A DNA stretch of 64,000 bases, from assembly GCF_030013205.1 (NCBI RefSeq), contig NZ_CP122648.1. One strand, 5' to 3'. The translations under genes were made by a program, and so were the position numbers. Below are positions 1 to 64,000 of this stretch, in pieces (positions within the stretch are counted from its first letter, which is position 1; each line of letters begins with the position of its first letter). This DNA comes from Escherichia coli. Its GTDB lineage: Bacteria > Pseudomonadota > Gammaproteobacteria > Enterobacterales > Enterobacteriaceae. Below the pieces are notes generated by a model. That model searched no databases. It was given only the letters and a program-made list of their open reading frames with translations, and was not told the origin of the DNA.

Positions 1-389
<389 letters not shown>

Positions 390-507
390 TTAGTGACAAG
401 CAGAGCAGAAGCACGCGACGGTGCGAATTTCCCCTCACCCTAACCTCTCCCAAAATGGGCGAGAGAATAGTCCGCGCGCTTTTATTGCAATGTCATCAAT
501 CGTTTAA

Positions 508-1263
508 TTAACTCATCGACAGCAGTTGGTTGGCACGGCCTGCGTTATCATCGACGCTGCTGATCACCTTCATCTGCATTTCAAAACGCCGCGCGCTGGC
601 AATCATGTCGCTCATTGCCGCAACGGCATTGACGTTACTGCCTTCCAGAACACCCGACATCACACGCAAGGTTGGATCTGCCTGCAGTACCGGTCCACGT
701 GTAGCCTGGCTTTCTGCGCTTAAACGAAAAATGCCGTCGTCACCGCGCTGCACTTCGCTGCCCGTGGCTTTCACCAGTTTCAGACGCCCCACTGGCGCAA
801 CCGTATTTGCCGGATCGCCCGGATTCAGCGCCGAGATTGTGCCATCGGCAGCAATAGTGATTTCCGCCCCTTCCGGCACAGCAATTGGCCCAGCCTCGCC
901 TATCACCGGATGTCCCTGAATTGTCAGTTGCCCAGTGGGATCAATCTGAATGCTGCCATTACGCGTATACCCTTCGCTACCGTCATCGGTCTGCACGGCC
1001 AGCCAGCCATCCTGCTGCAACGCAACGTCCAGCGGGCGCGAGGTGTAATCCATCTTGCCGGGCGTCATGTCTGCACCCGGCGTTGACGCCGTTACCAGCG
1101 TGCGCGTAGGCAGTGAAAGCCCTTCCACCGGCACTGCGCGCAAGGCGTTTAACTGCGCGCGAAAACCGGGCGTTGAGGCATTGGCCAGATTACTGGCAGT
1201 TACCGCCTGTTGATTCAGCGTCTGGCTGGCTGCTCCCATCGCGGTATAAATTGCGTGATCCAT
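508..1263 (-). CDS. flgF: Flagellar basal-body rod protein FlgF
   Basis: 251 aa ORF, rod-protein N-terminal motif (ASNLANASTPGF) and synteny flgE-flgF-flgG. Confidence 0.93.
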   Translation of the reverse strand: MDHAIYTAMGAASQTLNQQAVTASNLANASTPGFRAQLNALRAVPVEGLSLPTRTLVTASTPGADMTPGKMDYTSRPLDVALQQDGWLAVQTDDGSEGYTRNGSIQIDPTGQLTIQGHPVIGEAGPIAVPEGAEITIAADGTISALNPGDPANTVAPVGRLKLVKATGSEVQRGDDGIFRLSAESQATRGPVLQADPTLRVMSGVLEGSNVNAVAAMSDMIASARRFEMQMKVISSVDDNAGRANQLLSMS

Positions 1264-1282
1264 TGAGCTATCCCGTCAGCGA

Positions 1283-2488
1283 TTAGCGTAAGTTAACCAG
1301 CGTGTTGAGGATCTGGTCCTGGGTTTTGATGGTCTGGGCGTTAGACTGATAGTTACGCTGGGCAACGATCATATTGACCAGTTCTTTACTGAGATCGACG
1401 TTGGACGCTTCCAGCGCACCGTTGGTCAGGGTGCCAAAGTTGCCCGTCCCGGCTGTCCCCAACAGCGCCACGCCAGAAGATTGCGTCGCAGACCAGACGT
1501 TGTCGCCTTCGGATGCCAGACCTTCGTTGTTGGCAAAGTTCGCCAGTACAATCTGCCCCAGCAGTTGGGTTTGTTCGTTGGAATAGTTGCCGACAACCGT
1601 ACCGTCATCATTGATTTGATAACTCACCAGATCGCCCGGTTTATAGCCGTTCTGGGTGGTTGCCACAATGTTGTTAGCGCCGGTATTTTGCTGCATGGAG
1701 TTGAGGAAGCTCAGGCTAAACGTGGCAGGATCTGCGCCGTTAATTGCGCCAGTGGTAATATTCTCTGTTGGATTTGAAGTCAGAACACCATTGGCATTAA
1801 ACACCAGCGTCATTGCAGGCTCAGCTGTGCCTGTTGGATCACTGCTATCCTGGGTGTAGACCTGCCAGTTATTATCCCCGGTCTTCACAAAATACACGCT
1901 CATGTCATGAGCATTACCCTGACTATCGAAAACAGTCACCGAACCTTTTTTGTTATAGCTATCCGCATTGCTGGCATCAAATGCGTTAACAGAGGGAAGC
2001 GGATCACTGGAATTCAGGTTGATCTGCATCGACGCCGTGGTGGTAGTTTTCGCTGCCATCAGGGTATTCGGGATCGAAATATTGGTCGGATTCGCCCCTT
2101 GCTGAATAGTCGGCGGCGTACCGGTTGCCGGGTAACCCGTCAGCTGTAAACCTTGCATATTCACCAGGTTACGGTTTTCATCCAGCTTAAATTGTCCGTT
2201 ACGGCTGTAGAACACCGAACCGTTGCTGTCTACCAGACGGAAAAAACCGTTCTGGCTGATAGCAACGTCCAGACCACGCCCGGTGTTGGTGGTCGTGCCA
2301 TCGGTAAAGTCCTGAGTGATACCGGCAACTTTTACCCCCAGTCCCACTTTCGAACCGGCAAACATATCGGCAAAAGAGGCCGTGCCTGATTTAAAGCCGT
2401 AGGTGGCGGAGTTGGCGATATTGTTGCCAATAACATCGAGGTTGGTGGCGGCAGCGTTTAATCCGCTAACCGCTTGAGAAAAGGCCAT
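1283..2488 (-). CDS. flgE: Flagellar hook protein FlgE
   Basis: 401 aa ORF; conserved N- and C-terminal flagellar axial-protein motifs; synteny. Confidence 0.93.
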   Translation of the reverse strand: MAFSQAVSGLNAAATNLDVIGNNIANSATYGFKSGTASFADMFAGSKVGLGVKVAGITQDFTDGTTTNTGRGLDVAISQNGFFRLVDSNGSVFYSRNGQFKLDENRNLVNMQGLQLTGYPATGTPPTIQQGANPTNISIPNTLMAAKTTTTASMQINLNSSDPLPSVNAFDASNADSYNKKGSVTVFDSQGNAHDMSVYFVKTGDNNWQVYTQDSSDPTGTAEPAMTLVFNANGVLTSNPTENITTGAINGADPATFSLSFLNSMQQNTGANNIVATTQNGYKPGDLVSYQINDDGTVVGNYSNEQTQLLGQIVLANFANNEGLASEGDNVWSATQSSGVALLGTAGTGNFGTLTNGALEASNVDLSKELVNMIVAQRNYQSNAQTIKTQDQILNTLVNLR

Positions 2489-2512
2489 GACTGACTCCTG
2501 AAATGTGAAGGC

Positions 2513-3208
2513 TTAAATTATCTGCCGTACTTCGTCGAGGGTGGTGGTGCCGTAAGTGCCGAGATCCAGCGTATTACCGTTGTTGCCGCGGATCACACCC
2601 TGCACCAGAGCAAACTGCAGCGGCTGGGCAACCAGTTGTGTACCACCGTTACTGGCGCTAATCGCTACATTGTAAGAACCGTTCGGCGCAGTGCTGCCGT
2701 CAGTCAACGTACCGTCCCAGGTGAAACTGTGGACTCCGGCAGTCAGTTCACCGATATCAATGGTACGGACAACCGCACCGTTTTTATCGGTGATGGTGGC
2801 CGTCACTTTGTCTGCCGCCTGTTGCAGCTCAACACCAAACGGCGTGGTCGTGGTCACAGCCCCTTCTTCACTGCCGGTTCCCGCAAGAACAGTGGTGCCG
2901 GGGATCATCACGCCGTGACCGATCAGGTTACTGGCCTGTAACGACTGGCTGTTATCAATCTGTCCGGAAATAGATCCGAGCGTGGTATTGAGTTTTTCAA
3001 TCCCGCTGACCGTGCTGATTTGAGCCAATTGCGACGTCAGCTCGTTGTTTTCCATTGGATTGGTCGGGTCCTGGTTTTTCAGCTGCGCCACCAACAAAGT
3101 CAGAAAACTGCTTTGTAAATCTGCGGCGTTGCTGCCCGTGAGCGAACTACTACTGGTGGTGCTGACGCCGGTATTTGTCGGATCGGTGGTGGTTACCGCA
3201 ATGGACAT
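2513..3208 (-). CDS. flgD: Flagellar hook capping/assembly protein FlgD
   Basis: 231 aa ORF between flgC and flgE; Ser/Thr-rich N-terminus typical of FlgD. Confidence 0.9.
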   Translation of the reverse strand: MSIAVTTTDPTNTGVSTTSSSSLTGSNAADLQSSFLTLLVAQLKNQDPTNPMENNELTSQLAQISTVSGIEKLNTTLGSISGQIDNSQSLQASNLIGHGVMIPGTTVLAGTGSEEGAVTTTTPFGVELQQAADKVTATITDKNGAVVRTIDIGELTAGVHSFTWDGTLTDGSTAPNGSYNVAISASNGGTQLVAQPLQFALVQGVIRGNNGNTLDLGTYGTTTLDEVRQII

Positions 3209-3219
3209 AGTTTTCTCCT

Positions 3220-3624
3220 TTATTGACCGAGCGTAAGGGTTTTCAGCATCATGCTTTTCACCGTGTTGAGCACTTCAACATTGGCCTGATAGCTGCGTGA
3301 CGCCGACATGGTGTTAACCATCTCTCCGACGACATCAACGTTTGGCATTTTCACGTAGCCCTTTGCATCCGCCAGCGGATTACCCGGTTCATAAACCAGT
3401 TTGTCCGGGGCCTGACTTTCTATAACATCGGCAACCTTTACGCCGCCTGTCGCAGCACCTGGTGCAGCGTTAACCTGGAATACCACCTGTTTTGCCCGAT
3501 ATGGCTGTCCATCGGGACCGGTCACGCTATCAGCATTCGCCAGATTACTGGCCGCCACGTTCAGGCGCTGGGACTGGGCAGTTAACGCCGACCCGGCGAT
3601 ATCAAAAATATTCAGCAGTGCCAT
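3220..3624 (-). CDS. flgC: Flagellar basal-body rod protein FlgC
   Basis: 134 aa ORF, rod protein motifs, synteny. Confidence 0.93.
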
Positions 3625-3627
3625 CCG

Positions 3628-4044
3628 TTAATTTCCGCTCTGTAAAACGTTCATCATGCCTTTGATTTGCCCGCTCAACGCGCTAAGGCTCATCTGGTAT
3701 TGCAGGCTGTTATCGGCAAACTGGGTACGTTCGCGATCCATATCGACGGTATTACCGTCAAGCGAAGGCTGGTCCGGAATACGGTATTGCAGTTCTGCGG
3801 TAGGAGGCGTCAGCGCCTGCGCCGGAATGTGTTGCGTTGAGGTCATCGTCAGTGCAACCACGCTTGTTGCATCCCGTCCACGTTGCATGACTTTTTTAAG
3901 TTCACTGGCAAAATCGATATCGCGCGCCTGATAACCAGGGGTATCGGCATTGGCGATGTTTGCTGCCAGCACTTCCTGACGCTGGGCGCGCAGATTGAGC
4001 GCCTCTTGTTGAAAACGTAAGGCGGCGTCGAGCTTATCGAGCAT
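3628..4044 (-). CDS. flgB: Flagellar basal-body rod protein FlgB
   Basis: 138 aa ORF, first gene of flgB operon, divergent from flgA. Confidence 0.93.
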
Positions 4045-4198
4045 ATCTCCTCCGCAGGTATCAAAATTCTGCCATCAGCTTAAATGCCTTTACGCGCGCG
4101 TTATCGGCGGAATAAACGCAAAATGGGTCGCTATTTATGCCGTTGATGGTCATTGCGGACAGGTACAATTCACGTTGTAGAAATGGCAGGGGGTGAAA

Positions 4199-4858
4199 AT
4201 GCTGGCAATAAAACGTAGCGTGGCAATCATCGCGATACTGTTCAGTCCGTTAAGTGCGGCGAGCAATCTCACATCGCAATTGCACACCTTTTTTAGCGCC
4301 CAGCTCGCGGGGGTAAGTGATGAGGTTCGTGTTTCTATTCGTACAGCGCCCAATCTACTACCGCCGTGCGAGCAGCCATTGCTTTCGATGAGCAATAATT
4401 CCCGCCTGTGGGGCAATGTGAATGTGTTGGCACGCTGCGGTAACGACAAACGATATTTACAGGTTAATGTGCAGGCCACAGGAAATTATGTGGTTGCCGC
4501 AATGCCCATTGTGCGGGGAGGAAAGCTGGAAGCTGGCAATGTCAAACTGAAACGCGGACGGCTGGACACCTTGCCACCGCGTACGGTGCTGGATATCAAT
4601 CAACTTGTTGATGCCGTTAGCCTGCGCGATCTATCACCCGATCAACCTATCCAGTTAACCCAGTTTCGCCAGGCATGGCGGGTAAAAGCGGGACAACGCG
4701 TCAACGTGATCGCCAGCGGTGATGGGTTTAGCGCCAACGCAGAAGGTCAGGCGCTGAACAATGCTGCCGTCGCACAGAATGCGCGGGTGCGCATGGTATC
4801 GGGACAGGTGGTCAGCGGCGTTGTTGATGCAGATGGGAATATTCTTATAAACCTGTAA
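4199..4858 (+). CDS. flgA: Flagellar P-ring assembly chaperone FlgA
   Basis: ORF track starts at GTG 4193; ATG at 4199 gives 219 aa with signal peptide (AIIAILFSPLSAAS); divergent from flgB. Confidence 0.88.
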   Translation: MLAIKRSVAIIAILFSPLSAASNLTSQLHTFFSAQLAGVSDEVRVSIRTAPNLLPPCEQPLLSMSNNSRLWGNVNVLARCGNDKRYLQVNVQATGNYVVAAMPIVRGGKLEAGNVKLKRGRLDTLPPRTVLDINQLVDAVSLRDLSPDQPIQLTQFRQAWRVKAGQRVNVIASGDGFSANAEGQALNNAAVAQNARVRMVSGQVVSGVVDADGNILINL

Positions 4859-4863
4859 GCTGT

Positions 4864-4890
4864 TAAAGATTACCCGTCCCTTGCCGATAA
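4864..4890 (+). promoter_or_regulatory. Sigma-28 (FliA) class 3 flagellar promoter for flgMN
   Basis: TAAAGATT-N11-GCCGATAA matches the sigma-28 consensus TAAAGTTT-N11-GCCGATAA, about 45 bp upstream of flgM start. Confidence 0.6.
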
Positions 4891-4933
4891 ATAAGCAACA
4901 CATGATAAAAGCGCCCTCAATGAGGAATAAACA

Positions 4934-5227
4934 ATGAGTATTGATCGCACTTCGCCTCTGAAGCCCGTAAGCACCGTTCAACCGCGCGAAACCATTGACG
5001 CGCCGGTAACGAACACCCGGGCGGCAAAAACAACCGCCTCCACCAGCACCAGTGTGACGTTAAGCGACGCGCAAGCAAAACTGATGCAACCCGGCAGCAG
5101 TGATATCAATCTTGAACGTGTCGAAGCGTTAAAACTGGCGATTCGTAACGGTGAACTAAAAATGGACACCGGCAAAATTGCCGATGCGCTGATCAACGAA
5201 GCGCAGCAAGACTTGCAGAGTAACTGA
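4934..5227 (+). CDS. flgM: Anti-sigma-28 factor FlgM
   Basis: 97 aa ORF; position between flgA and flgN. Confidence 0.92.
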
Positions 5228-5231
5228 TCGT

Positions 5232-7311
<2,080 letters not shown>

Positions 7312-7333
7312 CTACCGCCAGATGTTACAGGGT

Positions 7334-8257
7334 TTATTCACTCATCGCATCGCGCCAGATCTTGTCAACGATACGTTGCGCCAGCACTGCCTGTTCGCCG
7401 GCGGTTTGCGGAACTGTCTGATTTTGCACGCATTCAATGAAGTGCCGCGCACAGCCGACAAATCCACGTTGCTCAAGCGTACTCTGCCAACCAGGAATCG
7501 GTTTATTCACTACACCCTGCCCACGCTCCTCACGCCATTCGCGCATATCCGTAATGTCGATGAGCGCACCGTCAGTCACGGCCTGCACGGTTTCACGCTG
7601 GCTTCCGGCACGGCGATGCATACAGGTGGTGATCTGCAAAGGACCGGCCGAAAAATGGTGCTCGGCAAACAGCATTTCGCCAGCGTCATTAGTCAGTAGC
7701 GTACCGCCATCCAGAGAGGCTTTACCGCCCGACAACCACAGCGCGGTATCCACCACATGCAGATAATCATCCAGCAACGTGAAATAAAGATCGTGTGGCC
7801 CGACGCTATTGCTACGATGTTTATCCATTCTTAGCGAGGCTGCGGTGGCGAGTTGCGTTTTTAACTCACCGTAGAGTGGTGCGAAACGACGGTTAAAACC
7901 GACCATCAACGTCAGTTTTTTCCGCGCCGCAAGTTCCACCAGCCGTTCAGCATCGCGCAGATTTTCTGCCAGCGGTTTATCGACACAGACATGTCCCCCC
8001 GCATTGAGTAACGTACTGACCACGTCAAAGTGGCTGGCGGTGCTGGAATGCACAAAAACCGCATCGCAACTGGCGGCAAGGCTGGATAACGAATCGGAAT
8101 AAGGAATGCGCCAGCTGTCACAAATTGGCAAGGCTTTCGCGCGCGTAGGCGACCACGCACCTTGTAACGTCCAGTCAGACGCTGCCGCCAGCACCGGTAA
8201 CCACGCTTTTTGCGCAATGCCGCCTAACCCCACTACGCCGATACGTAATTTTTTCAC
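7334..8257 (-). CDS. yceM: Gfo/Idh/MocA-family oxidoreductase YceM (MviM)
   Basis: NAD-binding Rossmann N-terminus KKLRIGVVGLGGIAQKAW; GTG start assumed at 8255-8257; synteny with murJ. Confidence 0.82.
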   Translation of the reverse strand: MKKLRIGVVGLGGIAQKAWLPVLAAASDWTLQGAWSPTRAKALPICDSWRIPYSDSLSSLAASCDAVFVHSSTASHFDVVSTLLNAGGHVCVDKPLAENLRDAERLVELAARKKLTLMVGFNRRFAPLYGELKTQLATAASLRMDKHRSNSVGPHDLYFTLLDDYLHVVDTALWLSGGKASLDGGTLLTNDAGEMLFAEHHFSAGPLQITTCMHRRAGSQRETVQAVTDGALIDITDMREWREERGQGVVNKPIPGWQSTLEQRGFVGCARHFIECVQNQTVPQTAGEQAVLAQRIVDKIWRDAMSE

Positions 8258-8258
8258 T

Positions 8259-9501
<1,243 letters not shown>

Positions 9502-9736
9502 TCTATACCTACTCCTTCCCGTAACGTCTTTAATACGCTGTAAGTATTACTATACCTGCGCAACCAGACCCTGTGAAAAGTCCAGAATGCCATTTTCTGC
9601 ATTATTCACATATTTGATAAAAACTCTCTATCAAAGCGACGTTTTGATAAAAAAATATTGTCCCCGAAGTGATGGGAAAAGTCTTAGCGGCAATGCAGAA
9701 TAGAAAGTGCTCATCTTTTATTTCCCGGGAGGGGAA

Positions 9737-10945
9737 ATGTCCCGCGTGTCGCAGGCGAGGAACCTGGGTAAATATTTCCTGCTCATCGATAATATGCTGG
9801 TCGTGCTGGGGTTCTTTGTTGTCTTCCCGCTGATCTCTATCCGCTTCGTTGATCAAATGGGCTGGGCCGCCGTCATGGTCGGTATTGCCCTCGGCCTACG
9901 CCAGTTTATTCAGCAAGGTCTGGGTATTTTCGGCGGAGCAATTGCCGACCGCTTTGGTGCCAAACCGATGATTGTTACCGGTATGCTGATGCGTGCCGCC
10001 GGATTCGCCACAATGGGTATCGCCCACGAACCGTGGCTACTGTGGTTTTCATGCCTGCTCTCGGGACTCGGCGGCACGTTGTTTGATCCGCCGCGTTCGG
10101 CGCTGGTGGTGAAACTAATCCGTCCACAGCAGCGTGGTCGTTTTTTCTCGCTGTTGATGATGCAGGACAGTGCCGGTGCGGTCATTGGCGCATTGTTGGG
10201 GAGCTGGCTGTTGCAATACGACTTTCGCCTGGTCTGCGCCACAGGGGCAGTTTTGTTTGTGCTGTGTGCAGCGTTCAATGCGTGGTTGTTACCGGCATGG
10301 AAACTCTCCACTGTACGCACGCCCGTTCGCGAAGGCATGACCCGCGTGATGCGTGACAAGCGTTTTGTCACCTATGTCCTGACGCTGGCGGGTTACTACA
10401 TGCTGGCTGTACAAGTGATGCTGATGCTGCCAATTATGGTCAACGACGTGGCGGGCGCGCCCTCTGCCGTTAAATGGATGTATGCCATTGAAGCGTGTCT
10501 GTCGTTAACGTTGCTCTATCCTATCGCCCGCTGGAGTGAAAAGCATTTTCGTCTGGAACATCGGTTGATGGCTGGGCTGTTGATAATGTCATTAAGCATG
10601 ATGCCAGTGGGCATGGTCAGCGGCCTGCAACAACTTTTCACCCTGATTTGTCTGTTTTATATCGGGTCGATCATTGCCGAGCCTGCGCGTGAAACCTTAA
10701 GTGCTTCGCTGGCAGACGCAAGAGCTCGCGGCAGCTATATGGGGTTTAGCCGTCTGGGTCTGGCGATTGGCGGCGCTATTGGTTATATCGGTGGCGGCTG
10801 GCTGTTTGACCTGGGCAAATCGGCGCACCAGCCAGAGCTTCCGTGGATGATGCTGGGCATTATTGGCATCTTCACTTTCCTTGCGCTGGGTTGGCAGTTT
10901 AGCCAGAAACGCGCCGCGCGTCGTTTGCTGGAACGCGACGCCTGA
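9737..10945 (+). CDS. mdtH: MFS transporter MdtH
   Basis: 12-TM MFS-like protein; start set at [14 protein letters not shown] (402 aa) rather than upstream track start. Confidence 0.88.
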
Positions 10946-11008
10946 TTTGATACTCCCCCCTGACTCCTCCATACTGAAAGTGAACTGACAGCCAAATGGA
11001 GGAGTCAC

Positions 11009-11656
11009 GTGAAGCTATACATTTACGATCACTGCCCTTACTGCCTCAAAGCCCGCATGATTTTCGGCCTGAAAAATATCCCCGTCGAATTACATGTTCT
11101 GCTCAACGACGACGCAGAAACACCCACCCGGATGGTCGGTCAAAAACAGGTTCCCATTCTGCAAAAAGATGACAGCCGCTATATGCCAGAAAGCATGGAC
11201 ATCGTTCACTATGTCGATAAACTCGACGGCAAACCGTTACTGACCGGCAAACGTTCCCCTGCCATTGAAGAGTGGCTGCGCAAGGTCAATGGCTACGCCA
11301 ACAAACTGCTGTTGCCGCGTTTTGCCAAATCGGCATTTGATGAGTTTTCTACTCCTGCCGCGCGCAAATATTTCGTCGACAAGAAAGAGGCCAGCGCGGG
11401 TAATTTTGCCGACCTGCTGGCCCACTCTGACGGTCTGATTAAGAATATCAGCGATGATTTACGTGCGCTGGACAAACTGATCGTCAAACCGAACGCCGTG
11501 AATGGCGAACTTTCGGAAGATGATATTCAGCTATTTCCGCTCCTGCGTAATCTGACGCTGGTAGCCGGAATCAACTGGCCAAGCCGCGTTGCTGATTACC
11601 GCGATAATATGGCGAAACAGACACAAATCAATTTGTTATCATCAATGGCGATTTAA
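11009..11656 (+). CDS. grxB: Glutaredoxin 2
   Basis: 215 aa, N-terminal CPYC active-site motif (DHCPYCLKARM). Confidence 0.93.
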   Translation: MKLYIYDHCPYCLKARMIFGLKNIPVELHVLLNDDAETPTRMVGQKQVPILQKDDSRYMPESMDIVHYVDKLDGKPLLTGKRSPAIEEWLRKVNGYANKLLLPRFAKSAFDEFSTPAARKYFVDKKEASAGNFADLLAHSDGLIKNISDDLRALDKLIVKPNAVNGELSEDDIQLFPLLRNLTLVAGINWPSRVADYRDNMAKQTQINLLSSMAI

Positions 11657-11789
11657 TCCTGACCCGCCGCGGCAGCCTGTATTCGCGGGTTGCCGCCGTT
11701 TTCAGTTTTTTCTGCTGGCGCGTTTATCGCTGGTGACACATGCTGCGTTGTGTCAGGATATTGACGCAGATTTCATGTCGAGGACTACC

Positions 11790-12350
11790 ATGAACAAGTT
11801 TTTATTTGCCGCTGCATTGATCGTCAGTGGCCTGCTCGTTGGCTGTAATCAACTCACCCAATACACCATCACCGAACAAGAAATTAACCAGTCGCTTGCG
11901 AAACATAATAATTTCTCAAAAGATATCGGTTTACCCGGCGTGGCTGACGCCCATATTGTTCTGACAAACCTGACCAGCCAAATTGGTCGCGAAGAGCCGA
12001 ATAAGGTTACCTTAACCGGAGACGCCAATCTGGACATGAACTCCCTGTTCGGTAGCCAGAAAGCGACCATGAAACTGAAGCTGAAAGCGCTGCCCGTGTT
12101 TGATAAAGAAAAAGGTGCGATCTTCCTGAAAGAGATGGAAGTGGTCGATGCGACGGTACAACCGGAAAAAATGCAAACGGTGATGCAAACGTTGCTCCCC
12201 TATTTGAACCAGGCATTACGCAATTACTTTAACCAGCAACCAGCTTACGTCCTGCACGAAGATGGCAGCCAGGGCGAAGCAATGGCGAAGAAACTGGCGA
12301 AAGGCATTGAAGTGAAGCCAGGCGAAATTGTCATTCCGTTTACGGATTAA
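11790..12350 (+). CDS. yceB: Lipoprotein YceB (DUF1439)
   Basis: Signal peptide with lipobox LLVGC; GAGGA ribosome-binding site before ATG 11790; track ORF start upstream is in grxB tail. Confidence 0.85.
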   Translation: MNKFLFAAALIVSGLLVGCNQLTQYTITEQEINQSLAKHNNFSKDIGLPGVADAHIVLTNLTSQIGREEPNKVTLTGDANLDMNSLFGSQKATMKLKLKALPVFDKEKGAIFLKEMEVVDATVQPEKMQTVMQTLLPYLNQALRNYFNQQPAYVLHEDGSQGEAMAKKLAKGIEVKPGEIVIPFTD

Positions 12351-12355
12351 TCACG

Positions 12356-12382
12356 AGGGCGCATTCGCGCCCTTTATTTTTC
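12356..12382 (+). terminator. Rho-independent terminator after yceB
   Basis: GC-rich inverted repeat AGGGCGCATTCGCGCCCT followed by T-run. Confidence 0.5.
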
Positions 12383-12388
12383 GTGCAA

Positions 12389-12404
12389 AGGAAAACGTTT
12401 CCGC
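12389..12404 (+). promoter_or_regulatory. Putative PurR operator (pur box) in pyrC promoter
   Basis: Palindrome AGGAAAACGTTTCCGC resembles the PurR consensus ACGCAAACGTTTTCNT; pyrC is a known PurR target. Confidence 0.45.
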
Positions 12405-12455
12405 TTATCCTTTGTGTCCGGCAAAAACATCCCTTCAGCCGGAGCATAGAGATTA

Positions 12456-13502
12456 ATGACTGCACCATCCCAGGTATTAAAGATCCGCCGCCCAGACGAC
12501 TGGCACCTTCACCTCCGCGATGGCGACATGTTAAAAACTGTCGTGCCGTATACCAGCGAAATTTATGGACGGGCTATCGTAATGCCCAATCTGGCTCCGC
12601 CCGTGACCACCGTTGAGGCTGCCGTGGCTTATCGCCAGCGTATTCTTGACGCCGTACCTGCCGGGCACGATTTCAGCCCGCTGATGACCTGTTATTTGAC
12701 AGATTCACTAGACCCTAATGAGCTTGAGCGTGGATTTAACGAAGGCGTGTTCACCGCTGCCAAACTTTACCCGGCAAACGCAACCACTAACTCCAGTCAC
12801 GGCGTGACGTCAGTTGACGCAATCATGCCGGTACTTGAGCGCATGGAAAAAATCGGTATGCCGTTACTGGTGCATGGTGAAGTGACACATGCAGATATCG
12901 ACATTTTTGATCGTGAAGCGCGCTTTATTGAAAGCGTGATGGAACCGCTGCGCCAGCGCCTGACTGCGCTGAAAGTCGTTTTTGAGCACATCACCACCAA
13001 AGACGCTGCCGACTATGTCCGTGACGGAAATGAACGGCTGGCTGCCACCATCACTCCGCAGCATCTGATGTTTAACCGCAACCATATGCTGGTTGGTGGC
13101 GTGCGTCCGCACCTGTATTGTCTGCCCATCCTCAAACGCAATATTCACCAACAGGCATTGCGTGAACTGGTCGCCAGCGGTTTTAATCGCGTATTCCTCG
13201 GTACGGATTCTGCGCCGCATGCACGTCATCGCAAAGAGAGCAGCTGCGGCTGCGCGGGCTGCTTCAACGCCCCAACCGCGCTGGGCAGTTACGCTACCGT
13301 CTTTGAAGAGATGAATGCTCTGCAGCACTTTGAAGCATTCTGTTCTGTAAACGGCCCGCAGTTCTACGGGTTGCCGGTCAACGACACATTCATCGAACTG
13401 GTACGTGAAGAGCAACAGGTTGCTGAAAGCATCGCACTGACTGATGACACCCTGGTGCCATTCCTCGCTGGGGAAACGGTACGCTGGTCCGTTAAACAAT
13501 AA
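12456..13502 (+). CDS. pyrC: Dihydroorotase
   Basis: 348 aa amidohydrolase; N-terminal metal-binding HLHLRDG motif. Confidence 0.94.
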
Positions 13503-13538
13503 AAATCGTAGCTTCCTGTTGTCATTAGGTTATTTTAC

Positions 13539-13554
13539 CTGTATAAATAACCAG
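13539..13554 (+). promoter_or_regulatory. LexA (SOS) box of dinI
   Basis: CTGTATAAATAACCAG matches CTG-N10-CAG LexA consensus, about 20 bp upstream of dinI start. Confidence 0.6.
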
Positions 13555-13575
13555 TATATTCAACAGGGGGCTATT

Positions 13576-13821
13576 ATGCGAATTGAAGTCACCATAGCGA
13601 AAACTTCTCCATTGCCAGCTGGGGCTATTGACGCCCTGGCTGGCGAACTTTCCCGCCGTATTCAGTATGCGTTTCCTGATAATGAAGGCCACGTATCGGT
13701 ACGTTATGCCGCAGCGAATAATTTATCGGTTATTGGCGCGACAAAAGAAGATAAACAGCGCATTAGCGAAATTCTCCAGGAAACGTGGGAAAGCGCCGAT
13801 GACTGGTTTGTCAGCGAATAA
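13576..13821 (+). CDS. dinI: DNA damage-inducible protein I
   Basis: 81 aa from internal ATG (MRIEVTIAKTSPLPAGAIDALAGEL...); LexA box upstream. Confidence 0.9.
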   Translation: MRIEVTIAKTSPLPAGAIDALAGELSRRIQYAFPDNEGHVSVRYAAANNLSVIGATKEDKQRISEILQETWESADDWFVSE

Positions 13822-13842
13822 TATGCAGTGATTTTTGTTTTT

Positions 13843-13869
13843 GCCGGGTCGCCCCGGCTTTTTTATTTT
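13843..13869 (+). terminator. Rho-independent terminator after dinI
   Basis: GCCGGGTCGCCCCGGC hairpin followed by TTTTTTATTTT. Confidence 0.5.
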
Positions 13870-14111
13870 ACTTACAAATTTCGAGTACAAAATTTCTACA
13901 CTTCCTCAAAATAATTGCACAATATGCTAAAAAAAATATGAGTGACATGCTGTTTTATTGTTCATATAAATCTTAAAAGCAAAAATTTATCTGTTCCCCC
14001 CTTTAAAAATTCGGTGAATACCCTTACTTATTGGTATACTGAAGTTGCTTCAGATAAAAACGCATTGAACCTCGAATAACGTTGTCTAGTAACACGAATT
14101 AGGGGGCCATG

Positions 14112-14366
14112 ATGGAAAAAAATAATGAAGTCATTCAGACTCATCCGCTCGTAGGGTGGGACATCAGCACCGTTGATAGCTATGATGCGCTGATGTTGCG
14201 TTTGCACTACCAGACCCCAAATAAGTCCGAGCAGGAAGGGACTGAAGTTGGTCAGACGCTCTGGTTAACCACTGATGTTGCCAGACAATTTATTTCGATA
14301 TTAGAAGCAGGAATCGCCAAAATTGAATCCGGTGATTTCCCGGTAAACGAGTATCGGCGTCATTAA
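14112..14366 (+). CDS. bssS: Biofilm regulator BssS
   Basis: 84 aa small protein in conserved position between dinI and solA. Confidence 0.82.
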   Translation: MEKNNEVIQTHPLVGWDISTVDSYDALMLRLHYQTPNKSEQEGTEVGQTLWLTTDVARQFISILEAGIAKIESGDFPVNEYRRH

Positions 14367-14480
14367 CATGACATGACCATCCACCCAAAAGGCACCTCAC
14401 CGGTGCCTTTACCATTTCTGGGTTGTATATCTGCATTCAGTTAATTACTCTGCTTAAACCATGAGAGCAGAGAGAAAAAA

Positions 14481-15599
14481 ATGAAATACGATCTCATCAT
14501 TATTGGCAGCGGTTCCGTAGGCGCTGCCGCCGGGTATTATGCAACCCGCGCCGGTTTAAACGTGCTAATGACCGACGCCCATATGCCACCGCATCAACAC
14601 GGCAGCCACCACGGCGATACGCGATTAATTCGCCATGCTTATGGTGAAGGCGAAAAGTATGTCCCGCTGGTTCTCCGCGCGCAAACGCTGTGGGATGAAC
14701 TCTCCCGCCACAACGAAGAAGATCCCATTTTTGTACGCTCTGGCGTCATTAACCTTGGCCCGGCTGATTCCACATTTCTCGCCAACGTCGCCCACAGCGC
14801 CGAACAATGGCAACTCAACGTTGAAAAGCTCGATGCGCAAGGGATTATGGCCCGCTGGCCGGAAATACGCGTCCCGGACAACTACATCGGCTTATTTGAG
14901 ACTGATTCCGGTTTTTTGCGCAGCGAACTGGCGATTAAAACCTGGATCCAACTGGCGAAGGAAGCGGGCTGTGCGCAGCTGTTCAACTGCCCGGTCACCG
15001 CAATTCGTCATGACGATGATGGCGTAACTATTGAAACGGCTGACGGTGATTATCAGGCGAAAAAAGCGATTGTCTGCGCGGGAACATGGGTAAAAGACCT
15101 GCTCCCGGAGCTGCCTGTCCAGCCCGTACGCAAAGTATTTGCCTGGTATCAGGCCGATGGTCGCTATAGCGTGAAGAATAAATTCCCGGCGTTTACCGGT
15201 GAACTGCCCAATGGCGATCAATATTATGGTTTTCCGGCAGAAAACGACGCGTTGAAGATTGGCAAACATAACGGAGGCCAGGTTATCCATTCAGCGGATG
15301 AACGTGTTCCGTTTGCGGAAGTGGTCAGCGATGGTTCGGAAGCCTTCCCGTTCTTGCGCAATGTATTGCCGGGTATCGGTTGCTGCCTGTACGGCGCTGC
15401 CTGCACCTATGATAATTCGCCTGACGAAGATTTTATTATCGATACCCTACCCGACCACGATAATACACTGCTCATTACCGGCCTGAGTGGGCACGGTTTT
15501 AAATTTGCGTCAGTTTTAGGGGAAATAGCTGCCGATTTTGCGCAAGACAAAAAAAGCGATTTTGATTTGACGCCATTCAGGCTTTCCCGCTTCCAATAA
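14481..15599 (+). CDS. solA: N-methyl-L-tryptophan oxidase
   Basis: 372 aa FAD oxidase; N-terminal GXGXXG ([16 protein letters not shown]). Confidence 0.92.
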
Positions 15600-15608
15600 T
15601 CATCATTA

Positions 15609-15633
15609 CGGCCTCCAGAATGAGGCCGTTTTT
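15609..15633 (+). terminator. Rho-independent terminator after solA
   Basis: CGGCCTC-loop-GAGGCCG followed by TTTTT. Confidence 0.45.
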
Positions 15634-16020
15634 ACAGGAGTATTTAATGCGTCGGCTGTTGCACTATCTCATCAATAATATTCGCGAGCATCTGATGCTT
15701 TATCTTTTTCTCTGGGGATTGTTGGCAATTATGGATCTGATCTATGTGTTTTATTTTTAGTTTTCCGCACTGACATAAACTGACAAATATTTAATCTCCC
15801 TTTCATTTAGCGTGAAAAATTGAATGAGATTATTCCTGCTTCTACAGCACTCACCAGACATCTCTGATGCTGAACCCACTAAACTTATGAAGATTCTTTC
15901 ATTATTAATTCAAAATTATTGAAATAAAAATAAATATCATTCAATTTGTTATTTTTGTGTTGCAATTCATTCTCCGACACGCCATTTTCTTTCTCTCGCA
16001 AATTCGTTTTGGATGCACTT

Positions 16021-16587
16021 ATGTCATTCACAAATACCCCTGAACGCTATGGTGTTATATCTGCGGCCTTCCATTGGCTAAGCGCAATTATTGTCTACGG
16101 CATGTTTGCTTTAGGTCTGTGGATGGTCACGCTCAGTTATTACGATGGCTGGTATCACAAAGCACCCGAACTGCATAAAAGCATCGGTATTTTGTTAATG
16201 ATGGGGCTGGTTATTCGCGTTCTGTGGCGCGTCATATCTCCACCGCCGGGTCCGCTGCAGAGTTATTCGCCCATGACTCGTCTTGGCGCAAAGGCTGGAC
16301 ATCTCGCATTGTACTTATTGCTGTTCGCCATCGGCATCAGCGGCTATCTGATCTCAACTGCCGATGGTAAACCGATCAGCGTTTTTGGCTGGTTTGACGT
16401 CCCCGCGACCCTCGCCGACGCTGGCGCACAGGCTGACTTCGCCGGTGCCCTGCATTTTTGGCTCGCGTGGAGCGTCGTAGTACTGTCCGTTATGCATGGA
16501 TTTATGGCCCTGAAGCATCATTTCATCGATAAAGACGACACTCTGAAGCGCATGCTGGGAAAGTCGTCATCTGACTATGGAGTATAA
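16021..16587 (+). CDS. yceJ: Cytochrome b561-family protein YceJ
   Basis: 4-TM haem-binding membrane protein; start at MSFTNTPERYGV (188 aa). Confidence 0.85.
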   Translation: MSFTNTPERYGVISAAFHWLSAIIVYGMFALGLWMVTLSYYDGWYHKAPELHKSIGILLMMGLVIRVLWRVISPPPGPLQSYSPMTRLGAKAGHLALYLLLFAIGISGYLISTADGKPISVFGWFDVPATLADAGAQADFAGALHFWLAWSVVVLSVMHGFMALKHHFIDKDDTLKRMLGKSSSDYGV

Positions 16588-16590
16588 AAA

Positions 16591-17166
16591 ATGAAAAAAA
16601 GCCTGCTTGGTTTAACCTTCGCTTCCCTGATGTTCTCTGCCGGTTCAGCGGTTGCCGCCGATTACAAAATTGACAAAGAAGGTCAGCACGCCTTTGTTAA
16701 CTTCCGCATCCAGCATCTTGGCTATAGCTGGTTATATGGCACCTTTAAAGATTTCGACGGTACTTTTACCTTTGATGAAAAAAATCCGGCTGCCGATAAA
16801 GTGAATGTGACAATTAACACCACCAGCGTCGATACTAATCACGCCGAACGCGATAAACATCTTCGCAGTGCAGATTTCCTCAATACTGCAAAATATCCAC
16901 TGGCAACATTCACCTCCACCAGCGTGAAGAAAGACGGTGACGAATTGGATATTACCGGCGATCTGACGCTGAATGGCGTAACCAAACCCGTCACGCTGGA
17001 AGCGAAATTAATTGGTCAAGGCGACGACCCGTGGGGTGGTAAACGTGCAGGCTTCGAGGCCGAAGGCAAAATTAAGCTCAAGGACTTCAATATCAAAACA
17101 GATTTAGGTCCAGCTTCTCAGGAAGTGGATCTGATTATTTCAGTGGAAGGCGTACAGCAGAAGTAA
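16591..17166 (+). CDS. yceI: Periplasmic polyisoprenoid-binding protein YceI
   Basis: 191 aa with signal peptide; co-operonic with yceJ. Confidence 0.88.
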
Positions 17167-17207
17167 GCGTGAAATGTTGCCGGATGGCACGCATCCGGCA
17201 ATGATAT

Positions 17208-18260
17208 TTATTCTGTTGGATCAGGAATGCCCAGTGTTGTATTCAGACGTCCACGAGACTTATTAAAGATCTTATTGCCATTTTCACGTCCTGCCCGACG
17301 GCGTCGCTGTTCTTCAGGCGGTAACGCGCTTTCTTCGCAGCAAATCTCACTACAACAACCTTTGTATTTTTCCGCACATACTGGACACTGAATAAACAGC
17401 AGGTGGCAGCCATCATTTTTACAGTTGGTATGGCTGTCGCACGGCGCACCGCACTGGTGGCAATGCGCGATAATCTCATCAGAGATACGTTCGCCCATCC
17501 GCTCGTCAAAAACAAAATTTTTGCCAATAAAACGCACCGGCAAGCCCTGCTCGCGCGCCTTACGGGCGTATTCAATAATTCCGCCCTCGATATGCCAGAC
17601 TTTGTTGAATCCGTTATGTTTCATCCAGGCACTGGCTTTTTCACAACGAATGCCGCCGGTGCAGTACATGACGATTTTTTTATCTTTATGTGCCTGCATC
17701 ATCTCGACTGCTTTTGGCAACTGCTCACGGAAGGTATCTGCCGGAATTTCCAGCGCGTTTTCAAAGTGCCCCACTTCATACTCATAGTGGTTACGCATGT
17801 CGATAAACAGTGCATCGGGATCGTCAAGCATGGCGTTCACTTCCGCCGCTTGCAAATACTCACCAACATTACTGGCATCGAAGTGAGGATCATCAATACC
17901 GTCGGCAACAATGCGATCGCGTACCTTCATGCGCAGTACCCAGAAGGATTTCCCGTCATCATCCAACGCGATATTCAGGCGTATGCCCTCTAAAGCCGGG
18001 TCGAAGGCATAGAGCTGCGCGCGAAATGTTTCAACATTGCTCGCAGGTACGCTGATTTGCGCGTTAATGCCCTCATGCGCCAGATACACTCGCCCAAAAA
18101 CATTCAGCGCGGTAAACAGCTGATATAAAGCGTCACGGGTCGCCTTAGGATCGGCGATGTGGAAATACTTATAAAACGAAATGGTGGTTCGCGGTTCGCT
18201 CTCAGCCAACATTTTGGCTTTTAACGCGTCGTTGGAAATGCGGTTGTGTAACACTGGCAT
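17208..18260 (-). CDS. trhO: tRNA uridine(34) hydroxylase TrhO (YceA), rhodanese domain
   Basis: Rhodanese active-site Cys ([12 protein letters not shown]) and C-terminal Cys cluster; start at [12 protein letters not shown] (350 aa). Confidence 0.88.
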
Positions 18261-18484
18261 GGTGTACGGTTCCTGCGAGATGGGAAAGTAAAAATCCGCG
18301 GCATGATATAGCAATTATCGATAATTAACATCCACACACTTTACGCTACATTTTAGCATTAAAAATTATTTGTTATTTACAAGCGCGGCAATTTCGCCCA
18401 GTCTTCAGCCACAAATTTTGGTTGCGGGCGAAAAAATGCGACAATACATACAATTGCCCGAATAGGTTGAAAAACAGGATTGAT

Positions 18485-19405
18485 ATGACGAATCTACCCA
18501 AGTTCTCCACCGCACTGCTTCATCCGCGTTATTGGTTAACCTGGTTGGGTATTGGCGTACTTTGGTTAGTCGTGCAATTGCCCTACCCGGTTATCTACCG
18601 CCTCGGTTGTGGATTAGGAAAACTTGCGTTACGTTTTATGAAACGACGCGCAAAAATTGTGCATCGCAACCTGGAACTGTGCTTCCCGGAAATGAGCGAA
18701 CAAGAACGCCGTAAAATGGTGGTGAAGAATTTCGAATCCGTTGGCATGGGACTGATGGAAACTGGCATGGCGTGGTTCTGGCCGGACCGCAGAATCGCCC
18801 GCTGGACGGAAGTGATCGGCATGGAACACATTCGTGACGTGCAGGCGCAAAAACGCGGCATCCTGTTAGTTGGCATCCATTTTCTGACACTGGAGCTGGG
18901 TGCGCGGCAGTTTGGTATGCAGGAACCGGGGATTGGCGTTTACCGCCCGAACGATAATCCACTGATTGACTGGCTACAAACCTGGGGCCGTTTGCGCTCA
19001 AATAAATCGATGCTCGACCGCAAAGATTTAAAAGGCATGATTAAAGCCCTGAAAAAAGGCGAAGTGGTCTGGTACGCACCGGATCATGATTACGGCCCGC
19101 GCTCAAGCGTTTTCGTCCCGTTGTTTGCCGTTGAGCAGGCTGCGACCACAACCGGAACCTGGATGCTGGCACGGATGTCCGGCGCATGTCTGGTGCCCTT
19201 CGTTCCACGCCGTAAGCCAGATGGCAAAGGGTATCAGTTGATTATGCTGCCGCCAGAGTGTTCTCCGCCGCTGGATGATGCCGAAACTACCGCCGCGTGG
19301 ATGAACAAAGTGGTCGAAAAATGCATCATGATGGCACCAGAGCAGTATATGTGGTTACACCGTCGCTTTAAAACACGCCCGGAAGGCGTTCCTTCACGCT
19401 ATTAA
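18485..19405 (+). CDS. lpxL: Lipid A biosynthesis lauroyltransferase LpxL (HtrB)
   Basis: 306 aa from [22 protein letters not shown] acyltransferase family. Confidence 0.9.
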
Positions 19406-19576
19406 ATCTCCCATGCCGGATGCTTCAGAAGGGTATCCGGCATTACCACAGCAAATCCCCCTGATTTAGCGATAAAAGCTCTCTGGATTGCGCCCCCTGG
19501 AAGTCGGGCGCATAATTAGTGTGCTTATCTTTTCTTCTTATGTTCACCGCGCCTGGCGCACCAACAGCGGATTGCT

Positions 19577-20803
19577 ATGTCACCCTGTGAAAATGACACC
19601 CCTATAAACTGGAAACGAAACCTGATCGTCGCCTGGCTAGGCTGTTTTCTTACGGGTGCCGCCTTCAGCCTGGTAATGCCCTTCTTACCCCTCTACGTTG
19701 AGCAGCTTGGCGTTACGGGCCACTCCGCCTTGAATATGTGGTCCGGTATTGTCTTCAGCATTACATTTTTATTTTCTGCCATCGCCTCACCGTTTTGGGG
19801 TGGACTCGCCGACCGTAAAGGCCGCAAACTCATGCTATTACGCTCTGCCCTCGGCATGGGCATCGTGATGGTGTTGATGGGGCTGGCACAAAATATCTGG
19901 CAGTTTTTGATCCTACGGGCGCTTCTTGGGTTACTTGGCGGATTTGTCCCCAACGCTAATGCTCTTATCGCCACACAAGTACCGCGTAATAAAAGCGGCT
20001 GGGCGCTGGGTACGCTCTCCACAGGCGGCGTTAGTGGTGCGTTGCTCGGCCCAATGGCTGGCGGCCTGCTCGCCGATAGCTACGGCTTACGTCCGGTATT
20101 CTTTATTACCGCCAGTGTGCTCATACTCTGCTTTTTCGTCACCCTGTTTTGCATCAGAGAAAAATTCCAGCCGGTCAGCAAAAAAGAGATGCTGCACATG
20201 CGTGAAGTGGTGACATCACTTAAAAACCCGAAACTGGTACTCAGCCTGTTTGTCACTACGTTAATCATCCAGGTGGCGACGGGCTCAATTGCCCCCATTC
20301 TGACGCTGTATGTCCGCGAACTGGCGGGTAACGTCAGTAACGTCGCCTTTATCAGTGGCATGATCGCCTCGGTGCCAGGCGTGGCGGCTCTGCTGAGTGC
20401 ACCACGACTCGGCAAACTTGGCGATCGAATCGGACCCGAAAAGATCCTGATTACGGCGCTGATCTTTTCTGTACTGCTATTGATCCCAATGTCTTACGTT
20501 CAGACGCCATTACAACTTGGGATTTTACGTTTTTTGCTCGGTGCCGCCGATGGTGCACTACTCCCCGCCGTACAGACACTGTTGGTTTACAACTCGAGCA
20601 ACCAAATCGCCGGGCGTATCTTCAGCTATAACCAGTCGTTTCGTGATATTGGAAACGTTACCGGACCATTGATGGGAGCCGCGATTTCAGCGAACTACGG
20701 TTTCAGAGCGGTATTTCTCGTCACCGCTGGCGTAGTGTTATTCAACGCAGTCTATTCATGGAACAGTCTACGTCGTCGTCGAATACCCCAGGTATCGAAC
20801 TGA
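19577..20803 (+). CDS. mdtG: MFS efflux transporter MdtG
   Basis: 408 aa, 12-TM MFS. Confidence 0.9.
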
Positions 20804-20885
20804 TTTTTCGCCTTTCATACTTGCAAAAGCGGAGAATCAGCTATCCTTTTCCCTGAAACCTCATCAACTCAAAGGGAGAATCGTG

Positions 20886-21260
20886 ATGACCATGTACGCA
20901 ACGCTTGAAGAAGCCATTGACGCTGCACGCGAAGAATTTCTTGCAGACAACCCCGGCATCGACGCCGAAGATGCGAATGTGCAACAGTTCAATGCCCAAA
21001 AATACGTTTTGCAGGACGGCGACATCATGTGGCAAGTTGAGTTTTTTGCCGACGAAGGGGAAGAAGGTGAATGTTTACCTATGCTTAGCGGTGAAGCCGC
21101 GCAAAGTGTTTTTGATGGCGACTATGATGAGATAGAGATCCGCCAGGAGTGGCAGGAAGAGAATACATTACATGAATGGGACGAGGGGGAATTTCAGCTT
21201 GAGCCACCGCTGGATACCGAGGAAGGACGCGCAGCAGCTGATGAGTGGGATGAACGTTAA
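20886..21260 (+). CDS. msyB: Acidic protein MsyB
   Basis: 124 aa, highly acidic (E/D-rich C-terminus). Confidence 0.86.
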   Translation: MTMYATLEEAIDAAREEFLADNPGIDAEDANVQQFNAQKYVLQDGDIMWQVEFFADEGEEGECLPMLSGEAAQSVFDGDYDEIEIRQEWQEENTLHEWDEGEFQLEPPLDTEEGRAAADEWDER

Positions 21261-21488
21261 TCACTCATACGGGCCATGATGAATGTCGATCGGCAGCAGT
21301 AAAGTATCAAAAACCAGGGAGAATGGCAGATCAAGGATCGTGACATAACGCCAGGCGGAGTCACGCACATCCCATTGCACACCGGGATAATATTGGTTGC
21401 CATACCCCTGCCCCGGTATAGTGCGGCTAATAATGCTGCCACAGCCACTCAGCAAGGTCACCATGATGCTCACCACAATTAAACGCAT
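21261..21488 (-). CDS. yceK: Lipoprotein YceK
   Basis: 75 aa with lipobox LLSGC. Confidence 0.8.
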   Translation of the reverse strand: MRLIVVSIMVTLLSGCGSIISRTIPGQGYGNQYYPGVQWDVRDSAWRYVTILDLPFSLVFDTLLLPIDIHHGPYE

Positions 21489-21564
21489 TTGATACCTCTT
21501 CCGTAAAAAAATACCGGCATAACGCCGGTATTTTTATTGGCTCGTTGTTTTTGCCAGATGTGGC

Positions 21565-21655
21565 GTGAACGCCTTATCCGACCTACAAAATCTTGCAAAA
21601 TCAACACATTGCAGGAGCGATGTAGGCCTGATAAGCGTAGCGCATCAGGCAACTA
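21565..21655. repeat. REP (repetitive extragenic palindromic) elements between yceK and opgH
   Basis: GCCTTATCCGACCTAC... and TGTAGGCCTGATAAGCGTAGCGCATCAGGCA resemble the E. coli REP consensus; a hairpin plus T-run at about 21508-21540 also lies in this gap. Confidence 0.5.
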
Positions 21656-21660
21656 CGTTT

Positions 21661-25843
<4,183 letters not shown>

Positions 25844-26125
25844 TCAGCACGCTGGCTCATGGATTAAGCACCTGATTGCAACCGTTTTCACTTTCCGTGC
25901 TTCTCCTAAAGACAGAAGCATCGACTTCGTGTAGGGTTTGCCAGCAAATTTATTTATCAACCGTCTTACAGACGCTTCCATTCTGGTTAGTGGTAGCGAT
26001 GATGCTATGCATAAAAACCTTGAAGCCTGCGCCTGGCGCGGTCAGGTCGGTGTCGCTATGGCAACAAGCCTAAAGGCATAACCCGACAGGGATAAGACGA
26101 AAAATCCGAGATTAGTTAACCATAT

Positions 26126-27283
26126 ATGAATCCAGTACCCGCGCAACGTGAATATTTCCTCGACTCCATCCGCGCCTGGCTGATGTTGTTAGGGATCCCT
26201 TTTCATATTTCTTTAATCTATTCGAGCCATACATGGCATGTGAATAGCGCCGAACCGTCATTGTGGCTGACCCTTTTTAATGACTTCATCCACTCGTTCC
26301 GCATGCAGGTATTTTTCGTTATATCCGGGTACTTTTCCTACATGCTTTTTTTACGCTATCCCTTGAAAAAATGGTGGAAAGTACGTGTCGAACGTGTAGG
26401 TATCCCGATGTTAACAGCCATCCCCCTACTGACATTACCGCAATTTATTATGCTGCAATACGTCAAAGGGAAAGCGGAAAGTTGGCCTGGCCTGTCATTG
26501 TATGACAAATATAATACGTTGGCCTGGGAATTAATATCACACCTGTGGTTTTTACTGGTGTTAGTAGTCATGACGACGCTGTGCGTATGGATATTTAAAC
26601 GCATCAGAAATAATTTAGAAAATTCTGATAAAACGAATAAAAAATTCTCGATGGTAAAACTATCGGTGATTTTTTTGTGCCTCGGCATCGGCTATGCGGT
26701 AATAAGAAGAACGATTTTTATTGTGTATCCGCCCATTCTGAGTAACGGCATGTTCAATTTTATTGTCATGCAAACGCTATTTTATTTGCCGTTCTTTATC
26801 CTCGGCGCACTGGCTTTCATTTTCCCTCATCTTAAAACCTTGTTTACCACGCCGTCTCGTGGCTGTACCCTTGCAGCAGCATTGGCATTTGTCGCTTACT
26901 TACTCAACCAGCGCTATGGCAGTGGCGATGCCTGGATGTACGAAACCGAGTCGGTGATCACCATGGTCCTCGGTCTGTGGATGGTGAATGTGGTCTTCTC
27001 CTTCGGCCACCGTTTGCTTAACTTCCAGTCAGCGCGGGTGACTTACTTTGTTAATGCATCGCTGTTTATCTATCTGGTTCACCACCCGTTAACTCTGTTT
27101 TTCGGCGCGTACATTACACCGCACATCACATCCAACTGGCTTGGTTTTCTCTGTGGCCTGATATTCGTAGTAGGGATTGCGATAATTCTGTATGAAATTC
27201 ATTTACGCATCCCGTTACTGAAGTTTTTGTTCTCTGGTAAACCGGTTGTTAAGCGTGAGAACGATAAAGCACCAGCCCGTTAA
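26126..27283 (+). CDS. opgC: Glucans biosynthesis succinyltransferase OpgC (MdoC)
   Basis: 385 aa polytopic acyltransferase-3 family protein, divergent from opgGH. Confidence 0.88.
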
Positions 27284-27290
27284 GCCGCGT

Positions 27291-28721
27291 TTATAATAAC
27301 CATTCCACGGGCAATATCGATGCCAGTCTGACCATAACCCGCTTCCAGAAACTGGTGGCGGGTTCTTTTTTGAGAACAATTTCTTTCTTTGCATGACGAT
27401 CAACCCAGTTGATCCGTCCCCACCTGTCCAGACGGAGCTGCCAGGCCGCATCATACTGGCTCTGAATAAAGCGTTTATCAATTAACTGTGCCAGCGTTTC
27501 GCTCTCTATCACGAAGCCCATTTCAGTATTGAGCAATGTTGAACGCGGATCGAAATTGAAAGAGCCGATAAACACCGTTTTACCATCGATGCTAAAGGTT
27601 TTAGCATGCAGGCTGGCACCGGAATTACCGGTTATGCCGCGATCGTGTAACGTACTACTTTGTTCACGCGTCGGCTTGAGTTCATATAATTCCACGCCAT
27701 AGCGGAGCAATTTTTTGCGCCAGCGCGCGTATCCGGCATGGACGACAGCAACATCGTTAGCGGCAAGAGAATTGGTTAGGATCGCAATCTTTACCCCTTT
27801 TCTCACCATCCGTAAGAGTTGCGCCACACCTGCGCGTGTCGGTACAAAATAGGAAGAGATAATATCGATGCGTTCACTGGGTGAGCCCATGATATCGAAC
27901 AGGCGCTGCGGTAACAGTGAATGCCGTTTTGCCTTGCCCTCCCCTTTCGCCGGATCATCACTTAATAAACGTGTTTTCGCCCAGATAAGCGGCAACGTTC
28001 CATCAACCAGATGATTTATAAACGGGCTGGATTCCATTTTGCGTAAATAACGATGCGTCATGGCATCGTTGTGCCAGGATGCTGGTAACTCGATGCGATC
28101 CGCCATTTCACCTTCCGGGACATCCAGCACCTGCTGTAAGGGTGAAACCGATTTGCAATACCAGTAGCGGGCGAAATCATCGGCAACGTCCTCTACAACT
28201 GGTCCTATTGCCATGACATCTAAATCCGAAAAAAGTGGCTCTTCCCCTGCCCCAAAATAGGCATCACCAATATTTCGTCCTCCCACCAGGGTAACCACGC
28301 CATCAACAGTGAAACTTTTATTGTGCATACGGCGATTGAGACGGGAAAAGTCGGTGATATAACCAAGCGGACGTAGCAAGCGAAACGAGAAAGGATTAAA
28401 AAGCCGGACTTCAATGCGGGGATGACTGTCAAGCAAGCGTAAAATGTCGTCAAGTCCGGGTGTATTGTTGTCGTCCAGCAACAAACGGACGCGAACGCCA
28501 CGCTTTGCTGCGGCTAACAGGGCGGAAAACAGTAACCGACCCGACATATCGTCCTGCCAGATGTAATACTGAACATCCAGCGTATGCTCTGCCATTTCGG
28601 CCAGACGATACCGGGCGGCAAACGCATCCAGACTTTTCTCCAGAGGGAAAAGGCCACACTGACCGGGATGTTGCGAACACAGTGGCAGCACCGCGCTCGC
28701 CAGCCGGGGCAAATCATTCAT
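27291..28721 (-). CDS. clsC: Cardiolipin synthase C (phospholipase D family)
   Basis: Two HxK(x)4D PLD motifs (HNKSFTVDG and HAKTFSIDG); start at MNDLPRL overlapping ymdB stop in ATGA arrangement. Confidence 0.88.
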
Positions 28722-29247
28722 CTCCTTGTTGGGTAAGGAGTCTTTCGTAGAGGTGGGTGTTTTCTTCATCATAACAGACAAAGTATACCTGTTCGGGTAA
28801 AGCGTGACGGGTAATAAATTCTGAAACGGTTTTTACTGCGATTTCAGCCGCTGCCGCACGAGGGTAACCATAAACCCCAGTACTAATTGCAGGAAAAGCC
28901 ACTGACGTATAGCTGTTTGCCGCCACCAGTCGTAGGCTATTGAGATAGGCATCCTGCAAAAGCTGGTCTTCGTTTTGTTCACCACCACGCCAGACTGGCC
29001 CGACGGTGTGCACTACGGCTTTAGCGGGAAGATCGCCTGCAAGCGTAATAACGGCATGCCCCGTAGGGCAATCGCCCTGCTGTTGCCTGACTTTTAAACA
29101 GGCATCCAGCAGCGCCGGACCCGCTGCGCGATGAATGGCCCCATCGACGCCGCCGCCTCCCATTAATGACGGATTAGCCGCATTCACAATCACATCAACG
29201 GCCAGTTTGGTAATATCACCCTGCACAACATGAATACGCGTTTTCAT
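28714..29247 (-). CDS. ymdB: O-acetyl-ADP-ribose deacetylase (macrodomain) YmdB
   Basis: 177 aa macro-domain protein ([14 protein letters not shown]). Confidence 0.9.
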
Positions 29248-29341
29248 AACGCCTCCTTACACCTTCTTGTTTCTTAAGTGTACAGCAGGCTTTTTGGTTA
29301 AATCGCATTTTTCTGCTCAGCAAGGTGAGTTGTTCAGAAAC

Positions 29342-29721
<380 letters not shown>

Positions 29722-29722
29722 C

Positions 29723-30106
<384 letters not shown>

Positions 30107-30163
30107 ATTCTTCTCCCGAAAAAAAACAGGGCTTGCGCCCTGTTTCTTTAATACAGATGTGTA

Positions 30164-30619
30164 TTAGTACTGATGAGCGGTCGCGTTGTTACCAAAGCCA
30201 ACCTGAGTGACGTTAACGCTGGAGTTAGATGCAGTCTGGTCAACCGCAGCACCGTTACCGCCACCGAACTGTTTAACAGTCATAGTAGAATCTTTACCAT
30301 TCCACTGATCAAGAGTAGCGCTGTTGCCGAAACCACGCTGAGTCAGATCGATTGAGCTGTCATCAGAACCTTGGCCAACATCTGCGCCGTTACCGCCGCC
30401 GTGCTGGGTAATGGTCAGATCAGAGTTACGGGCGTCAGCTTGCAGAGCAAGTGCAGAGTTACCGCCACCGTACTGGTAAATGTTCAGCTCTGAATTTGGG
30501 CCGCTATTATTACCGCCACCACCGTGGTTACCGCCGCCGCCGTACTGAGGAACAACACCTGCCAGAGCGCTACCGGAGAATACGATTGCTGCAATTGCTG
30601 CTACTTTTAAAAGTTTCAT
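30164..30619 (-). CDS. csgA: Major curlin subunit CsgA
   Basis: 151 aa, signal peptide, five Gln/Asn-rich imperfect repeats (SxxxQxGxGNxAxxxQ). Confidence 0.95.
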   Translation of the reverse strand: MKLLKVAAIAAIVFSGSALAGVVPQYGGGGNHGGGGNNSGPNSELNIYQYGGGNSALALQADARNSDLTITQHGGGNGADVGQGSDDSSIDLTQRGFGNSATLDQWNGKDSTMTVKQFGGGNGAAVDQTASNSSVNVTQVGFGNNATAHQY

Positions 30620-30659
30620 GTAAAACCCCCATCGGATTGATTTAAAAGTCGAATGGAAA

Positions 30660-31115
30660 TTAACGTTGTGTCACGCGAATAGCCATTTGCGACTGTCTCT
30701 GCACTACAATTGCCGTTTTTTGAGTACCATACTGTGTAATATTTGCTTTATTACCAGAACCTTTCTGGATAATCATCGCAGTATTACCATAAGCACCTTG
30801 CGAAATACTGGCATCGTTGGCATTGCCCGCCTGATCAATATATGCAAGGTTATAATCTCCTGTCTGGTCAATCTTTGCCCGATTGCTACTACCTTCTTGC
30901 GCAACAACCGCCAAAAGTTTTGAGCCTCCCTGCCGTAACTGAGCACTATTATTAGTCCCAGCTTGACCAATTATGGCTGCCTGATTAAATGAAGACTTAC
31001 TCAATTCATTTACCGCGAAGTTATATTCTGAATTAGCTAAATCATAACCTGCTGCGGCTGCAATCCCAGGCGCACCCAGTATTGTTAACATCATAAATAA
31101 CAATTTGTTTTTCAT
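30660..31115 (-). CDS. csgB: Minor curlin nucleator subunit CsgB
   Basis: 151 aa from MKNKLLFMMLTILGAPGIAAA; curlin repeats. Confidence 0.92.
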   Translation of the reverse strand: MKNKLLFMMLTILGAPGIAAAAGYDLANSEYNFAVNELSKSSFNQAAIIGQAGTNNSAQLRQGGSKLLAVVAQEGSSNRAKIDQTGDYNLAYIDQAGNANDASISQGAYGNTAMIIQKGSGNKANITQYGTQKTAIVVQRQSQMAIRVTQR

Positions 31116-31869
31116 GTTGTCACCCTGGACCTGGTCGTACATTTAAGAAATTAAATCATTTCAACTTGGTTGTTAACGCAACCTGTATTTTGTTAACGCT
31201 GCGTTACGATGGAAAGTATGTCTGCGGAAATATTTTTAATAACTCACCCGCACGTTGTATTTTTCTTTTTTTGTTCATACCAAAGTATTAAAACCCACGT
31301 AAATACGCTGTTATCTACGAAAAAAAATATTTTGTTTTCTTTTAAATCTCCGTTTTCCGCAATCAAAAATCACCAGACAGCCATTTTTCTTGCCCGTCGC
31401 TTATTGCTGCGATATGTCTTGCGCACAAGCCGTGACAAACCTCGTCTTTTTGCAGTAAAAAATTGTCCACGGAGGTGTGGAGAAAAAACAACAACGTTTT
31501 ACATGACGAAAGGACTACACCGAAATATTTTTTATATGCATTATTAGTAAGTTAGCACCATTTGTATGATTTTTTAAAATTGTGCAATAAAAACCAAATG
31601 TACAACTTTTCTATCATTTCTAAACTTAACAAAACCTTAAGATTAACATTTTAATATAACGAGTTACATTTAGTTACATGTTTAACACTTGATTTAAGAT
31701 TTGTAATGGCTAGATTGAAATCAGATGTAATCCATTAGTTTTATATTTTACCCATTTAGGGCTGATTTATTACTACACACAGCAGTGCAACATCTGTCAG
31801 TACTTCTGGTGCTTCTATTTTAGAGGCAGCTGTCAGGTGTGCGATCAATAAAAAAAGCGGGGTTTCATC
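31116..31869. promoter_or_regulatory. csgB-csgD divergent intergenic regulatory region (about 750 bp, AT-rich)
   Basis: Long AT-rich non-coding spacer between divergent curli operons; known from the literature to integrate many regulators. Individual sites not mapped here. Confidence 0.7.
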
Positions 31870-32520
<651 letters not shown>

Positions 32521-32524
32521 AGCC

Positions 32525-32914
32525 ATGAAACGTTATTTACGCTGGATTGTGGCGGCAGAATTTCTGTTCGCCGCAGGGAATCTTCACGCCGTTGAGGTAG
32601 AAGTCCCGGGATTGTTAACTGACCATACTGTTTCATCTATTGGCCATGATTTTTACCGAGCCTTTAGTGATAAATGGGAAAGTGACTATACGGGTAACTT
32701 AACGATTAATGAAAGGCCCAGTGCACGATGGGGAAGCTGGATCACTATAACGGTCAATCAGGACGTTATTTTCCAGACTTTTTTATTCCCGTTGAAAAGA
32801 GACTTCGAAAAAACTGTCGTCTTTGCACTGATTCAAACTGAAGAAGCACTAAATCGTCGCCAGATAAATCAGGCGTTATTAAGTACGGGCGATTTGGCGC
32901 ATGATGAATTTTAA
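32525..32914 (+). CDS. csgE: Curli secretion specificity factor CsgE
   Basis: 129 aa with signal peptide; synteny. Confidence 0.92.
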
Positions 32915-32938
32915 ATAAAAAATTGTTCGGAGGCTGCA

Positions 32939-43292: not shown

Positions 43293-44536
43293 GCGAGTTG
43301 AGTTATCTGGAAAAATTGCTGGATGGGGTTGTGGTTGAGTGGAAAACCCTTGAGGATATTTCTATAAAGATATCATCTGGAGGAACCCCTAAAACTGGCG
43401 TATCAGAATTTTATGATGGCGACATTCCTTGGTTGCGAACTCAAGAAGTAAACTTTTGTGATATATGGGATACCGAGGTAAAAATAACTGAGTCTGGAGT
43501 TAAAAACTCTAGTGCAAAATGGATACCAAAGAATTGTGTCATTGTTGCTATGTATGGGGCAACTGTGGGGAAAATCGGCATAAACAAAATTCCAATGACA
43601 ACAAATCAAGCGTGCGCAAATATTCAACTTAATGAAGAAGTTGCTCATTATAGATATGTATTTCACTTCTTGTGTAGCCAATACACATATATCAAATCCC
43701 TTGGAACAGGGTCCCAGACAAACATAAATGCGCAGATTGTCAAAAATATTAAGATCCCCATCCCCTGCCCAGAAAACCCGGAAAAATCCCTTGCCATCCA
43801 GTCTGAAATCGTTCGGATTCTGGACAAATTTACTGCACTTACCGCTGAGCTTACCGCTGAGCTTAACATGCGTAAAAAACAGTACAACTACTATCGCGAC
43901 CAGTTGTTGAGTTTTAAAGAGGGTGAGGTTGAGTGGAAAAGTCTGGAAGATATTGCTTTATTTAGACGGGGTTCATTTCCACAGCCATATGGAAATAGTG
44001 AATGGTATGATGGAGAAGGTTGCATGCCTTTTGTTCAGGTAGCTGATGTGGCTGATTCAGGATTTACATTACACACAAAAACCAAACAACAGATTTCTAA
44101 GATTGCACAAAGCAAGAGCGTTTTTGTTGAGGCTGGAACAATTGTTGTGACACTGCAAGGTACTATTGGTCGAGTAGCAATAACACAGTACGATTGTTAT
44201 GTGGATAGAACTCTTGCAATATTTACTAACTTTAAAGTAAAAATAAACAAAAAATACTTTGCTTATCAACTAAAAGCTAAATTCGATTCAGAGAAAGAAT
44301 TTGCAAGAGGAAGTACTTTGAAGACAATTACAAAAGAAGAGTTTTCTAAGTTCCAATTACCTCTTCCCTCAATAAACGAACAAAATCGTATAGTATCACT
44401 ATTGGATAAGTTCGATACACTGGCTCATTCAATAAAACAAGGTCTCCCGCGTGAAATCGAGTTGCGCCAGAAACAATACGAATACTACCGTGATTTACTG
44501 TTCAGTTTCCCGAAACCTGAAACTGCCAGTAATTAA
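43289..44536 (+). CDS. hsdS: Type I restriction-modification specificity subunit HsdS (two target-recognition domains)
   Basis: 415 aa; ATGA overlap with hsdM; conserved central and C-terminal repeats ([14 protein letters not shown] / [15 protein letters not shown]); TAEL-TAEL spacer. Confidence 0.88.
43841..43864 (+). repeat. Tandem 12-bp repeat ACCGCTGAGCTT x2 encoding TAEL-TAEL in the hsdS central spacer
   Basis: Read directly from sequence; same repeat class whose copy number sets spacer length in EcoR124I/EcoR124II. Confidence 0.85.
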
Positions 44537-44657
44537 TTGATCATTGCTACCGATCGGACCACCTTAACACCCGGTCAGTATATAGACTATTTTTTACGCG
44601 CCGGAAGTCACCATTACCCCCCTTCCGGCCCTTGCCAGACGGCACAAAGGATGCGCT

Positions 44658-47600
44658 ATGACTCATCAGACACACACCATTGCTGAATCCAATAACTTTA
44701 TCGTTCTTGATAAGTACATCAAAGCTGAGCCAACAGGCGACAGCTACCAGAGCGAATCGGACCTGGAACGTGAACTGATTCAGGACCTGCAAAATCAGGG
44801 TTATGAATTTATTTCCGTAAAATCACAGTCGGCAATGCTATCCAATGTTCGGGAACAGCTTCAGAGCCTCAATGGTGTGATGTTTAATGACAGCGAGTGG
44901 CGGCGCTTCACGGAGCAGTATCTGGACAACCCCAGCGATGGTATTCTGGATAAAACCCGTAAAATCCATATCGACTATATCTGCGACTTTATTTTTGACG
45001 ACGGGCGACTTGAGAACATCTATTTGATAGATAAAAAGAATCTCATGCGCAATAAGGTGCAGATTATCCAGCAGTTTGAACAGACGGGTTCTCATGCTAA
45101 CCGTTATGACGTCACGATCCTGGTTAATGGTTTACCGCTGGTGCAAATCGAACTAAAAAAACGCGGGGTGGCGATTCGTGAGGCTTTCAACCAGATACAT
45201 CGTTACAGTAAAGAGAGTTTTAACAGCGAAAATTCCCTGTTTAAGTATCTGCAACTGTTTGTCATTTCTAACGGCACCGATACCCGTTATTTTGCCAACA
45301 CGACAAAGCGCGATAAAAACAGTTTTGACTTCACCATGAATTGGGCGAAATCAGACAACACGCTGATTAAAGACCTCAAAGACTTTACCGCTACCTTTTT
45401 CCAGAAACATACTCTGCTGAATGTTCTGGTGAACTACAGCGTTTTTGACAGTAGTCAGACGCTACTGGTGATGCGACCGTACCAGATTGCCGCCACCGAG
45501 CGCATTCTGTGGAAAATTAAGAGTTCCTTTACAGCGAAGAACTGGTCAAAACCGGAAAGCGGTGGGTATATCTGGCACACTACCGGTTCTGGTAAAACCC
45601 TCACCAGCTTTAAAGCCGCGCGTCTGGCAACAGAGCTGGACTTTATTGATAAAGTCTTCTTTGTGGTCGACAGGAAAGACCTCGATTACCAGACCATGAA
45701 GGAATATCAGCGTTTTTCGCCAGACAGCGTCAACGGCTCGGAAAATACCGCAGGCCTTAAACGAAATCTGGATAAGGACGATAACAAAATTATCGTCACT
45801 ACTATTCAGAAACTCAATAACCTGATGAAAGCAGAAAGCGACCTGCCTGTATATAATCAGCAAGTGGTGTTTATATTTGATGAATGCCACCGCAGCCAGT
45901 TTGGAGAAGCGCAGAAAAACCTGAAGAAGAAATTCAAACGCTATTATCAGTTTGGTTTTACCGGCACCCCTATTTTCCCGGAAAACGCCTTAGGCTCAGA
46001 AACAACCGCCAGCGTATTTGGTCGTGAATTGCATTCGTATGTAATTACCGATGCGATTCGTGACGAAAAAGTGCTCAAATTCAAAGTGGACTACAACGAT
46101 GTGCGGCCACAGTTTAAGTCTTTAGAGACAGAAACTGACGAGAAAAAACTAAGTGCGGCTGAAAATCAGCAGGCGTTTCTTCATCCCATGCGTATTCAGG
46201 AAATCACGCAATATATTCTGAATAATTTCCGCCAGAAAACTCACCGTACCTTCCCTGGCTCAAAAGGTTTTAATGCTATGTTGGCAGTGAGCAGCGTGGA
46301 TGCCGCGAAAGCCTATTATGCGACGTTTAAACGGTTACAAGAAGAAGCCGCTAATAAATCGGCTACCTATAAACCGCTGCGTATTGCGACAATCTTCTCC
46401 TTTGCCGCCAATGAAGAACAAAATGCCATTGGTGAAATTTCCGATGAAACTTTTGATACCAGCGCAATGGACAGCAGTGCTAAAGAGTTTCTGGACGCTG
46501 CAATTCGTGAATATAACAGCCATTTTAAAACTAACTTTAGCACCGACAGTAACGGTTTTCAGAACTACTATCGTGATTTAGCCCAGCGGGTTAAAAATCA
46601 GGATATCGATCTGCTAATTGTCGTGGGGATGTTTTTAACCGGCTTCGATGCTCCAACATTGAACACGCTATTCGTCGATAAAAACTTGCGTTTTCACGGC
46701 CTGATGCAGGCATTTTCCCGCACCAACCGTATTTATGATGCAACTAAAACCTTCGGTAATATCGTCACTTTCCGGGATCTGGAACGCTCAACTATTGATG
46801 CCATAACGCTGTTTGGTGATAAAAACACCAAAAATGTGGTGTTAGAAAAGAGTTATGCTGAGTATATGGAAGGCTTTACTGATGCTGCTACTGGTGAAGC
46901 TAAACGCGGCTTCATGACAGTAGTTTCAGAACTGGAACAACGGTTCCCTGACCCTGCCAGTATTGAAAGTGAAAAAGAGAAGAAAGACTTCGTTAAACTG
47001 TTTGGCGAATACCTGCGTGCCGAGAACATCCTGCAAAACTATGATGAATTTGCCACGCTAAAAGCCCTGCAACAAATCGATCTTAGCGATCCTGTTGCGG
47101 TAGAAAAATTCAAAGCAGAACATTATGTGGATGATGAAAAGTTCGCTGAATTGCAAACAATTCGTCTCCCTGCTGATCGCAAGATTCAGGATTATCGTTC
47201 TGCCTATAACGATATTCGCGACTGGCAGCGCCGTGAGAAAGAAGCTGAGAAAAAAGAGAAATCAACCACTGACTGGGATGACGTAGTTTTTGAGGTCGAT
47301 TTGCTGAAGTCTCAGGAAATAAACCTGGATTATATCCTTGGACTGATTTTCGAACACAACAGACAAAATAAAGGCAAGGGCGAAATGATCGAAGAGGTCA
47401 AACGCTTAATTCGTTCAAGCCTGGGGAACCGTGCTAAAGAGGGCCTGGTGGTCGATTTTATTCAGCAAACGAACCTGGATGATTTACCGGACAAAGCCAG
47501 CATCATTGACGCATTCTTTACGTTTGCTCAACGCGAACAGCAACGTGAAGCAGAAGCCTTGATCAAAGAAGAAAATCTCAATGAAGAGGCGGCGAAACGC

Positions 47601-47774
47601 TATATTCGCACATCTTTAAAACGCGAATACGCCACCGAAAATGGCACGGAATTAAACGAGACACTGCCCAGACTCAGTCCTTTAAATCCGCAATATAAAA
47701 CGAAAAAACAGACTGTTTTTCAAAAAATTAGCGCATTTATTGAAAAATTTAAGGGGGTGGGTGGAAAGATTTAG
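44658..47774 (+). CDS. hsdR: Type I restriction enzyme endonuclease/translocase subunit HsdR
   Basis: 1,038 aa; Walker A TGSGKT and DEAD-box variant FDECHRSQ; good ribosome-binding site; follows hsdMS. Confidence 0.9.
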
Positions 47775-48970
<1,196 letters not shown>

Positions 48971-49163
48971 CTAAGATAATTGGTTTTTAGCGAGTGACGG
49001 GCTAGGTTGTGTCAGTCTGTCTCATGTCGATATTACGGGGATGATGCAAACCTGAATGCTGCGATATTGGCGTGTCAGGGGAGGCATCTTACGGTATCAT
49101 TTACCGCAATTTTTAAGATGCAATGCCCTGCATCGCAGGCTTTTCTTCAGACCAGGATGATTC

Positions 49164-50216
49164 ATGAACGACAAAATCAGTCAGGACACGATCAACAAAG
49201 CCCTGTGGGCCGCGTGTGATACGTTCCGTGGCACCATCAGTGCTGATACCTATAAAGACTTTATCCTTACCATGCTGTTCCTTAAGTACATTTCGGATGT
49301 CTGGCAGGATCATTACGATGAATATAAAAAACAGTATGGTGATGCACCAGAACTCATTGAAGCCATGATGGCGAATGAACGTTTCGTATTGCCGAAAAGC
49401 GCCAGTTTCTATGCGCTGTATGAACGTCGTCATGAACCGGGCAATGGTGAGCGCATCGACCAGGCTCTGCATGCGATTGAAGAAGCTAATGGCACCAAAC
49501 TGAAAGACGCCGGGAAAAGCGTGTTCCAGGATATTTCGTTTAACACCGATCGCCTAGGTGAAGAAAAACAGAAGAACACCATCCTGCGTCAGCTGCTGGA
49601 AGACTTTGCCGGTCAAGATCTTAACCTGAAGCCGAGCCGTGTCGGTACGCTGGACGTTATCGGTAATGCCTACGAATATCTGATCAAAAACTTTGCTGCC
49701 AGCGGTGGGCAGAAAGCCGGGGAATTCTATACCCCACCAGAAGTTTCGGACCTGATTGCAGAACTGCTCGATCCGCAACCGGGTGATACCATCTGCGATC
49801 CAGCCTGTGGTTCCGGTTCATTATTGATGAAGTGTGGGCGTAAAATTGTCTCCGGGCATGATAGTCGTAACTATGCATTGTTCGGTCAGGAAGCGATCGG
49901 TTCTGCGTGGTCGCTGGCGAAAATGAATATGTTCCTGCACGGGGAAGACAACCATAAAATCGAGTGGGGCGATACCATTCGTAACCCGAAGCTGCTCGAT
50001 AAAAATGGCGACCTGATGCTGTTTGATATCGTGACCGCTAACCCACCGTTCAGCCTCGATAAGTGGGGCCATGACGAGGCCGAGAACGATAAGTTTGGCC
50101 GTTTTCGTCGCGGTGTACCGCCGAAGACTAAAGGAGGTATGGGATGCCTGCGCCAATATGGAGCGCTATATCCAGTACGGCTTTACCCCGCAAGAGCGCC
50201 ACCGTCTGTTTGGTGA
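49164..50216 (+). pseudogene. hsdM: Second type I restriction-modification methyltransferase hsdM, 3'-truncated (homology ends near 50,130; 3' tail of ORF is out-of-context)
   Basis: HsdM N-domain, DPACGSGSLL and NPPFS motifs present, but ORF ends ...[13 protein letters not shown] then unrelated tail; no hsdS follows. Confidence 0.7.
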
Positions 50217-51471
50217 GAGCGACTGGGGTCAGTTTGTGCCCCGTGATTTTGCCCATCTGCTTGATCTGCTAGGATCCCCAAACACGGCCGACGCTGCCGA
50301 TAAAAGCCGTGCAGCTGCCGGTAGCCAAGGGCGCACCTTGTTGGCCATTTTGCAGGATGACAAGCTTGATGGTGAGCAGACGGTGGAGGAGGAGAGCGCA
50401 GGCTCCGAGCGCTTTAACAGCGTCATCAACTTCTCCAACTTCTTGCTCCATGTGCTGCGACTCGTGAGCCGCGACCCGGGTGATACGGAGGGGGTGCCGC
50501 TTGATGATAAACAACTGGTCGATCAGTTTGAGCTGCGAGTGATAAGGCAACCGGATCCAGTAGCGGCAGTTCAGCGTTTTATCTATGGCCTGTTAAAGAG
50601 CAAGTATCTGTTTGATCAGTTCATCATCAAGCGCGAGTTTGCCGATGGCAAGGATAGTTGGAGTTTGAAGCGGCTGCACAGGTATTCGGAAAAGAGCGTC
50701 AGTTACATCAATACCTTTGACAAGGATGAAAATGAGAATGGTTTCTCTGGTGTTAACCGGCGGGTCCTGATGTTGCTGTCGGCGTTTCATGTGTCGACCC
50801 CGACCCTGGTTTACAAACATTGGCTGAATGGTGCACTGAGATATCTGTTCGACAATTGTCACCCTGATCAACCGGTGGATGCCGGGGCTTATCTGTCCTA
50901 TCTGGAGAGTCAGGCTCGCCGCTTTGTCTTCCAGCGCTTTTTGGCGCCTGGTGAAGGGGCTTCCTATTACCAGATGCTCTACCTTGATAACGCCCTGTTG
51001 CCCGCCATCAATGTGGATGAGAGTTGGCACAAGGTGATTACATCCAAACTTCGCTTCGGTCATATCGAGAACAACTTTGTCTTCAACTTCCTCGACTATC
51101 TGCTGTGGGTACGAGATCGGAATAGCGACAAAGTTGCTGGCTCCTTTGAGTTCACTTTCCGCAGCTCGGTGGAGCACTTCTCACCCCAGCATCCGATGGA
51201 TGGCTATAAACCGGTTGAGCAGAGTGCACTCCATTCGTTTGGCAACCTTTGCCTTATCAGCCACAGCAAGAACTCGCGCTTGAGTAACTTCCAGCCGCAA
51301 CAGAAGCAGGAGCACTTTGAAGCAAGCCTTGCCAATAACCAGACTGATAGTCTTAAATTGCTTGCTATGATTCGGCTGATGAAAGATAAAGGTCGTTGGC
51401 TGGAAGATGAGATAGCTGTGCATCAACAAGATATGTTGCAGGTCTTACTATCCAATCAAATTCAGCAATAA
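50158..51471 (+). pseudogene. GmrSD-like type IV restriction enzyme, C-terminal DUF1524 (His-Me finger) portion; 5' DUF262 part missing
   Basis: C-terminal ...[15 protein letters not shown]...[16 protein letters not shown] resembles the DUF1524 motif; no DGQQR DUF262 motif; upstream in-frame sequence is hsdM DNA read in another frame. Could alternatively be expressed from ATG 50158. Confidence 0.5.
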
Positions 51472-51657
51472 CGGATTGAATCTGTTTATGAAATTTGGCT
51501 GCTATCAACTAATGGGCGTTAAGTTGATTGTATGATCTGATTGATAAAGAAGGGGAGACTAAAAATCTCCTCTTCTTTGCAGCAGTTTACTGCGGTCTTT
51601 TTGTGATGCATCAGCATAAAACGTTTTACTTGTGGACCCTAAGAAATGGAGAACATT

Positions 51658-54600
51658 ATGTCGACTGTAGATACCTCTATAGCAGAGGAACTCAATCAAG
51701 GAGGCTCAGATTTTATTCTGACTTCCCTCGAGGCTATGCGTAAGAAGTTATTGGACCTTACGTCTCGAAATCGACTTTTGAATTTCCCTATCACTCAAAA
51801 AGGGTCTTCACTACGTATTGTTGATGAATTACCAGAACAGCTTTATGAAACCCTTTGCTCGGAAATCCCGATGGAATTTGCTCCTGTGCCCGATCCAACT
51901 AGAGCGCAGCTGTTAGAGCATGGCTATCTCAAAGTTGGGCCAGATGGTAAAGATATACAGTTAAGAGCTCATCCTAGCGCTAAGGATTGGGCGCACGTCT
52001 TAGGAATCCGTACAGATTTTGATTTACCAGATAGCCATAAAACGGTTGTTTCTGATTCAGATAGAGAGTTGCTGGAAAAAGCCCATCAGTTTATCTTGCA
52101 ATATGCCCAAGGCCAGAATGGAAAATTAACAGGGATTCGTTCTGAATACGTTAATCAAGGTATAGCTTTGTCAGCGTTGAAGGAGGCGTGCTGCTTAGCA
52201 GGCTATGAAGGGCTTGAGGATTTTGAACGACAGGCAAAGGCTGGGAATGAGATTAGTATATCTTCTTCCAATCCCTCTCATGACGATAATCGGATACAGG
52301 CTCTGCTTTATCCAAATGAACTGGAAGCTTGTTTGCGCGCCATCTATGGTAAGGCTCAAACTGCTTTGGAGGAGAGTGGCGCCAACATCTTGTATTTGGC
52401 GTTAGGGTTCCTTGAGTGGTATGAAAGCGATTCCTCTGAAAAGGCACGTTATGCACCGTTATTTACAATTCCGGTGAGATGTGAACGAGGAAAATTAGAT
52501 CCGAAGGATGGTCTTTACAAGTTTCAACTTTATTACACGGGTGAAGATATTTTGCCCAATCTCTCTTTGAAGGAAAAACTTCAGGCTGACTTTGGCCTCG
52601 CTCTTCCTTTGTTCAATGAAGAGGAAACTCCAGAGTCTTATTTTGCTTCGGTGAAGAAGGTTGTAGAGCAGCACAAACCTAAATGGTCTGTGAAACGTTA
52701 TGGTGCACTTAGCTTGCTCAATTTTGGCAAGATGATGATGTATCTTGACCTCGATCCTGCCCGCTGGCCTTGTGACAAGCGCAATATATTGTCTCATGAA
52801 GTAATTCGTCGCTTTTTCACCAGTCAGAGCTGTGGTCAAGAGAATTCCGGCTTACCTGGTGGCTTCGGTCAGCATGAGTACTGCATCGATAGTTACCCTG
52901 ATATTCATGACAAGGTTCCACTAATCGATGATGCGGATAGCTCGCAGCACAGTGCGTTGATCGATGCTATCCGTGGTCAAAACTTAGTCATTGAGGGCCC
53001 TCCTGGTAGTGGCAAATCACAAACGATCACCAACTTGATTGCAGCAGCTCTGCTCAACGGTAAGAAAGTCCTGTTTGTGGCAGAGAAGATGGCTGCACTG
53101 GAGGTCGTCAAACGTCGCTTGGATCGTGCGGGGCTAGGTCAATTTTGCTTAGAGTTGCACAGTCATAAAACTCATAAGCGCAAGGTGCTGGATGATATTA
53201 ATGCTCGCTTGGTGAGTCAGGCGACCATGCCTACTATGGAAGAGATTGATGCTCAGATTTTGCGTTATGAAGATCTTAAGCAGCAGCTCAATGAATATGC
53301 CGCATTGATCAATAACCAATGGGCGCAAACAGGCAAAACGATCCATCAGATTTTGAGTGGTGCAACCCGTTATCGTCACAAATTAGATATTGATGCAACA
53401 GCACTTCATATCGAAAACCTTTCCGGGAAGCAGTTGGATAAAGTGACCCAATTACGGCTGCGTGACCAAATAGTAGAGTTTAGCCGCATCTACAAAGAGG
53501 TTCGTGAGCAGGTGGGGGCTAATGCAGAAATATATGAGCACCCTTGGAGCGGTGTGAATAACACACAAATTCAATTGTTTGACAGCGCTCGTATAGTCGA
53601 TTTGCTACAAACTTGGCAGACATCAATTATCGACTTTCAACATAGCTATCAAGAATATGTAGATAAGTGGGCGTTAGAAGGCGAAAGCCTTAATACGCTT
53701 CAATATATTGAGCAATTGGTAGAAGATCAGTCGAATCTTCCAGTGTTGTGTGGTTCAGAGCATTTCCCAGCACTTAGTGAGCTAGATTCACCCGATGCCA
53801 TTGCACGGGTGCGTCACTATTTAGATAGGTTCGAGTTGCTACAAGGTCATTATGTGGCCTTGAGCCAGGTTATCGAGCCTCAAAAGCTACGACTTTTAGA
53901 ACAAGGACAATCGTGTGACTTTCCTCGTGAAGAGCTGGAAAAATATGGTGCAGCAGAGGATTTCACTTTACGTGATTTGGTCAGGTGGCTTGAATCCATC
54001 CAATCAATTCATGATGAGTTATCATCTATTTATGCGCAATTAAACGATTTCAAAAATGCTTTGCCAGATGGTATTGCTTCGTATATCGATGATTCGCAAG
54101 CTGGATTGCTATTCTGCTCTGAGTTGTTGTCGATTCTGGGTGCTTTACCGACTGAGCTTATTAGAGTTCGAGATCCTCTTTTTGATGATGATGATATCGA
54201 TGCAGTATTGCGCGACTTAATGTGTCAAATCGAAACATTGCGTCCTTTAAGAGATGGTCTATCTACTTTGTATCAATTGGACCAGTTGCCTTCCCAAGAG
54301 ATGCTCGCGCATGCCGTTGCTGTTATCCAGCAAGGGGGATTATTTGCATGGTTTAAGAGTGATTGGCGTAGTGCCAAGGCACTGCTCATGGCGCAATCTC
54401 GTAAGCCCGACACTAAGTTTGCTGAGTTAAAACGCTGCTCAGCTGATTTGCTCAAGTATTCGGAGCTGTTACAACGGTTTGAACAAAGTGACTTTGGTAA
54501 TCAACTTGGTAATGCATTCCGAGGGTTGGACACCGACTGTGAACAACTCATGTTATTGCGTGATTGGTACAAGAAGGTCCGAGCTTGTTACGGGATAGGT

Positions 54601-57393
54601 TTTGGAAAGCGAGTTGCGATAGGCTCTGGATTATTTAACCTAGATGGTGAGATTATCAAAGGTGTGCATTTAATCGAGAAATCGCAGATTAGCTCAAGAT
54701 TAATGACTTTGGTTAAACGGGTCGAGCACGAGGCTAAGTTATTACCGCGTATTTCTAGCTTGTTGGAAGAACATGCATCTTGGTTAGGTGAGCAAGGTGT
54801 ATTGATGCAATCTTACCGACAGGTGCGGAATACTCTCATTGCCTTGCAGGGATGGTTTATCAATCCAGATATATCATTAGAGCAGATGACTCATTCCTCC
54901 GAGATTTTGCAAAACATAAACGATCTTCAGATATCCCTTGAAAATGACTCGTTACAGTTAGGGGCGTTTTTACAATTAACCCCATTGGCTTGCGGTGCGT
55001 ATAAAAATAATCAACTGACGTTAGACACTATTAACGACACGCTGAATTTTGCCGAGCAACTGGTTGATAAGATAAATTGCGTATCCTTGGCTACCCAGAT
55101 CAGACATTTGGCTAGTGGTAGTGATTACGATTTACTATGTCGTGATGGTGGGGAAATAGTTTCGAAATGGAATGAACAGATTAAAAATGCTGAGTTATAT
55201 GCGCTAGAAACAAAGTTAGAGCGGAGTCAGTGGCTCAAGTCGACTGATGGTTCTCTTAATACATTAATCGAGCGCAACGAAAGAGCAATACAGCAACCCC
55301 GTTGGTTGAACGGGTGGGTTAACTTTATTCGTTGTTACGAGCAGATGGATGAAAACGGATTGCAGCGAATCTGGAGTGCTGTACTTGCGGGCTCGCTCCC
55401 GATTGAAAAAGTTGAATTGGGTTTAGCATTAGCAATTCATGACCAGCTGGCGCGGGAGGTTATTCACATCCACCCTGAATTGATGAGAGTTTCCGGCTCA
55501 CAGCGCAATGCTTTGCAGAAGTCATTTAAAGATTACGACAAAAAACTGATTGAATTACAACGTCAGCGGATTGCAGCAAAAATTGCTTGCCGAAATATAC
55601 CAGAAGGGAATTCTGGTGGTAAGAAAAGCGAATATACAGAACTAGCTTTGATCAAAAATGAGTTGGGTAAAAAAACCAGACATATTCCAATTAGACAATT
55701 GGTTAACCGTGCATGTAATGCGCTGGTTGCAATTAAACCTTGTTTCATGATGGGGCCAATGTCAGCAGCTCATTACCTAGAACCTGGACGAATGGAATTT
55801 GATCTGGTGGTGATGGACGAAGCGTCTCAGGTGAAGCCAGAGGATGCATTGGGTGTCATCGCGAGGGGCAAGCAACTAGTGGTCGTTGGTGACCCGAAAC
55901 AGCTACCACCAACCAGTTTCTTTGATCGAAGTGCCGACGGAGAAGATGACGATGATGCCGCGGCTTTAAGTGATACTGACAGCATTTTGGATGCTGCTTT
56001 GCCACTGTTTCCTATGAGACGTTTGCGTTGGCACTATCGTTCACGACATGAAAAGTTGATTGCATACTCTAACCGCCATTTTTATAACAGTGATTTGGTG
56101 ATATTCCCTTCCCCAAATGCTGAGTCTCCAGAGTATGGGATTAAATTTACCTATGTGTCAAAAGGTCGGTTCTCCAATCAACACAATATTGAAGAAGCCC
56201 AAGCAGTTGCTGAGGCCGTACTTCATCATGCGCAACACCGGCCGGGTGAGTCACTCGGGGTAGTGGCCATGAGTTCCAAGCAACGCGATCAAATTGAGCG
56301 CGCTATCGATGAATTGCGCCGAAATCGCCCTGAATTTAACGATGCAATCGATGGCTTATATGCCATGGAAGAGCCACTTTTTGTGAAAAACCTTGAGAAC
56401 GTTCAAGGGGATGAGCGTGATGTAATCTTTATTTCCTTTACCTATGGACCTTCTGAGCATGGTGGAAAGGTTTATCAACGCTTTGGACCTATCAATTCCG
56501 ATGTTGGCTGGCGTCGCTTGAATGTGCTTTTCACTCGATCAAAAAAACGGATGCATGTGTTTAGTTCAATGCGTTCTGAAGATGTATTGACGAGTGAAAC
56601 CAGTAAACTTGGTGTTATTTCGTTGAAAGGTTTTTTACAGTTTGCCGAAAGTGGCAAACTAGATTCCCTCACAACGCATACCGGCAGGGCTCCAGATAGT
56701 GACTTTGAGGTTGCTGTAATGGAAGCACTCAATCACGCTGGGTTTGAGTGTGAACCTCAGGTAGGGGTTGCAGGATTCTTTATTGATCTAGCTGTGAAAG
56801 ATCCAGGTTGTCCTGGCCGTTACTTAATGGGCATAGAGTGTGATGGTGCGGCTTATCACTCAGCTAAATCTGCTCGTGATCGTGACCGTTTGCGTCAAGA
56901 GGTTCTGGAGCGTTTGGGTTGGAGAATTAGCCGCATTTGGTCCACTGATTGGTTCAGTAATCCTGATGAGGTTCTATCTCCGATTATCCGTAAACTCCAT
57001 GAGCTTAAAACATTGGCTCCAGACGTTGTTGTACCTTCCTATGAATATGTAGAAACGATTGAGTCAAGCGCTGAAGTGGCGTCTGACTCAATTGATTCTC
57101 TTATGCCCAATTTGGGGCTTAAGGAGCAACTTAAGTATTTTGCCACACATGTCATTGAGGTTGAGCTTCCTAATGTTGATGCTGATCGTCGTTTGTTGCG
57201 GCCCGCAATGCTTGAGGCTTTGCTGGAACATCAGCCTTTATCACGTTCCGAGTTTGTTGAACGAATACCTCATTATCTGCGGCAAGCAACAGATGTATAC
57301 GAAGCGCAACGCTTTCTTGACCGAGTCTTGGCATTAATTGATGGCGCAGAGGCTGAAGCGAATGATGCAGCGTTTGAGTCTGAATTGGCATAA
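51658..57393 (+). CDS. Giant DUF4011-type SF1 (Upf1-like) helicase with C-terminal Vsr/DUF559-like endonuclease domain (Hhe-like architecture); candidate defence protein
   Basis: DUF4011-like signatures (LLDLTSRNRLLNF, ILYLALGFLEW), Walker A GPPGSGKS (52996-53019), motif II VVMDEASQ (55807-55830), motifs V/VI QGDERDVIFIS...RRLNVLFTRSKKRM, then GFFIDLAVKD...IECDGAAYHS...RDRDRLRQEVLERLGWRISRIW Vsr-like fold; ATG 51658 has GGAG 6 nt upstream (alternative ATG 51646). Confidence 0.85.
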   Translation: MSTVDTSIAEELNQGGSDFILTSLEAMRKKLLDLTSRNRLLNFPITQKGSSLRIVDELPEQLYETLCSEIPMEFAPVPDPTRAQLLEHGYLKVGPDGKDIQLRAHPSAKDWAHVLGIRTDFDLPDSHKTVVSDSDRELLEKAHQFILQYAQGQNGKLTGIRSEYVNQGIALSALKEACCLAGYEGLEDFERQAKAGNEISISSSNPSHDDNRIQALLYPNELEACLRAIYGKAQTALEESGANILYLALGFLEWYESDSSEKARYAPLFTIPVRCERGKLDPKDGLYKFQLYYTGEDILPNLSLKEKLQADFGLALPLFNEEETPESYFASVKKVVEQHKPKWSVKRYGALSLLNFGKMMMYLDLDPARWPCDKRNILSHEVIRRFFTSQSCGQENSGLPGGFGQHEYCIDSYPDIHDKVPLIDDADSSQHSALIDAIRGQNLVIEGPPGSGKSQTITNLIAAALLNGKKVLFVAEKMAALEVVKRRLDRAGLGQFCLELHSHKTHKRKVLDDINARLVSQATMPTMEEIDAQILRYEDLKQQLNEYAALINNQWAQTGKTIHQILSGATRYRHKLDIDATALHIENLSGKQLDKVTQLRLRDQIVEFSRIYKEVREQVGANAEIYEHPWSGVNNTQIQLFDSARIVDLLQTWQTSIIDFQHSYQEYVDKWALEGESLNTLQYIEQLVEDQSNLPVLCGSEHFPALSELDSPDAIARVRHYLDRFELLQGHYVALSQVIEPQKLRLLEQGQSCDFPREELEKYGAAEDFTLRDLVRWLESIQSIHDELSSIYAQLNDFKNALPDGIASYIDDSQAGLLFCSELLSILGALPTELIRVRDPLFDDDDIDAVLRDLMCQIETLRPLRDGLSTLYQLDQLPSQEMLAHAVAVIQQGGLFAWFKSDWRSAKALLMAQSRKPDTKFAELKRCSADLLKYSELLQRFEQSDFGNQLGNAFRGLDTDCEQLMLLRDWYKKVRACYGIGFGKRVAIGSGLFNLDGEIIKGVHLIEKSQISSRLMTLVKRVEHEAKLLPRISSLLEEHASWLGEQGVLMQSYRQVRNTLIALQGWFINPDISLEQMTHSSEILQNINDLQISLENDSLQLGAFLQLTPLACGAYKNNQLTLDTINDTLNFAEQLVDKINCVSLATQIRHLASGSDYDLLCRDGGEIVSKWNEQIKNAELYALETKLERSQWLKSTDGSLNTLIERNERAIQQPRWLNGWVNFIRCYEQMDENGLQRIWSAVLAGSLPIEKVELGLALAIHDQLAREVIHIHPELMRVSGSQRNALQKSFKDYDKKLIELQRQRIAAKIACRNIPEGNSGGKKSEYTELALIKNELGKKTRHIPIRQLVNRACNALVAIKPCFMMGPMSAAHYLEPGRMEFDLVVMDEASQVKPEDALGVIARGKQLVVVGDPKQLPPTSFFDRSADGEDDDDAAALSDTDSILDAALPLFPMRRLRWHYRSRHEKLIAYSNRHFYNSDLVIFPSPNAESPEYGIKFTYVSKGRFSNQHNIEEAQAVAEAVLHHAQHRPGESLGVVAMSSKQRDQIERAIDELRRNRPEFNDAIDGLYAMEEPLFVKNLENVQGDERDVIFISFTYGPSEHGGKVYQRFGPINSDVGWRRLNVLFTRSKKRMHVFSSMRSEDVLTSETSKLGVISLKGFLQFAESGKLDSLTTHTGRAPDSDFEVAVMEALNHAGFECEPQVGVAGFFIDLAVKDPGCPGRYLMGIECDGAAYHSAKSARDRDRLRQEVLERLGWRISRIWSTDWFSNPDEVLSPIIRKLHELKTLAPDVVVPSYEYVETIESSAEVASDSIDSLMPNLGLKEQLKYFATHVIEVELPNVDADRRLLRPAMLEALLEHQPLSRSEFVERIPHYLRQATDVYEAQRFLDRVLALIDGAEAEANDAAFESELA

Positions 57394-57415
57394 TTAGTTA
57401 AAGGTAATAAGAACA

Positions 57416-57586
57416 GTGACAACTGTCGGACAACGTGAACGCGCAACTCAACAGCGCGTAATCAGGTTTTTTATTGAGGAATTGGGCTATCGTTATCTAG
57501 GCGATTGGCACAAGCGTCCTAACAACCGTAATGTTGAGCCTGATTTGCTCAGTCATTGGTTGATTGACCGTGGTGTTGTGGACTGA
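57416..57586 (+). pseudogene. Small ORF with HsdR-N-like motif, 22 nt downstream of the giant gene; terminated at the IS3-family element boundary
   Basis: GTG start; VTTVGQRERATQQRVIRFFIEELGYRYLGDWHK... ; stop TGA coincides with first bases of the IS; possible continuation at 62297-62484. Confidence 0.35.
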
Positions 57587-57613
57587 CCCCACGCCCGTAG
57601 ACAAATTCTGTCC

Positions 57614-58061
57614 TCACGACGAGGCCTGTTCGAAGGCCTCCGGACTGACGCCGCCGAGGTGACTGTGGCGCCGGGCCCGGTTGTAGAACACTTCAATGTA
57701 ATCGAAGATATCCGCCCGGGCTAGATCCCGGGTTTTGTATATTCTCTTCCTGATGCGCTCTTTTTTCAGTGAACTGAAGAACGATTCGGCCACCGCATTA
57801 TCCCAGCAGTTGCCACGCCGGCTCATGCTCGGGACCAGGTTATTAGCCCGGCAGAAGTGCTGCCAGTCGTCACTGCCGTACTGGCTTCCCTGGTCTGAGT
57901 GCACGATGACCTCGCCGTCGGGTTTACGTCGCCAGACCGCCATCATCAGTGCATCCAGCGCCAGTTCGCGTGAGAGAGTGGGCTTCATCGACCAGCCCAC
58001 CACGTTACGGGCGAAGAGATCGATAACCACCGCCAGATACAGCCAGCCCTGCCAGGTGCGG
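57614..58061 (-). pseudogene. IS3-family transposase OrfB, C-terminal exon (downstream of intron)
   Basis: ...[26 protein letters not shown]...DDE integrase core...NRARRHSHLGGVSPEAFE. Confidence 0.7.
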
Positions 58062-60332
58062 AGTAGAGTAAGAGGCAGGGCGTAGTCGGACTATTTCCCT
58101 GCCTCTCCTCCCCGAACCGGACGTGCACCTTTCAGCGCATCCGGCTCTCCATTTAAATGCTGGCGAACGCCATTGCCACTTCTGTAAAGCGCGATGTATA
58201 CGTGTTTCTGGTCTCCGTCCTCAGATAGGGATTACCTTCGGGTAGCCGCCAGCGGAACAGCTTCTTGCCTTGCCCCACCAACCGGTACAGTATTTCGCCG
58301 CTGAGCTTGCCGTGATTGGTTTTACCAAATAAAACCCACGTTTTGCTCTGACCCGGTTTCGGTGATTTACACCACCACCTCATCAGGGAAGCGATACCTG
58401 TACGGTATTTGTGGGCCAGCCAGTGAGCCAGCTTCCAGAACACGACACGGTCGATATAACTGAAGACTTTGGCCTTAAAATCAACGAACTGATAGAACAT
58501 GGCCCAGCCTTTCAGTTTTCGGTTGAGTTGTTCAGCCATATCGACTTTGCTTTCACTGTAGTTGCCTGATAACAGTGCTGTCAGCGATGCGGCGAAGTTT
58601 CTGGCTTTCTCCTGCGGGATCGTTGAGACCACTCGCATCTCGCCATAACGACTGCGTTTGCGAATGATCCTGTGCCCCAGAAAGATAAAGCCGTCATTAA
58701 CATGGGTGATTTTAGTCTTATCCATGTTCAGCCTGAGTTTCAGACTGCCTTTGAGCACACCCCGACACTCCTCCCTGATGGCTTCCGCCTGTGCTTTGGT
58801 GCCTTTGACGATGAGGACAAAATCATCGGCATAGCGGCAGTACGCCACCGCGGGTTTCCACTGCCAGTTTTCTCTGACCGCCGTACTTCGGCCCCGTTGG
58901 ATACTGTTATTCCAGTACCACCGATCTTTTCTGGCTTTCCCGCTCAGGTAGCGCTCATGCAGGTATTGATCGAACTCATTCAGCATGATGTTCGATAATA
59001 GCGGCGATATAACACCGCCCTGTGGCACACCTTCACTGGCCGCCCGAAAGAGACCGACATCGATATGTCCCGCCTTGATGGTTTTCCACAGCAGAGTCAT
59101 GAAACGTGCGTCACTGATCCTGCGGCGTACAGCCTTCATCAGCAGTCGATGATGTACGGTGTCGAAGTAACTGGACAGGTCGCCTTCAATCACCCAGCGT
59201 CCCCGGGTTTCACCACAGTCTGTGAGCTGTAATTTCACCGTGCGGATCGCGTGGTGGACACTGCGCTCAGGCCGGAAGCCATATGAGAGCGTATGAAAAT
59301 CACTCTCCCATATCGGCTCCATCGCCATCAGCATGGCCCGCTGAACAATACGATCCCGCAACGCGGGGATACCCAGTGGTCGCAGTTTGCCGTTGCTTTT
59401 AGGGATGTAAACCCGTCTGGCGGGCAAGGGCTGGTAGTGGCCTGAGAGTAATTCATCCCTGAGGATTTGCAGCTCAACAGCCAGTCTGGCCTGTAGCATT
59501 GTTTTGTTCACGCCATCAACGCCGGGGGTATGGGCCCCCTTTGATGAAAGCGTGATCCGCGCCGCTTCAGCCAGCCATTCTGGTTGTGTTATCAGACGCA
59601 GCAGCCGTTGAATCCGTAGGGACGGATCGGTGGCTGCCCATGTGGCAAGCTTGCGTTGCATTTCGCTGATTATCAAAGGTCTTCACCTCGTTAGGTCAGT
59701 TAATTCACGTCGTAAACACATTCAAACTGCTTCCCTTCGCCATGTAATGGGCTTTCCCCATCGCGGACTACTACGGAAGCTCCGCCAGCCAGCGCGTCAT
59801 CGGAGCCATGCCCCCTTAACATCCGTCGCTGACCTTCCCCGGTTTACCTGCCTGGACTCAGGCATACTGAGGAGGCTGCCCGTCGCACTCTTTATCCTTG
59901 CTTGCCGCAAGTTGGCAGAAGTCAGCAACGCAAGCGTGATAGACGCTGCTGCCCCGGTGTTTCGCATACATGTCAAAACACCTTCGACCGGCAGTGCTTA
60001 CGTATCACTGCCAGTTCCTCCTGCACGGCCTGTCAGATCACGTAGGCCGTGGTGACGTTTTCAACCCACAGAGGCGGATTAACGGGTTCATGTTCTTCAG
60101 CCTTTCAGTACTTAACCTTGAGGATCATCTCGGCTTAGTGATCTCGCCTCAATCCCCGTTGTCAGCGGGTTACATCACCTTGCGGGCATGCCGCAGGTCA
60201 CTGCCGCTCAGGTTCTCCACCGTCACACCCGGTGGGATTGTTGGGTTTCTCATCGTGAGTTACCGGTTCAATATTCCAGACAGATTCGCGGTTCATTTAA
60301 GCATCCATGCCCGCCCTGAACTCCGGGCACAC
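58062..60332 (-). mobile_element. Bacterial group II intron (about 2.27 kb) inserted in IS3-family orfB
   Basis: 5' end GUGUG at the exon junction (minus strand), 3' end ...CUAC; domain V-like hairpin GAGCCGGATGCGCTGAAAGGTGCACGTCCGGTTC near 58100-58135; reverse-transcriptase ORF in domain IV. Confidence 0.75.
58153..59676 (-). CDS. Group II intron-encoded reverse transcriptase/maturase
   Basis: 507 aa; reverse-transcriptase motifs including YADD (YCRYADDFVLIV); maturase X-like C-terminus. Confidence 0.85.
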   Translation of the reverse strand: MIISEMQRKLATWAATDPSLRIQRLLRLITQPEWLAEAARITLSSKGAHTPGVDGVNKTMLQARLAVELQILRDELLSGHYQPLPARRVYIPKSNGKLRPLGIPALRDRIVQRAMLMAMEPIWESDFHTLSYGFRPERSVHHAIRTVKLQLTDCGETRGRWVIEGDLSSYFDTVHHRLLMKAVRRRISDARFMTLLWKTIKAGHIDVGLFRAASEGVPQGGVISPLLSNIMLNEFDQYLHERYLSGKARKDRWYWNNSIQRGRSTAVRENWQWKPAVAYCRYADDFVLIVKGTKAQAEAIREECRGVLKGSLKLRLNMDKTKITHVNDGFIFLGHRIIRKRSRYGEMRVVSTIPQEKARNFAASLTALLSGNYSESKVDMAEQLNRKLKGWAMFYQFVDFKAKVFSYIDRVVFWKLAHWLAHKYRTGIASLMRWWCKSPKPGQSKTWVLFGKTNHGKLSGEILYRLVGQGKKLFRWRLPEGNPYLRTETRNTYTSRFTEVAMAFASI

Positions 60333-60693
60333 TATAGGTCACATCACCGCACCACACCTGATTTGGCTCGGTCACGGCGAACTGCCGTTCAAGGTAGTTA
60401 GGGATAGCAACGTGCTCATGACCGCCACGCTTATACCGGTGAGTCGGCTGCTGGCAACTGACCAGTCCCAGCTCTTTCATGAGTCTGCCAGCAAGCCAGC
60501 GCCCCATCTGGTAGCCTCTCCGGGTTGCCATTGTGGCGATGCTTCTTGCTCCGGCAGAGCCGTGGCTGATGCCATGCAGTTCAAGTACCTGGCTGCGTAA
60601 TACAGCCCGTCTGCCGTCTGGCTTTTCAGGACGGTTTTTCCAGTATTTGTAGCTGCTGCGATGGACCCCGAACACATGGCAGAGAGTGGCCAC
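60333..60693 (-). pseudogene. IS3-family transposase OrfB, N-terminal exon (upstream of intron)
   Basis: ...[14 protein letters not shown] then intron; IS911-like. Confidence 0.7.
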
Positions 60694-60761
60694 AGGATAA
60701 CGCGCCCTGAGTTTCCCGATTATCGAGAACTGTTCAGGGAGTCTGACATCAAGAGCGCGGT

Positions 60762-61982
60762 TGTAGATTCAATTGGTCAACGCAACAGTTATGTGAAAAC
60801 ATGGGGTTGCGGAGTTTTTTTGAATGAGACGAACATTTACAGCAGAGGAAAAAGCCTCTGTTTTTGAACTATGGAAGAACGGAACAGGCTTCAGTGAAAT
60901 AGCGAATATCCTGGGTTCAAAACCCGGAACGATCTTCACTATGTTAAGGGATACTGGCGGCATAAAACCCCATGAGCGTAAGCGGGCTGTAGCTCACCTG
61001 ACACTGTCTGAGCGCGAGGAGATACGAGCTGGTTTGTCAGCCAAAATGAGCATTCGTGCGATAGCTACTGCGCTGAATCGCAGTCCTTCGACGATCTCAC
61101 GTGAAGTTCAGCGTAATCGGGGCAGACGCTATTACAAAGCTGTTGATGCTAATAACCGAGCCAACAGAATGGCGAAAAGGCCAAAACCGTGCTTACTGGA
61201 TCAAAATTTGCCATTGCGAAAGCTTGTTCTGGAAAAGCTGGAGATGAAATGGTCTCCAGAGCAAATATCAGGATGGTTAAGGCGAACAAAACCACGTCAA
61301 AAAACGCTGCGAATATCACCTGAGACAATTTATAAAACGCTGTACTTTCGTAGCCGTGAAGCGCTACACCACCTGAATATACAGCATCTGCGACGGTCGC
61401 ATAGCCTTCGCCATGGCAGGCGTCATACCCGCAAAGGCGAAAGAGGTACGATTAACATAGTGAACGGAACACCAATTCACGAACGCTCCCGAAATATCGA
61501 TAACAGACGCTCTCTGGGGCATTGGGAGGGCGATTTAGTCTCAGGTACAAAAAACTCTCATATAGCCACACTTGTAGACCGAAAATCACGTTATACGATC
61601 ATCCTTAGACTCAGGGGCAAAGATTCTGTCTCAGTAAATCAGGCTCTTACCGACAAATTCCTGAGTTTACCGTCAGAACTCAGAAAATCACTGACATGGG
61701 ACAGAGGAATGGAACTGGCCAGACATCTAGAATTTACTGTCAGCACCGGCGTTAAAGTTTACTTCTGCGATCCTCAGAGTCCTTGGCAGCGGGGAACAAA
61801 TGAGAACACAAATGGGCTAATTCGGCAGTACTTTCCTAAAAAGACATGTCTTGCCCAATATACTCAACATGAACTAGATCTGGTTGCTGCTCAGCTAAAC
61901 AACAGACCGAGAAAGACACTGAAGTTCAAAACACCGAAAGAGATAATTGAAAGGGGTGTTGCATTGACAGATTGAATCTACA
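60762..61982 (+). mobile_element. IS30 (1,221 bp) inserted into orfA of the IS3-family element
   Basis: Terminal inverted repeats TGTAGATTCAATTGGTCAACGCAACAG and ...ATTGAATCTACA; exact IS30 length. Confidence 0.85.
60824..61975 (+). CDS. insI: IS30 transposase
   Basis: 383 aa MRRTFTAEEKASVFELWKNGTGFSEIANILG... with DDE motif. Confidence 0.9.
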   Translation: MRRTFTAEEKASVFELWKNGTGFSEIANILGSKPGTIFTMLRDTGGIKPHERKRAVAHLTLSEREEIRAGLSAKMSIRAIATALNRSPSTISREVQRNRGRRYYKAVDANNRANRMAKRPKPCLLDQNLPLRKLVLEKLEMKWSPEQISGWLRRTKPRQKTLRISPETIYKTLYFRSREALHHLNIQHLRRSHSLRHGRRHTRKGERGTINIVNGTPIHERSRNIDNRRSLGHWEGDLVSGTKNSHIATLVDRKSRYTIILRLRGKDSVSVNQALTDKFLSLPSELRKSLTWDRGMELARHLEFTVSTGVKVYFCDPQSPWQRGTNENTNGLIRQYFPKKTCLAQYTQHELDLVAAQLNNRPRKTLKFKTPKEIIERGVALTD

Positions 61983-62239
61983 GCGGCTTTTTTTAATATG
62001 TCCCGTTCGTCGGTAACCCGTTTCAGCTCTTTCTGGAGACGGCGGATCTCGGCCTGAGCATCTGACTGTTCTTTATTAGTGGAAGAATCCGGACCGTACT
62101 TCTTTATCCAGGCATAAAGGCTGTGGGTGGTGATATCGAGACGTGTTGCAACGCTGGCAACAGAATAACCACGATCAACAACCTGTTTGACTGCTTCAGT
62201 TTTAAACTCTTCGGGATAACGCTTACCGCTCATGGGCAC
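61983..62239 (-). pseudogene. IS3-family transposase OrfA, interrupted near its 3' end by IS30
   Basis: MSGKRYPEEFKTEAVKQVVDRGYSVASVATRL (HTH)...DILKKAA then IS30; the remaining orfA codons ([13 protein letters not shown]) lie at 60723-60761. Confidence 0.7.
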
Positions 62240-62927
62240 CTCTCTTTAAGCCATCTTAAATGACTCTGAGGTGTCTGTTAAACCCGTGGCGATTCACGTA
62301 TCGCATTGGGCAAACTAAAGATGTGTATGTCTATTACCCAACTGTGAGAGATACTGAAATTACAACATTTGAAGAAACTCTGGATAACCTCCTACAACGC
62401 CGACGAGCATTGGCCAGAGATATGCTCTGCGCTACTCCCGATTTGAACTGTGCGGATTTTGAGACCATTTTGAAGGGAGCCTAACCGATATGAGCGGCAA
62501 TACTGCCAGTTGCCAAACCTGAAATAACACTTAGCTGTGATGATTCGCTATTACCTACCGATAGCTTCGGAAAACATAAATTAAAAATGCCCAGGGGAGT
62601 ACTATTATCGTTAGCATTACCCGAACGCCGTATTAACGGTTATTTATTGGTAAGTGCTACGTTCCATGGCAAGAGTTCATCAACACGGTTAGCCGACAGT
62701 ATATTGAGTATATGGCGCAGATATGCTTGCGGATTGATACCATTCAGACAGCAGGTCCCGCTCAGCCCGTACAGTAGAGCGCCGTTCACTACCGTAATCA
62801 CTGCCGAAAAACACATTGATTGCCCCTCAATAATCCTGCCGTCAACGTCAAAATTGCTGGTCGGGCTCGACTTATTTAATTGTGTAAACAGGGCCTCTCA
62901 GCGAAGGCCCTTATGCATCACCTGATG

Positions 62928-63359
62928 TTAAAAGTCACTACATCCAAGATGACGTTCAATGGCACCATGCGATTCAATGTAAGCCTGGGCCGTCTGTTCC
63001 AGTACACCAGGCTCAGCGTTGTATGTGTTAGCTGCATCAAATACCAACGACAACACTTCGGGATACACAACCAGATGTGTAACGGAGTTATCTTCATCCA
63101 ATACTTTTCCCCACGCCTGCTCAATTAGATTTCTGAGAACCACCACCTCACGACTCTTACACCAGACATCGTTATTAAGTAGCAGCACCATAAGATAAGG
63201 AGTGGCATCGTTAGCCACAGCTTCCCTACTCCAGAGGTAATATAAAGGGGTGGGCTCGACTGATTTATCTTTACGTCGCTTACACTGCAAATGTTCAGAA
63301 ATTAGTCTATGCAGTTCACCAGTAAAATCAACCATCAGAGAAGGAATTGCCTTATTCAT
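62928..63359 (-). CDS. Hypothetical protein (143 aa) abutting the IS1 end
   Basis: ORF only; no recognisable motif; start 15 nt from IS1 terminal inverted repeat. Confidence 0.3.
   Translation of the reverse strand: MNKAIPSLMVDFTGELHRLISEHLQCKRRKDKSVEPTPLYYLWSREAVANDATPYLMVLLLNNDVWCKSREVVVLRNLIEQAWGKVLDEDNSVTHLVVYPEVLSLVFDAANTYNAEPGVLEQTAQAYIESHGAIERHLGCSDF

Positions 63360-64000: not shown

Follow-up and report, generated by a model that had tools for sequence, protein, structure and literature searches.

The window, by which we mean the whole 64-kb stretch of Escherichia coli DNA that was analysed (64,000 nucleotides of contig NZ_CP122648.1), carries three genes of a type I restriction-modification system in the order hsdM-hsdS-hsdR, all on the plus strand, an order that is characteristic of type IC:

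41736..43292, plus strand: hsdM, 518-aa type IC methyltransferase subunit (open reading frame; likeness to EcoR124 HsdM; PADLOC MTase_I)
43289..44536, plus strand: hsdS, 415-aa specificity subunit (PADLOC Specificity_I, full length, 1.2e-137)
44658..47774, plus strand: hsdR, intact 1038-aa type IC restriction/translocase subunit (PADLOC REase_I)

The end of hsdM overlaps the start of hsdS by 4 nt and hsdR follows hsdS after 121 nt; in the genomes identical here, the hsdS product is WP_063084988.1, annotated 'restriction endonuclease subunit S'. Type I systems are grouped into families by cross-hybridisation, by complementation and by how similar their M and R subunits are in sequence, and both of these subunits lie close to the archetype of the type IC family. 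HsdM is identical to the EcoR124 HsdM of PDB 7bst at 514 of 518 residues (99.2%; search of all PDB chains), and HsdR is near-identical to the EcoR124 HsdR of PDB 2w00, with 2282 bits across all of residues 1-1038; the HsdM of EcoKI, a type IA enzyme, scores just 66 bits against window HsdM. The specificity subunit has two target-recognition domains (TRDs) and a central conserved region with tandem tetra-amino-acid repeats, here TAEL twice, TAEL being one of the repeats described for HsdS of type IC (TAEL/LEAT/SEAL/TSEL; PMC10030836). Judged by sequence, the operon is an intact chromosomal EcoR124-family (type IC) system with new target-recognition domains, and the initial annotation, which had placed hsdS in the EcoR124 family, is borne out in this by HsdM, HsdR, the conserved regions of HsdS, the gene order and the repeat DNA.

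HsdS is built in the order TRD1, central conserved helix, TRD2, distal conserved helix, and the repeat lies in the second of these parts:

43346..43744, plus strand: TRD1, about residues 20-152, approximate boundaries (differs from EcoR124I TRD1)
43745..43939, plus strand: central conserved region, about residues 153-217 (near-identical to EcoR124 HsdS residues 140-210)
43838-43865, plus strand: periodic tract (Tandem Repeats Finder: period 12, 2.3 copies, 100% matches)
43841-43852 and 43853-43864, plus strand: the two full repeat units ACCGCTGAGCTT, encoding TAEL TAEL, residues 185-192
43940..44323, plus strand: TRD2, about residues 218-345, approximate boundaries
44324..44533, plus strand: distal conserved region, which carries the partner helix (aligns to EcoR124 HsdS 330-404)

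In a phmmer alignment against 7bst_A, the match to EcoR124 HsdS is near-perfect over the N-terminal 25 residues, residues 153-223 of the query and the C-terminal 75 residues, and both variable blocks, the TRDs, are unlike those of EcoR124 HsdS. TRD1 is 97-100% identical in many other Enterobacteriaceae type IC alleles, and TRD2 recurs, at 98.6-100% identity, in alleles on chromosomes and plasmids whose TRD1s are unrelated and whose repeats number either two or three; this pairing of TRD2 with other TRD1s shows domain shuffling around the conserved centre. Two loci that have both TRDs in common, L015 with two repeats and L016 with three, form a further two/three-repeat pair, with six substitutions between them. 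The central linker, from LDKF to xxRKKQY, is 11 residues long with two repeats, and the equivalent linker in the distal partner helix is 15 residues long, which is the central length with a third TAEL; a review likewise notes that three repeats make the two HsdS helices equal in length (PMC3874165).

[quoted passage not shown] Read in the window DNA, positions 43841-43864 are ACCGCTGAGCTT twice, head to tail and in frame with the open reading frame 43289-44536 (plus strand), the first codon of the tract being codon 185. The 12-nt periodicity runs 3 nt further upstream (CTT) and 1 nt further downstream (A), and the resulting 28 nt of perfect periodicity offer 16 nt of out-of-register homology. 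The 64-kb window has no second perfect tandem duplication of period 8-20, the analytic expectation for such duplications is 0.004 positions per 64-kb window, and 1 of 300 mononucleotide shuffles contained any perfect 12x2. The same tract is found at the same hsdS position in more than 1,300 E. coli records, and it is therefore not a chance repeat. Two weak tandem repeats occur elsewhere in the window, one at 1784-1814 (period 16, 1.9 copies, 80% matches) and one at 12273-12301 (period 11, 2.5 copies, 88% matches).

The operon is part of an island whose chromosomal edge is a tRNA-Ser gene, and the following features lie at that edge and downstream of hsdR:

37416..37502, plus strand: tRNA-Ser by ghrA, chromosomal edge of the island (coordinates transferred from locus L001; window = L001 + 23288)
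47922-48902, minus strand: IS5-family (ISKpn26-like) transposase, downstream of hsdR
49164-50135: second type I hsdM, C-terminally truncated
50128-51471: HNH/GmrSD-like gene, N-terminally truncated
51658-57393: Hhe, a 1911-aa DUF4011 anti-phage protein

Together, the genes at 47922-57393 are a defence island at tRNA-Ser. Besides the IS5-family element, the second type I/GmrSD remnants and Hhe, the island holds CbtA/CbeA, an antirestriction gene and a GTPase. Its left arm in the window (37700-40300) consists of partial DUF4942 and DUF5983 genes and a truncated ESPR-type autotransporter, and an alternative left arm, seen in loci L027, L038 and L039, has a full DUF4942, DUF5983 and an 891-aa AIDA/Ag43-like autotransporter. 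The hsdS region is 100% identical in 15 complete E. coli chromosomes, all of them from pigs (O139:H1, ETEC).

Gap-length change by repeat number is a mechanism that has been textbook knowledge since 1989. EcoR124I, with two TAEL repeats, reads GAA N6 RTCG, and EcoR124II, with three, reads GAA N7 RTCG (PMC3874165 section 25), the difference between two and three repeats, and so between N6 and N7, arising by unequal crossing-over (PMC3874165 section 25; PMC10030836). The same rule of two to N6 and three to N7 is given in PMC7383803; EcoDXXI and EcoPrrI have three TAEL repeats and N7 gaps, and engineered repeat changes, EcoDXXI hybrids among them, behave as predicted (PMC3874165). In the window enzyme, the 12-nt unit encodes TAEL, which amounts to roughly a single turn of the first of two antiparallel helices that space the TRDs, and the predicted target with two copies is half-site1-N6-half-site2. 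If slipped mispairing or unequal crossing-over in the 28-nt tract added one unit, an N7 form with a different specificity would be expected. The step from N6 to N7 is what analogy with the family predicts for this enzyme, and the route would be either slippage or else unequal crossing-over or sister-strand exchange.

Two copies of the repeat are present in all 15 complete genomes that carry the window allele, and the near-identical proteins P0001-P0007 all have two repeats as well. We constructed one-, three- and four-repeat versions of the window HsdS and looked them up by exact sequence in a gene-position index, in which the positive control was found in 737 blocks. The native two-repeat protein occupies 192 index blocks, the three-repeat protein (419 aa) is on 22 public contigs, and the one- and four-repeat proteins were on no contig in this exact look-up of the index. 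The three-repeat copies are in the same tRNA-Ser island, accompanied by intact 518-aa HsdM and 1038-aa HsdR, and 13-21 kb of alignment to the window reveals no difference other than one 12-nt gap and 0-2 mismatches; loci L030 (14,224 bp) and L033 (13,077 bp) are free of mismatches. Otherwise identical hsdS alleles that differ only in 12-nt units, which are the mark of a gap-length switch, thus exist in public assemblies. An assembly artefact is unlikely, since the arrays (24-36 nt) are far below read length and the variant appears in several accession series. The initial annotation had named an invariant repeat number in related strains as the observation that would speak against it, and the otherwise identical three-repeat allele on 22 contigs is the opposite of that.

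The three-repeat form does not fall on a single haplotype. Among five two-repeat and nine chromosomal three-repeat loci compared for recurrence, all four combinations of repeat number with a SNP at 44840 (A/G, in hsdR, 1 kb away) are present, and both left-arm structures occur with two and with three repeats. Locus L028, with three repeats, has the window's left-arm structure, and L027, also with three, has the structure of L038 and L039 with its full-length autotransporter and three SNPs in common with these two-repeat loci. In DNA so close to clonal, this pattern points to at least two independent repeat-number changes on the window allele, recombination being the alternative explanation.

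One assembly, GCA_041698365.1, has two contigs with the three-repeat window allele, L035 and L031 (JBGRBM010000085.1 and JBGRBM010000051.1). One of its contigs places the allele in a P1-like context (Lpa, Fic/Phd, DUF968), and in the other the chromosomal GTPase side runs into phage-like genes; divergence from the window sets in at the hsdM 5' end in L035 and at the hsdR 3' end in L031. The second copy in this assembly could reside on a phage-plasmid, or the assembly could be chimeric here.

Variation in repeat number extends well beyond the window allele. The central region of HsdS gave 1,368 records, both chromosomal and plasmid, in 1,277 of the 5,426 complete E. coli genomes; 644 of the places are on plasmids, and a genome may have up to 6 places. 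In a spread sample of 60 of the 1,368 records, with copy numbers taken from the record and query spans listed, there was no length difference (two copies) in about 27 and an extra 12 nt (three copies) in about 25, with single records at -12, +36 and +48 nt. BLAST identity bands are no way to count copies across all E. coli genomes, as BLAST splits multi-unit differences into two 100%-identical pieces that would be miscounted. Among the best 120 protein matches of the full HsdS, 114 have two repeats, but this ranking favours the query's own length, disagrees with the spread sample of DNA records and is no frequency estimate. Loci that were fetched include one with five copies in strain YPE12, one with six in PCP06235 and one with a one-copy linker (SALTAEL) in strain 21437.

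Two further alleles show the same behaviour as the window allele over a wider range. Allele A is found with three copies (5 genomes) and five copies (10 genomes), and allele B with two (6 genomes), three (11 genomes; WP_001293046.1) and six (1 genome), and in neither allele does the rest of hsdS, 1.2 kb, contain any substitution. In all, the copy numbers seen are 3, 4 and 5 for allele A and 2, 3, 4, 5 and 6 for allele B, with no substitution outside the tract, and hsdS remnants truncated by IS3, which share a background to within 1 mismatch over 1.3 kb, have two, three, four and five copies. The tract therefore changes at a higher rate than point substitutions build up in the gene.

The higher copy numbers have one property in common. 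In the related loci that we surveyed (L002/L012, L003/L013, L007, L009, L042-L067; tRNA-Leu-adjacent island), arrays of four, five or six TAEL units are confined to loci with an hsdM or hsdS broken by an IS element, a frameshift or a truncation, and the intact operons there have two or three copies, plus one single-unit linker. None of the loci with a readable upstream region combines an array of at least four units with an intact system, and among the loci examined, intact 518-aa HsdM is accompanied by two or three copies only. The lesions and the copy numbers found with them were as follows:

Allele A, IS2 at hsdM nt 103: copies 4 and 5
Allele A, IS3 in hsdM at nt 1405: copies 3 and 4
Allele A, 4-nt insertion in hsdM at nt 150: copies 3 and 4
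Allele A, IS in hsdM at nt 334: copies 3 and 4
Allele A, 4-nt deletion at nt 194: copies 4
Allele B, IS3 at nt 345: copies 4 and 6
Allele B, truncation at nt 1141: copies 4 and 5

Several lesions are each associated with more than one copy number, so the tract evidently goes on changing, mostly upward, once the system has been inactivated. These alleles are most simply explained if purifying selection maintains two or three copies while the enzyme works and the tract drifts when it does not, although the evidence for a ceiling, a few dozen loci from two alleles, makes it a lead rather than a result. In its full form, the proposal is that the TAEL tract of wild E. coli mutates recurrently, that selection keeps it at two or three copies for as long as the enzyme functions, that after knockout of hsdM or hsdS it drifts, mostly upward, to between four and six, that four or more copies are incompatible with a working or safe type IC enzyme, and that natural isogenic pairs with two and three copies record real specificity changes that the host survived. 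We regard this proposal as an even bet. A different order of events, in which four repeats came first and selection then inactivated hsdM, was prompted by the presence of four hsdM lesions on one four-repeat allele; it was weakened when three of those lesions turned up in three-repeat loci as well, and drift after inactivation is simpler.

For the window itself, our main reading is that an intact type IC operon in porcine E. coli (O139:H1 / ETEC) has a TAEL tract that has gained or lost units in nature, with an expected change of specificity between N6 and N7, and we give this a probability of about 0.85. At least two events among strains with 0-2 substitutions in 13-21 kb would put the rate at roughly the summed point-mutation rate of 10-20 kb, which would be orders of magnitude below that of classical phase variation. 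The tract looks like a rare recurrent mutational toggle and not like rapid phase variation, and it is possibly favoured by selection for new specificities. Of the 'specificity length switch' that had been proposed, the natural gain or loss of units on this allele and the N6/N7 rule of the family sustain the length switch, but 'switch' is best taken to mean a rare, recurrent mutation: two copies in 15 of 15 complete genomes give no sign of rapid switching within a clone, although these assemblies are consensus sequences in which minority length variants are invisible.

The alternative that fares best, though we consider it unlikely, is that the copy number changes by homologous recombination or gene conversion with a three-repeat type IC hsdS copy on a plasmid, on a phage-plasmid or at a second chromosomal site. 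Donors would be plentiful, given the 1,368 central-region records, the 644 plasmid places and the up to 6 places per genome, domain shuffling around the central region has joined the window's TRD2 to other TRD1s, one assembly has a second copy of the window allele in a P1-like context (L035), and recombination could also yield the four-gamete pattern that we take for recurrence. However, the two- and three-repeat islands differ by 0-2 mismatches over 13-21 kb, with none beside the tract, and any conversion would thus need to have stayed within near-identical DNA. Recombination would also have to account for the IS-truncated remnants, whose copy numbers of two, three, four and five occur in a single background that varies by no more than 1 mismatch over 1.3 kb, and there is no intact four- or five-copy donor among the loci examined.

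A high-frequency phase-variable locus, that is, an epigenetic switch of the phasevarion type that flips within cultures, would agree with the recurrence of the changes and with the fact that repeat number alters methyltransferase specificity in this family, but we judge it highly improbable. The tract holds only 2.3 copies of the 12-nt unit, and tandem arrays as short as 2.3 x 12 nt slip rarely; the 15 clonal complete genomes, albeit as consensus assemblies, show no heterogeneity; and the events are comparable in number to the 0-2 substitutions found over 13-21 kb. Just as improbable is a static two-copy allele, in which the repeat would be a fixed coiled-coil feature of the lineage as the 15 of 15 identical complete genomes and P0001-P0007 might suggest, since a three-copy version of the protein is encoded in this island on 22 contigs.

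The mechanism at work here was already known, and what is added is a chromosomal EcoR124-family specificity allele that was previously uncharacterised, together with its natural three-repeat sibling, present in public assemblies in an otherwise identical island and on two haplotypes. Isogenic pairs with two and three copies are suited to studying how cells survive a sudden change of type I specificity and whether a changed methylome affects the phenotype of edema-disease and ETEC strains of E. coli. The distribution of copy numbers also suggests a functional ceiling at three repeats, a point relevant to the tolerance of the coiled-coil ruler for shifts of register.

Among known systems, NgoAV of Neisseria gonorrhoeae provides a natural parallel, as the number of its LEAT repeats varies among isolates, with methylation of GACN6TGC or GACN7TGC (PMC6789123). 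Both systems vary naturally in the number of a tetra-amino-acid repeat, but NgoAV has another repeat sequence, belongs to another organism and has a specificity that also depends on a downstream frameshift. EcoDXXI and EcoPrrI are of the same family as the window allele and use the same repeat, but have three repeats against the window's two. In the EcoPrrI-type arrangement, the anticodon nuclease gene prrC is positioned between hsdS and hsdR, unlike in the window, where no prrC lies between these genes. The closest relatives are EcoR124I and EcoR124II, which the window system resembles in HsdM, HsdR, gene order, the conserved regions of HsdS, and the repeat unit with its flanks, and it is like EcoR124I in having two repeat copies. 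EcoR124 is encoded on plasmid R124, an IncFIV plasmid, whereas the window system is chromosomal and sits in a tRNA-Ser island. The primers used to delete one repeat from EcoR124II by mutagenesis, ctgcacttaccgctgagctt and accgctgagcttaacatgcg (PMC10644984), match the window DNA exactly, and the repeat unit and its flanks are therefore the same DNA as in the EcoR124II archetype. Both TRDs differ from those of EcoR124, so the half-sites of the window enzyme would not be GAA and RTCG. The polymorphism between two and three copies, which for EcoR124 comes from laboratory derivatives, is found for the window allele in wild isolates, and its natural three-copy sibling mirrors the relation of EcoR124II to EcoR124I.

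Follow-up and report, generated by a model that had tools for sequence, protein, structure and literature searches.

Target-recognition domain exchange and AT-rich codon choice in an EcoR124-family hsdS gene of Escherichia coli

We analysed the hsdS gene carried by a 64,000-nucleotide stretch of an Escherichia coli genome (NZ_CP122648.1; hereafter the window). Very probably, this is an EcoR124-family hsdS whose target-recognition domain (TRD) cassettes have been swapped by recombination, and the AT-richness of those cassettes is a synonymous signature of the whole family rather than the trace of a recent import. The exchange of TRDs was seen directly in the comparison of genomes and does not depend on base composition.

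The gene is part of an intact type IC (EcoR124-family) type I restriction-modification operon with the order hsdM-hsdS-hsdR, located at positions 41736–47774 of the + strand (Table 1). All three reading frames are full length and intact. An identical copy (100%) of the operon is found on the chromosome of E. coli K_EC180 (NZ_CP062203.1), where the hsdS product is annotated as WP_063084988.1; outside the operon, K_EC180 and the window differ by small indels. The operon lies inside an E. coli genomic island that begins at tRNA-Ser(GGA) (37415–37502). This island adjoins the curli (csg) genes and additionally carries prophage-like remnants, an IS5-family element, a second, truncated hsdM and the anti-phage gene hhe. 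To set the limits of the hsdS segments, we aligned the HsdS proteins of 13 E. coli type IC alleles.

Table 1. Features of the type IC operon, in window coordinates. GC3 is the GC content at third codon positions.
Feature	Coordinates	Strand	Composition	Remarks
hsdM	41736..43292	+	GC 0.456, GC3 0.505	Methyltransferase subunit; 4-nt overlap with hsdS; Pfam N6_Mtase and HsdM_N
hsdS	43289..44536	+		Specificity subunit, 415 aa, two TRDs; Pfam Methylase_S in two stretches
N-terminal conserved segment	43289..43339	+	GC 0.451, GC3 0.588	Conserved in 13/13 alleles
TRD1 cassette	43340..43756	+	GC 0.367, GC3 0.324	AT-rich; common on E. coli F-type plasmids
Central conserved segment (dimerisation helix)	43757..43915	+	GC 0.465, GC3 0.547	Protein identical to EcoR124 HsdS
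TAEL repeat	43838..43865	+		12-bp tandem repeat CTTACCGCTGAG x2.3, encodes (TAEL)2; Tandem Repeats Finder
TRD2 cassette	43916..44392	+	GC 0.354, GC3 0.233	Most AT-rich part; rare in E. coli
C-terminal conserved segment	44393..44536	+	GC 0.418, GC3 0.404 (over 44393-44533)
Promoter-like site (candidate)	44564..44593	+		9/12 consensus match in the 121-bp hsdS-hsdR spacer; weak, no regional enrichment
hsdR	44658..47774	+		Motor-nuclease subunit, 1038 aa; Pfam EcoR124_C, T1R_D3-like, SWI2_SNF2 and HSDR_N

In silico, the family is delimited by HsdM and HsdR proteins that are more than 90% identical to those of its members (PMC5399793). The HsdM studied here shares 514 of 518 residues (99.2%) with the EcoR124 M protein (PDB 7bst), well inside that limit. 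Its HsdR scored 2282.5 bits against EcoR124 HsdR (PDB 2w00) over residues 1–1038, which is 98.7% of the self-score of 2312.3. In HsdS, residues 1–25, 153–223 and 341–415 align almost identically to EcoR124 HsdS (PDB 7bst), but the TRDs do not. This layout, with conserved N-terminal, central and C-terminal segments and two variable TRDs, is common to the 13 E. coli HsdS alleles. The TAEL repeat by which the family is recognised is present in the central segment as LTAELTAEL. Classically, membership was defined by subunit complementation, antibody cross-reaction and DNA hybridisation. At the DNA level, the operon is 94–97% identical to hundreds of E. coli type IC operons, and judging from its sequence it would almost certainly hybridise with members of the type IC family. 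The match of HsdM, HsdR and the HsdS framework to EcoR124, together with the three intact genes, therefore identifies a type IC system.

The first-pass annotation had proposed, on compositional grounds, that the TRDs were shuffled by horizontal exchange. Comparison with other genomes bore this out, as the two TRDs assort independently, each with several partners, and remain 99–100% identical across operons that have diverged by 3–5%. Of 5426 complete E. coli genomes, 1666 have matches to the operon (chromosomes and plasmids), usually in two to three pieces that skip one or both TRDs, and the full hsdS was found in 15 of the 5426; this allele is carried by K_EC180 and by swine ETEC strains, for example. 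At ≥99% identity, TRD1 is present in 357 of these genomes (340 of its 393 places are plasmid-borne) and TRD2 in 35, and only 15 genomes carry both. TRD2 is combined with at least four different TRD1s, one of them the EcoR124I-type TRD1 of strain 165, and TRD1 with at least two different TRD2s. One allele (L002) has a 99.8% identical TRD1 next to a different TRD2, and three others (L003–L005) share a TRD2 that is 99–100% identical and joined to three different TRD1s.

The shared cassettes are 99–100% identical, and the hsdM genes of the same operons are 94.9–96.6% identical; overall, these cassettes occur in hsdM/hsdR backgrounds that differ by 3–5%. On pKBN10P04869A, for example, TRD1 is 99.8% and hsdM 95.9% identical to the window. 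TRDs that are not shared align at 51–59%, which is the background level. Strain 165 (NZ_CP020509.1), whose hsdS has three TAEL repeats, and the window have in common a 657-nt tract free of mismatches (43869–44525), which starts beside the TAEL repeat and is flanked by sequence that is approximately 3% different. In general, the homology breakpoints are located in the conserved segments. Nor is the mosaic confined to hsdS: plasmid pHN257-3 matches the window at 99.7–100% identity over the hsdS-hsdR spacer and the first 1.4 kb of hsdR, and at 96.1% in hsdM.

In type IC systems, it has long been established that TRDs are exchanged within conserved segments and that spacers change through the TAEL repeat (PMC3874165), and the mechanism behind mosaic hsdS genes was described more than 30 years ago (Gubler et al. 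1992, summarised in PMC3874165). Exchange of TRDs and TRDs richer in AT are long-known general traits of this enzyme family, so we regard this as an ordinary system that behaves as expected.

In HsdS, the interchangeable DNA-reading cassettes TRD1 and TRD2 alternate with the three conserved segments, whose helices hold the subunit together and contact HsdM. Since the conserved segments are near-identical between alleles, homologous recombination probably swaps whole TRDs between chromosomal and plasmid copies. The spacer may in turn be altered when the 12-bp TAEL repeat slips or undergoes unequal crossing-over; the copy number of TAEL in the other alleles ranges from 1 to 4. The HsdS proteins of pCTXM15_005784 and pKBN10P04869A differ in nothing but this number (2 versus 3). 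In EcoR124I and EcoR124II, two TAEL repeats correspond to an N6 spacer and three to N7 (PMC3874165). The window allele can be read as a combination in which two TAEL repeats join a TRD1 frequently found on F-type plasmids of E. coli to a rare TRD2. If it follows EcoR124I, its two repeats should give a bipartite target whose half-sites are separated by a 6-bp spacer. As in type IC enzymes described so far (PMC3874165), each TRD would read one half-site, HsdS would form a methyltransferase with two HsdM subunits, and two further HsdR subunits would turn it into a nuclease. Such an enzyme would be expected to place m6A in its bipartite target and to restrict DNA in an ATP-dependent manner.

Among known systems, EcoR124I and EcoR124II of plasmid R124 have the same gene order, hsdM-hsdS-hsdR, and EcoR124I also has two TAEL repeats. 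However, both window TRDs are unrelated or weakly related to those of EcoR124I, the single match to an EcoR124 TRD being that of window TRD1 to EcoR124 TRD2 (34 bits). The target is therefore not GAA N6 RTCG. We also looked for the recognition sequence in the ST131 methylome paper, where the type I systems described are different ones. EcoR124 further differs in its location on plasmid R124, while the window operon is chromosomal, in the island at tRNA-Ser. EcoDXXI, EcoprrI and the EcoR124/EcoDXXI recombinants (Gubler et al. 1992 via PMC3874165) exchange whole TRDs in the conserved segments, as observed here. In type IC hybrids, the length of the spacer depends on how many TAEL repeats there are, and the E. 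coli genomes that we compared behave likewise; the TRD alleles of the natural and engineered hybrids are nevertheless not those of the window.

Two more distant specificity subunits resemble parts of the window protein. The HsdS of the lactococcal plasmid pIL6 (NC_019308.1) is likewise a two-TRD protein whose second TRD is a relative of window TRD2, at about 60% protein identity, and its hsdS is the most AT-rich gene of its operon. It differs in having another conserved framework without a TAEL segment, the gene order hsdR-hsdM-hsdS and a low-GC Firmicute host. The S subunit of Methanocaldococcus jannaschii (PDB 1yf2) is the best match among solved structures outside EcoR124 (E = 7e-44, residues 17–386), and its first TRD clearly resembles window TRD1. 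This protein, however, is archaeal, has other conserved helices and shows no family relationship in HsdM/HsdR.

The calculation of GC content confirmed that the TRDs are AT-rich relative to the framework, as had been noted by eye: TRD1 and TRD2 have 36.7% and 35.4% GC, compared with 44.4% in the conserved hsdS segments and 44.3% in hsdM and hsdR. The description "strongly A/T-biased" holds for synonymous sites, where the contrast is large, but the plain drop in GC is moderate (8–9 points). Pooled TRDs have a GC3 of 0.275. The likeness of the conserved hsdS segments to hsdM/hsdR, claimed by the same annotation, was also recovered. The pooled segments (GC 0.444, GC3 0.496) were indistinguishable from hsdM+hsdR (GC 0.443, GC3 0.488; p = 1.0). 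Fisher tests separated the TRDs from hsdM+hsdR (p = 4e-6 at all sites, p = 7e-12 at third codon positions) and from the hsdS framework (p = 6.5e-3 and p = 3e-5, respectively). The neighbouring E. coli core genes have a GC of 0.521 and a GC3 of 0.568 (the latter computed on the K_EC180 sequence), and the operon as a whole has 44% GC. Composition is therefore three-tiered, falling from the core genes to the type IC framework and further to the TRDs.

Of the two AT-rich regions delimited by the first-pass annotation, 43920–44400 was essentially right, but 43350–43800 overruns the end of TRD1 by approximately 45–65 nt and enters the central conserved segment. Unsupervised segmentation of GC3 along hsdS placed breaks at 43664, 43937 and 44443. 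DNA homology with other alleles breaks at about 43342–43353, 43735–43757, 43942–43956 and 44369–44403, and the GC3 breaks fall near these points. The C-terminal segment has an intermediate GC3 (0.36–0.40) because its first part co-segregates with TRD2. It is 97.9–99.3% identical to alleles bearing this TRD2 and 82–87% identical to the others, and its AHSIKQ variant is limited to the TRD2-bearing alleles.

The dip in GC is not peculiar to the window. All 12 of the other E. coli type IC alleles, which cover at least 10 different TRD1s and 9 different TRD2s, have TRDs with a GC3 of 0.21–0.45 and a central segment with 0.45–0.60. A K. pneumoniae plasmid allele has a GC3 of 0.26 and 0.38 in the TRDs against 0.49–0.62. 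Even the allele of a GC-rich Aeromonas IncU plasmid follows the same pattern, with a GC3 of 0.59–0.60 in the TRDs, 0.70–0.72 in the framework and 0.78–0.79 in hsdM/hsdR. We then scanned one genome per species (100,044 species) and found 22 loci with relatives of TRD2 (53–87% protein identity). They belong to Bacteroidota, several proteobacterial classes, candidate-phyla-radiation bacteria, Melainabacteria, Cyanobacteria and one archaeon. The composition of neighbouring genes, which were mechanically defined as long ORFs, could be computed for 21 of these 22 loci, and the addition of the window brought the number compared back to 22. In this sample of one TRD family, 21 loci besides the window, the GC3 of the TRD was below that of the neighbouring genes in 20 of the 22 loci, including all 14 in which the neighbours exceeded 0.4. 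The mean difference was -0.14 (Wilcoxon p = 9e-5), with a regression slope of 0.41. Thus, the AT shift is generic to the TRD cassettes examined, which track the composition of their hosts only partly.

The further claim, that AT-richness marks the specificity as foreign to this hsdM/hsdR, is not supported by these results, as the dip was present in all alleles examined and no donor was found. Since every type IC allele examined has the same dip, it cannot separate a native TRD from an imported one. Moreover, HsdM and HsdR of this family work with any HsdS of the family, so a "native" specificity has little meaning here. Compositional dips in hsdS are thus generic to TRDs and give no evidence of a recent foreign import.

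Near-identical sequences outside E. coli were absent from 72,556 plasmids (searched by tblastn), from a 5.8-billion-protein search and from the 100,044 species-representative genomes, and neither these searches nor the 5426 E. coli genomes allowed us to name a donor lineage. The closest relatives of TRD2 outside E. coli have 81–87% protein and 75–81% DNA identity; they come from Chryseobacterium, Oleibacter, Ningiella, Acinetobacter, Pseudocitrobacter and Klebsiella plasmids, all with TAEL-type frameworks. Plasmids of Lactococcus and Pediococcus encode a relative of TRD2 that is about 60% identical and set in a different framework. For TRD1, E. coli itself has a variant at 86% identity, and Aeromonas a relative at 54% that occupies the second TRD position. 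One Campylobacterales genome has relatives of both TRDs (70% and 76%) in a single HsdS with their order swapped, a pair far too distant to be the donor. The matches listed in the protein searches were mostly proteins of 140–280 aa.

Four other explanations of the AT-rich TRDs were weighed, two of which may be set aside. The idea that the dip is a chance fluctuation in a generally AT-rich operon draws on the low GC of the entire operon (44%) compared with the neighbouring core genes (52% GC, GC3 0.57). Its probability is negligible, as it is refuted by the Fisher tests, by the recurrence of the dip in every allele examined and by sliding windows of 417 and 477 nt across hsdM and hsdR, none of which was as AT-rich as the TRDs (minimum GC 0.413–0.415). 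Hardly more credible is the idea that the TRDs are AT-rich because DNA-binding domains contain many Lys, Asn and Ile residues. GC at first codon positions is indeed somewhat lower in the TRDs (0.433 vs 0.515), but at second positions it is higher (0.372 vs 0.326). When the amino acids of the TRDs were recoded with the codon usage of hsdM/hsdR, the expected GC was 0.432 for TRD1 and 0.447 for TRD2, far above the observed 0.35–0.37 (z = -4.7 and z = -7.1), and 0 of 3000 simulations gave values as low. Amino-acid composition is thereby refuted as the main cause. The conserved hsdS segments were as expected from recoding (z = -0.6). Recoding and codon-position GC together show that the AT-richness is a matter of synonymous codon choice and not of protein composition; the contrast between the TRDs and the framework is almost entirely at synonymous sites.

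The reading of the first-pass annotation amounts to a recent import of the AT-rich TRDs from an AT-rich donor, with a foreign specificity and the mosaic as the scar of the import. It can appeal to the GC3 of the TRDs (0.32 and 0.23), far under the 0.49 of the framework, and to the relatives in AT-rich Campylobacterales, candidate-phyla-radiation bacteria and Lactococcus plasmids, among them the Campylobacterales HsdS that combines both TRDs. Additionally, window TRD2 has a lower GC3 (0.233) than the most similar domains found in type IC frameworks from other Proteobacteria (0.33–0.43); this low value is the only hint that TRD2 may have come fairly recently from an AT-rich source. We nevertheless find recent import improbable. 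The dip recurs in 12 of 12 other E. coli alleles and in the Klebsiella and Aeromonas copies and is not specific to this allele, the nearest relatives outside E. coli are only 81–87% identical in protein and 75–81% in DNA (70–76% for the Campylobacterales pair), and the cassettes are already widespread in E. coli plasmids and chromosomes. Somewhat unlikely, though better placed than import, is a local origin, in which TRDs that have diverged beyond pairing would escape the GC-biased gene conversion that holds the recombining framework at a higher GC and, perhaps with relaxed codon selection, drift to an AT-biased mutational equilibrium. The synonymous nature of the shift, its scaling with host composition (slope 0.41), the TRD deficit kept by the GC-rich Aeromonas copy and the rough coincidence of compositional and homology breakpoints all speak for it. 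On the other hand, 99–100% identical cassettes across diverged frameworks mean that TRDs move as units. A local origin and a circulating pool of cassettes are not mutually exclusive. As to the cause of the shift, the cassettes most likely evolve as a separate circulating pool that would not be homogenised with the hsdM/hsdR of any host. Such a pool, escape from GC-biased gene conversion and relaxed codon selection are all compatible with the AT shift.

It is tempting to extend these observations to type I TRD cassettes at large, which may generally and across phyla be more AT-rich than their own hsdM/hsdR framework, through synonymous changes alone. We offer this as a tentative conjecture, with somewhat less than an even chance of being correct. 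If true, TRDs would form a gene pool above the level of the host, with a quicker turnover than that of the enzymes carrying them; alternatively, it would mean that cassettes that cannot be aligned escape GC-biased gene conversion. In either case, TRD boundaries could be marked from sequence alone by means of the shift, which could also give a handle on recombination-driven composition. The hsd genes are known to deviate in GC from the genomes of their hosts (PMC12255300). In the literature that we could search, we found no explicit earlier remark on TRDs being AT-richer than their hsdS framework. The recurrence of the synonymous shift in so many phyla may merit a systematic survey.

The locus itself is a textbook EcoR124-family system, and its importance lies mainly in careful annotation. 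Partners in public genomes that share one TRD or differ by no more than one TAEL repeat should make the assignment of specificity easy.

Promoter-like sites were not in excess in the AT-rich TRD region, where we observed 7 and expected 6.3. The promoter-like site in the hsdS-hsdR spacer (Table 1) is, judging from its letters, a possible candidate for the separate hsdR promoter expected in this family.

In the course of the comparison with plasmid-borne operons, we observed that the hsdS-hsdR spacer together with the first 1.4 kb of hsdR (window 44537-46060) is 99.7-100% identical to the corresponding part of plasmid pHN257-3, and that the hsdM genes of the same two operons are 96.1% identical. 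The recombinational patchwork spans the whole operon, beyond hsdS alone.

The target-recognition domains (TRDs) were also found in other positions and orders. In the HsdS of an Aeromonas veronii IncU plasmid (NZ_CP121836.1), a 54% relative of the window TRD1 occupies the second TRD position, showing that these domains do not depend on their place in the subunit. Additionally, relatives of both window TRDs are present in a single HsdS of a Campylobacterales metagenome-assembled genome (JALVWY010000076.1; 29% GC), with their order swapped: the TRD2-like domain comes first (aa 13-167, 70% identity) and the TRD1-like domain second (aa 212-350, 76%). This protein may recognize the bipartite target of the window enzyme, read on the opposite strand.

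Outside E. coli, the nearest relative of TRD2, at 87% identity, was detected in Chryseobacterium sp. 18061 (CACSKA010000002.1). It lies in an operon of the TAEL type, where 48.5% GC and a GC3 of 0.59 were computed for the neighbouring genes. The genus is usually much less GC-rich than these neighbours, which would suggest that the operon is a foreign element or that the contig was mis-binned. Among the protein-database matches listed, most relatives of TRD1 or TRD2 are 140-280 aa long and may be either genuine half-size S subunits or gene fragments from short contigs.

Variation was also seen in the TAEL repeat, the four-residue unit of the central conserved segment. The HsdS proteins of two E. 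coli plasmids (NZ_CP028576.1 and NZ_CP026474.1), an allele that has TRD1 in common with the window, differ solely in carrying two versus three copies. The pair represents a naturally occurring equivalent of the spacer switch between EcoR124I and EcoR124II. Four copies are present in the type IC HsdS of the A. veronii plasmid. In more distant frameworks (L027-L036, loci from our genome scan for TRD2 relatives), other four-residue repeats, namely LEAE, ELNK and ELSA, stand at the TAEL position of the central helix. This suggests that spacer tuning by repeats may reach past the classical type IC systems.

Upstream of hsdM, at 37415-41500, tRNA-Ser(GGA) is followed by prophage-like remnants, among them fragments of DUF4942 and DUF5983. 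Downstream of hsdR, the stretch at 47922-51471 resembles a second defence system that has decayed, and the region at 51658-59661 looks like a defence island.

Features flanking the hsd operon in the window
Feature	Position	Remark
tRNA-Ser(GGA)	37415-37502	start of island
cbtA/cbeA toxin-antitoxin pair	within 37415-41500	among prophage-like remnants
Antirestriction gene	about 38883-39386	among prophage-like remnants
Ag43-like autotransporter, truncated	within 37415-41500	among prophage-like remnants
YeeP-like GTPase	within 37415-41500	among prophage-like remnants
IS5-family element, ISKpn26-like transposase	47922-48902	directly 3' of hsdR
Second type I hsdM, unrelated, C-terminally truncated	49164-50135	after IS5-family element
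HNH endonuclease pseudogene	50128-51471	after IS5-family element
hhe, anti-phage gene (DUF4011)	51658-57393	
IS3 fragment	within 51658-59661	
ltrA, group II intron reverse transcriptase	58153-59661	

The most AT-rich stretch of the window is the csgB-csgD intergenic region at about 31100-31700, where GC falls to its minimum of 0.31; the hsdS TRDs are less AT-rich.

Follow-up and report, generated by a model that had tools for sequence, protein, structure and literature searches.

What remains of a restriction locus once most of its genes have been lost, and did the pieces that now lie side by side ever belong together? The question is raised by positions 48971-57586 of the window that we studied, a 64,000-nt stretch of DNA from a pig-associated Escherichia coli. 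A sequence-only reading had described there, downstream of an IS5 element, an incomplete hsdM, part of a DUF1524 nuclease gene, an intact giant helicase-nuclease gene and a 56-codon open reading frame (ORF), and had taken the whole for a single type I system that lost its restriction genes while keeping the cargo nested within it. As an observation this was borne out almost to the base, each element being found where it had been placed. As an interpretation it is only partly right: the pieces are fragments and genes have been lost, but hsdM' and hsdR' stem from two different type I systems. We conclude, with a probability of about 0.85, that the locus is part of an E. coli defence island that was built up in layers and has decayed, leaving hhe as the sole gene predicted to work.

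The left border of the locus is formed by an IS5 element (47775-48970, minus strand; transposase ORF 47922-48902), called ISKpn26 in RefSeq, with the terminal repeats GGAAGGTGCGAATAAG and CTTGTTCGCACCTTCC. It starts directly past the stop codon of an intact hsdR, part of a complete type I system (41736-47774) that lies just upstream of the locus and is separate from the remnants. The 4-mers flanking the element are unlike (TTAG and CTAA), and so it is not a simple insertion with target duplication. Directly past its end at 48970, homology to the hsdM region of pipolins begins exactly at 48971. As judged by DNA identity to pipolin loci, which from this point onward is 98.7% for one (L009) and 94.6% for another (L010), the segment 48971-49163 (plus strand) is the native upstream region of a pipolin-type hsdM.

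Of the 507 codons of a type I methyltransferase gene, the hsdM pseudogene itself (49164-50135, plus strand) has the first 324, and the residues that they encode (1-324) are 99.7% identical to those of the 507-aa HsdM in the type I system of pipolins. In the ORF at 49164-50216 the HsdM_N domain is complete (Pfam positions 1-135 of 135) and N6_Mtase is partial (4-160 of 311); the match to TIGR00497 covers positions 4-324 of 515, and the PADLOC MTase_I profile matches as well. The catalytic motifs that had been described as intact, the SAM motif DPACGSGS and NPPF, are both present. Native sequence stops at PPKTKG (codon 324, base 50135), in keeping with the break that had been placed near 50,130, and the remainder of the ORF (50136-50216, plus strand) is 26 codons of tgvB' DNA read in the wrong frame and then a stop, a tail whose translation departs from the native continuation KTKGDYAFISHM found in strain Ecol_244 (locus L001). 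RefSeq labels the gene "incomplete; missing C-terminus." With 324 of 507 codons and an incomplete N6_Mtase domain, it falls short of a complete type I subunit. Neither the ORFs nor the RefSeq annotation of 48971-57586 contain an hsdS, and the 95-codon hsdS stub of Ecol_244 has been deleted too. Because half of the catalytic domain is gone and there is no HsdS, we infer that hsdM' is unable to methylate.

What truncated hsdM is a deletion, whose junction (50135-50137) has 1 nt (G) of microhomology and lacks 3,421 bp relative to Ecol_244. The less-deleted locus of that strain reads hsdM (frameshifted)-hsdS'-IS fragment-DUF262 gene-DUF262/DUF1524 gene-hhe-IS3, and the BLAST alignment breaks where window position 50136 corresponds to 9234 and 12655 of the Ecol_244 locus. 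By this comparison the deletion removed the 3' part of hsdM, the hsdS stub, an IS911 fragment, a tgvA-like gene and codons 1-236 of a tgvB-like gene of the GmrSD family, joining hsdM' at 50135/50136 to codon 237 of the latter. Among 5,426 complete E. coli genomes, 15 have the same junction; these 15 come without exception from swine and belong to several separate accession series. A misassembly at about 50,136, or true small genes in place of the short ORFs, can be given hardly any credence, and nothing was found in favour of either: an identical junction in 15 independently assembled complete genomes means that the deletion is real and no assembly artefact, and against native small genes stand the truncated Pfam domains and the existence in relatives of a full-length version of each fragment (hsdM', the DUF1524 gene and the 56-codon ORF alike).

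The tgvB-like pseudogene (50137-51471, plus strand) retains codons 237-680, that is, the linker and the DUF1524/GmrSD_C His-Me nuclease domain. Its full-length relative is a protein of 680 aa with both GmrSD_N and GmrSD_C (DUF262 and DUF1524), but here the DUF262 NTPase/sensor domain is lost and Pfam detects GmrSD_C only (PF07510, positions 24-137 of 138, E = 2.3e-11). The nuclease motif starting SVEH, which marks the DUF1524 His-Me finger, is present; of the DUF262 signature (QR, DGQQR, FxxxN), the DGQQR motif was not found in tgvB' and the domain as a whole is missing. The sequence-only description of a C-terminal DUF1524 fragment following hsdM with no hsdS between them was thus accurate. 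RefSeq labels it "HNH endonuclease family protein, missing N-terminus," and an ATG at 50071, in another frame of hsdM', opens a 466-codon chimeric ORF (50071-51471) that runs into it. The tgvA-like partner gene (10504-11955 in the Ecol_244 locus) lies inside the 3,421-bp deletion. NCBIfam holds no model for TgvA-like or TgvB-like proteins, and PADLOC matches them to HEC-06, Orf5 and SspE through the DUF262 region only. In Vibrio cholerae, where the type I system of VPI-2 embeds TgvAB, both proteins and the DUF262 motifs are needed for activity (PMC11411939). Since the DUF262 domain and the TgvA partner, both required in that system, are gone, tgvB' is in all likelihood unable to restrict.

The next gene, hhe (51646-57393, plus strand), is uninterrupted, with 1,911-1,915 codons depending on the start (RefSeq uses 51658, giving 1,911 aa). 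Its product matches the PADLOC Hhe profile over positions 1-1911 of 1911 (4300 bits) and the NCBIfam equivalog NF042953 over positions 1-1797 of 1797 (2738 bits; cut-off 2000), so that the giant gene is intact, as had been thought. Pfam finds DUF4011, an SF1 helicase core (AAA_11/AAA_12) and a C-terminal MTES_1575/DUF559 Vsr-like nuclease, and the ATPase motifs are intact (Walker A GPPGSGKS at residue 447, DEASQ at residue 1387). The protein is 99.6-99.8% identical, without gaps, to the Hhe of Ecol_244, of the pipolin S30 and of a Klebsiella plasmid, and RefSeq calls the identical protein Hhe. Judged by these matches, 51646-57393 is full-length Hhe, a known single-gene anti-phage system. On its own this helicase-nuclease should still give protection, probably sensing the activity of phage DNA metabolism and with the C-terminal Vsr-like nuclease as its likely effector. 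Hhe (HheA) was reportedly first described by Gao et al. 2020 in Science, in agreement with its listing among studied systems. Phage triggers and counters have been mapped for cloned hhe (PMC11482910; bioRxiv 10.1101/2024.04.14.589459), and in a review Hhe figures among the experimentally studied defence systems, grouped with those of one 2020 screen (PMC13223576); the PADLOC papers PMC8565338 and PMC9252829 do not mention the name. A scan of 48900-57700 for promoters and terminators returned sites no more numerous than in shuffled sequence.

Beginning 22 bp past the hhe stop, an operon-like spacing, are the first 54 codons of a type I hsdR with a GTG start (57416-57578, plus strand). They match positions 1-54 of 1034 of the PADLOC profile REase_I PDLC03044 (E = 1.4e-17) and are 56% identical to the N-terminus of the 1035-aa HsdR of Pseudomonas juntendi (E = 4e-21); with 54 of 1034 profile positions left, a complete HsdR of nuclease and SF2 motor is not encoded. 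The stub is cut at 57578/57579 by the inverted repeat of an IS3-family element, and the IS end supplies the final two codons of the 56-codon ORF (57416-57586) together with its stop, which confirms that this ORF is an HsdR N-terminal piece cut by an IS. Taken with the 3,421-bp deletion, the cut also upholds the view that restriction genes were lost through deletion and IS activity while hhe was kept intact. The element (57579-60759, minus strand; end repeat TGGACTGACCCCAC), whose inverted-repeat pair was identified in S30 and in locus L067, has been invaded by a group II intron (ltrA 58153-59676; domain V/VI 58063-58149; Rfam RF00029, 64.9 bits) and is also cut by an IS30 (60824-61975). S30 was considered as an empty site of this right-hand IS3 and rejected: it keeps the far end of the IS, the interior having been lost via the 8-bp microhomology CGTGGTGT.

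The same adjacency of hhe and hsdR' occurs in Klebsiella plasmids, Edwardsiella tarda and Aeromonas diversa, and the length of the stub differs. The stub of E. tarda is 98% identical in DNA to that of the window and continues as native HsdR (DNVLIPQVLRQLEQAASLG). Downstream of hhe, A. diversa has about 262 hsdR codons (with a stop and a frameshift) and E. tarda about 73; E. coli and Klebsiella share a length of 54, and A. australiensis is left with about 8. Right-hand homology ends at 57439 in A. australiensis and at 57397 in E. anguillarum. To judge from these endpoints, hsdR formerly stood directly after hhe and was truncated independently in each lineage. The series is indirect evidence that Hhe was formerly inside a type I operon, or directly before its hsdR, together with a TgvAB-like pair.

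The unit that these genes form is mobile. An IS-bounded cassette, tgvA-tgvB-hhe-hsdR', is found in pipolins, in about 200 Klebsiella plasmids, in Edwardsiella and in Aeromonas, with an hsdR cut point that differs from lineage to lineage; 239 plasmid records carry it, 201 of them from Klebsiella. In one such plasmid (L005) the homology runs from 50136 to 57765 of the window, spanning the same hsdR'::IS3 junction. On the left, each copy seen has an IS911 end 14 bp ahead of tgvA. A composite transposon was considered and rejected: the left IS911 and the right-hand element are different IS3-family members, with transposases 42% identical. Exchange of hhe, HEC-06 and type I restriction-modification cargo between pipolins and plasmids near transposases has been described (PMC11551731).

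Could one ancestral type I operon nevertheless have run from hsdM' to hsdR', with the tgvB-like gene and hhe nested inside? The order hsdM'-hsdS'-...-cargo-hsdR' in the window and in Ecol_244 resembles a nested operon, and nested type I loci do exist (plasmid L008; PMC11411939). The pipolin loci already contradict this reading, which we hold to be highly improbable. Intact relatives of hsdM' always have their own hsdS, YecA-like gene, 1094-aa hsdR and M48/YgjP gene, in that order, and that HsdR has no similarity to the stub (E = 1.4), so that the hsdM/hsdS and hsdR flanks are not those of a single nested system of the VPI-2 type. Comparison with such loci, as the sequence-only reading had proposed, gave an arrangement unlike the single-system layout. 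Pipolins have both, the complete system upstream, then IS1 and IS911 debris, then the cassette, and all 10 of 10 TgvA-like contexts read hsdM-hsdS-YecA-like-hsdR(1094 aa)-YgjP-[IS debris]-tgvA-tgvB-hhe. On about 200 Klebsiella plasmids, and in Edwardsiella as well, the cassette with the same hsdR'::IS3 junction has no such hsdM beside it. Furthermore, HsdRs that share the N-terminus of the stub pair with long HsdMs (755-800 aa) that are just 34-38% identical to hsdM'. As hsdM' and the HsdR family of the stub belong to separate type I systems, the locus is a scar in which two such systems were put together through IS events.

If the stub belonged to a second system, was the cargo nested in it? 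The start of hsdR 22 bp past hhe supports the part of the earlier proposal that placed the cargo ahead of hsdR, although the hsdM' and hsdR' of the window do not come from one system. All four members seen of the HsdR family of the stub (L007, L008, L020 and L077) have the gene order hsdM-hsdS-(cargo)-hsdR; SprT/YgjP comes next in those loci that reach far enough. One precedent, E. coli plasmid L008, reads hsdM(long)-hsdS-TgvA(52%)-TgvB(46%)-hsdR', with tgvB and hsdR overlapping by their stop and start codons (ATGA). A different arrangement, in which tgvAB and hhe stood upstream of a type I system starting with hsdR (hsdR-hsdM-hsdS, EcoKI-like) and the stub marks a mere neighbour, seems to us unlikely, though a good deal less so than a single system. 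In its favour, an IS911 occupies the left of the cassette, so that hsdS before tgvA is not directly evidenced in this lineage (the adjacency is seen only in L008, among 46-52% homologues), and the Hhe of Mangrovitalea (L020; 53% identical) is encoded ahead of hsdM, outside the type I operon, so that hhe has no fixed place among type I genes. Most of the distant Hhe homologues have no type I gene detected within 10 kb. The order hsdM-hsdS-tgvA-tgvB-hhe-hsdR was not found in 56 Hhe loci of species-representative genomes searched by tblastn with HsdM, HsdS, HsdR and TgvAB; in metagenomes, the pattern of a stub read on beyond the IS junction (CATTGGTTGATTGACCGTGGTGTTGV) had 0 matches; and the 54-aa stub, compared with 5.8 billion proteins, retrieved just fragments of 39-90 aa and no intact operon. 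Against mere adjacency stand the constant gene order of the HsdR family, the placing of the L008 homologues between hsdS and hsdR, and the operon-like spacing of 22 bp. No intact ancestral operon having been recovered, we infer the nested ancestor from the homologous loci and the V. cholerae VPI-2 precedent: the cassette was probably nested in a separate, unsampled type I operon. A further-reaching reading, to which we give a very low probability, adds function to a three-layer ancestor hsdM-hsdS-tgvA-tgvB-hhe-hsdR, one type I system around both a type IV system and Hhe: that hhe repeatedly kept the 5' end of hsdR, in E. coli and Klebsiella as in Edwardsiella and Aeromonas, would then be due to something functional at the hhe/hsdR boundary (a terminator or regulatory element on the 3' side, say, or a short peptide from the HsdR N-terminus) and not to hitch-hiking.

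Returning to a layered origin from two type I systems, we propose the following history. In the oldest layer, a type I operon with a long HsdM and an HsdR starting M-x-x-VGQ-x-E would have enclosed two cargo systems between its hsdS and hsdR genes, a TgvAB-like type IV system of two genes (GmrSD family) and hhe. The three later layers can be traced in the loci compared. IS911 on the left and the other IS3-family element on the right took away hsdM and hsdS, and cut hsdR down to its first 54 codons, leaving the IS-bounded tgvA-tgvB-hhe-hsdR' that circulates in pipolins, Klebsiella IncF plasmids and other islands. E. coli pipolins have, upstream of this cassette, a complete second type I system (hsdM-hsdS-yecA-like-hsdR-M48). 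Of that system only hsdM and a 95-codon hsdS stub were left in the present island, where IS5 linked the whole to the third, intact type I system at 41736-47774. Lastly, in one swine ETEC/O139:H1 lineage, the illegitimate 3,421-bp deletion with its 1 nt of microhomology fused codon 324 of hsdM' to codon 237 of tgvB and destroyed the type IV system.

The decay around hhe is ordinary defence-island decay, and public genomes already annotate it as such; beyond careful annotation the significance is slight. The locus is a worked example of a defence island eroding around one retained single-gene system, and it shows that remnants of unlike systems can align so as to mimic one operon, which counsels caution in calling genes nested from gene order alone. 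For the swine ETEC lineage, Hhe should be the sole defence function to be expected of the locus, with no restriction-modification and no type IV restriction.

Set against known systems, the locus has recognisable 5' parts of the hsdM and hsdR of a type I restriction-modification system, but hsdM is incomplete, hsdS is absent, 54 hsdR codons are left and the remnants come from different systems. The TgvAB system of V. cholerae VPI-2, a two-protein type IV system of the GmrSD family (PMC11411939), shares with the undeleted relatives its architecture of a DUF262-only protein followed by one with DUF262 and DUF1524, and a homologous pair lies between hsdS and hsdR in plasmid L008. The lineage here adds hhe between tgvB and hsdR, and the window is without tgvA and the DUF262 half of tgvB, so that its TgvAB-like system is dead. 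With the cargo of E. coli pipolins at tRNA-Leu/yecA (type I restriction-modification, HEC-06-like, hhe; PMC11551731) the locus shares its near-identical hsdM' (99.7%) and a cassette 99.7-99.8% identical to those of S30 and TC24. The window itself is no pipolin: the material lies in another island, with a GTPase gene and another, intact type I system as neighbours; it has been joined there via IS5 and is more deleted. As for known Hhe, the architecture is the same (DUF4011, SF1 helicase and MTES_1575/DUF559) and the gene itself is no different; the context alone differs, the customary upstream tgvAB-like pair having been destroyed.

All four elements that the sequence-only reading had recognized (a truncated hsdM, a DUF1524 gene fragment, a giant gene, and a 56-codon ORF) proved to be real, but its derivation of hsdM' and hsdR' from one ancestral type I system did not hold, as the HsdR of the pipolin system from which hsdM' comes is unlike the hsdR' stub. 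The hsdM' ORF (49164-50216) is native to codon 324 (base 50135); against the hsdM equivalog (515 positions) it aligns from 4 to 324, with a complete HsdM_N domain and only positions 4-160 of the 311 of N6_Mtase (Pfam). Over the 324 native residues it shares 99.7% identity with the 507-amino-acid HsdM of a type I system of E. coli pipolins; pipolins with this system sit at tRNA-Leu/yecA, and DNA homology to their hsdM region begins exactly at 48971, adjoining the end of IS5. The intact pipolin order is hsdM-hsdS-YecA-like-hsdR (1094 amino acids)-M48/YgjP-like. In all 10 of the neighbourhoods collected around the TgvA-like gene (TgvA and TgvB forming a GmrSD-family type IV pair), this complete system lies upstream, followed by IS1 and IS911 debris, a DUF262 gene, a DUF262+DUF1524 gene, and Hhe.

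The 56-codon ORF, in turn, aligns with the first 54 of the 1034 positions in a PADLOC profile for type I restriction enzymes (E = 1.4e-17) and is 56% identical to residues 1-54 of a 1035-amino-acid HsdR of Pseudomonas juntendi, encoded in the operon hsdM (799 amino acids)-hsdS-X-hsdR-SprT. Its distant matches, at 45-57% identity, are the N-termini of annotated full-length HsdR proteins from Pseudomonas, Rhizobium, Rhodococcus, and Acetobacter. Because the long HsdM proteins partnered with HsdR of this family are only 34-38% identical to hsdM', and because the 56-codon ORF shows no similarity to the pipolin 1094-amino-acid HsdR (E = 1.4), we conclude that hsdM' and hsdR' are left over from two separate type I systems.

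Alignment to Ecol_244 (L001), a less-deleted E. coli relative, breaks where the native hsdM' sequence ends: window 44439-50136 matches L001 3537-9234 and window 50136-60360 matches L001 12655-22879, with 3,421 bp absent from the window and one G common at the joint. The absent DNA holds the remainder of hsdM, a 95-codon hsdS stub, the 3' part of IS911, the gene for a 483-amino-acid DUF262 protein, and codons 1-236 of that for a 680-amino-acid DUF262+DUF1524 protein. What is left of the last, tgvB' (50137-51471), matches GmrSD_C/DUF1524 only (Pfam), lacking the DGQQR motif and retaining the His-Me finger. Among 5,426 complete E. coli genomes, exactly 15 have the same junction, and every one of them is from pigs; this rules out an assembly artefact at ~50,136 and places the deletion in a single lineage. 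A product of the deletion is a 466-codon chimeric ORF (50071-51471), consisting of 22 codons of hsdM' in an alternative frame, the TgvB linker, and the DUF1524 His-Me nuclease domain, which would be freed from the regulatory DUF262 domain. In Ecol_244, hsdM has a premature stop at codon 242 (L001 8985-8987) and a frameshift further on (~9385-9440); the stop is absent from the window, and hsdM decay was therefore independent in the two lineages.

The hsdR' stub (57416-57578) is followed from 57579 by the IS3-family terminal repeat TGGACTGACCCCAC, and thus native hsdR sequence ends after 54 codons, the final two and the stop being supplied by the IS. The truncating IS3-family element holds a group II intron (58063-60300, - strand) with ltrA at 58153-59676 and an Rfam Intron_gpII domain V/VI at 58063-58149 (64.9 bits), and is itself interrupted by IS30 (60824-61975). 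We rejected E. coli pipolin S30 as an empty site for this insertion, as the far terminus of the element still persists there (~65 bp); nearly the whole IS3 interior has gone (L003 16270-16345) via the 8-bp microhomology CGTGGTGT, which pairs hsdR' codons 52-54 with the start of the IS orfA.

The block comprising the IS911 fragment, tgvA-like, tgvB-like, hhe, and hsdR to codon 54 is 99.7-99.8% identical in pipolins S30 and TC24 and in a Klebsiella IncF plasmid, whose homology spans the same hsdR'::IS3 junction and reaches window 57765; by tblastn the stub is found in 239 plasmid records (201 from Klebsiella). Only 22 bp separate the hhe stop from the hsdR' start. In Edwardsiella tarda an IS fragment-hhe-hsdR' array adjoins metL (98.2% DNA identity over window 51370-57576), and its stub has ~19 extra native codons (DNVLIPQVLRQLEQAASLG) alignable with other HsdRs. 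The same hsdR follows hhe in Aeromonas diversa for ~262 codons, interrupted by a frameshift and a stop; A. australiensis retains ~8 codons and Edwardsiella anguillarum none. These lengths are independent truncation points on one ancestral hhe-hsdR adjacency. tgvB, too, is reduced in E. tarda and E. anguillarum, to its final 55-100 bp; hhe is thus the surviving unit between two eroding neighbours. The E. tarda unit (L078 3508-10237: hhe, 73 codons of hsdR, and the final 100 bp of tgvB), with an IS5-like fragment as the sole element beside it, is the smallest transferred unit seen.

Was the cargo once nested in a type I operon, as the sequence-only reading held? We infer that the hhe-bearing cargo probably was, although in an operon of the stub's family. 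All four members of that family seen have the order hsdM-hsdS-(cargo)-hsdR, and an E. coli IncHI1B/IncY plasmid (L008) carries long hsdM-hsdS-TgvA homologue (52%)-TgvB homologue (46%)-hsdR', without hhe, its hsdR' being of the stub's family and overlapping tgvB by ATGA. The type I system of V. cholerae VPI-2 likewise encloses TgvAB (PMC11411939). Against nesting counts our failure to recover an intact nested operon containing hhe in searches of Hhe loci, metagenomes, and proteins, as does Mangrovitalea sediminis (L020 10001-25472), in which Hhe, at 53% identity, is the immediate upstream neighbour of such an operon and not nested in it; the operon reads hsdM (57% to P. juntendi)-hsdS-DUF262 protein(s)-hsdR with a stub-type N-terminus. 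There, type I system, DUF262 genes, and Hhe are again together in a different order. On a heavily frameshifted ENA metagenome contig (ERZ1714338:contig_662), hsdM is followed by ~6 kb with other genes, among them one with HATPase_c_4, then by an hsdR that matches the stub at 76% identity over its N-terminus, and a YgjP-like gene; Mrr and a DUF2787 gene (DUF2787 being a pipolin core gene) lie next to these. The contig may represent a further cargo-bearing locus of the family.

Window 39903-64000 is 99.99% identical to E. coli strain K_EC180, and ~15 complete genomes, those of swine ETEC/O139:H1 strains, match the 8.7-kb query at 100% identity. Directly upstream of the locus is a complete type I system (hsdM, hsdS, and hsdR of 1038 amino acids; 41736-47774). 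Its hsdM and hsdR are 95-99% identical to their Ecol_244 counterparts; in hsdS only the central 182 bp (43757-43938), the first ~50 bases, and the last ~100 bases align; the strains hence differ by a swap of target-recognition domains. The intervening IS5/ISKpn26 is flanked by TTAG (47771-47774), within which the stop codon of the intact hsdR falls, and CTAA (48971-48974). Because these 4-mers form no direct target duplication, IS5 probably marks the point at which recombination joined the intact hsdR, at its 3' end, to the pipolin-derived hsdM region.

With half of the catalytic domain missing from hsdM' and HsdS absent, DUF262 and the partner protein lost from tgvB', and hsdR' reduced to 54 codons, all three fragments are likely to be inactive, in light of what is known of type I enzymes and of TgvAB mutagenesis: protection against T-even phages needs both Tgv proteins and both DUF262 motifs (PMC11411939). 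The giant gene encodes full-length Hhe (PADLOC 1-1911/1911; NCBIfam 2738 bits, cut-off 2000) with DUF4011, AAA_11, AAA_12, and MTES_1575/DUF559 domains (Pfam), and differs from copies in three other contexts by 4-8 substitutions and zero gaps. Intact Hhe is thus the only plausible candidate for an active defence gene of the locus. Cloned hhe is a single helicase-nuclease gene for which Bas63 g40 and a number of T7 class II genes of DNA metabolism behave as triggers; co-expression with a trigger causes growth toxicity, and phage genes that counter Hhe have been described (PMC11482910; bioRxiv 10.1101/2024.04.14.589459). Its SF1 motor may sense or engage DNA structures arising from phage DNA metabolism and, once engaged, would license the C-terminal Vsr-like nuclease.

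Much of this was on record. RefSeq already has the pseudogene calls, annotating in the same genomes an IS5-like ISKpn26, a type I M subunit ("incomplete, missing C-terminus"), an HNH endonuclease family protein ("missing N-terminus"), a "DUF4011 domain-containing anti-phage protein Hhe," an IS3 family transposase fragment, and a group II intron ltrA. Hhe is a known system, type IV cargo embedded in type I operons has been published, and hhe, HEC-06-like genes, and type I RM have been described as exchanged among pipolins, plasmids, and other islands near transposases (PMC11551731). What we add is a correction to the single-system reading, together with the hsdR stub series.

What the first reader, a model, noticed from the sequence alone, without database searches (positions are those of the whole stretch)
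50100..51471. Deletion junction fusing truncated hsdM to the 3' portion of a GmrSD-like (DUF1524) type IV restriction gene
The hsdM reading frame and the DUF1524-like frame overlap around 50,071-50,216. A strong AAGGAGGT lies at 50,127-50,134, while the first in-frame ATG of the nuclease fragment is at 50,158. The fragment has the His-Me finger-like C-terminus but no DUF262 N-domain. Either a stand-alone nuclease is made from an internal start, or it is a dead remnant.
Basis: partly seen in the sequence, partly recalled or inferred. Interest (0 to 1): 0.5.

Follow-up and report, generated by a model that had tools for sequence, protein, structure and literature searches.

The report
Deletion scar joining two dead defence genes
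This is a real but ordinary deletion scar in a pig-associated E. coli lineage: 3.4 kb was lost from a phage-defence island, leaving half of a methylase gene joined out of frame to the nuclease-only tail of a two-gene TgvAB-type restriction system, and both halves are most likely dead.

Summary
hsdM' (49164-50136, 324 of 507 codons) abuts the last 444 codons (50137-51471) of a 680-aa GmrSD_N+GmrSD_C gene. The joint has a single shared G at 50136 and a +1 frame offset, so no fusion protein is encoded.

The four genomes that share the upstream IS5 joint but lack the deletion keep 3,421 bp here: the hsdM 3' end, an hsdS stub, an IS3 stub, a 483-aa DUF262-only gene and the DUF262 domain of the 680-aa gene. 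Against strain PD7, which keeps the complete type I system, the gap is 9,210 bp.

The lost pair is a catalogued homologue of Vibrio cholerae TgvAB. In that system both proteins and both DUF262 NTPase motifs are needed for defence.

The junction occurs in 15 of 5,426 complete E. coli genomes, all from swine. 254 genomes carry the intact pair. RefSeq already marks both halves as pseudogenes.

AAGGAGGT lies at 50131-50138, not 50127-50134. It straddles the joint and sits 19 nt before ATG 50158. It is correctly spaced only for an accidental 42-codon ORF in the third frame.

A stand-alone nuclease is not excluded, but nothing supports it. Low interest.

The parts
47775..48970 (-). ISKpn26/IS5 copy (1196 bp). 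It forms the left boundary of the module that carries hsdM'. It is flanked by TTAG on the left and CTAA on the right, which is not a direct target-site duplication.
   Evidence: Terminal inverted repeats read. Transposase ORF at 47922-48902. RefSeq annotation. Homology to PD7 starts exactly at 48971.
48971..49163 (+). Retained upstream region of hsdM#2, with one sigma-70-like site (-35 GTGTCA at 49072, -10 TATCAT ending at 49100). This is the likely source of any transcript that reads into the fragment.
   Evidence: consensus scan only; the number of sites is no higher than in shuffled sequence. for the homology boundary.
49164..50136 (+). hsdM' : codons 1-324 of a 507-codon type I methylase gene. 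It has HsdM_N and the first half of the N6_Mtase domain, including DPACGSG and NPPF. The C-terminal half is missing.
   Evidence: Pfam. TIGR00497 scores 129 bits against a cutoff of 242.75. 99.5% DNA identity to the PD7 hsdM. RefSeq pseudogene 'missing C-terminus'.
50136..50136 (+). Deletion junction. A single G is shared by both parental sequences (1-nt microhomology). 3,421 bp is missing relative to Ecol_244 and 9,210 bp relative to PD7.
   Evidence: Three-way base alignments. BLAST coordinates.
50131..50138 (+). AAGGAGGT, which straddles the joint. AAGGAG is hsdM coding sequence and GT comes from the nuclease gene. It lies 0 nt from ATG 50139 (hsdM frame), 5 nt from ATG 50144 (third frame) and 19 nt from ATG 50158 (nuclease frame).
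50137..50216 (+). Out-of-frame tail of the hsdM' ORF: 26 alien codons read from nuclease-gene DNA, then TGA at 50214-50216.
50144..50272 (+). Accidental 42-codon ORF in the third frame ([11 protein letters not shown]...), counting its stop codon. It is the only start codon correctly spaced from the AAGGAGGT. No family match.
50137..51471 (+). tgvB-like 3' fragment: codons 237-680 plus the stop of a 680-aa GmrSD_N+GmrSD_C gene, made up of the helical linker and the DUF1524 His-Me nuclease domain. No start codon of its own. The first in-frame ATG is at 50158 (Met244). An in-frame GTG lies at 50236, 20 nt after the hsdM' stop.
   Evidence: RefSeq pseudogene 'missing N-terminus'. 100% identical over its length to an intact 680-aa cluster representative.
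51091..51441 (+). GmrSD_C (DUF1524) domain. The catalytic His583 codon CAC is at 51175-51177. Asn606 and Asn615 are invariant in 44 homologues.
   Evidence: Pfam. Motif positions. Invariant columns.
51646..57393 (+). Intact hhe (DUF4011 helicase-nuclease anti-phage gene), the surviving downstream neighbour of the deleted pair.
   Evidence: PADLOC Hhe 4300 bits over the full length. RefSeq annotation.

Best explanation
This is a non-functional scar left by one illegitimate deletion in a defence island of a porcine E. coli lineage.

The immediate ancestor looked like strains Ecol_244 and NT1N25. Its gene order was: type I R-M #1, then IS5, then hsdM#2 (already frameshifted), an hsdS stub, an IS3 stub, tgvA-like (DUF262+DUF7834, 483 aa), tgvB-like (DUF262+DUF1524, 680 aa) and hhe.

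A 3,421-bp deletion with only 1 nt of microhomology joined hsdM#2 nucleotide 973 to tgvB-like nucleotide 708. The deletion removed tgvA-like entirely and the DUF262 NTPase/sensor domain of tgvB-like. The two frames differ by +1.

The locus therefore encodes a 350-aa truncated methylase with a 26-residue nonsense tail, followed by a nuclease-domain reading frame that has no promoter, ribosome-binding site or start codon of its own.

Shown here: the junction, its parental sequences, the domain content and the population distribution. Inferred: that neither piece makes a functional product, and that the TgvAB-type type IV restriction activity is lost while R-M #1 and Hhe remain.
For: - Junction mapped to the base against two kinds of intact relatives.
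- Four genomes share the upstream IS5 joint but not the deletion. The two read in full (Ecol_244 and NT1N25) keep the full pair and carry the same 5-nt frameshift in hsdM#2, downstream of the breakpoint. hsdM#2 was therefore probably dead already.
- The frames are offset by +1.
- Pfam finds only GmrSD_C in the fragment. The intact protein has GmrSD_N at 12-215 with DGQQR at 79.
- The break falls inside predicted helix 224-242 of the intact protein.
- 111 of 120 closest homologues are 650-700 aa with both domains. The one short homologue traced to its contigs is a contig-end call.
- The best anti-SD pairing within 3-11 nt of ATG 50158 is -4.0 kcal/mol. The strong SD lies 19 nt away and instead serves a third-frame ATG.
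- Table S5 of PMC11411939 lists the same E. coli and Klebsiella proteins as TgvAB homologues. The intact protein aligns colinearly with V. cholerae TgvB at E 8e-21.
- In TgvAB neither gene protects alone, and DGQQR mutations in either protein abolish defence.
- 15 of 5,426 genomes carry the junction, all from swine, and 14 of the 15 are identical to the window across the 2.8-kb query (the fifth, ETEC1748, scores 5 bits lower). 254 carry the intact pair.
- RefSeq/PGAP flags both halves as pseudogenes.
Against: - The fragment's reading frame is still fully open to its native stop, and its protein sequence is identical to an intact allele, so there is no secondary decay. This is expected for a recent event and says nothing either way about selection.
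- The hsdM#2 upstream region is retained, so the fragment is probably transcribed.
- In-frame starts exist at ATG 50158 and at GTG 50236, which lies 20 nt after the hsdM' stop. Low-level translation cannot be excluded from sequence alone.
- No expression data were available.
Confidence: 0.9

Rival explanations
1. A stand-alone, sensor-less DUF1524 nuclease (residues 244-680 or 270-680) is translated from the hsdM' transcript. Translation would start either at ATG 50158 or by termination-reinitiation at GTG 50236 after the hsdM' stop. The product would have some activity: defence, toxicity or a dominant-negative effect.
For: - The ORF is intact to its native stop and the His-Me residues H583, N606 and N615 are present.
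- An upstream promoter-like region is retained.
- GTG 50236 lies 20 nt downstream of the hsdM' TGA, with a weak GGGG Shine-Dalgarno-like sequence at a 5-nt gap (-5.4 kcal/mol, comparable to the hsdR#1 start).
Against: - ATG 50158 has no usable Shine-Dalgarno sequence. The 8-mer is 19 nt away and favours an out-of-frame ATG.
- The break truncates predicted helix 224-242, so folding is doubtful.
- No natural homologue with this architecture was confirmed in the one case traced: that one is a contig-end call and the others start at scattered positions.
- In TgvAB the partner protein and the DUF262 NTPase motif of TgvB are both essential.
- The lineage is clonal, so there is no evidence of selection.
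Confidence: 0.06
2. An HsdM(1-324)-nuclease fusion protein is made by +1 ribosomal frameshifting in the 50071-50213 overlap. This would give a methylase-N-domain/His-Me nuclease chimera.
For: - Both frames are open across 50071-50216.
- A strong internal Shine-Dalgarno-like 8-mer lies in the overlap. From general knowledge, such motifs stimulate frameshifting in prfB and dnaX.
Against: - The codons after the 8-mer (ATG GGA TGC) are not slippery.
- There is no stop codon or rare codon at the prfB-like spacing.
- The only CUU-U site (CTT TAC) has no stimulator 3 nt upstream (sequence read).
- The overlap exists only because of a recent accidental deletion seen in 15 near-identical genomes.
Confidence: 0.01
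3. Assembly artefact or chimeric contig rather than a biological junction.
For: None beyond the abruptness of the joint (1-nt microhomology).
Against: An identical junction is present in 15 complete genomes from several independent projects and countries. Both flanks are colinear with relatives over more than 5 kb on each side.
Confidence: 0.01

Closest known systems
TgvAB (VC1767/VC1766), the type I-embedded GmrSD-like two-protein type IV restriction system of Vibrio cholerae VPI-2 (Vizzarro et al. 2024, PMC11411939; Gomez & Waters 2024, bioRxiv 10.1101/2024.04.05.588314)
   Same: - The ancestral pair has the same architecture: an upstream DUF262-only protein, then an overlapping gene for a DUF262+DUF1524 protein, next to a type I R-M system.
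- The identical E. coli and Klebsiella proteins are listed as TgvA and TgvB homologues in the paper's Table S5.
- The 680-aa protein aligns colinearly with V. cholerae TgvB residues 12-399 (E 8e-21).
- The DGQQR and His-Me motifs are present in the intact protein.
   Different: - Only 24% identity to V. cholerae TgvB.
- In E. coli the pair lies beside, not inside, the hsd operon.
- In the window, tgvA and the DUF262 domain of tgvB are deleted, so the system as defined (both proteins, both NTPase motifs) is not present.
Single-chain GmrSD family type IV restriction enzymes and relatives (Eco94GmrSD, BrxU, SspE, DndI)
   Same: - Pfam GmrSD_N plus GmrSD_C in the intact homologue.
- PADLOC hits to HEC-06, Orf5, SspE and mREase_IV models.
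- Foldseek top hits are SspE (7DRR, 6JIV) and DndI (9JFL), with BrxU further down.
   Different: - The sequence match to solved structures is confined mainly to the DUF262 region.
- The window copy lacks the DUF262 domain altogether.
- The intact form works with a second DUF262 protein rather than alone (by analogy with TgvAB).
Split GmrS/GmrD of E. coli CT596, with DUF262 and DUF1524 on separate polypeptides (as summarised)
   Same: A DUF1524-only polypeptide would superficially resemble GmrD.
   Different: GmrD works with a separately encoded GmrS, and no DUF262 partner remains at this locus. The fragment arises from a recent out-of-frame deletion, not from a conserved split gene.
Type I R-M methylase subunit HsdM
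   Same: HsdM_N and the N-terminal half of N6_Mtase, with SAM-binding and NPPF motifs.
   Different: - It lacks the C-terminal 183 residues and scores below the TIGR00497 cutoff.
- The cognate hsdS and hsdR genes are absent.
- It is only 30% identical to the intact HsdM of the neighbouring system.

Membership tests
GmrSD family type IV restriction enzyme | N-terminal DUF262 (GmrSD_N, ParB-like NTPase) domain with the DGQQR motif | tested here: not met
   Pfam on the window ORF finds no GmrSD_N. In the intact homologue the domain is at residues 12-215 with DGQQR at 79. The window copy starts at residue 237.
GmrSD family type IV restriction enzyme | C-terminal DUF1524 (GmrSD_C) His-Me finger nuclease domain | tested here: met
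   PF07510 E 2.3e-11. H583, N606 and N615 are invariant in 44 homologues.
GmrSD family type IV restriction enzyme | Modification-dependent cleavage of hypermodified (glucosyl-hmC) DNA | not testable with these tools
   Needs phage plaque assays or in vitro nuclease assays.
TgvAB two-protein system | Adjacent upstream DUF262-only partner gene (tgvA) | tested here: not met
   Absent from the window. Present as a 483-aa GmrSD_N+DUF7834 gene overlapping the 680-aa gene in PD7, Ecol_244 and NT1N25. It lies inside the 3,421 bp that is missing.
TgvAB two-protein system | Sequence homology of the DUF262+DUF1524 protein to V. cholerae TgvB | tested here: met
   BLASTP of the intact homologue against TgvB residues 1-399 gives E 8e-21 and 24% identity, colinear. 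Identical proteins are listed as VC1766 and VC1767 homologues in Table S5 of PMC11411939. The window retains only the part from residue 237 onward.
TgvAB two-protein system | [quoted passage not shown] | not testable with these tools
   Reported for V. cholerae TgvAB. Not tested for the E. coli homologue.
Type I R-M HsdM | Complete HsdM_N plus N6_Mtase domains, scoring above the curated cutoff | tested here: not met
   N6_Mtase model positions 4-160 of 311 only. TIGR00497 scores 129.4 bits against a cutoff of 242.75.
Type I R-M HsdM | Cognate hsdS and hsdR in the same operon | tested here: not met
   Present in PD7. Absent downstream of hsdM' in the window. The neighbouring hsdMSR#1 belongs to a different family (30% identity).

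The most novel reading that the evidence does not exclude
The deletion accidentally created an expressed, sensor-less His-Me nuclease (TgvB residues ~244/270-680). It would be driven by the hsdM promoter and translated by reinitiation after the hsdM' stop. It would be tolerated or even useful in this porcine ETEC/O139:H1 lineage, for example as an unregulated nickase or as a modulator of the adjacent Hhe system.
Probability: 0.04. Interest if true: 0.45.

Novelty: already known. Interest (0 to 1): 0.12.

Why it matters
It matters little in itself. It is a clear, base-resolved example of how defence islands decay in steps. First the type I system lost hsdS and hsdR and acquired a frameshift in hsdM. 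Then one microhomology-poor deletion removed the TgvAB-type system, while a neighbouring type I system and Hhe survived.

In practice it is a caution for defence-system annotation: the fragment is labelled 'HNH endonuclease family protein' and could be counted as a gene. It also predicts that this swine-associated lineage has lost TgvAB-type restriction of hmC-modified T-even phages, if the E. coli homologue has the same specificity as the V. cholerae system.

Tried and rejected
- Is hsdM' a duplicate of the upstream hsdM (41736-43292)? No. They are only 30% identical as proteins and show no DNA match.
- Is there an IS end or other mobile-element trace at the joint? None. Both flanks match their parents up to the same G. 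The only repeats of 7 nt or more near the endpoints are two chance 7-mers.
- Do natural stand-alone DUF1524 homologues exist? Nine of the 120 best hits are shorter than 650 aa. They start at scattered positions. P0096 sits at the first 30 nt of all three of its contigs, so it is a contig-end call.
- Programmed frameshifting to make a fusion protein was rejected from the sequence: there is no slippery site at the right spacing.
- NCBIfam has no model matching either TgvA-like or TgvB-like protein. The PDB sequence search gives only weak DUF262 hits.
- Rfam scan of 47000-52500 gave only one sub-threshold chance hit (snoR35, 24 bits against a gathering score of 40).
- The 194-aa antisense ORF (50593-51177) and the 42-aa ORF have no PHROG hits.
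- The terminator-like hairpin at 50224-50243 lies in native coding sequence and was given no weight.
- Not done: the exhaustive representative-protein search and the metagenome and genome scans. The DNA-level comparison had already settled the question.

Full report
**What is in the window.** ORF listing and direct reading show the following, all on the + strand unless noted:
- an intact type I R-M operon: hsdM 41736-43292, hsdS 43289-44536, hsdR 44658-47774;
- an IS5-family element, with its transposase at 47922-48902 on the - strand;
- a 350-codon ORF at 49164-50216;
- a 466-codon ORF at 50071-51471 in the +1 frame;
- a 1,915-codon ORF at 51646-57393.

Pfam assigns HsdM_N plus the first half of N6_Mtase (model positions 4-160 of 311) to the 350-aa ORF. 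It assigns only GmrSD_C/DUF1524 (E 2.3e-11) to the 466-aa ORF. PADLOC identifies the large ORF as a full-length Hhe (4300 bits).

**Origin of the window.** The window is 100% identical over 48900-51700 to 14 complete E. coli genomes, and a fifteenth (ETEC1748) differs only marginally (bit score 5168 against 5173). All 15 are from swine, and they include O139:H1 and ETEC strains. Over 20.8 kb it differs from strain K_EC180 at 2 positions. RefSeq annotates 49164-50135 as an hsdM pseudogene 'missing C-terminus' and 50128-51471 as an 'HNH endonuclease family protein' pseudogene 'missing N-terminus'.

**The junction, to the base.**
- Strain PD7 carries an intact 507-aa hsdM and, 9.2 kb downstream in the same island, an intact 680-aa 'DUF262 domain-containing protein'.
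- Window homology to the PD7 hsdM ends at 50136, and homology to the 680-aa gene begins at 50136.
- The three-way alignment reads: hsdM ...ACTAAAGGAG|ATTACGC, nuclease gene ...GACCCGG|GTATGGG, window ...ACTAAAGGAGGTATGGG. The parents therefore share a single G.
- The hsdM frame and the nuclease frame differ by +1. The hsdM ORF runs on for 26 alien codons to the TGA at 50214-50216, and no in-frame fusion is encoded.
- The nuclease-gene part begins at codon 237 of 680.

**The true immediate ancestor.**
- A search across the hsdR#1-IS5-hsdM#2 joint found 19 genomes that span it: the 15 above plus EPSSH018, Ecol_244, NT1N25 and NT1W25.
- Ecol_244 and NT1N25 have this order: R-M #1, IS5, full-length but frameshifted hsdM#2, a 339-nt stub, a DDE-transposase stub, a 483-aa DUF262 gene, the 680-aa gene, hhe, an IS3 fragment and a group II intron.
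- The window is colinear with Ecol_244 on both sides (99.0% and 99.6% identity) and lacks exactly 3,421 bp, again with 1-nt microhomology.
- Both relatives share the same 5-nt deletion at hsdM#2 nucleotide 1147, which is downstream of the window's breakpoint at nucleotide 972/973.
- Type I system #2 had therefore most probably lost hsdS and hsdR and been frameshifted before this deletion. What the deletion actually destroyed was the DUF262 gene pair.

**What the pair was.**
- The 483-aa protein has GmrSD_N plus DUF7834. The 680-aa protein has GmrSD_N (12-215, DGQQR at 79) plus GmrSD_C (555-671), with His583, Asn606 and Asn615.
- The two genes overlap by 8 nt.
- This is the architecture of V. 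cholerae TgvAB. There TgvA (DUF262 only) and TgvB (DUF262+DUF1524) are both required. DGQQR substitutions in either protein, or His-Me substitutions in TgvB, abolish protection against T-even phages.
- Table S5 of that paper (PMC11411939) lists E. coli FORC31 and Klebsiella plasmid proteins with the same sequences as TgvA and TgvB homologues.
- The 680-aa protein aligns colinearly with the first 399 residues of V. cholerae TgvB (24% identity, E 8e-21).
- An AlphaFold2 model of the intact protein (mean pLDDT 73.9) has SspE and DndI as its best solved-structure matches, with BrxU weaker. PADLOC hits are HEC-06, Orf5, SspE and mREase_IV models.

**Is a stand-alone nuclease plausible?**
- Of the 120 closest homologues (58-100% identity), 111 are 650-700 aa with both Pfam domains.
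- The nine shorter ones begin at scattered positions. P0096, traced to its contigs, starts 16-30 nt from a contig end in all three cases.
- The breakpoint (residues 236/237) lies inside predicted helix 224-242.
It straddles the joint: the intact hsdM reads AAGGAGAT. It lies 19 nt upstream of ATG 50158.
- Within the usual 3-11-nt spacing, ATG 50158 has only a -4.0 kcal/mol anti-SD pairing. The 8-mer is ideally placed (5 nt between its last base and the ATG, -12.6 kcal/mol) for ATG 50144 in the third frame, which opens a meaningless 42-codon ORF.
- The most credible route to any product is reinitiation at the in-frame GTG 50236, 20 nt after the hsdM' stop, which has a weak GGGG motif. This is inference only.
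- The fragment's protein sequence is identical to an intact 680-aa cluster representative. Within the fragment's coding sequence it differs from PD7 at two nucleotides: one synonymous and one W418R. There has been no decay since the deletion, and there is no signal of selection.

**Population picture.** The pair occurs at 99% identity or more in 275 of 5,426 complete E. coli genomes. 254 of these hold at least 80% of it. The 15 junction genomes have no second copy.

**Conclusion.**
- The locus is an ordinary, recent, clonal deletion scar between two defence genes. It is already flagged as two pseudogenes in RefSeq, and it derives from a catalogued homologue of a characterised system (TgvAB).
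- I put 0.9 on the dead-remnant explanation, about 0.06 on a translated nuclease-only product, and about 0.01 each on a frameshift fusion and on an assembly artefact.
- No non-coding RNA or antisense gene was found here.

Noticed in passing
window 47771-48974: The ISKpn26/IS5 copy (47775-48970) is flanked by TTAG on the left, overlapping the hsdR#1 stop codon, and CTAA on the right. These are reverse complements, not a direct 4-bp target duplication. This suggests recombination between two IS5 copies joined type I R-M #1 to the hsdM#2 module. The same joint is present in 19 genomes.
   Followed up: partly
L008 19865-21383 and L009 19867-21385 (hsdM#2 in Ecol_244 and NT1N25): Both relatives share an identical 5-nt deletion at hsdM nucleotide 1147, and hsdS/hsdR are reduced to a 339-nt stub next to an IS3 fragment. 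Type I system #2 therefore decayed in steps before the window's deletion.
   Followed up: yes
window 50144-50272: The junction-completed AAGGAGGT is perfectly spaced for ATG 50144 in the third frame, which opens a 42-codon ORF with no family match. It is probably a meaningless by-product, but it would compete for ribosomes with any nuclease-frame start.
   Followed up: partly
window 43342-44439 (hsdS#1): hsdM#1 and hsdR#1 match Ecol_244 and NT1N25 at 96-99%, but most of hsdS#1 has no megablast match to either. RefSeq hsdS lengths also differ (1248, 1137 and 1365 nt). The target-recognition domains have been swapped, so the surviving type I system probably has a different specificity in each lineage.
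   Followed up: no
L003 (PD7), L008 (Ecol_244), L009 (NT1N25): The same tgvAB-like + hhe module sits in different chromosomal contexts: next to yecA/tyrP in PD7, in a CP4-like island with Ag43 and cbtA/cbeA near yagU in Ecol_244, and beside tRNA-Ile/mug in NT1N25. Klebsiella plasmid copies are listed in Table S5 of PMC11411939. The module moves between islands and replicons.
   Followed up: no
L005 30-5220 (Logan ERR6050433 contig): A 60%-identical TgvB-like gene lies directly upstream of, and overlaps, hsdR. It is followed by a YgjP/M48-like peptidase gene and hsdM on the opposite strand. This is a type I-embedded arrangement like V. cholerae VPI-2.
   Followed up: no
window 57600-60400: Downstream of hhe are IS3 fragments interrupted by a group II intron reverse transcriptase/maturase (ltrA, ORF 58153-59676 on the - strand), as annotated in K_EC180.
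   Followed up: no

Follow-up and report, generated by a model that had tools for sequence, protein, structure and literature searches.

Hhe was reportedly first described as a single-gene anti-phage system by Gao et al. 2020. The gene protects Escherichia coli against lambda, T3, T7, and PhiV-1, with very weak defence against T7 in one study and none against T4, and the outcome was the same regardless of T4 cytosine modification (bioRxiv 10.1101/2022.06.16.496414). Defence was abolished by the nuclease-site mutation E1731A (bioRxiv 10.1101/2022.06.16.496414), and hhe has been both described and used as a single-gene system (bioRxiv 10.1101/2024.10.10.617714; bioRxiv 10.1101/2022.06.16.496414). 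Seven class II DNA-metabolism genes of T7 (g1.4-g2 and g2.8) act as triggers of the system; g40 of Bas63 also behaves as a trigger, its toxicity being limited to cells that carry hhe, and the Bas63 NAD+-synthesis genes g79 and g80 are weak counters, with an effect on plaque size only and not on plating efficiency (bioRxiv 10.1101/2024.10.10.617714). ORF65 of DruSM1 is a phage anti-hhe gene (bioRxiv 10.1101/2024.04.14.589459). The Discussion of the PhageMaP paper names gp130 as a counter to hhe as well, a candidate that was rejected since the Results of the same paper assign gp130 to ppl (bioRxiv 10.1101/2024.10.10.617714). A literature search returned no biochemical, structural, or mechanistic study of Hhe, and we therefore infer its substrate, polarity, trigger, and abortive character.

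The anti-phage protein ProA (NF058533) is a large protein related to Hhe, and its model matches residues 194-1794 of the protein described below at 1,135.4 bits; this lies under its curated cut-off of 1,500, whereas the Hhe model scores far higher. Literature searches found no paper on ProA and nothing useful on PDC-S37. Upf1-like SF1B helicases (Upf1, IGHMBP2, Sen1/SETX, Aquarius, and Dna2) have in common with Hhe the RecA1/RecA2 core and helicase motifs, and carry accessory domains inserted into RecA1 in the same way; Dna2 furthermore couples its motor to a nuclease, as in Hhe. However, only about 175-212 residues align with Hhe, these helicases are without a counterpart to its 855-aa helical insert, its DUF4011, or its Vsr-like nuclease, and they are eukaryotic enzymes of RNA and DNA metabolism, not defence proteins. 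Hachiman HamAB and Mokosh MkoA/MkoC follow the same general logic of a helicase sensor or motor combined with a nuclease effector. In Hachiman, HamB detects DNA damage and then releases the HamA nuclease (PMC12278908). Hhe and Mokosh MkoA and MkoC have the SF1 helicase C-terminal region in common (E=1.7e-26 and 1.2e-21; PADLOC), but the Mokosh models match only residues 1377-1640, the RecA region, at 90.8 and 74.7 bits, and not over their full length; matches to further helicase models in PADLOC are likewise confined to this region. Hhe differs from both Hachiman and Mokosh as a single polypeptide with other accessory domains. It also differs from the DUF4011 helicases that bear a C-terminal DUF3320: a Pfam check for this domain, proposed in the first-pass annotation, was negative, with no match in residues 801-1911 even at E<=10.

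The window examined here, a stretch of 64,000 nucleotides of E. coli DNA (contig NZ_CP122648.1 of assembly GCF_030013205.1), contains an uninterrupted open reading frame on the + strand at 51646-57393 (1,915 aa), recovered from the ORF list and its translation. The hhe coding sequence was placed at 51658-57393 (+) on the basis of the ORF list, the translation, PADLOC Hhe, NCBIfam NF042953, and the PGAP start. Initiation at the ATG at 51658 yields 1,911 aa plus a stop, in agreement with the single large ORF of about 1,911 codons noticed at the outset, and the ATG at 51646 is an alternative in-frame start. A Shine-Dalgarno-like GGAG, read from the sequence at 51648-51651 (+), lies 6 nt 5' of the ATG at 51658, and the start assigned by PGAP in identical copies is at this same ATG. 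The published numbering of E1731A fits the 1,915-aa form, as the Glu of the IECDG motif has the number 1731 with the start at ATG 51646 and 1727 with the start at ATG 51658. This suggests that the E. coli protein tested in the literature shares length and register with the one encoded here, the agreement between the tested construct and the window's allele being one of E1731 numbering only. The gene had been judged by eye to be AT-rich relative to the flanking core, and base counts concur: the G+C content of hhe is 44.4%, lower than that of the window (49.1%) and of the core flank (52-54%).

Profile searches assigned the predicted protein to Hhe. The PADLOC Hhe model PDLC02194 matched residues 1-1911 of 1911 in one stretch with 4,300.8 bits. 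The NCBIfam equivalog NF042953, titled 'DUF4011 domain-containing anti-phage protein Hhe', scored 2,738.3 bits against its curated equivalog cut-off of 2,000 bits, with residues 23-1894 corresponding to model positions 1-1797 of 1797, and identical copies are named hhe in RefSeq/PGAP annotation. The resemblance to Hhe that the first-pass annotation had pointed out is thus one of family membership. Judged from its sequence, the gene at 51658-57393 is an intact hhe of full length, and every part of the protein is present in the expected order. Its length, domain order, full-length profile matches, catalytic residues, and E1731 position are those of Hhe, and the window's copy differs by 1-5 aa from other E. 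coli copies (1 residue from that of strain ETEC4067 and 5 residues from that of KFu015). The predicted protein departs in no substantial respect from canonical Hhe; the usual upstream neighbours of the gene are deleted. Since hhe has already been described, experimentally validated, and named by standard annotation, the identification is correct, not new. The near-canonical allele is as suitable as any other for the study of the Hhe mechanism.

The domains of the predicted protein are arranged as follows. DUF4011 spans 51745-52581 (+; residues 30-308; Pfam PF13195, E=3.8e-37), in line with the DUF4011-like signatures described earlier for the N-terminal region. The N-terminal part of RecA1 is located at 52936-53172 (+; residues 427-505; Pfam AAA_11) and includes the Walker A motif GPPGSGKS at residues 447-454. 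It is separated from the C-terminal part of RecA1 and RecA2 (55738-56577, +; residues 1361-1640) by an all-alpha-helical insert in RecA1 of about 855 aa (53173-55737, +; residues ~506-1360), which falls between motifs I/Ia and II. The Pfam AAA_11 match is accordingly in two pieces (residues 427-618 and 1378-1420), AAA_12 is matched at E=2.3e-11, and motif II (VVMDEASQ) is found at residues 1384-1391, 937 residues from Walker A, which confirms the suggestion of a Upf1-like SF1 helicase whose Walker A and DExx box are about 930 residues apart. Further motifs include GDPKQLPP at residues 1411-1418, VQGDERD at 1582-1588, and motif VI (RLNVLFTRSK) at 1620-1629. A Vsr-like nuclease of the restriction-endonuclease fold occupies 56704-56997 (+; residues 1683-1780) and was recognised by MTES_1575 and DUF559 together with invariant residues. 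The Pfam match to MTES_1575 covers residues 1683-1780 (E=9.7e-37), and DUF559 gives a weaker match (E=4.4e-5) over part of the same stretch. The motifs quoted for the supposed Vsr/DUF559 pattern were all located (IECDG at 1726-1730, RDRDRLRQ at 1740-1747, and LGWRISRIW at 1753-1761), and this assignment of the C-terminal domain was upheld. The Pfam Vsr model itself gave no match at E<=10; the matches were confined to MTES_1575 and DUF559, related families that share its fold, and 'Vsr-like' is the accurate label.

A protein search yielded 7,986 relatives at E<=1e-20, and the best 120 of these were 1,700-2,000 aa long with at least 88% query coverage. A conservation alignment was made of 40 of the best 120 relatives, with identity down to 45%. 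In 40 of 40 homologues the Walker A Lys and the motif II Asp were 932-939 residues apart and the insert was essentially gap-free, and because its length is constant in the 40 homologues the insert represents a canonical, length-constrained part of Hhe. The proposal that the long insert might mark a distinct lineage was rejected on these grounds, the length holding down to 45% identity. Invariant positions in the 40 homologues include G447, P449, G452, K453, and S454 of Walker A, D1387 and E1388 of motif II, Q1583 and R1587, R1627 of motif VI, and D1710, E1727, D1729, and H1734 of the nuclease; the window's hhe has kept all ATPase and nuclease catalytic residues. Mean column identity reached 0.91 in the N-terminal part of RecA1 (residues 427-505). 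Residues ~125-205 of DUF4011 were absent from most relatives in the 40-sequence alignment, representing a lineage-variable insertion. The C-terminal tail (56998-57390, +; residues 1781-1911) is without a recognised domain (no Pfam match) and has a mean column identity of 0.33 over residues 1781-1820 and 0.57 over residues 1821-1911. The last ~90 residues of the tail are moderately conserved. AlphaFold2 (AF2) modelled the insert as confidently all-helical, with pLDDT of 85-93 in most 10-residue blocks, though the overall pTM was only 0.38. No part of the insert aligned with solved structures, DUF4011 had no clear match among them, and Hhe has no entry in the PDB.

The gene is part of an island shared with a porcine ETEC strain, ETEC4067, to whose locus window positions 37400-64000 are 99.985% identical. 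The core genes csg, mdoC, and ghrA precede the island, which starts at tRNA-Ser(GGA) (37415-37502, +; ARAGORN and Rfam), its core-side edge, and the match to the ETEC4067 island begins at 37400. An intact type I restriction-modification (R-M) system is located at 41736-47774 (+; NCBIfam TIGR00497 and TIGR00348), with complete CDSs in ETEC4067. It consists of hsdM (41736-43292, +; 518 aa; TIGR00497 positions 1-515 of 515, 651 bits), a full-length hsdS (43289-44536, +; 415 aa), and hsdR (44658-47774, +; 1,038 aa; TIGR00348 positions 2-674 of 674, 767 bits). An ISKpn26 (IS5-like) transposase gene (47922-48902, -; ETEC4067 annotation) lies between this system and the remnant of a cassette normally present 5' of hhe (49164-51471, +). 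In the remnant, the 5' part of a second hsdM, spanning model positions 4-324 of 515, runs at 50136 into a DUF262/HNH gene of which the 3' two-thirds are left, and in the identical locus of ETEC4067 both fused genes are flagged by PGAP as partial.

Comparison with KFu015 accounted for the fusion. In blastn, window positions 48971-50136 correspond to 408-1573 of the KFu015 locus (L002) and window positions 50136-58062 to 12737-20663, placing an 11.2-kb deletion at the junction at 50136 with a 1-nt overlap. The deleted genes comprise hsdS, a YecA-family gene matching the PADLOC candidate PDC-S12, a cold-shock-domain gene, hsdR, an M48/SprT peptidase gene, a complete DUF262 gene, and the 5' third of the one that follows it. 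The view of the surroundings as a decayed restriction locus is therefore correct for the second type I R-M system, reduced to a stub by the 11.2-kb deletion, but not for hsdMSR at 41736-47774, which is intact. The statement that no other large gene in this part of the island had escaped damage was likewise wrong, given that hsdM, hsdS, and hsdR are all full length. The undeleted block hsdR-SprT-DUF262-DUF262-hhe is found in KFu015, beside yecA/tyrP, as well as on IncFIB plasmids of Klebsiella, and thus constitutes a mobile multi-system defence cassette.

The best explanation overall, held with a probability of about 0.85, is that the window carries an intact copy of hhe that would act by a helicase-nuclease mechanism. 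Hhe would be inactive in uninfected cells. During infection, phage DNA metabolism would provide a DNA substrate or state onto which the Hhe helicase loads, and ATP hydrolysis would power translocation on ssDNA, in a direction assumed, from the analogous Upf1-like SF1B motors, to be 5'-3'. The tethered Vsr-like nuclease would then nick or cut DNA, blocking phage replication and harming the host cell too. DUF4011 and the giant helical insert are likely the sensing or autoinhibitory parts. A purely DNA-cutting model leaves the weak counter-effect of NAD+-regenerating phage genes unexplained. More speculatively, and with a rather low probability, the insert and DUF4011 might form a new sensor that responds to phage DNA metabolism and gates the nuclease; separately, and equally tentatively, Hhe may cooperate with the two DUF262 proteins of its native cassette. 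If true, both would be new biology of the Hhe family and not of the window's copy, and the latter would also make the truncated locus a natural 'partner-less' variant.

Other accounts of Hhe action were weighed against this mechanism. Hhe could be a direct, non-abortive restriction factor that recognises and destroys phage DNA and spares the host, given that its helicase-nuclease architecture resembles type I/III restriction enzymes and Dna2 and that restriction genes of the R-M and DUF262 (type IV-like) kinds accompany hhe. Such a factor is unlikely, since Hhe is described as a single-gene system (bioRxiv 10.1101/2024.10.10.617714) and would need no methyltransferase or self-marking partner, and the T4 cytosine modifications are without effect (bioRxiv 10.1101/2022.06.16.496414). 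Furthermore, Bas63 g40 is by itself toxic to cells with hhe, suggesting that activated Hhe harms the host, and the seven T7 DNA-metabolism triggers suggest that Hhe senses a process rather than a mark on the DNA (bioRxiv 10.1101/2024.10.10.617714). The weak counter-effect of Bas63 g79 and g80 speaks for a model in which Hhe cuts no DNA and instead depletes a metabolite (NAD+, adenine nucleotides, or ATP), the triggered helicase being a runaway ATPase; the PhageMaP authors themselves suggest possible NAD+ or adenine depletion (bioRxiv 10.1101/2024.10.10.617714). This model is judged highly improbable. Pfam, PADLOC, and NCBIfam identified no NADase-type domain (SIR2, TIR, NDT) in the protein, the nuclease catalytic residues are invariant family-wide, and defence is lost in the nuclease-site mutant E1731A (bioRxiv 10.1101/2022.06.16.496414), while the effect of g79 and g80 leaves plating efficiency untouched.

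A separate question is whether the window's copy is silent or non-functional, the 11.2-kb deletion having taken partner genes (the two DUF262 proteins) or a promoter. The order DUF262-DUF262-hhe is conserved on chromosomes and plasmids and is truncated at 50136 here, and no strong sigma-70-like promoter was seen in the 186-bp gap before hhe. The promoter scan was, however, a crude consensus match only, and a promoter/terminator scan of the gene region returned sites no more frequently than in shuffled sequence. In addition, the ORF is uninterrupted and within 1 residue of ETEC4067 and 5 of KFu015. The intergenic region is present in full together with 1.3 kb of upstream sequence, 99.8% identical to the intact cassette, and published work treats hhe as a single-gene system. 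Loss of function by this route thus appears quite unlikely, and an intact hhe with the helicase-nuclease mechanism is preferred.

With regard to distribution, 311 records from complete E. coli genomes contain hhe DNA at >=99% identity. Of 5,426 such genomes, 263 carry it with >=80% of the query covered, and PGAP names the gene hhe in them. The core DNA adjoining the island was present in 5,365 of the 5,426 genomes, and a core housekeeping helicase was rejected as an identity for the gene on this contrast in distribution. At 99.8% identity hhe was also found on 212 plasmids, of which 210 were from Klebsiella and 186 were conjugative. The gene is located at two or more chromosomal sites as well as on IncFIB plasmids; it is accessory, not core, and horizontally mobile. 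The window's hhe is a further entry in the defence-gene inventory of this E. coli island, and the locus illustrates the erosion of a cassette: hhe itself is intact, and around it lie IS elements, a group II intron, and the site of a deletion. Directly 3' of hhe, an IS3-family element (57614-60759, -) is split by the group II intron, with partial IS3 transposases marked by PGAP on both sides of ltrA (58153-59676, -; NCBIfam group_II_RT_mat, 339.8 bits). The Rfam match to Intron_gpII is at 58063-58149 (-), and homology to the intact IS3 of KFu015 stops at 58062.

The block of genes comprising hsdR, SprT/M48, two DUF262 genes and hhe, the gene for the intact helicase-nuclease Hhe (window 51658-57393, + strand), was examined in other genomic settings. 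At 99.8% identity, the same block was present at another E. coli chromosomal site in strain KFu015, adjoining yecA/tyrP, and on Klebsiella IncFIB conjugative plasmids, e.g. plasmid p2 of Klebsiella pneumoniae PittNDM01. Its behaviour is that of a mobile cassette carrying several defence systems. In Pseudomonas aeruginosa, a large gene with DUF4011 has been reported to belong to the conserved core and to flank the defence hotspot cDHS1 in every isolate (PMC10250203), indicating that some DUF4011 helicases, unlike hhe in E. coli, are not mobile accessory genes. Within Hhe, the DUF4011 domain holds a lineage-specific insertion of approximately 80 amino acids (residues about 125-205, window 52030-52272), which is missing from most homologues, with 72% gaps in the corresponding columns of the alignment; its predicted structure is helical.

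Upstream of hhe, comparison with the undeleted cassette of KFu015 (locus L002) revealed a deletion of 11.2 kb, with its junction at window 50136 and an overlap of 1 nt, that leaves hsdM and a DUF262/HNH gene both truncated and fused to each other. The missing stretch (L002 1573-12737) contained a second type I R-M system, together with the YecA-family (PADLOC PDC-S12), cold-shock-domain and M48/SprT genes embedded in it, as well as one whole DUF262 gene and one third of another. Directly 3' of hhe lies an IS3-family element split by a group II intron (window 57614-60759, - strand); the intron encodes ltrA (58153-59676, - strand) and its domain was matched by Rfam at 58063-58149 (- strand). Homology to the intact IS3 of KFu015 ends exactly at window 58062.

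Among 25 near-full-length copies of hhe sampled from other E. coli genomes, 4 were interrupted by an IS element (IS1203, IS1B, IS100 or ISKpn26), which hints at frequent inactivation, perhaps due to a cost of the gene.

The island carrying hhe also contains an antirestriction-protein gene and a type IV toxin-antitoxin pair, CbtA/CbeA (window 37999-39400, - strand), as annotated in the identical locus of the porcine ETEC strain ETEC4067, and Rfam matched IS102-RNA at 40246-40482. Within the window's core portion, the PyrC leader (12406-12455), ES036 (CssrF) sRNA (21587-21629) and ES056 sRNA (31723-31814) were each matched by Rfam above the gathering score. G+C content was just 39-41% at 30-33 kb, which coincides with the curli (csg) region.

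Follow-up and report, generated by a model that had tools for sequence, protein, structure and literature searches.

Results and Discussion

The group II intron carried by the 64,000-nt stretch of Escherichia coli DNA analyzed here (the window) is, we are highly confident, a full-length copy of E.c.I4 that lies in sense orientation at its standard homing site within a dead composite element, and the mismatch between its two exons most simply reflects recombination between intron copies. The presence of a group II intron, as claimed in the initial annotation of this region, is far beyond chance, with a match to Rfam family RF00029, RVT_1 and GIIM domains in the encoded protein, and a TIGR04416 score above the cut-off. 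It is confirmed as a real, ordinary and already known intron, and is embedded in a nest of other mobile elements (Table 1).

Table 1. Features of the intron and its host element (window coordinates)
Feature	Coordinates	Strand	Details
Group II intron E.c.I4, complete (bacterial class A, by identity to E.c.I4)	58063..60332	-	2270 nt; 5' GUGUG ... 3' CUAC; boundaries read directly
Domain I	59838..60327	-	intron nt 6-495; closing stem nt 6-10 / 491-495
EBS2 (putative), 5'-ACGUCACC	60051..60058	-	intron nt 275-282; pairs with 5'-exon -16..-9 (GGUGAUGU)
EBS1 (putative), 5'-UGUAUG	59965..59970	-	intron nt 363-368, hairpin loop; pairs with 5'-exon -6..-1 (CCUAUA)
Domain II	59784..59837	-	intron nt ~496-549; covariation-supported helices
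Domain III	59729..59780	-	intron nt ~553-604; covariation-supported helices
RT + maturase ORF in domain IV	58153..59676	-	507 aa with TTG start; RefSeq, 502 aa with ATG start
Domain V	58114..58147	-	34-nt hairpin: AGC triad, 2-nt bulge, GAAA loop
Domain VI	58065..58111	-	branch-point A (58069) bulged, at -7 relative to the 3' splice site
3' exon, C-terminal portion of another IS3-family orfB, and right end of that element (...GGGGTCAGTCCA)	57579..58062	-	stop codon 57614-57616
5' exon, IS911-type orfB N-terminal part	60333..60761	-	ends ...WCGDVTY + first base of Ile codon
IS30	60762..61982	+	1221 bp; 99.6% identical to K-12 IS30A; opposite to IS3-type element
IS3-family left end and orfA (TGAATCGCCACGGG...), ISEc52-like annotation	61983..62296	-	truncated by IS30

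Identity and distribution of the intron

A gap-free alignment of the window intron with E.c.I4-2b from strain E24377A (L005; NC_009801 4848623-4850893, PMC3522654) shows 9 mismatches in 2270 positions, and the intron differs at 8 of 1764 nt from the ykfC fragment of K-12, which is listed as E.c.I4-tr1 (1764 bp; PMC3522654). E.c.I4 is among the endonuclease-less class A ORFs (PMC3552965), and the assignment to a bacterial intron class, one of the checks originally proposed, is class A as taken from the literature by way of this sequence identity. E.c.I4 is widespread in the species: among 5426 complete E. coli genomes searched by megablast, 2664 have intron matches, about 5500 matching places in all, and 1873 (about a third) have near-full-length copies. 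The genome type of the window (H1) has one copy.

Boundaries and reading phase

Read directly, with a slash at each junction, the boundaries are ...GAT GTG ACC TAT A/GTGTGCCCGG ... CTCTTACTCTAC/TC CGC ACC TGG..., placing the insertion in phase 1, after the first base of an Ile codon (TAT A/TC). Uninterrupted copies (L006) read ...ACTTATATCCGCACCTGG... at the intron site, and the exons joined in silico give ...GTGACCTATA/TCCGCACC..., in frame. The intron ends, GUGUG at 60332 and ...CUAC at 58063, conform to the required GUGYG and AY. An intron had been proposed at 58062-60332, inserted at the codon boundary DVTY/IRT; an intron is indeed there, but the 3' exon begins with position 58062, which falls outside the intron since its inclusion would shift the frame, and the junction lies one base into the Ile codon rather than between codons. 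A length of 2271 nt, derived from published coordinates, was likewise set aside in favor of the 2270 nt given by the reading frame and the uninterrupted copies; the published figure is explained by a T at position +1 that is common to both exon types. The accompanying proposal that joining the exons restores the catalytic-core sequence of IS3-family transposases proved correct, as the in-frame product matches the IS3-transposase model NF033516 in a single colinear stretch with 343.7 bits. The intron is oriented on the minus strand of the window, a detail absent from the initial annotation.

Ribozyme structure and intron-encoded protein

Minimum-energy folding of the 5' 673 nt as a single sequence (z = -2.5) gave no recognizable architecture, and a comparative fold was therefore used instead. 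The E. coli copies, with at least 99% identity in 2641 of 3085 records, vary too little for a covariation analysis; relatives were therefore fetched via a protein search, and RNAalifold was applied to nine relatives (alignment A1). The comparative fold delimits domains I, II and III in the 5' region, with compensatory changes in 79 of 151 pairs. Domain V folds with z = -5.6 and is conserved in the nine relatives, with one covarying pair; the bulged A of domain VI is invariant across the same relatives, and the helix that carries it has compensatory changes. Together, 8 of 33 pairs in domains V and VI are supported by covariation. The Rfam match, which covers domains V and VI, runs from 58149 to 58063 on the minus strand and scores 64.9 bits against a gathering score of 40 (E = 1.7e-10). 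In domain IVa, the Shine-Dalgarno sequence is part of the hairpin GAGGU-GAAG-ACCUU (nt 644-657), the last base of which is also the first of the TTG start (nt 657-659). Covariation among the nine relatives thus supports a six-domain group II secondary structure. The hallmarks named at the outset (GUGUG start, AC end, domain V hairpin) are intact, as is domain VI with its bulged A, and both the domain V/VI fold and the restored frame, on which the initial annotation had staked its reading, are present.

The ORF has the 507 codons originally counted when it is read from TTG; the RefSeq annotation has 502, from an ATG five codons downstream. Pfam places RVT_1 at residues 91-337 (1.2e-34) and GIIM at residues 361-426 (3.3e-10), the protein scores 339.8 bits against the NCBIfam TIGR04416 cut-off of 300, and the YADD of the RT domain, at residue 282, is intact. 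No HNH (D/En) domain was matched in the Pfam search, and the C-terminus lies about 80 aa past GIIM. The nearest solved structure is that of LtrA (5g2x; E = 2.9e-52). The window protein differs from the common protein WP_001189123.1 in having K309 and H422 in place of E309 and R422; residue 309 is E in 19 of 20 relatives (E309K).

Target recognition and homing

Homing of E.c.I4 into a conserved position of IS3-family orfB has been published, with specific target positions in IS629, IS911, ISEc16 and ISEc31 (PMC3522654). In all 11 further E. coli copies examined and in seven more distant relatives (protein 69-86% identical), the insertion point is one base into the codon directly after D-x-T/S-Y/F, the same phase-1 position in IS3-type orfB. 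The placement in the window is the usual E.c.I4 homing site and no curiosity of this locus.

Across the insertion point, the target reads GGTGATGTGACCTATA/TC. The window copy can form 8 bp with its 5' exon through EBS2 and five of six through EBS1, with a U-C mismatch at -5. Core pairs of EBS2 are kept in 10 of 10 sites; at nt 276, its C faces the G of the Val codon (GUG) here, and in relatives a U pairs with the A of an Ile codon. Comparison of EBS1 with each relative's own exon gives double changes in 5 of 6 pairs and pairing in 90% of cells; with EBS1 and EBS2 combined, the values are 7 of 13 pairs and 86.9% of cells. None of 500 shuffles reached the observed values, and slid controls were 19-56% paired. 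An earlier EBS1 candidate, UGUGGGU (nt 263-269), which would pair with ACCUAUA, was rejected since relatives retain this motif irrespective of their exon sequence. A search for EBS3 through the +1 base located none: this base is U in 9 of 10 sites, and the lone exception has no matching change. Covariation thus allows EBS1 and EBS2 of this intron lineage to be assigned, and the assignment explains how IS3-family members unrelated to one another come to be invaded at a single conserved position, next to the D-V/I-T-Y motif, which we take to hold the first catalytic Asp.

From group II intron biology, the RT/maturase would bind the intron RNA at domain IVa and aid splicing via the branch-point A of domain VI. 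The resulting lariat-protein particle would then reverse-splice into DNA presenting IBS2-IBS1, which EBS2 (ACGUCACC) and EBS1 would pair, and the intron protein would copy the inserted RNA into DNA. As the protein lacks an endonuclease domain, priming probably relies on DNA of the replication fork, by analogy with RmInt1. Since the target codons are conserved across the IS3 family, many different elements are hit at the same phase-1 position.

A composite host element

The host sequences include an A AAA AAA G -1 frameshift motif, orfA/orfB and a DDE transposase, consistent with the IS3 family, but they do not derive from a single element. The alignment spanning the 5' exon is 98.9% identical to 'IS911A-1' plus intron of K-12, with a piece of 429 bp in both. 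The 3' exon shares 99.4% identity with the intact element of L006 and differs from L022 at 2 of 484 nt; its homology ends at 57579. In L003, L005 and L031, the WCGDVTY-type 5' exon is followed by a 3' exon of IWTGKRW type (that of L003 differs in type from the window's 3' exon from its first bases on), and the native partner of the IRTWQGW-type 3' exon is VWVTDITY (L006, L022). By these alignments, the window exons stem from two different IS3-family elements. The left end with orfA is 99.7% identical to L003, its homology beginning exactly at 62296, and matches NF033516 with 62.6 bits.

IS30, the transposase of which matches NF033563 at 276 bits, is inserted immediately after the frameshift motif and splits orfA from orfB. 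L003 has the uninterrupted version of the IS30 site, relative to which the window has five extra bases. No 2-bp target duplication was found around IS30, the flanks being ...GCCGC/ and /ACCGCG..., versus AC/.../AC in K-12. Around the IS3-type element, a target duplication of 3-4 bp is likewise absent (flanks TACG and CAAC), and its termini contain no matching pair of repeats (left, TGAATCGCCACGGG... / TGAATCGCC...; right, TGGACTGACCCC... / TGGACTGACCCCACG...). The promoter scan yielded no more sites than chance; the only promoter-like site, at 62281-62253, is on the orfA side of IS30, and none was detected between IS30 and the intron on the intron strand. In the RefSeq annotation, this nest of mobile elements is covered piecemeal, as ltrA and several transposase pseudogenes.

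It had been suggested that splicing could restore orfB at the RNA level; on this reading, one IS3-family transposase gene is interrupted here, splicing makes its orfB functional again and the insertion sequence stays conditionally active. The in-frame exons with their colinear match to the transposase model, together with the intact ribozyme hallmarks and intron ORF, are what this suggestion would lead one to expect, but IS30 cuts off orfB from orfA, from the frameshift site and from the one promoter-like site, and the orfA frame enters IS30 and stops there. Because the exons derive from different elements, IS30 separates orfA from orfB, and the unpaired ends (TGAATCGCC... and TGGACTGACCCC...) lack a target duplication, the suggestion fails and we regard it as extremely improbable. 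Splicing, if any, would give only a hybrid orfB segment that could not be translated as OrfAB. The host is better described as a dead composite of four parts, namely orfA of ISEc52-like type, IS30 in inverted orientation, an IS911-type 5' exon and a 3' exon from another IS3-family member.

State of the window copy

The window copy has five private substitutions, all of them G to A on the sense strand (nt 48, 153, 620, 1581 and 1921). G153A converts a C-G pair of domain I that is conserved in relatives to C-A and, together with E309K, suggests that the copy may be impaired. There is accordingly a real possibility, somewhat short of an even chance, that the intron is an inert relic, brought in with its island or by recombination, that no longer splices or moves. 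The private substitutions, with the broken domain I pair and E309K, point in this direction, as do the lack of a promoter-like site between IS30 and the intron in the scan of the intron strand, the single copy in genome type H1, and the frameshifted ltrA of other copies (L027, L032). Against this, the full-length ORF retains YADD; domain V, domain VI, both ends and the EBS sites are intact; and one C-A mismatch and one amino acid substitution are mild changes.

Origin of the mismatched exons

Homologous recombination between two intron copies residing in different elements would most simply account for the mismatched exons. The intron occurs with the native 5' partner of the window's 3' exon in 107 genomes, and the same 3' junction as in the window is present in 181. 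Across 11 E. coli copies, three 5' and three 3' exon types occur in 6 of 9 possible combinations. Crossover mapping within the intron found too few informative sites, since the copies are about 99.6% identical. The hybrid exon pair could instead predate the intron, which would then have entered a naturally mosaic IS3-family element by ordinary retrohoming and without any recombination between copies. Mosaicism is known in IS3-family elements, and in L003 the A-type orfA is naturally contiguous with an IS911-type segment; however, an uninterrupted element with the window's exon pair was found in none of the 5426 genomes, both parental intron-bearing configurations exist, exon types are freely combined across intron copies, and the terminal repeats are mismatched. 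We therefore consider a pre-existing hybrid unlikely and favor recombination between intron copies.

More tentatively, and with more doubt than conviction, E.c.I4 copies in general might act as portable 2.3-kb homology cassettes that shuffle the halves of IS3-family transposases, the window copy being one recombinant, and its G-to-A changes might record a strand-specific mutational process, for example deamination during the cDNA stage. In the published literature, we found individual chimeric hosts noted but no treatment of exon shuffling as a general process. Among the high-identity E. coli copies, a general G-to-A bias was not established: singleton G>A versus C>T changes number 12:4, or 7:4 without the window copy. 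When the first 32 nt were used to scan representative genomes, only four stretches came up (Tenebrionibacter, Kluyvera), and these were of no help with the mutation spectrum.

Beyond annotation of a mobile-element nest composed of an IS3-type hybrid, IS30 and E.c.I4, the importance of the locus is small. The boundaries and reading phase of the intron are now exact, and mismatched exons around intron copies mark past recombination, a point to consider when assembly breaks and rearrangements of E. coli islands are interpreted.

Comparison with known systems

E.c.I4 (also S.f.I1 or 'IntA') of E. coli and Shigella agrees with the window copy in length, in having a protein without an endonuclease domain and in homing to the same position of IS3-family orfB, and the two differ at the allele level only. 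It has been described as a well-documented self-splicing mobile intron, and chimeric host elements have already been noted for it.

A similar locus is in CP4-6 of K-12 (IS911A :: IS30A :: IS911A-1, eyeA, ykfC, IS5A), which has the same 429-bp 5' exon and the same intron, with IS30 at the same upstream dinucleotide; both loci are in CP4-type islands. In K-12, however, IS5 truncates the intron at nt 1764 and no 3' exon is left, while the window intron is complete. The K-12 IS30 has the opposite orientation to that of the window and is flanked by an AC duplication, and the left part of the K-12 element is a canonical IS911 orfA instead of an ISEc52-like one.

RmInt1 of Sinorhizobium meliloti, found in ISRm2011-2, is also endonuclease-less, homes into an IS transposase gene and acts as a retroelement, not as a benign intron, but belongs to class D, with another RNA subtype and another host IS family than E.c.I4. 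Poor restoration of the exons after splicing is reported for RmInt1 (PMC3035460, PMC4238363). Ll.LtrB of Lactococcus lactis, with its protein LtrA, has the same RT and maturase layout and EBS/IBS-guided retrohoming; LtrA additionally contains DNA-binding and endonuclease domains and its intron is of the IIA type, whereas the window protein stops about 80 residues past the maturase domain.

Identity and boundaries of the intron

The intron in the window is a copy of E.c.I4, a common intron already named and described in the literature, and it occupies the target known for it. The Rfam group II model for domains V and VI matches it with 64.9 bits (gathering score 40, E = 1.7e-10), and its single long ORF matches two Pfam domains, RVT_1 (1.2e-34) and GIIM of group II maturases (3.3e-10), but no endonuclease domain. 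The ORF also exceeds the NCBIfam TIGR04416 cut-off of 300 with 339.8 bits, and its best solved-structure relative is LtrA. The initial annotation had recognized a group II intron with a domain V-like hairpin and a reverse transcriptase/maturase ORF, all of which these matches bear out, and its description of the feature is correct apart from a single base and the strand: instead of 58062-60332, the junctions read on the minus strand (...TGG TGC GGT GAT GTG ACC TAT A|GUGUGCCCGG...CUCUUACUCUAC|TC CGC ACC TGG CAG...) delimit an intron of 2270 nt, position 58062 being a base of the 3' exon. Insertion had been placed at the DVTY|IRT codon boundary; it lies one base into the Ile codon. The uninterrupted counterpart in an intact related element reads ...ACTTATATCCGCACCTGG..., and the product spliced in silico gives one colinear match to the IS3 transposase model, as proposed for the joined exons.

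The ORF has the 507 codons originally counted when read from a TTG, whose first base is also the final base of the hairpin GAGGU-GAAG-ACCUU with its Shine-Dalgarno sequence, and 502 aa from the RefSeq start, an ATG five codons further downstream. The choice between the two (window 59657-59676(-)) is ambiguous; the surroundings of both are invariant in 9/9 relatives.

E.c.I4-2b was described at NC_009801 4848623-4850893 (Leclercq and Cordaux 2012, PMC3522654). It aligns with the window intron without gaps, with differences at 9 of 2270 positions, and the extra base of its published 2271-nt range is the shared T at +1. The 1764-bp fragment E.c.I4-tr1 of K-12 prophage CP4-6 (PMC3522654) corresponds exactly to K-12 272191-273954, upstream of IS5A and including ykfC, and differs from the window intron at 8 of 1764 positions. 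This identity assigns the intron to bacterial class A, among introns with a protein that lacks an endonuclease domain (PMC3552965), and, given the published E.c.I4 homing site, the placement noticed in the initial annotation is that known site. Of 5426 complete E. coli genomes, 2664 have a megablast match to the intron, on chromosomes as well as plasmids; in 1873 of the 2664 a copy spans 80% or more of its length, and identity is 99% or higher for most copies.

The K-12 small RNA gene eyeA (272580-272654) coincides with part of intron domain I; with 0 differences between window and K-12 over this stretch, EyeA looks, by sequence, like a fragment of the group II ribozyme. Outside E. coli, a 2271-bp Kluyvera georgiana contig (NZ_LXEU01000113.1) consists of a diverged intron copy plus one base, and is presumably a collapsed repeat of the draft assembly. 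Three Tenebrionibacter intestinalis contigs match the first 32 nt of the intron, at most a few bases from one end of the stretch examined.

Features of the intron and its surroundings
Feature	Intron nt	Window position	Remarks
Intron E.c.I4		58063-60332(-)	2270 nt
Domain I	6-495		Delimited by RNAalifold fold
Domain II	about 496-549		Delimited by RNAalifold fold
Domain III	about 553-604		Delimited by RNAalifold fold
Domain IVa hairpin			Bears ribosome-binding site; delimited by RNAalifold fold
EBS2	275-282	60051-60058	ACGUCACC
EBS1	363-368	59965-59970	UGUAUG, hairpin loop
eyeA counterpart	390-464	59869-59943(-)	
Intron ORF		58153-59676(-)	
Domains V/VI		58149..58063(-)	Rfam match
Private G-to-A sites	48, 153, 620, 1581, 1921	60285, 60180, 59713, 58752, 58412	
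IS30		60762-61982	Opposite in orientation to IS3-type element; 99.6% identical to K-12 IS30A
Promoter-like site		62281-62253	
hhe		51646-57393(+)	1915 aa
56-codon ORF		57416-57586(+)	
tRNA-Ser		37415-37499	
CP4-type island		~37415-64000	

RNA fold and exon recognition

Because the E. coli copies differ too little among themselves to be informative in a comparison, we used nine relatives from metagenomic and genomic contigs, with proteins 69-86% identical; seven share the phase-1 insertion point behind D-I/V-T/S-Y/F in an IS3-type orfB, and two lie elsewhere. RNAalifold predicted 151 pairs in the 5' 665 nt, 79 of them with compensatory changes, and delimited all of domains I-III. Domains V and VI are conserved in the relatives: some of their pairs covary, and the bulged A at -7 is the same in all. 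Comparison of each intron with its own 5' exon identified EBS1 and EBS2, for which a composite EBS-IBS alignment had 86.9% of cells paired, with both sides changed in 7 of 13 pairs; 0 of 500 shuffles reached these values, and slid registers were 19-56% paired. For the window copy, the EBS2 pairing with GGUGAUGU (-16..-9) amounts to 8 bp, and EBS1 pairs with CCUAUA at five of six positions, the mismatch at -5 being the last base of the Thr codon.

In the relative L011 (1326-3599) the EBS1 loop, GGUAUG, leaves three of six positions unpaired with its own exon, GCUACG, to which an adjacent hairpin loop with UGUAGC has perfect potential pairing. At a plasmid intergenic site (L007:1346-3614), EBS1 is altered to ACCAUU, which fits AAUGGU, and the EBS2 target UGAUAUU is retained; another intron (L009/L010:1340-3599) occurs both at an IS3 site (L010) and, where the matches are only partial, outside any IS (L009). 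These last two cases illustrate how such introns are retargeted or insert ectopically.

From established group II intron biology, splicing would be aided by the maturase, and reverse splicing into DNA presenting IBS2-IBS1 would be followed by reverse transcription, probably primed at the replication fork since the endonuclease domain is absent.

State of the window copy

In a comparison with 11 further E. coli copies plus two outgroups, five substitutions are private to the window copy, each of them a G-to-A change on the sense strand of the intron. G48A keeps its pair (G-U to A-U), G153A turns a C-G pair conserved in relatives into C-A, and G1581A produces E309K at a residue that is E in 19 of 20 relatives. 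The ORF, YADD, domains V and VI, both intron ends and the EBS sites are intact. Among E. coli copies with an identity of 99% or more, singleton G>A and C>T changes number 12 vs 4, but 7 vs 4 once the window copy is excluded, so a general G-to-A bias is not established.

Probable recombination between intron copies

Eleven E. coli copies (in L003, L005, L022 and L028-L034, all stretches used for comparison) display six combinations of three 5'-exon types (WCGDVTY, VADFTY, VTDITY) and three 3'-exon types (IWTGKRW, ISTWQGF, IRTWQGW), and at least three must therefore be recombinant. Chimeric hosts of the intron also appear in Table S2 of PMC3522654. The simplest explanation of this mix is homologous recombination between intron copies, and the six combinations suggest that such exchange between copies in different IS3-family elements is frequent; comparison of the copies could not place the crossover point.

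A composite host element

In the window, which matches strain K_EC180 and its sister ETEC/O139 strains from swine, the IS/intron nest lies within a CP4-type island beside tRNA-Ser. Other cargo of the island comprises cbtA/cbeA, a GTPase, an antirestriction gene, hhe, which is an anti-phage gene, an ISKpn26 insertion and two type I restriction-modification gene sets, with one system complete and part of a second M gene present. The gene hhe (RefSeq: DUF4011 anti-phage protein Hhe) adjoins the nest. Immediately 3' of it is a 56-codon ORF, interrupted at 57579, where the IS3-type element has its right end; this ORF may resemble the N-terminal part of an R subunit of type I restriction systems.

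The element that hosts the intron is composite and unable to function. Its 429-bp 5' exon is IS911-type and of the same length in K-12; in L003, L005 and L031 the 3' exon that faces it on the other side of the intron is of the IWTGKRW type. The window 3' exon (IRTWQGW...) has 99.4% identity to the intact element in L006 and differs at 2 of 484 positions from that of L022, where its 5' partner is VWVTDITY. In the genome collection, the intron with this native VWVTDITY 5' junction occurs in 107 genomes and the window 3' junction in 181; the uninterrupted window exon pair occurs in 0. The left (TGAATCGCC...) and right (TGGACTGACCCC...) ends of the element do not form a matching pair, and no target duplication was found flanking it. 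In L006 (770-2043, strain LH13-b), an intact IS3-family element with TGGACTGACCCC... ends interrupts, at exactly 40 bp, a left end with the same sequence as window 62296-62257; at its other end it overlaps with a second element of the IS3 family.

IS30 lies directly 3' of the A AAA AAA G frameshift motif, between orfB and both orfA and the sole promoter-like site. The suggestion that RNA splicing could restore orfB fails here: IS30 splits orfA from orfB, the exons come from different elements, the ends are unpaired and a target duplication is lacking. The same element without IS30 reads AAAAAAAGCCGCGCTC in L003, relative to which the window has five extra bases, and the window IS30 has no 2-bp duplication in its flanks (...GCCGC| and |ACCGCG), which seem to derive from insertions into two different IS3-family elements. 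The IS30A of K-12 CP4-6 occupies the same dinucleotide of IS911-type sequence, but in the other orientation and with an AC duplication.
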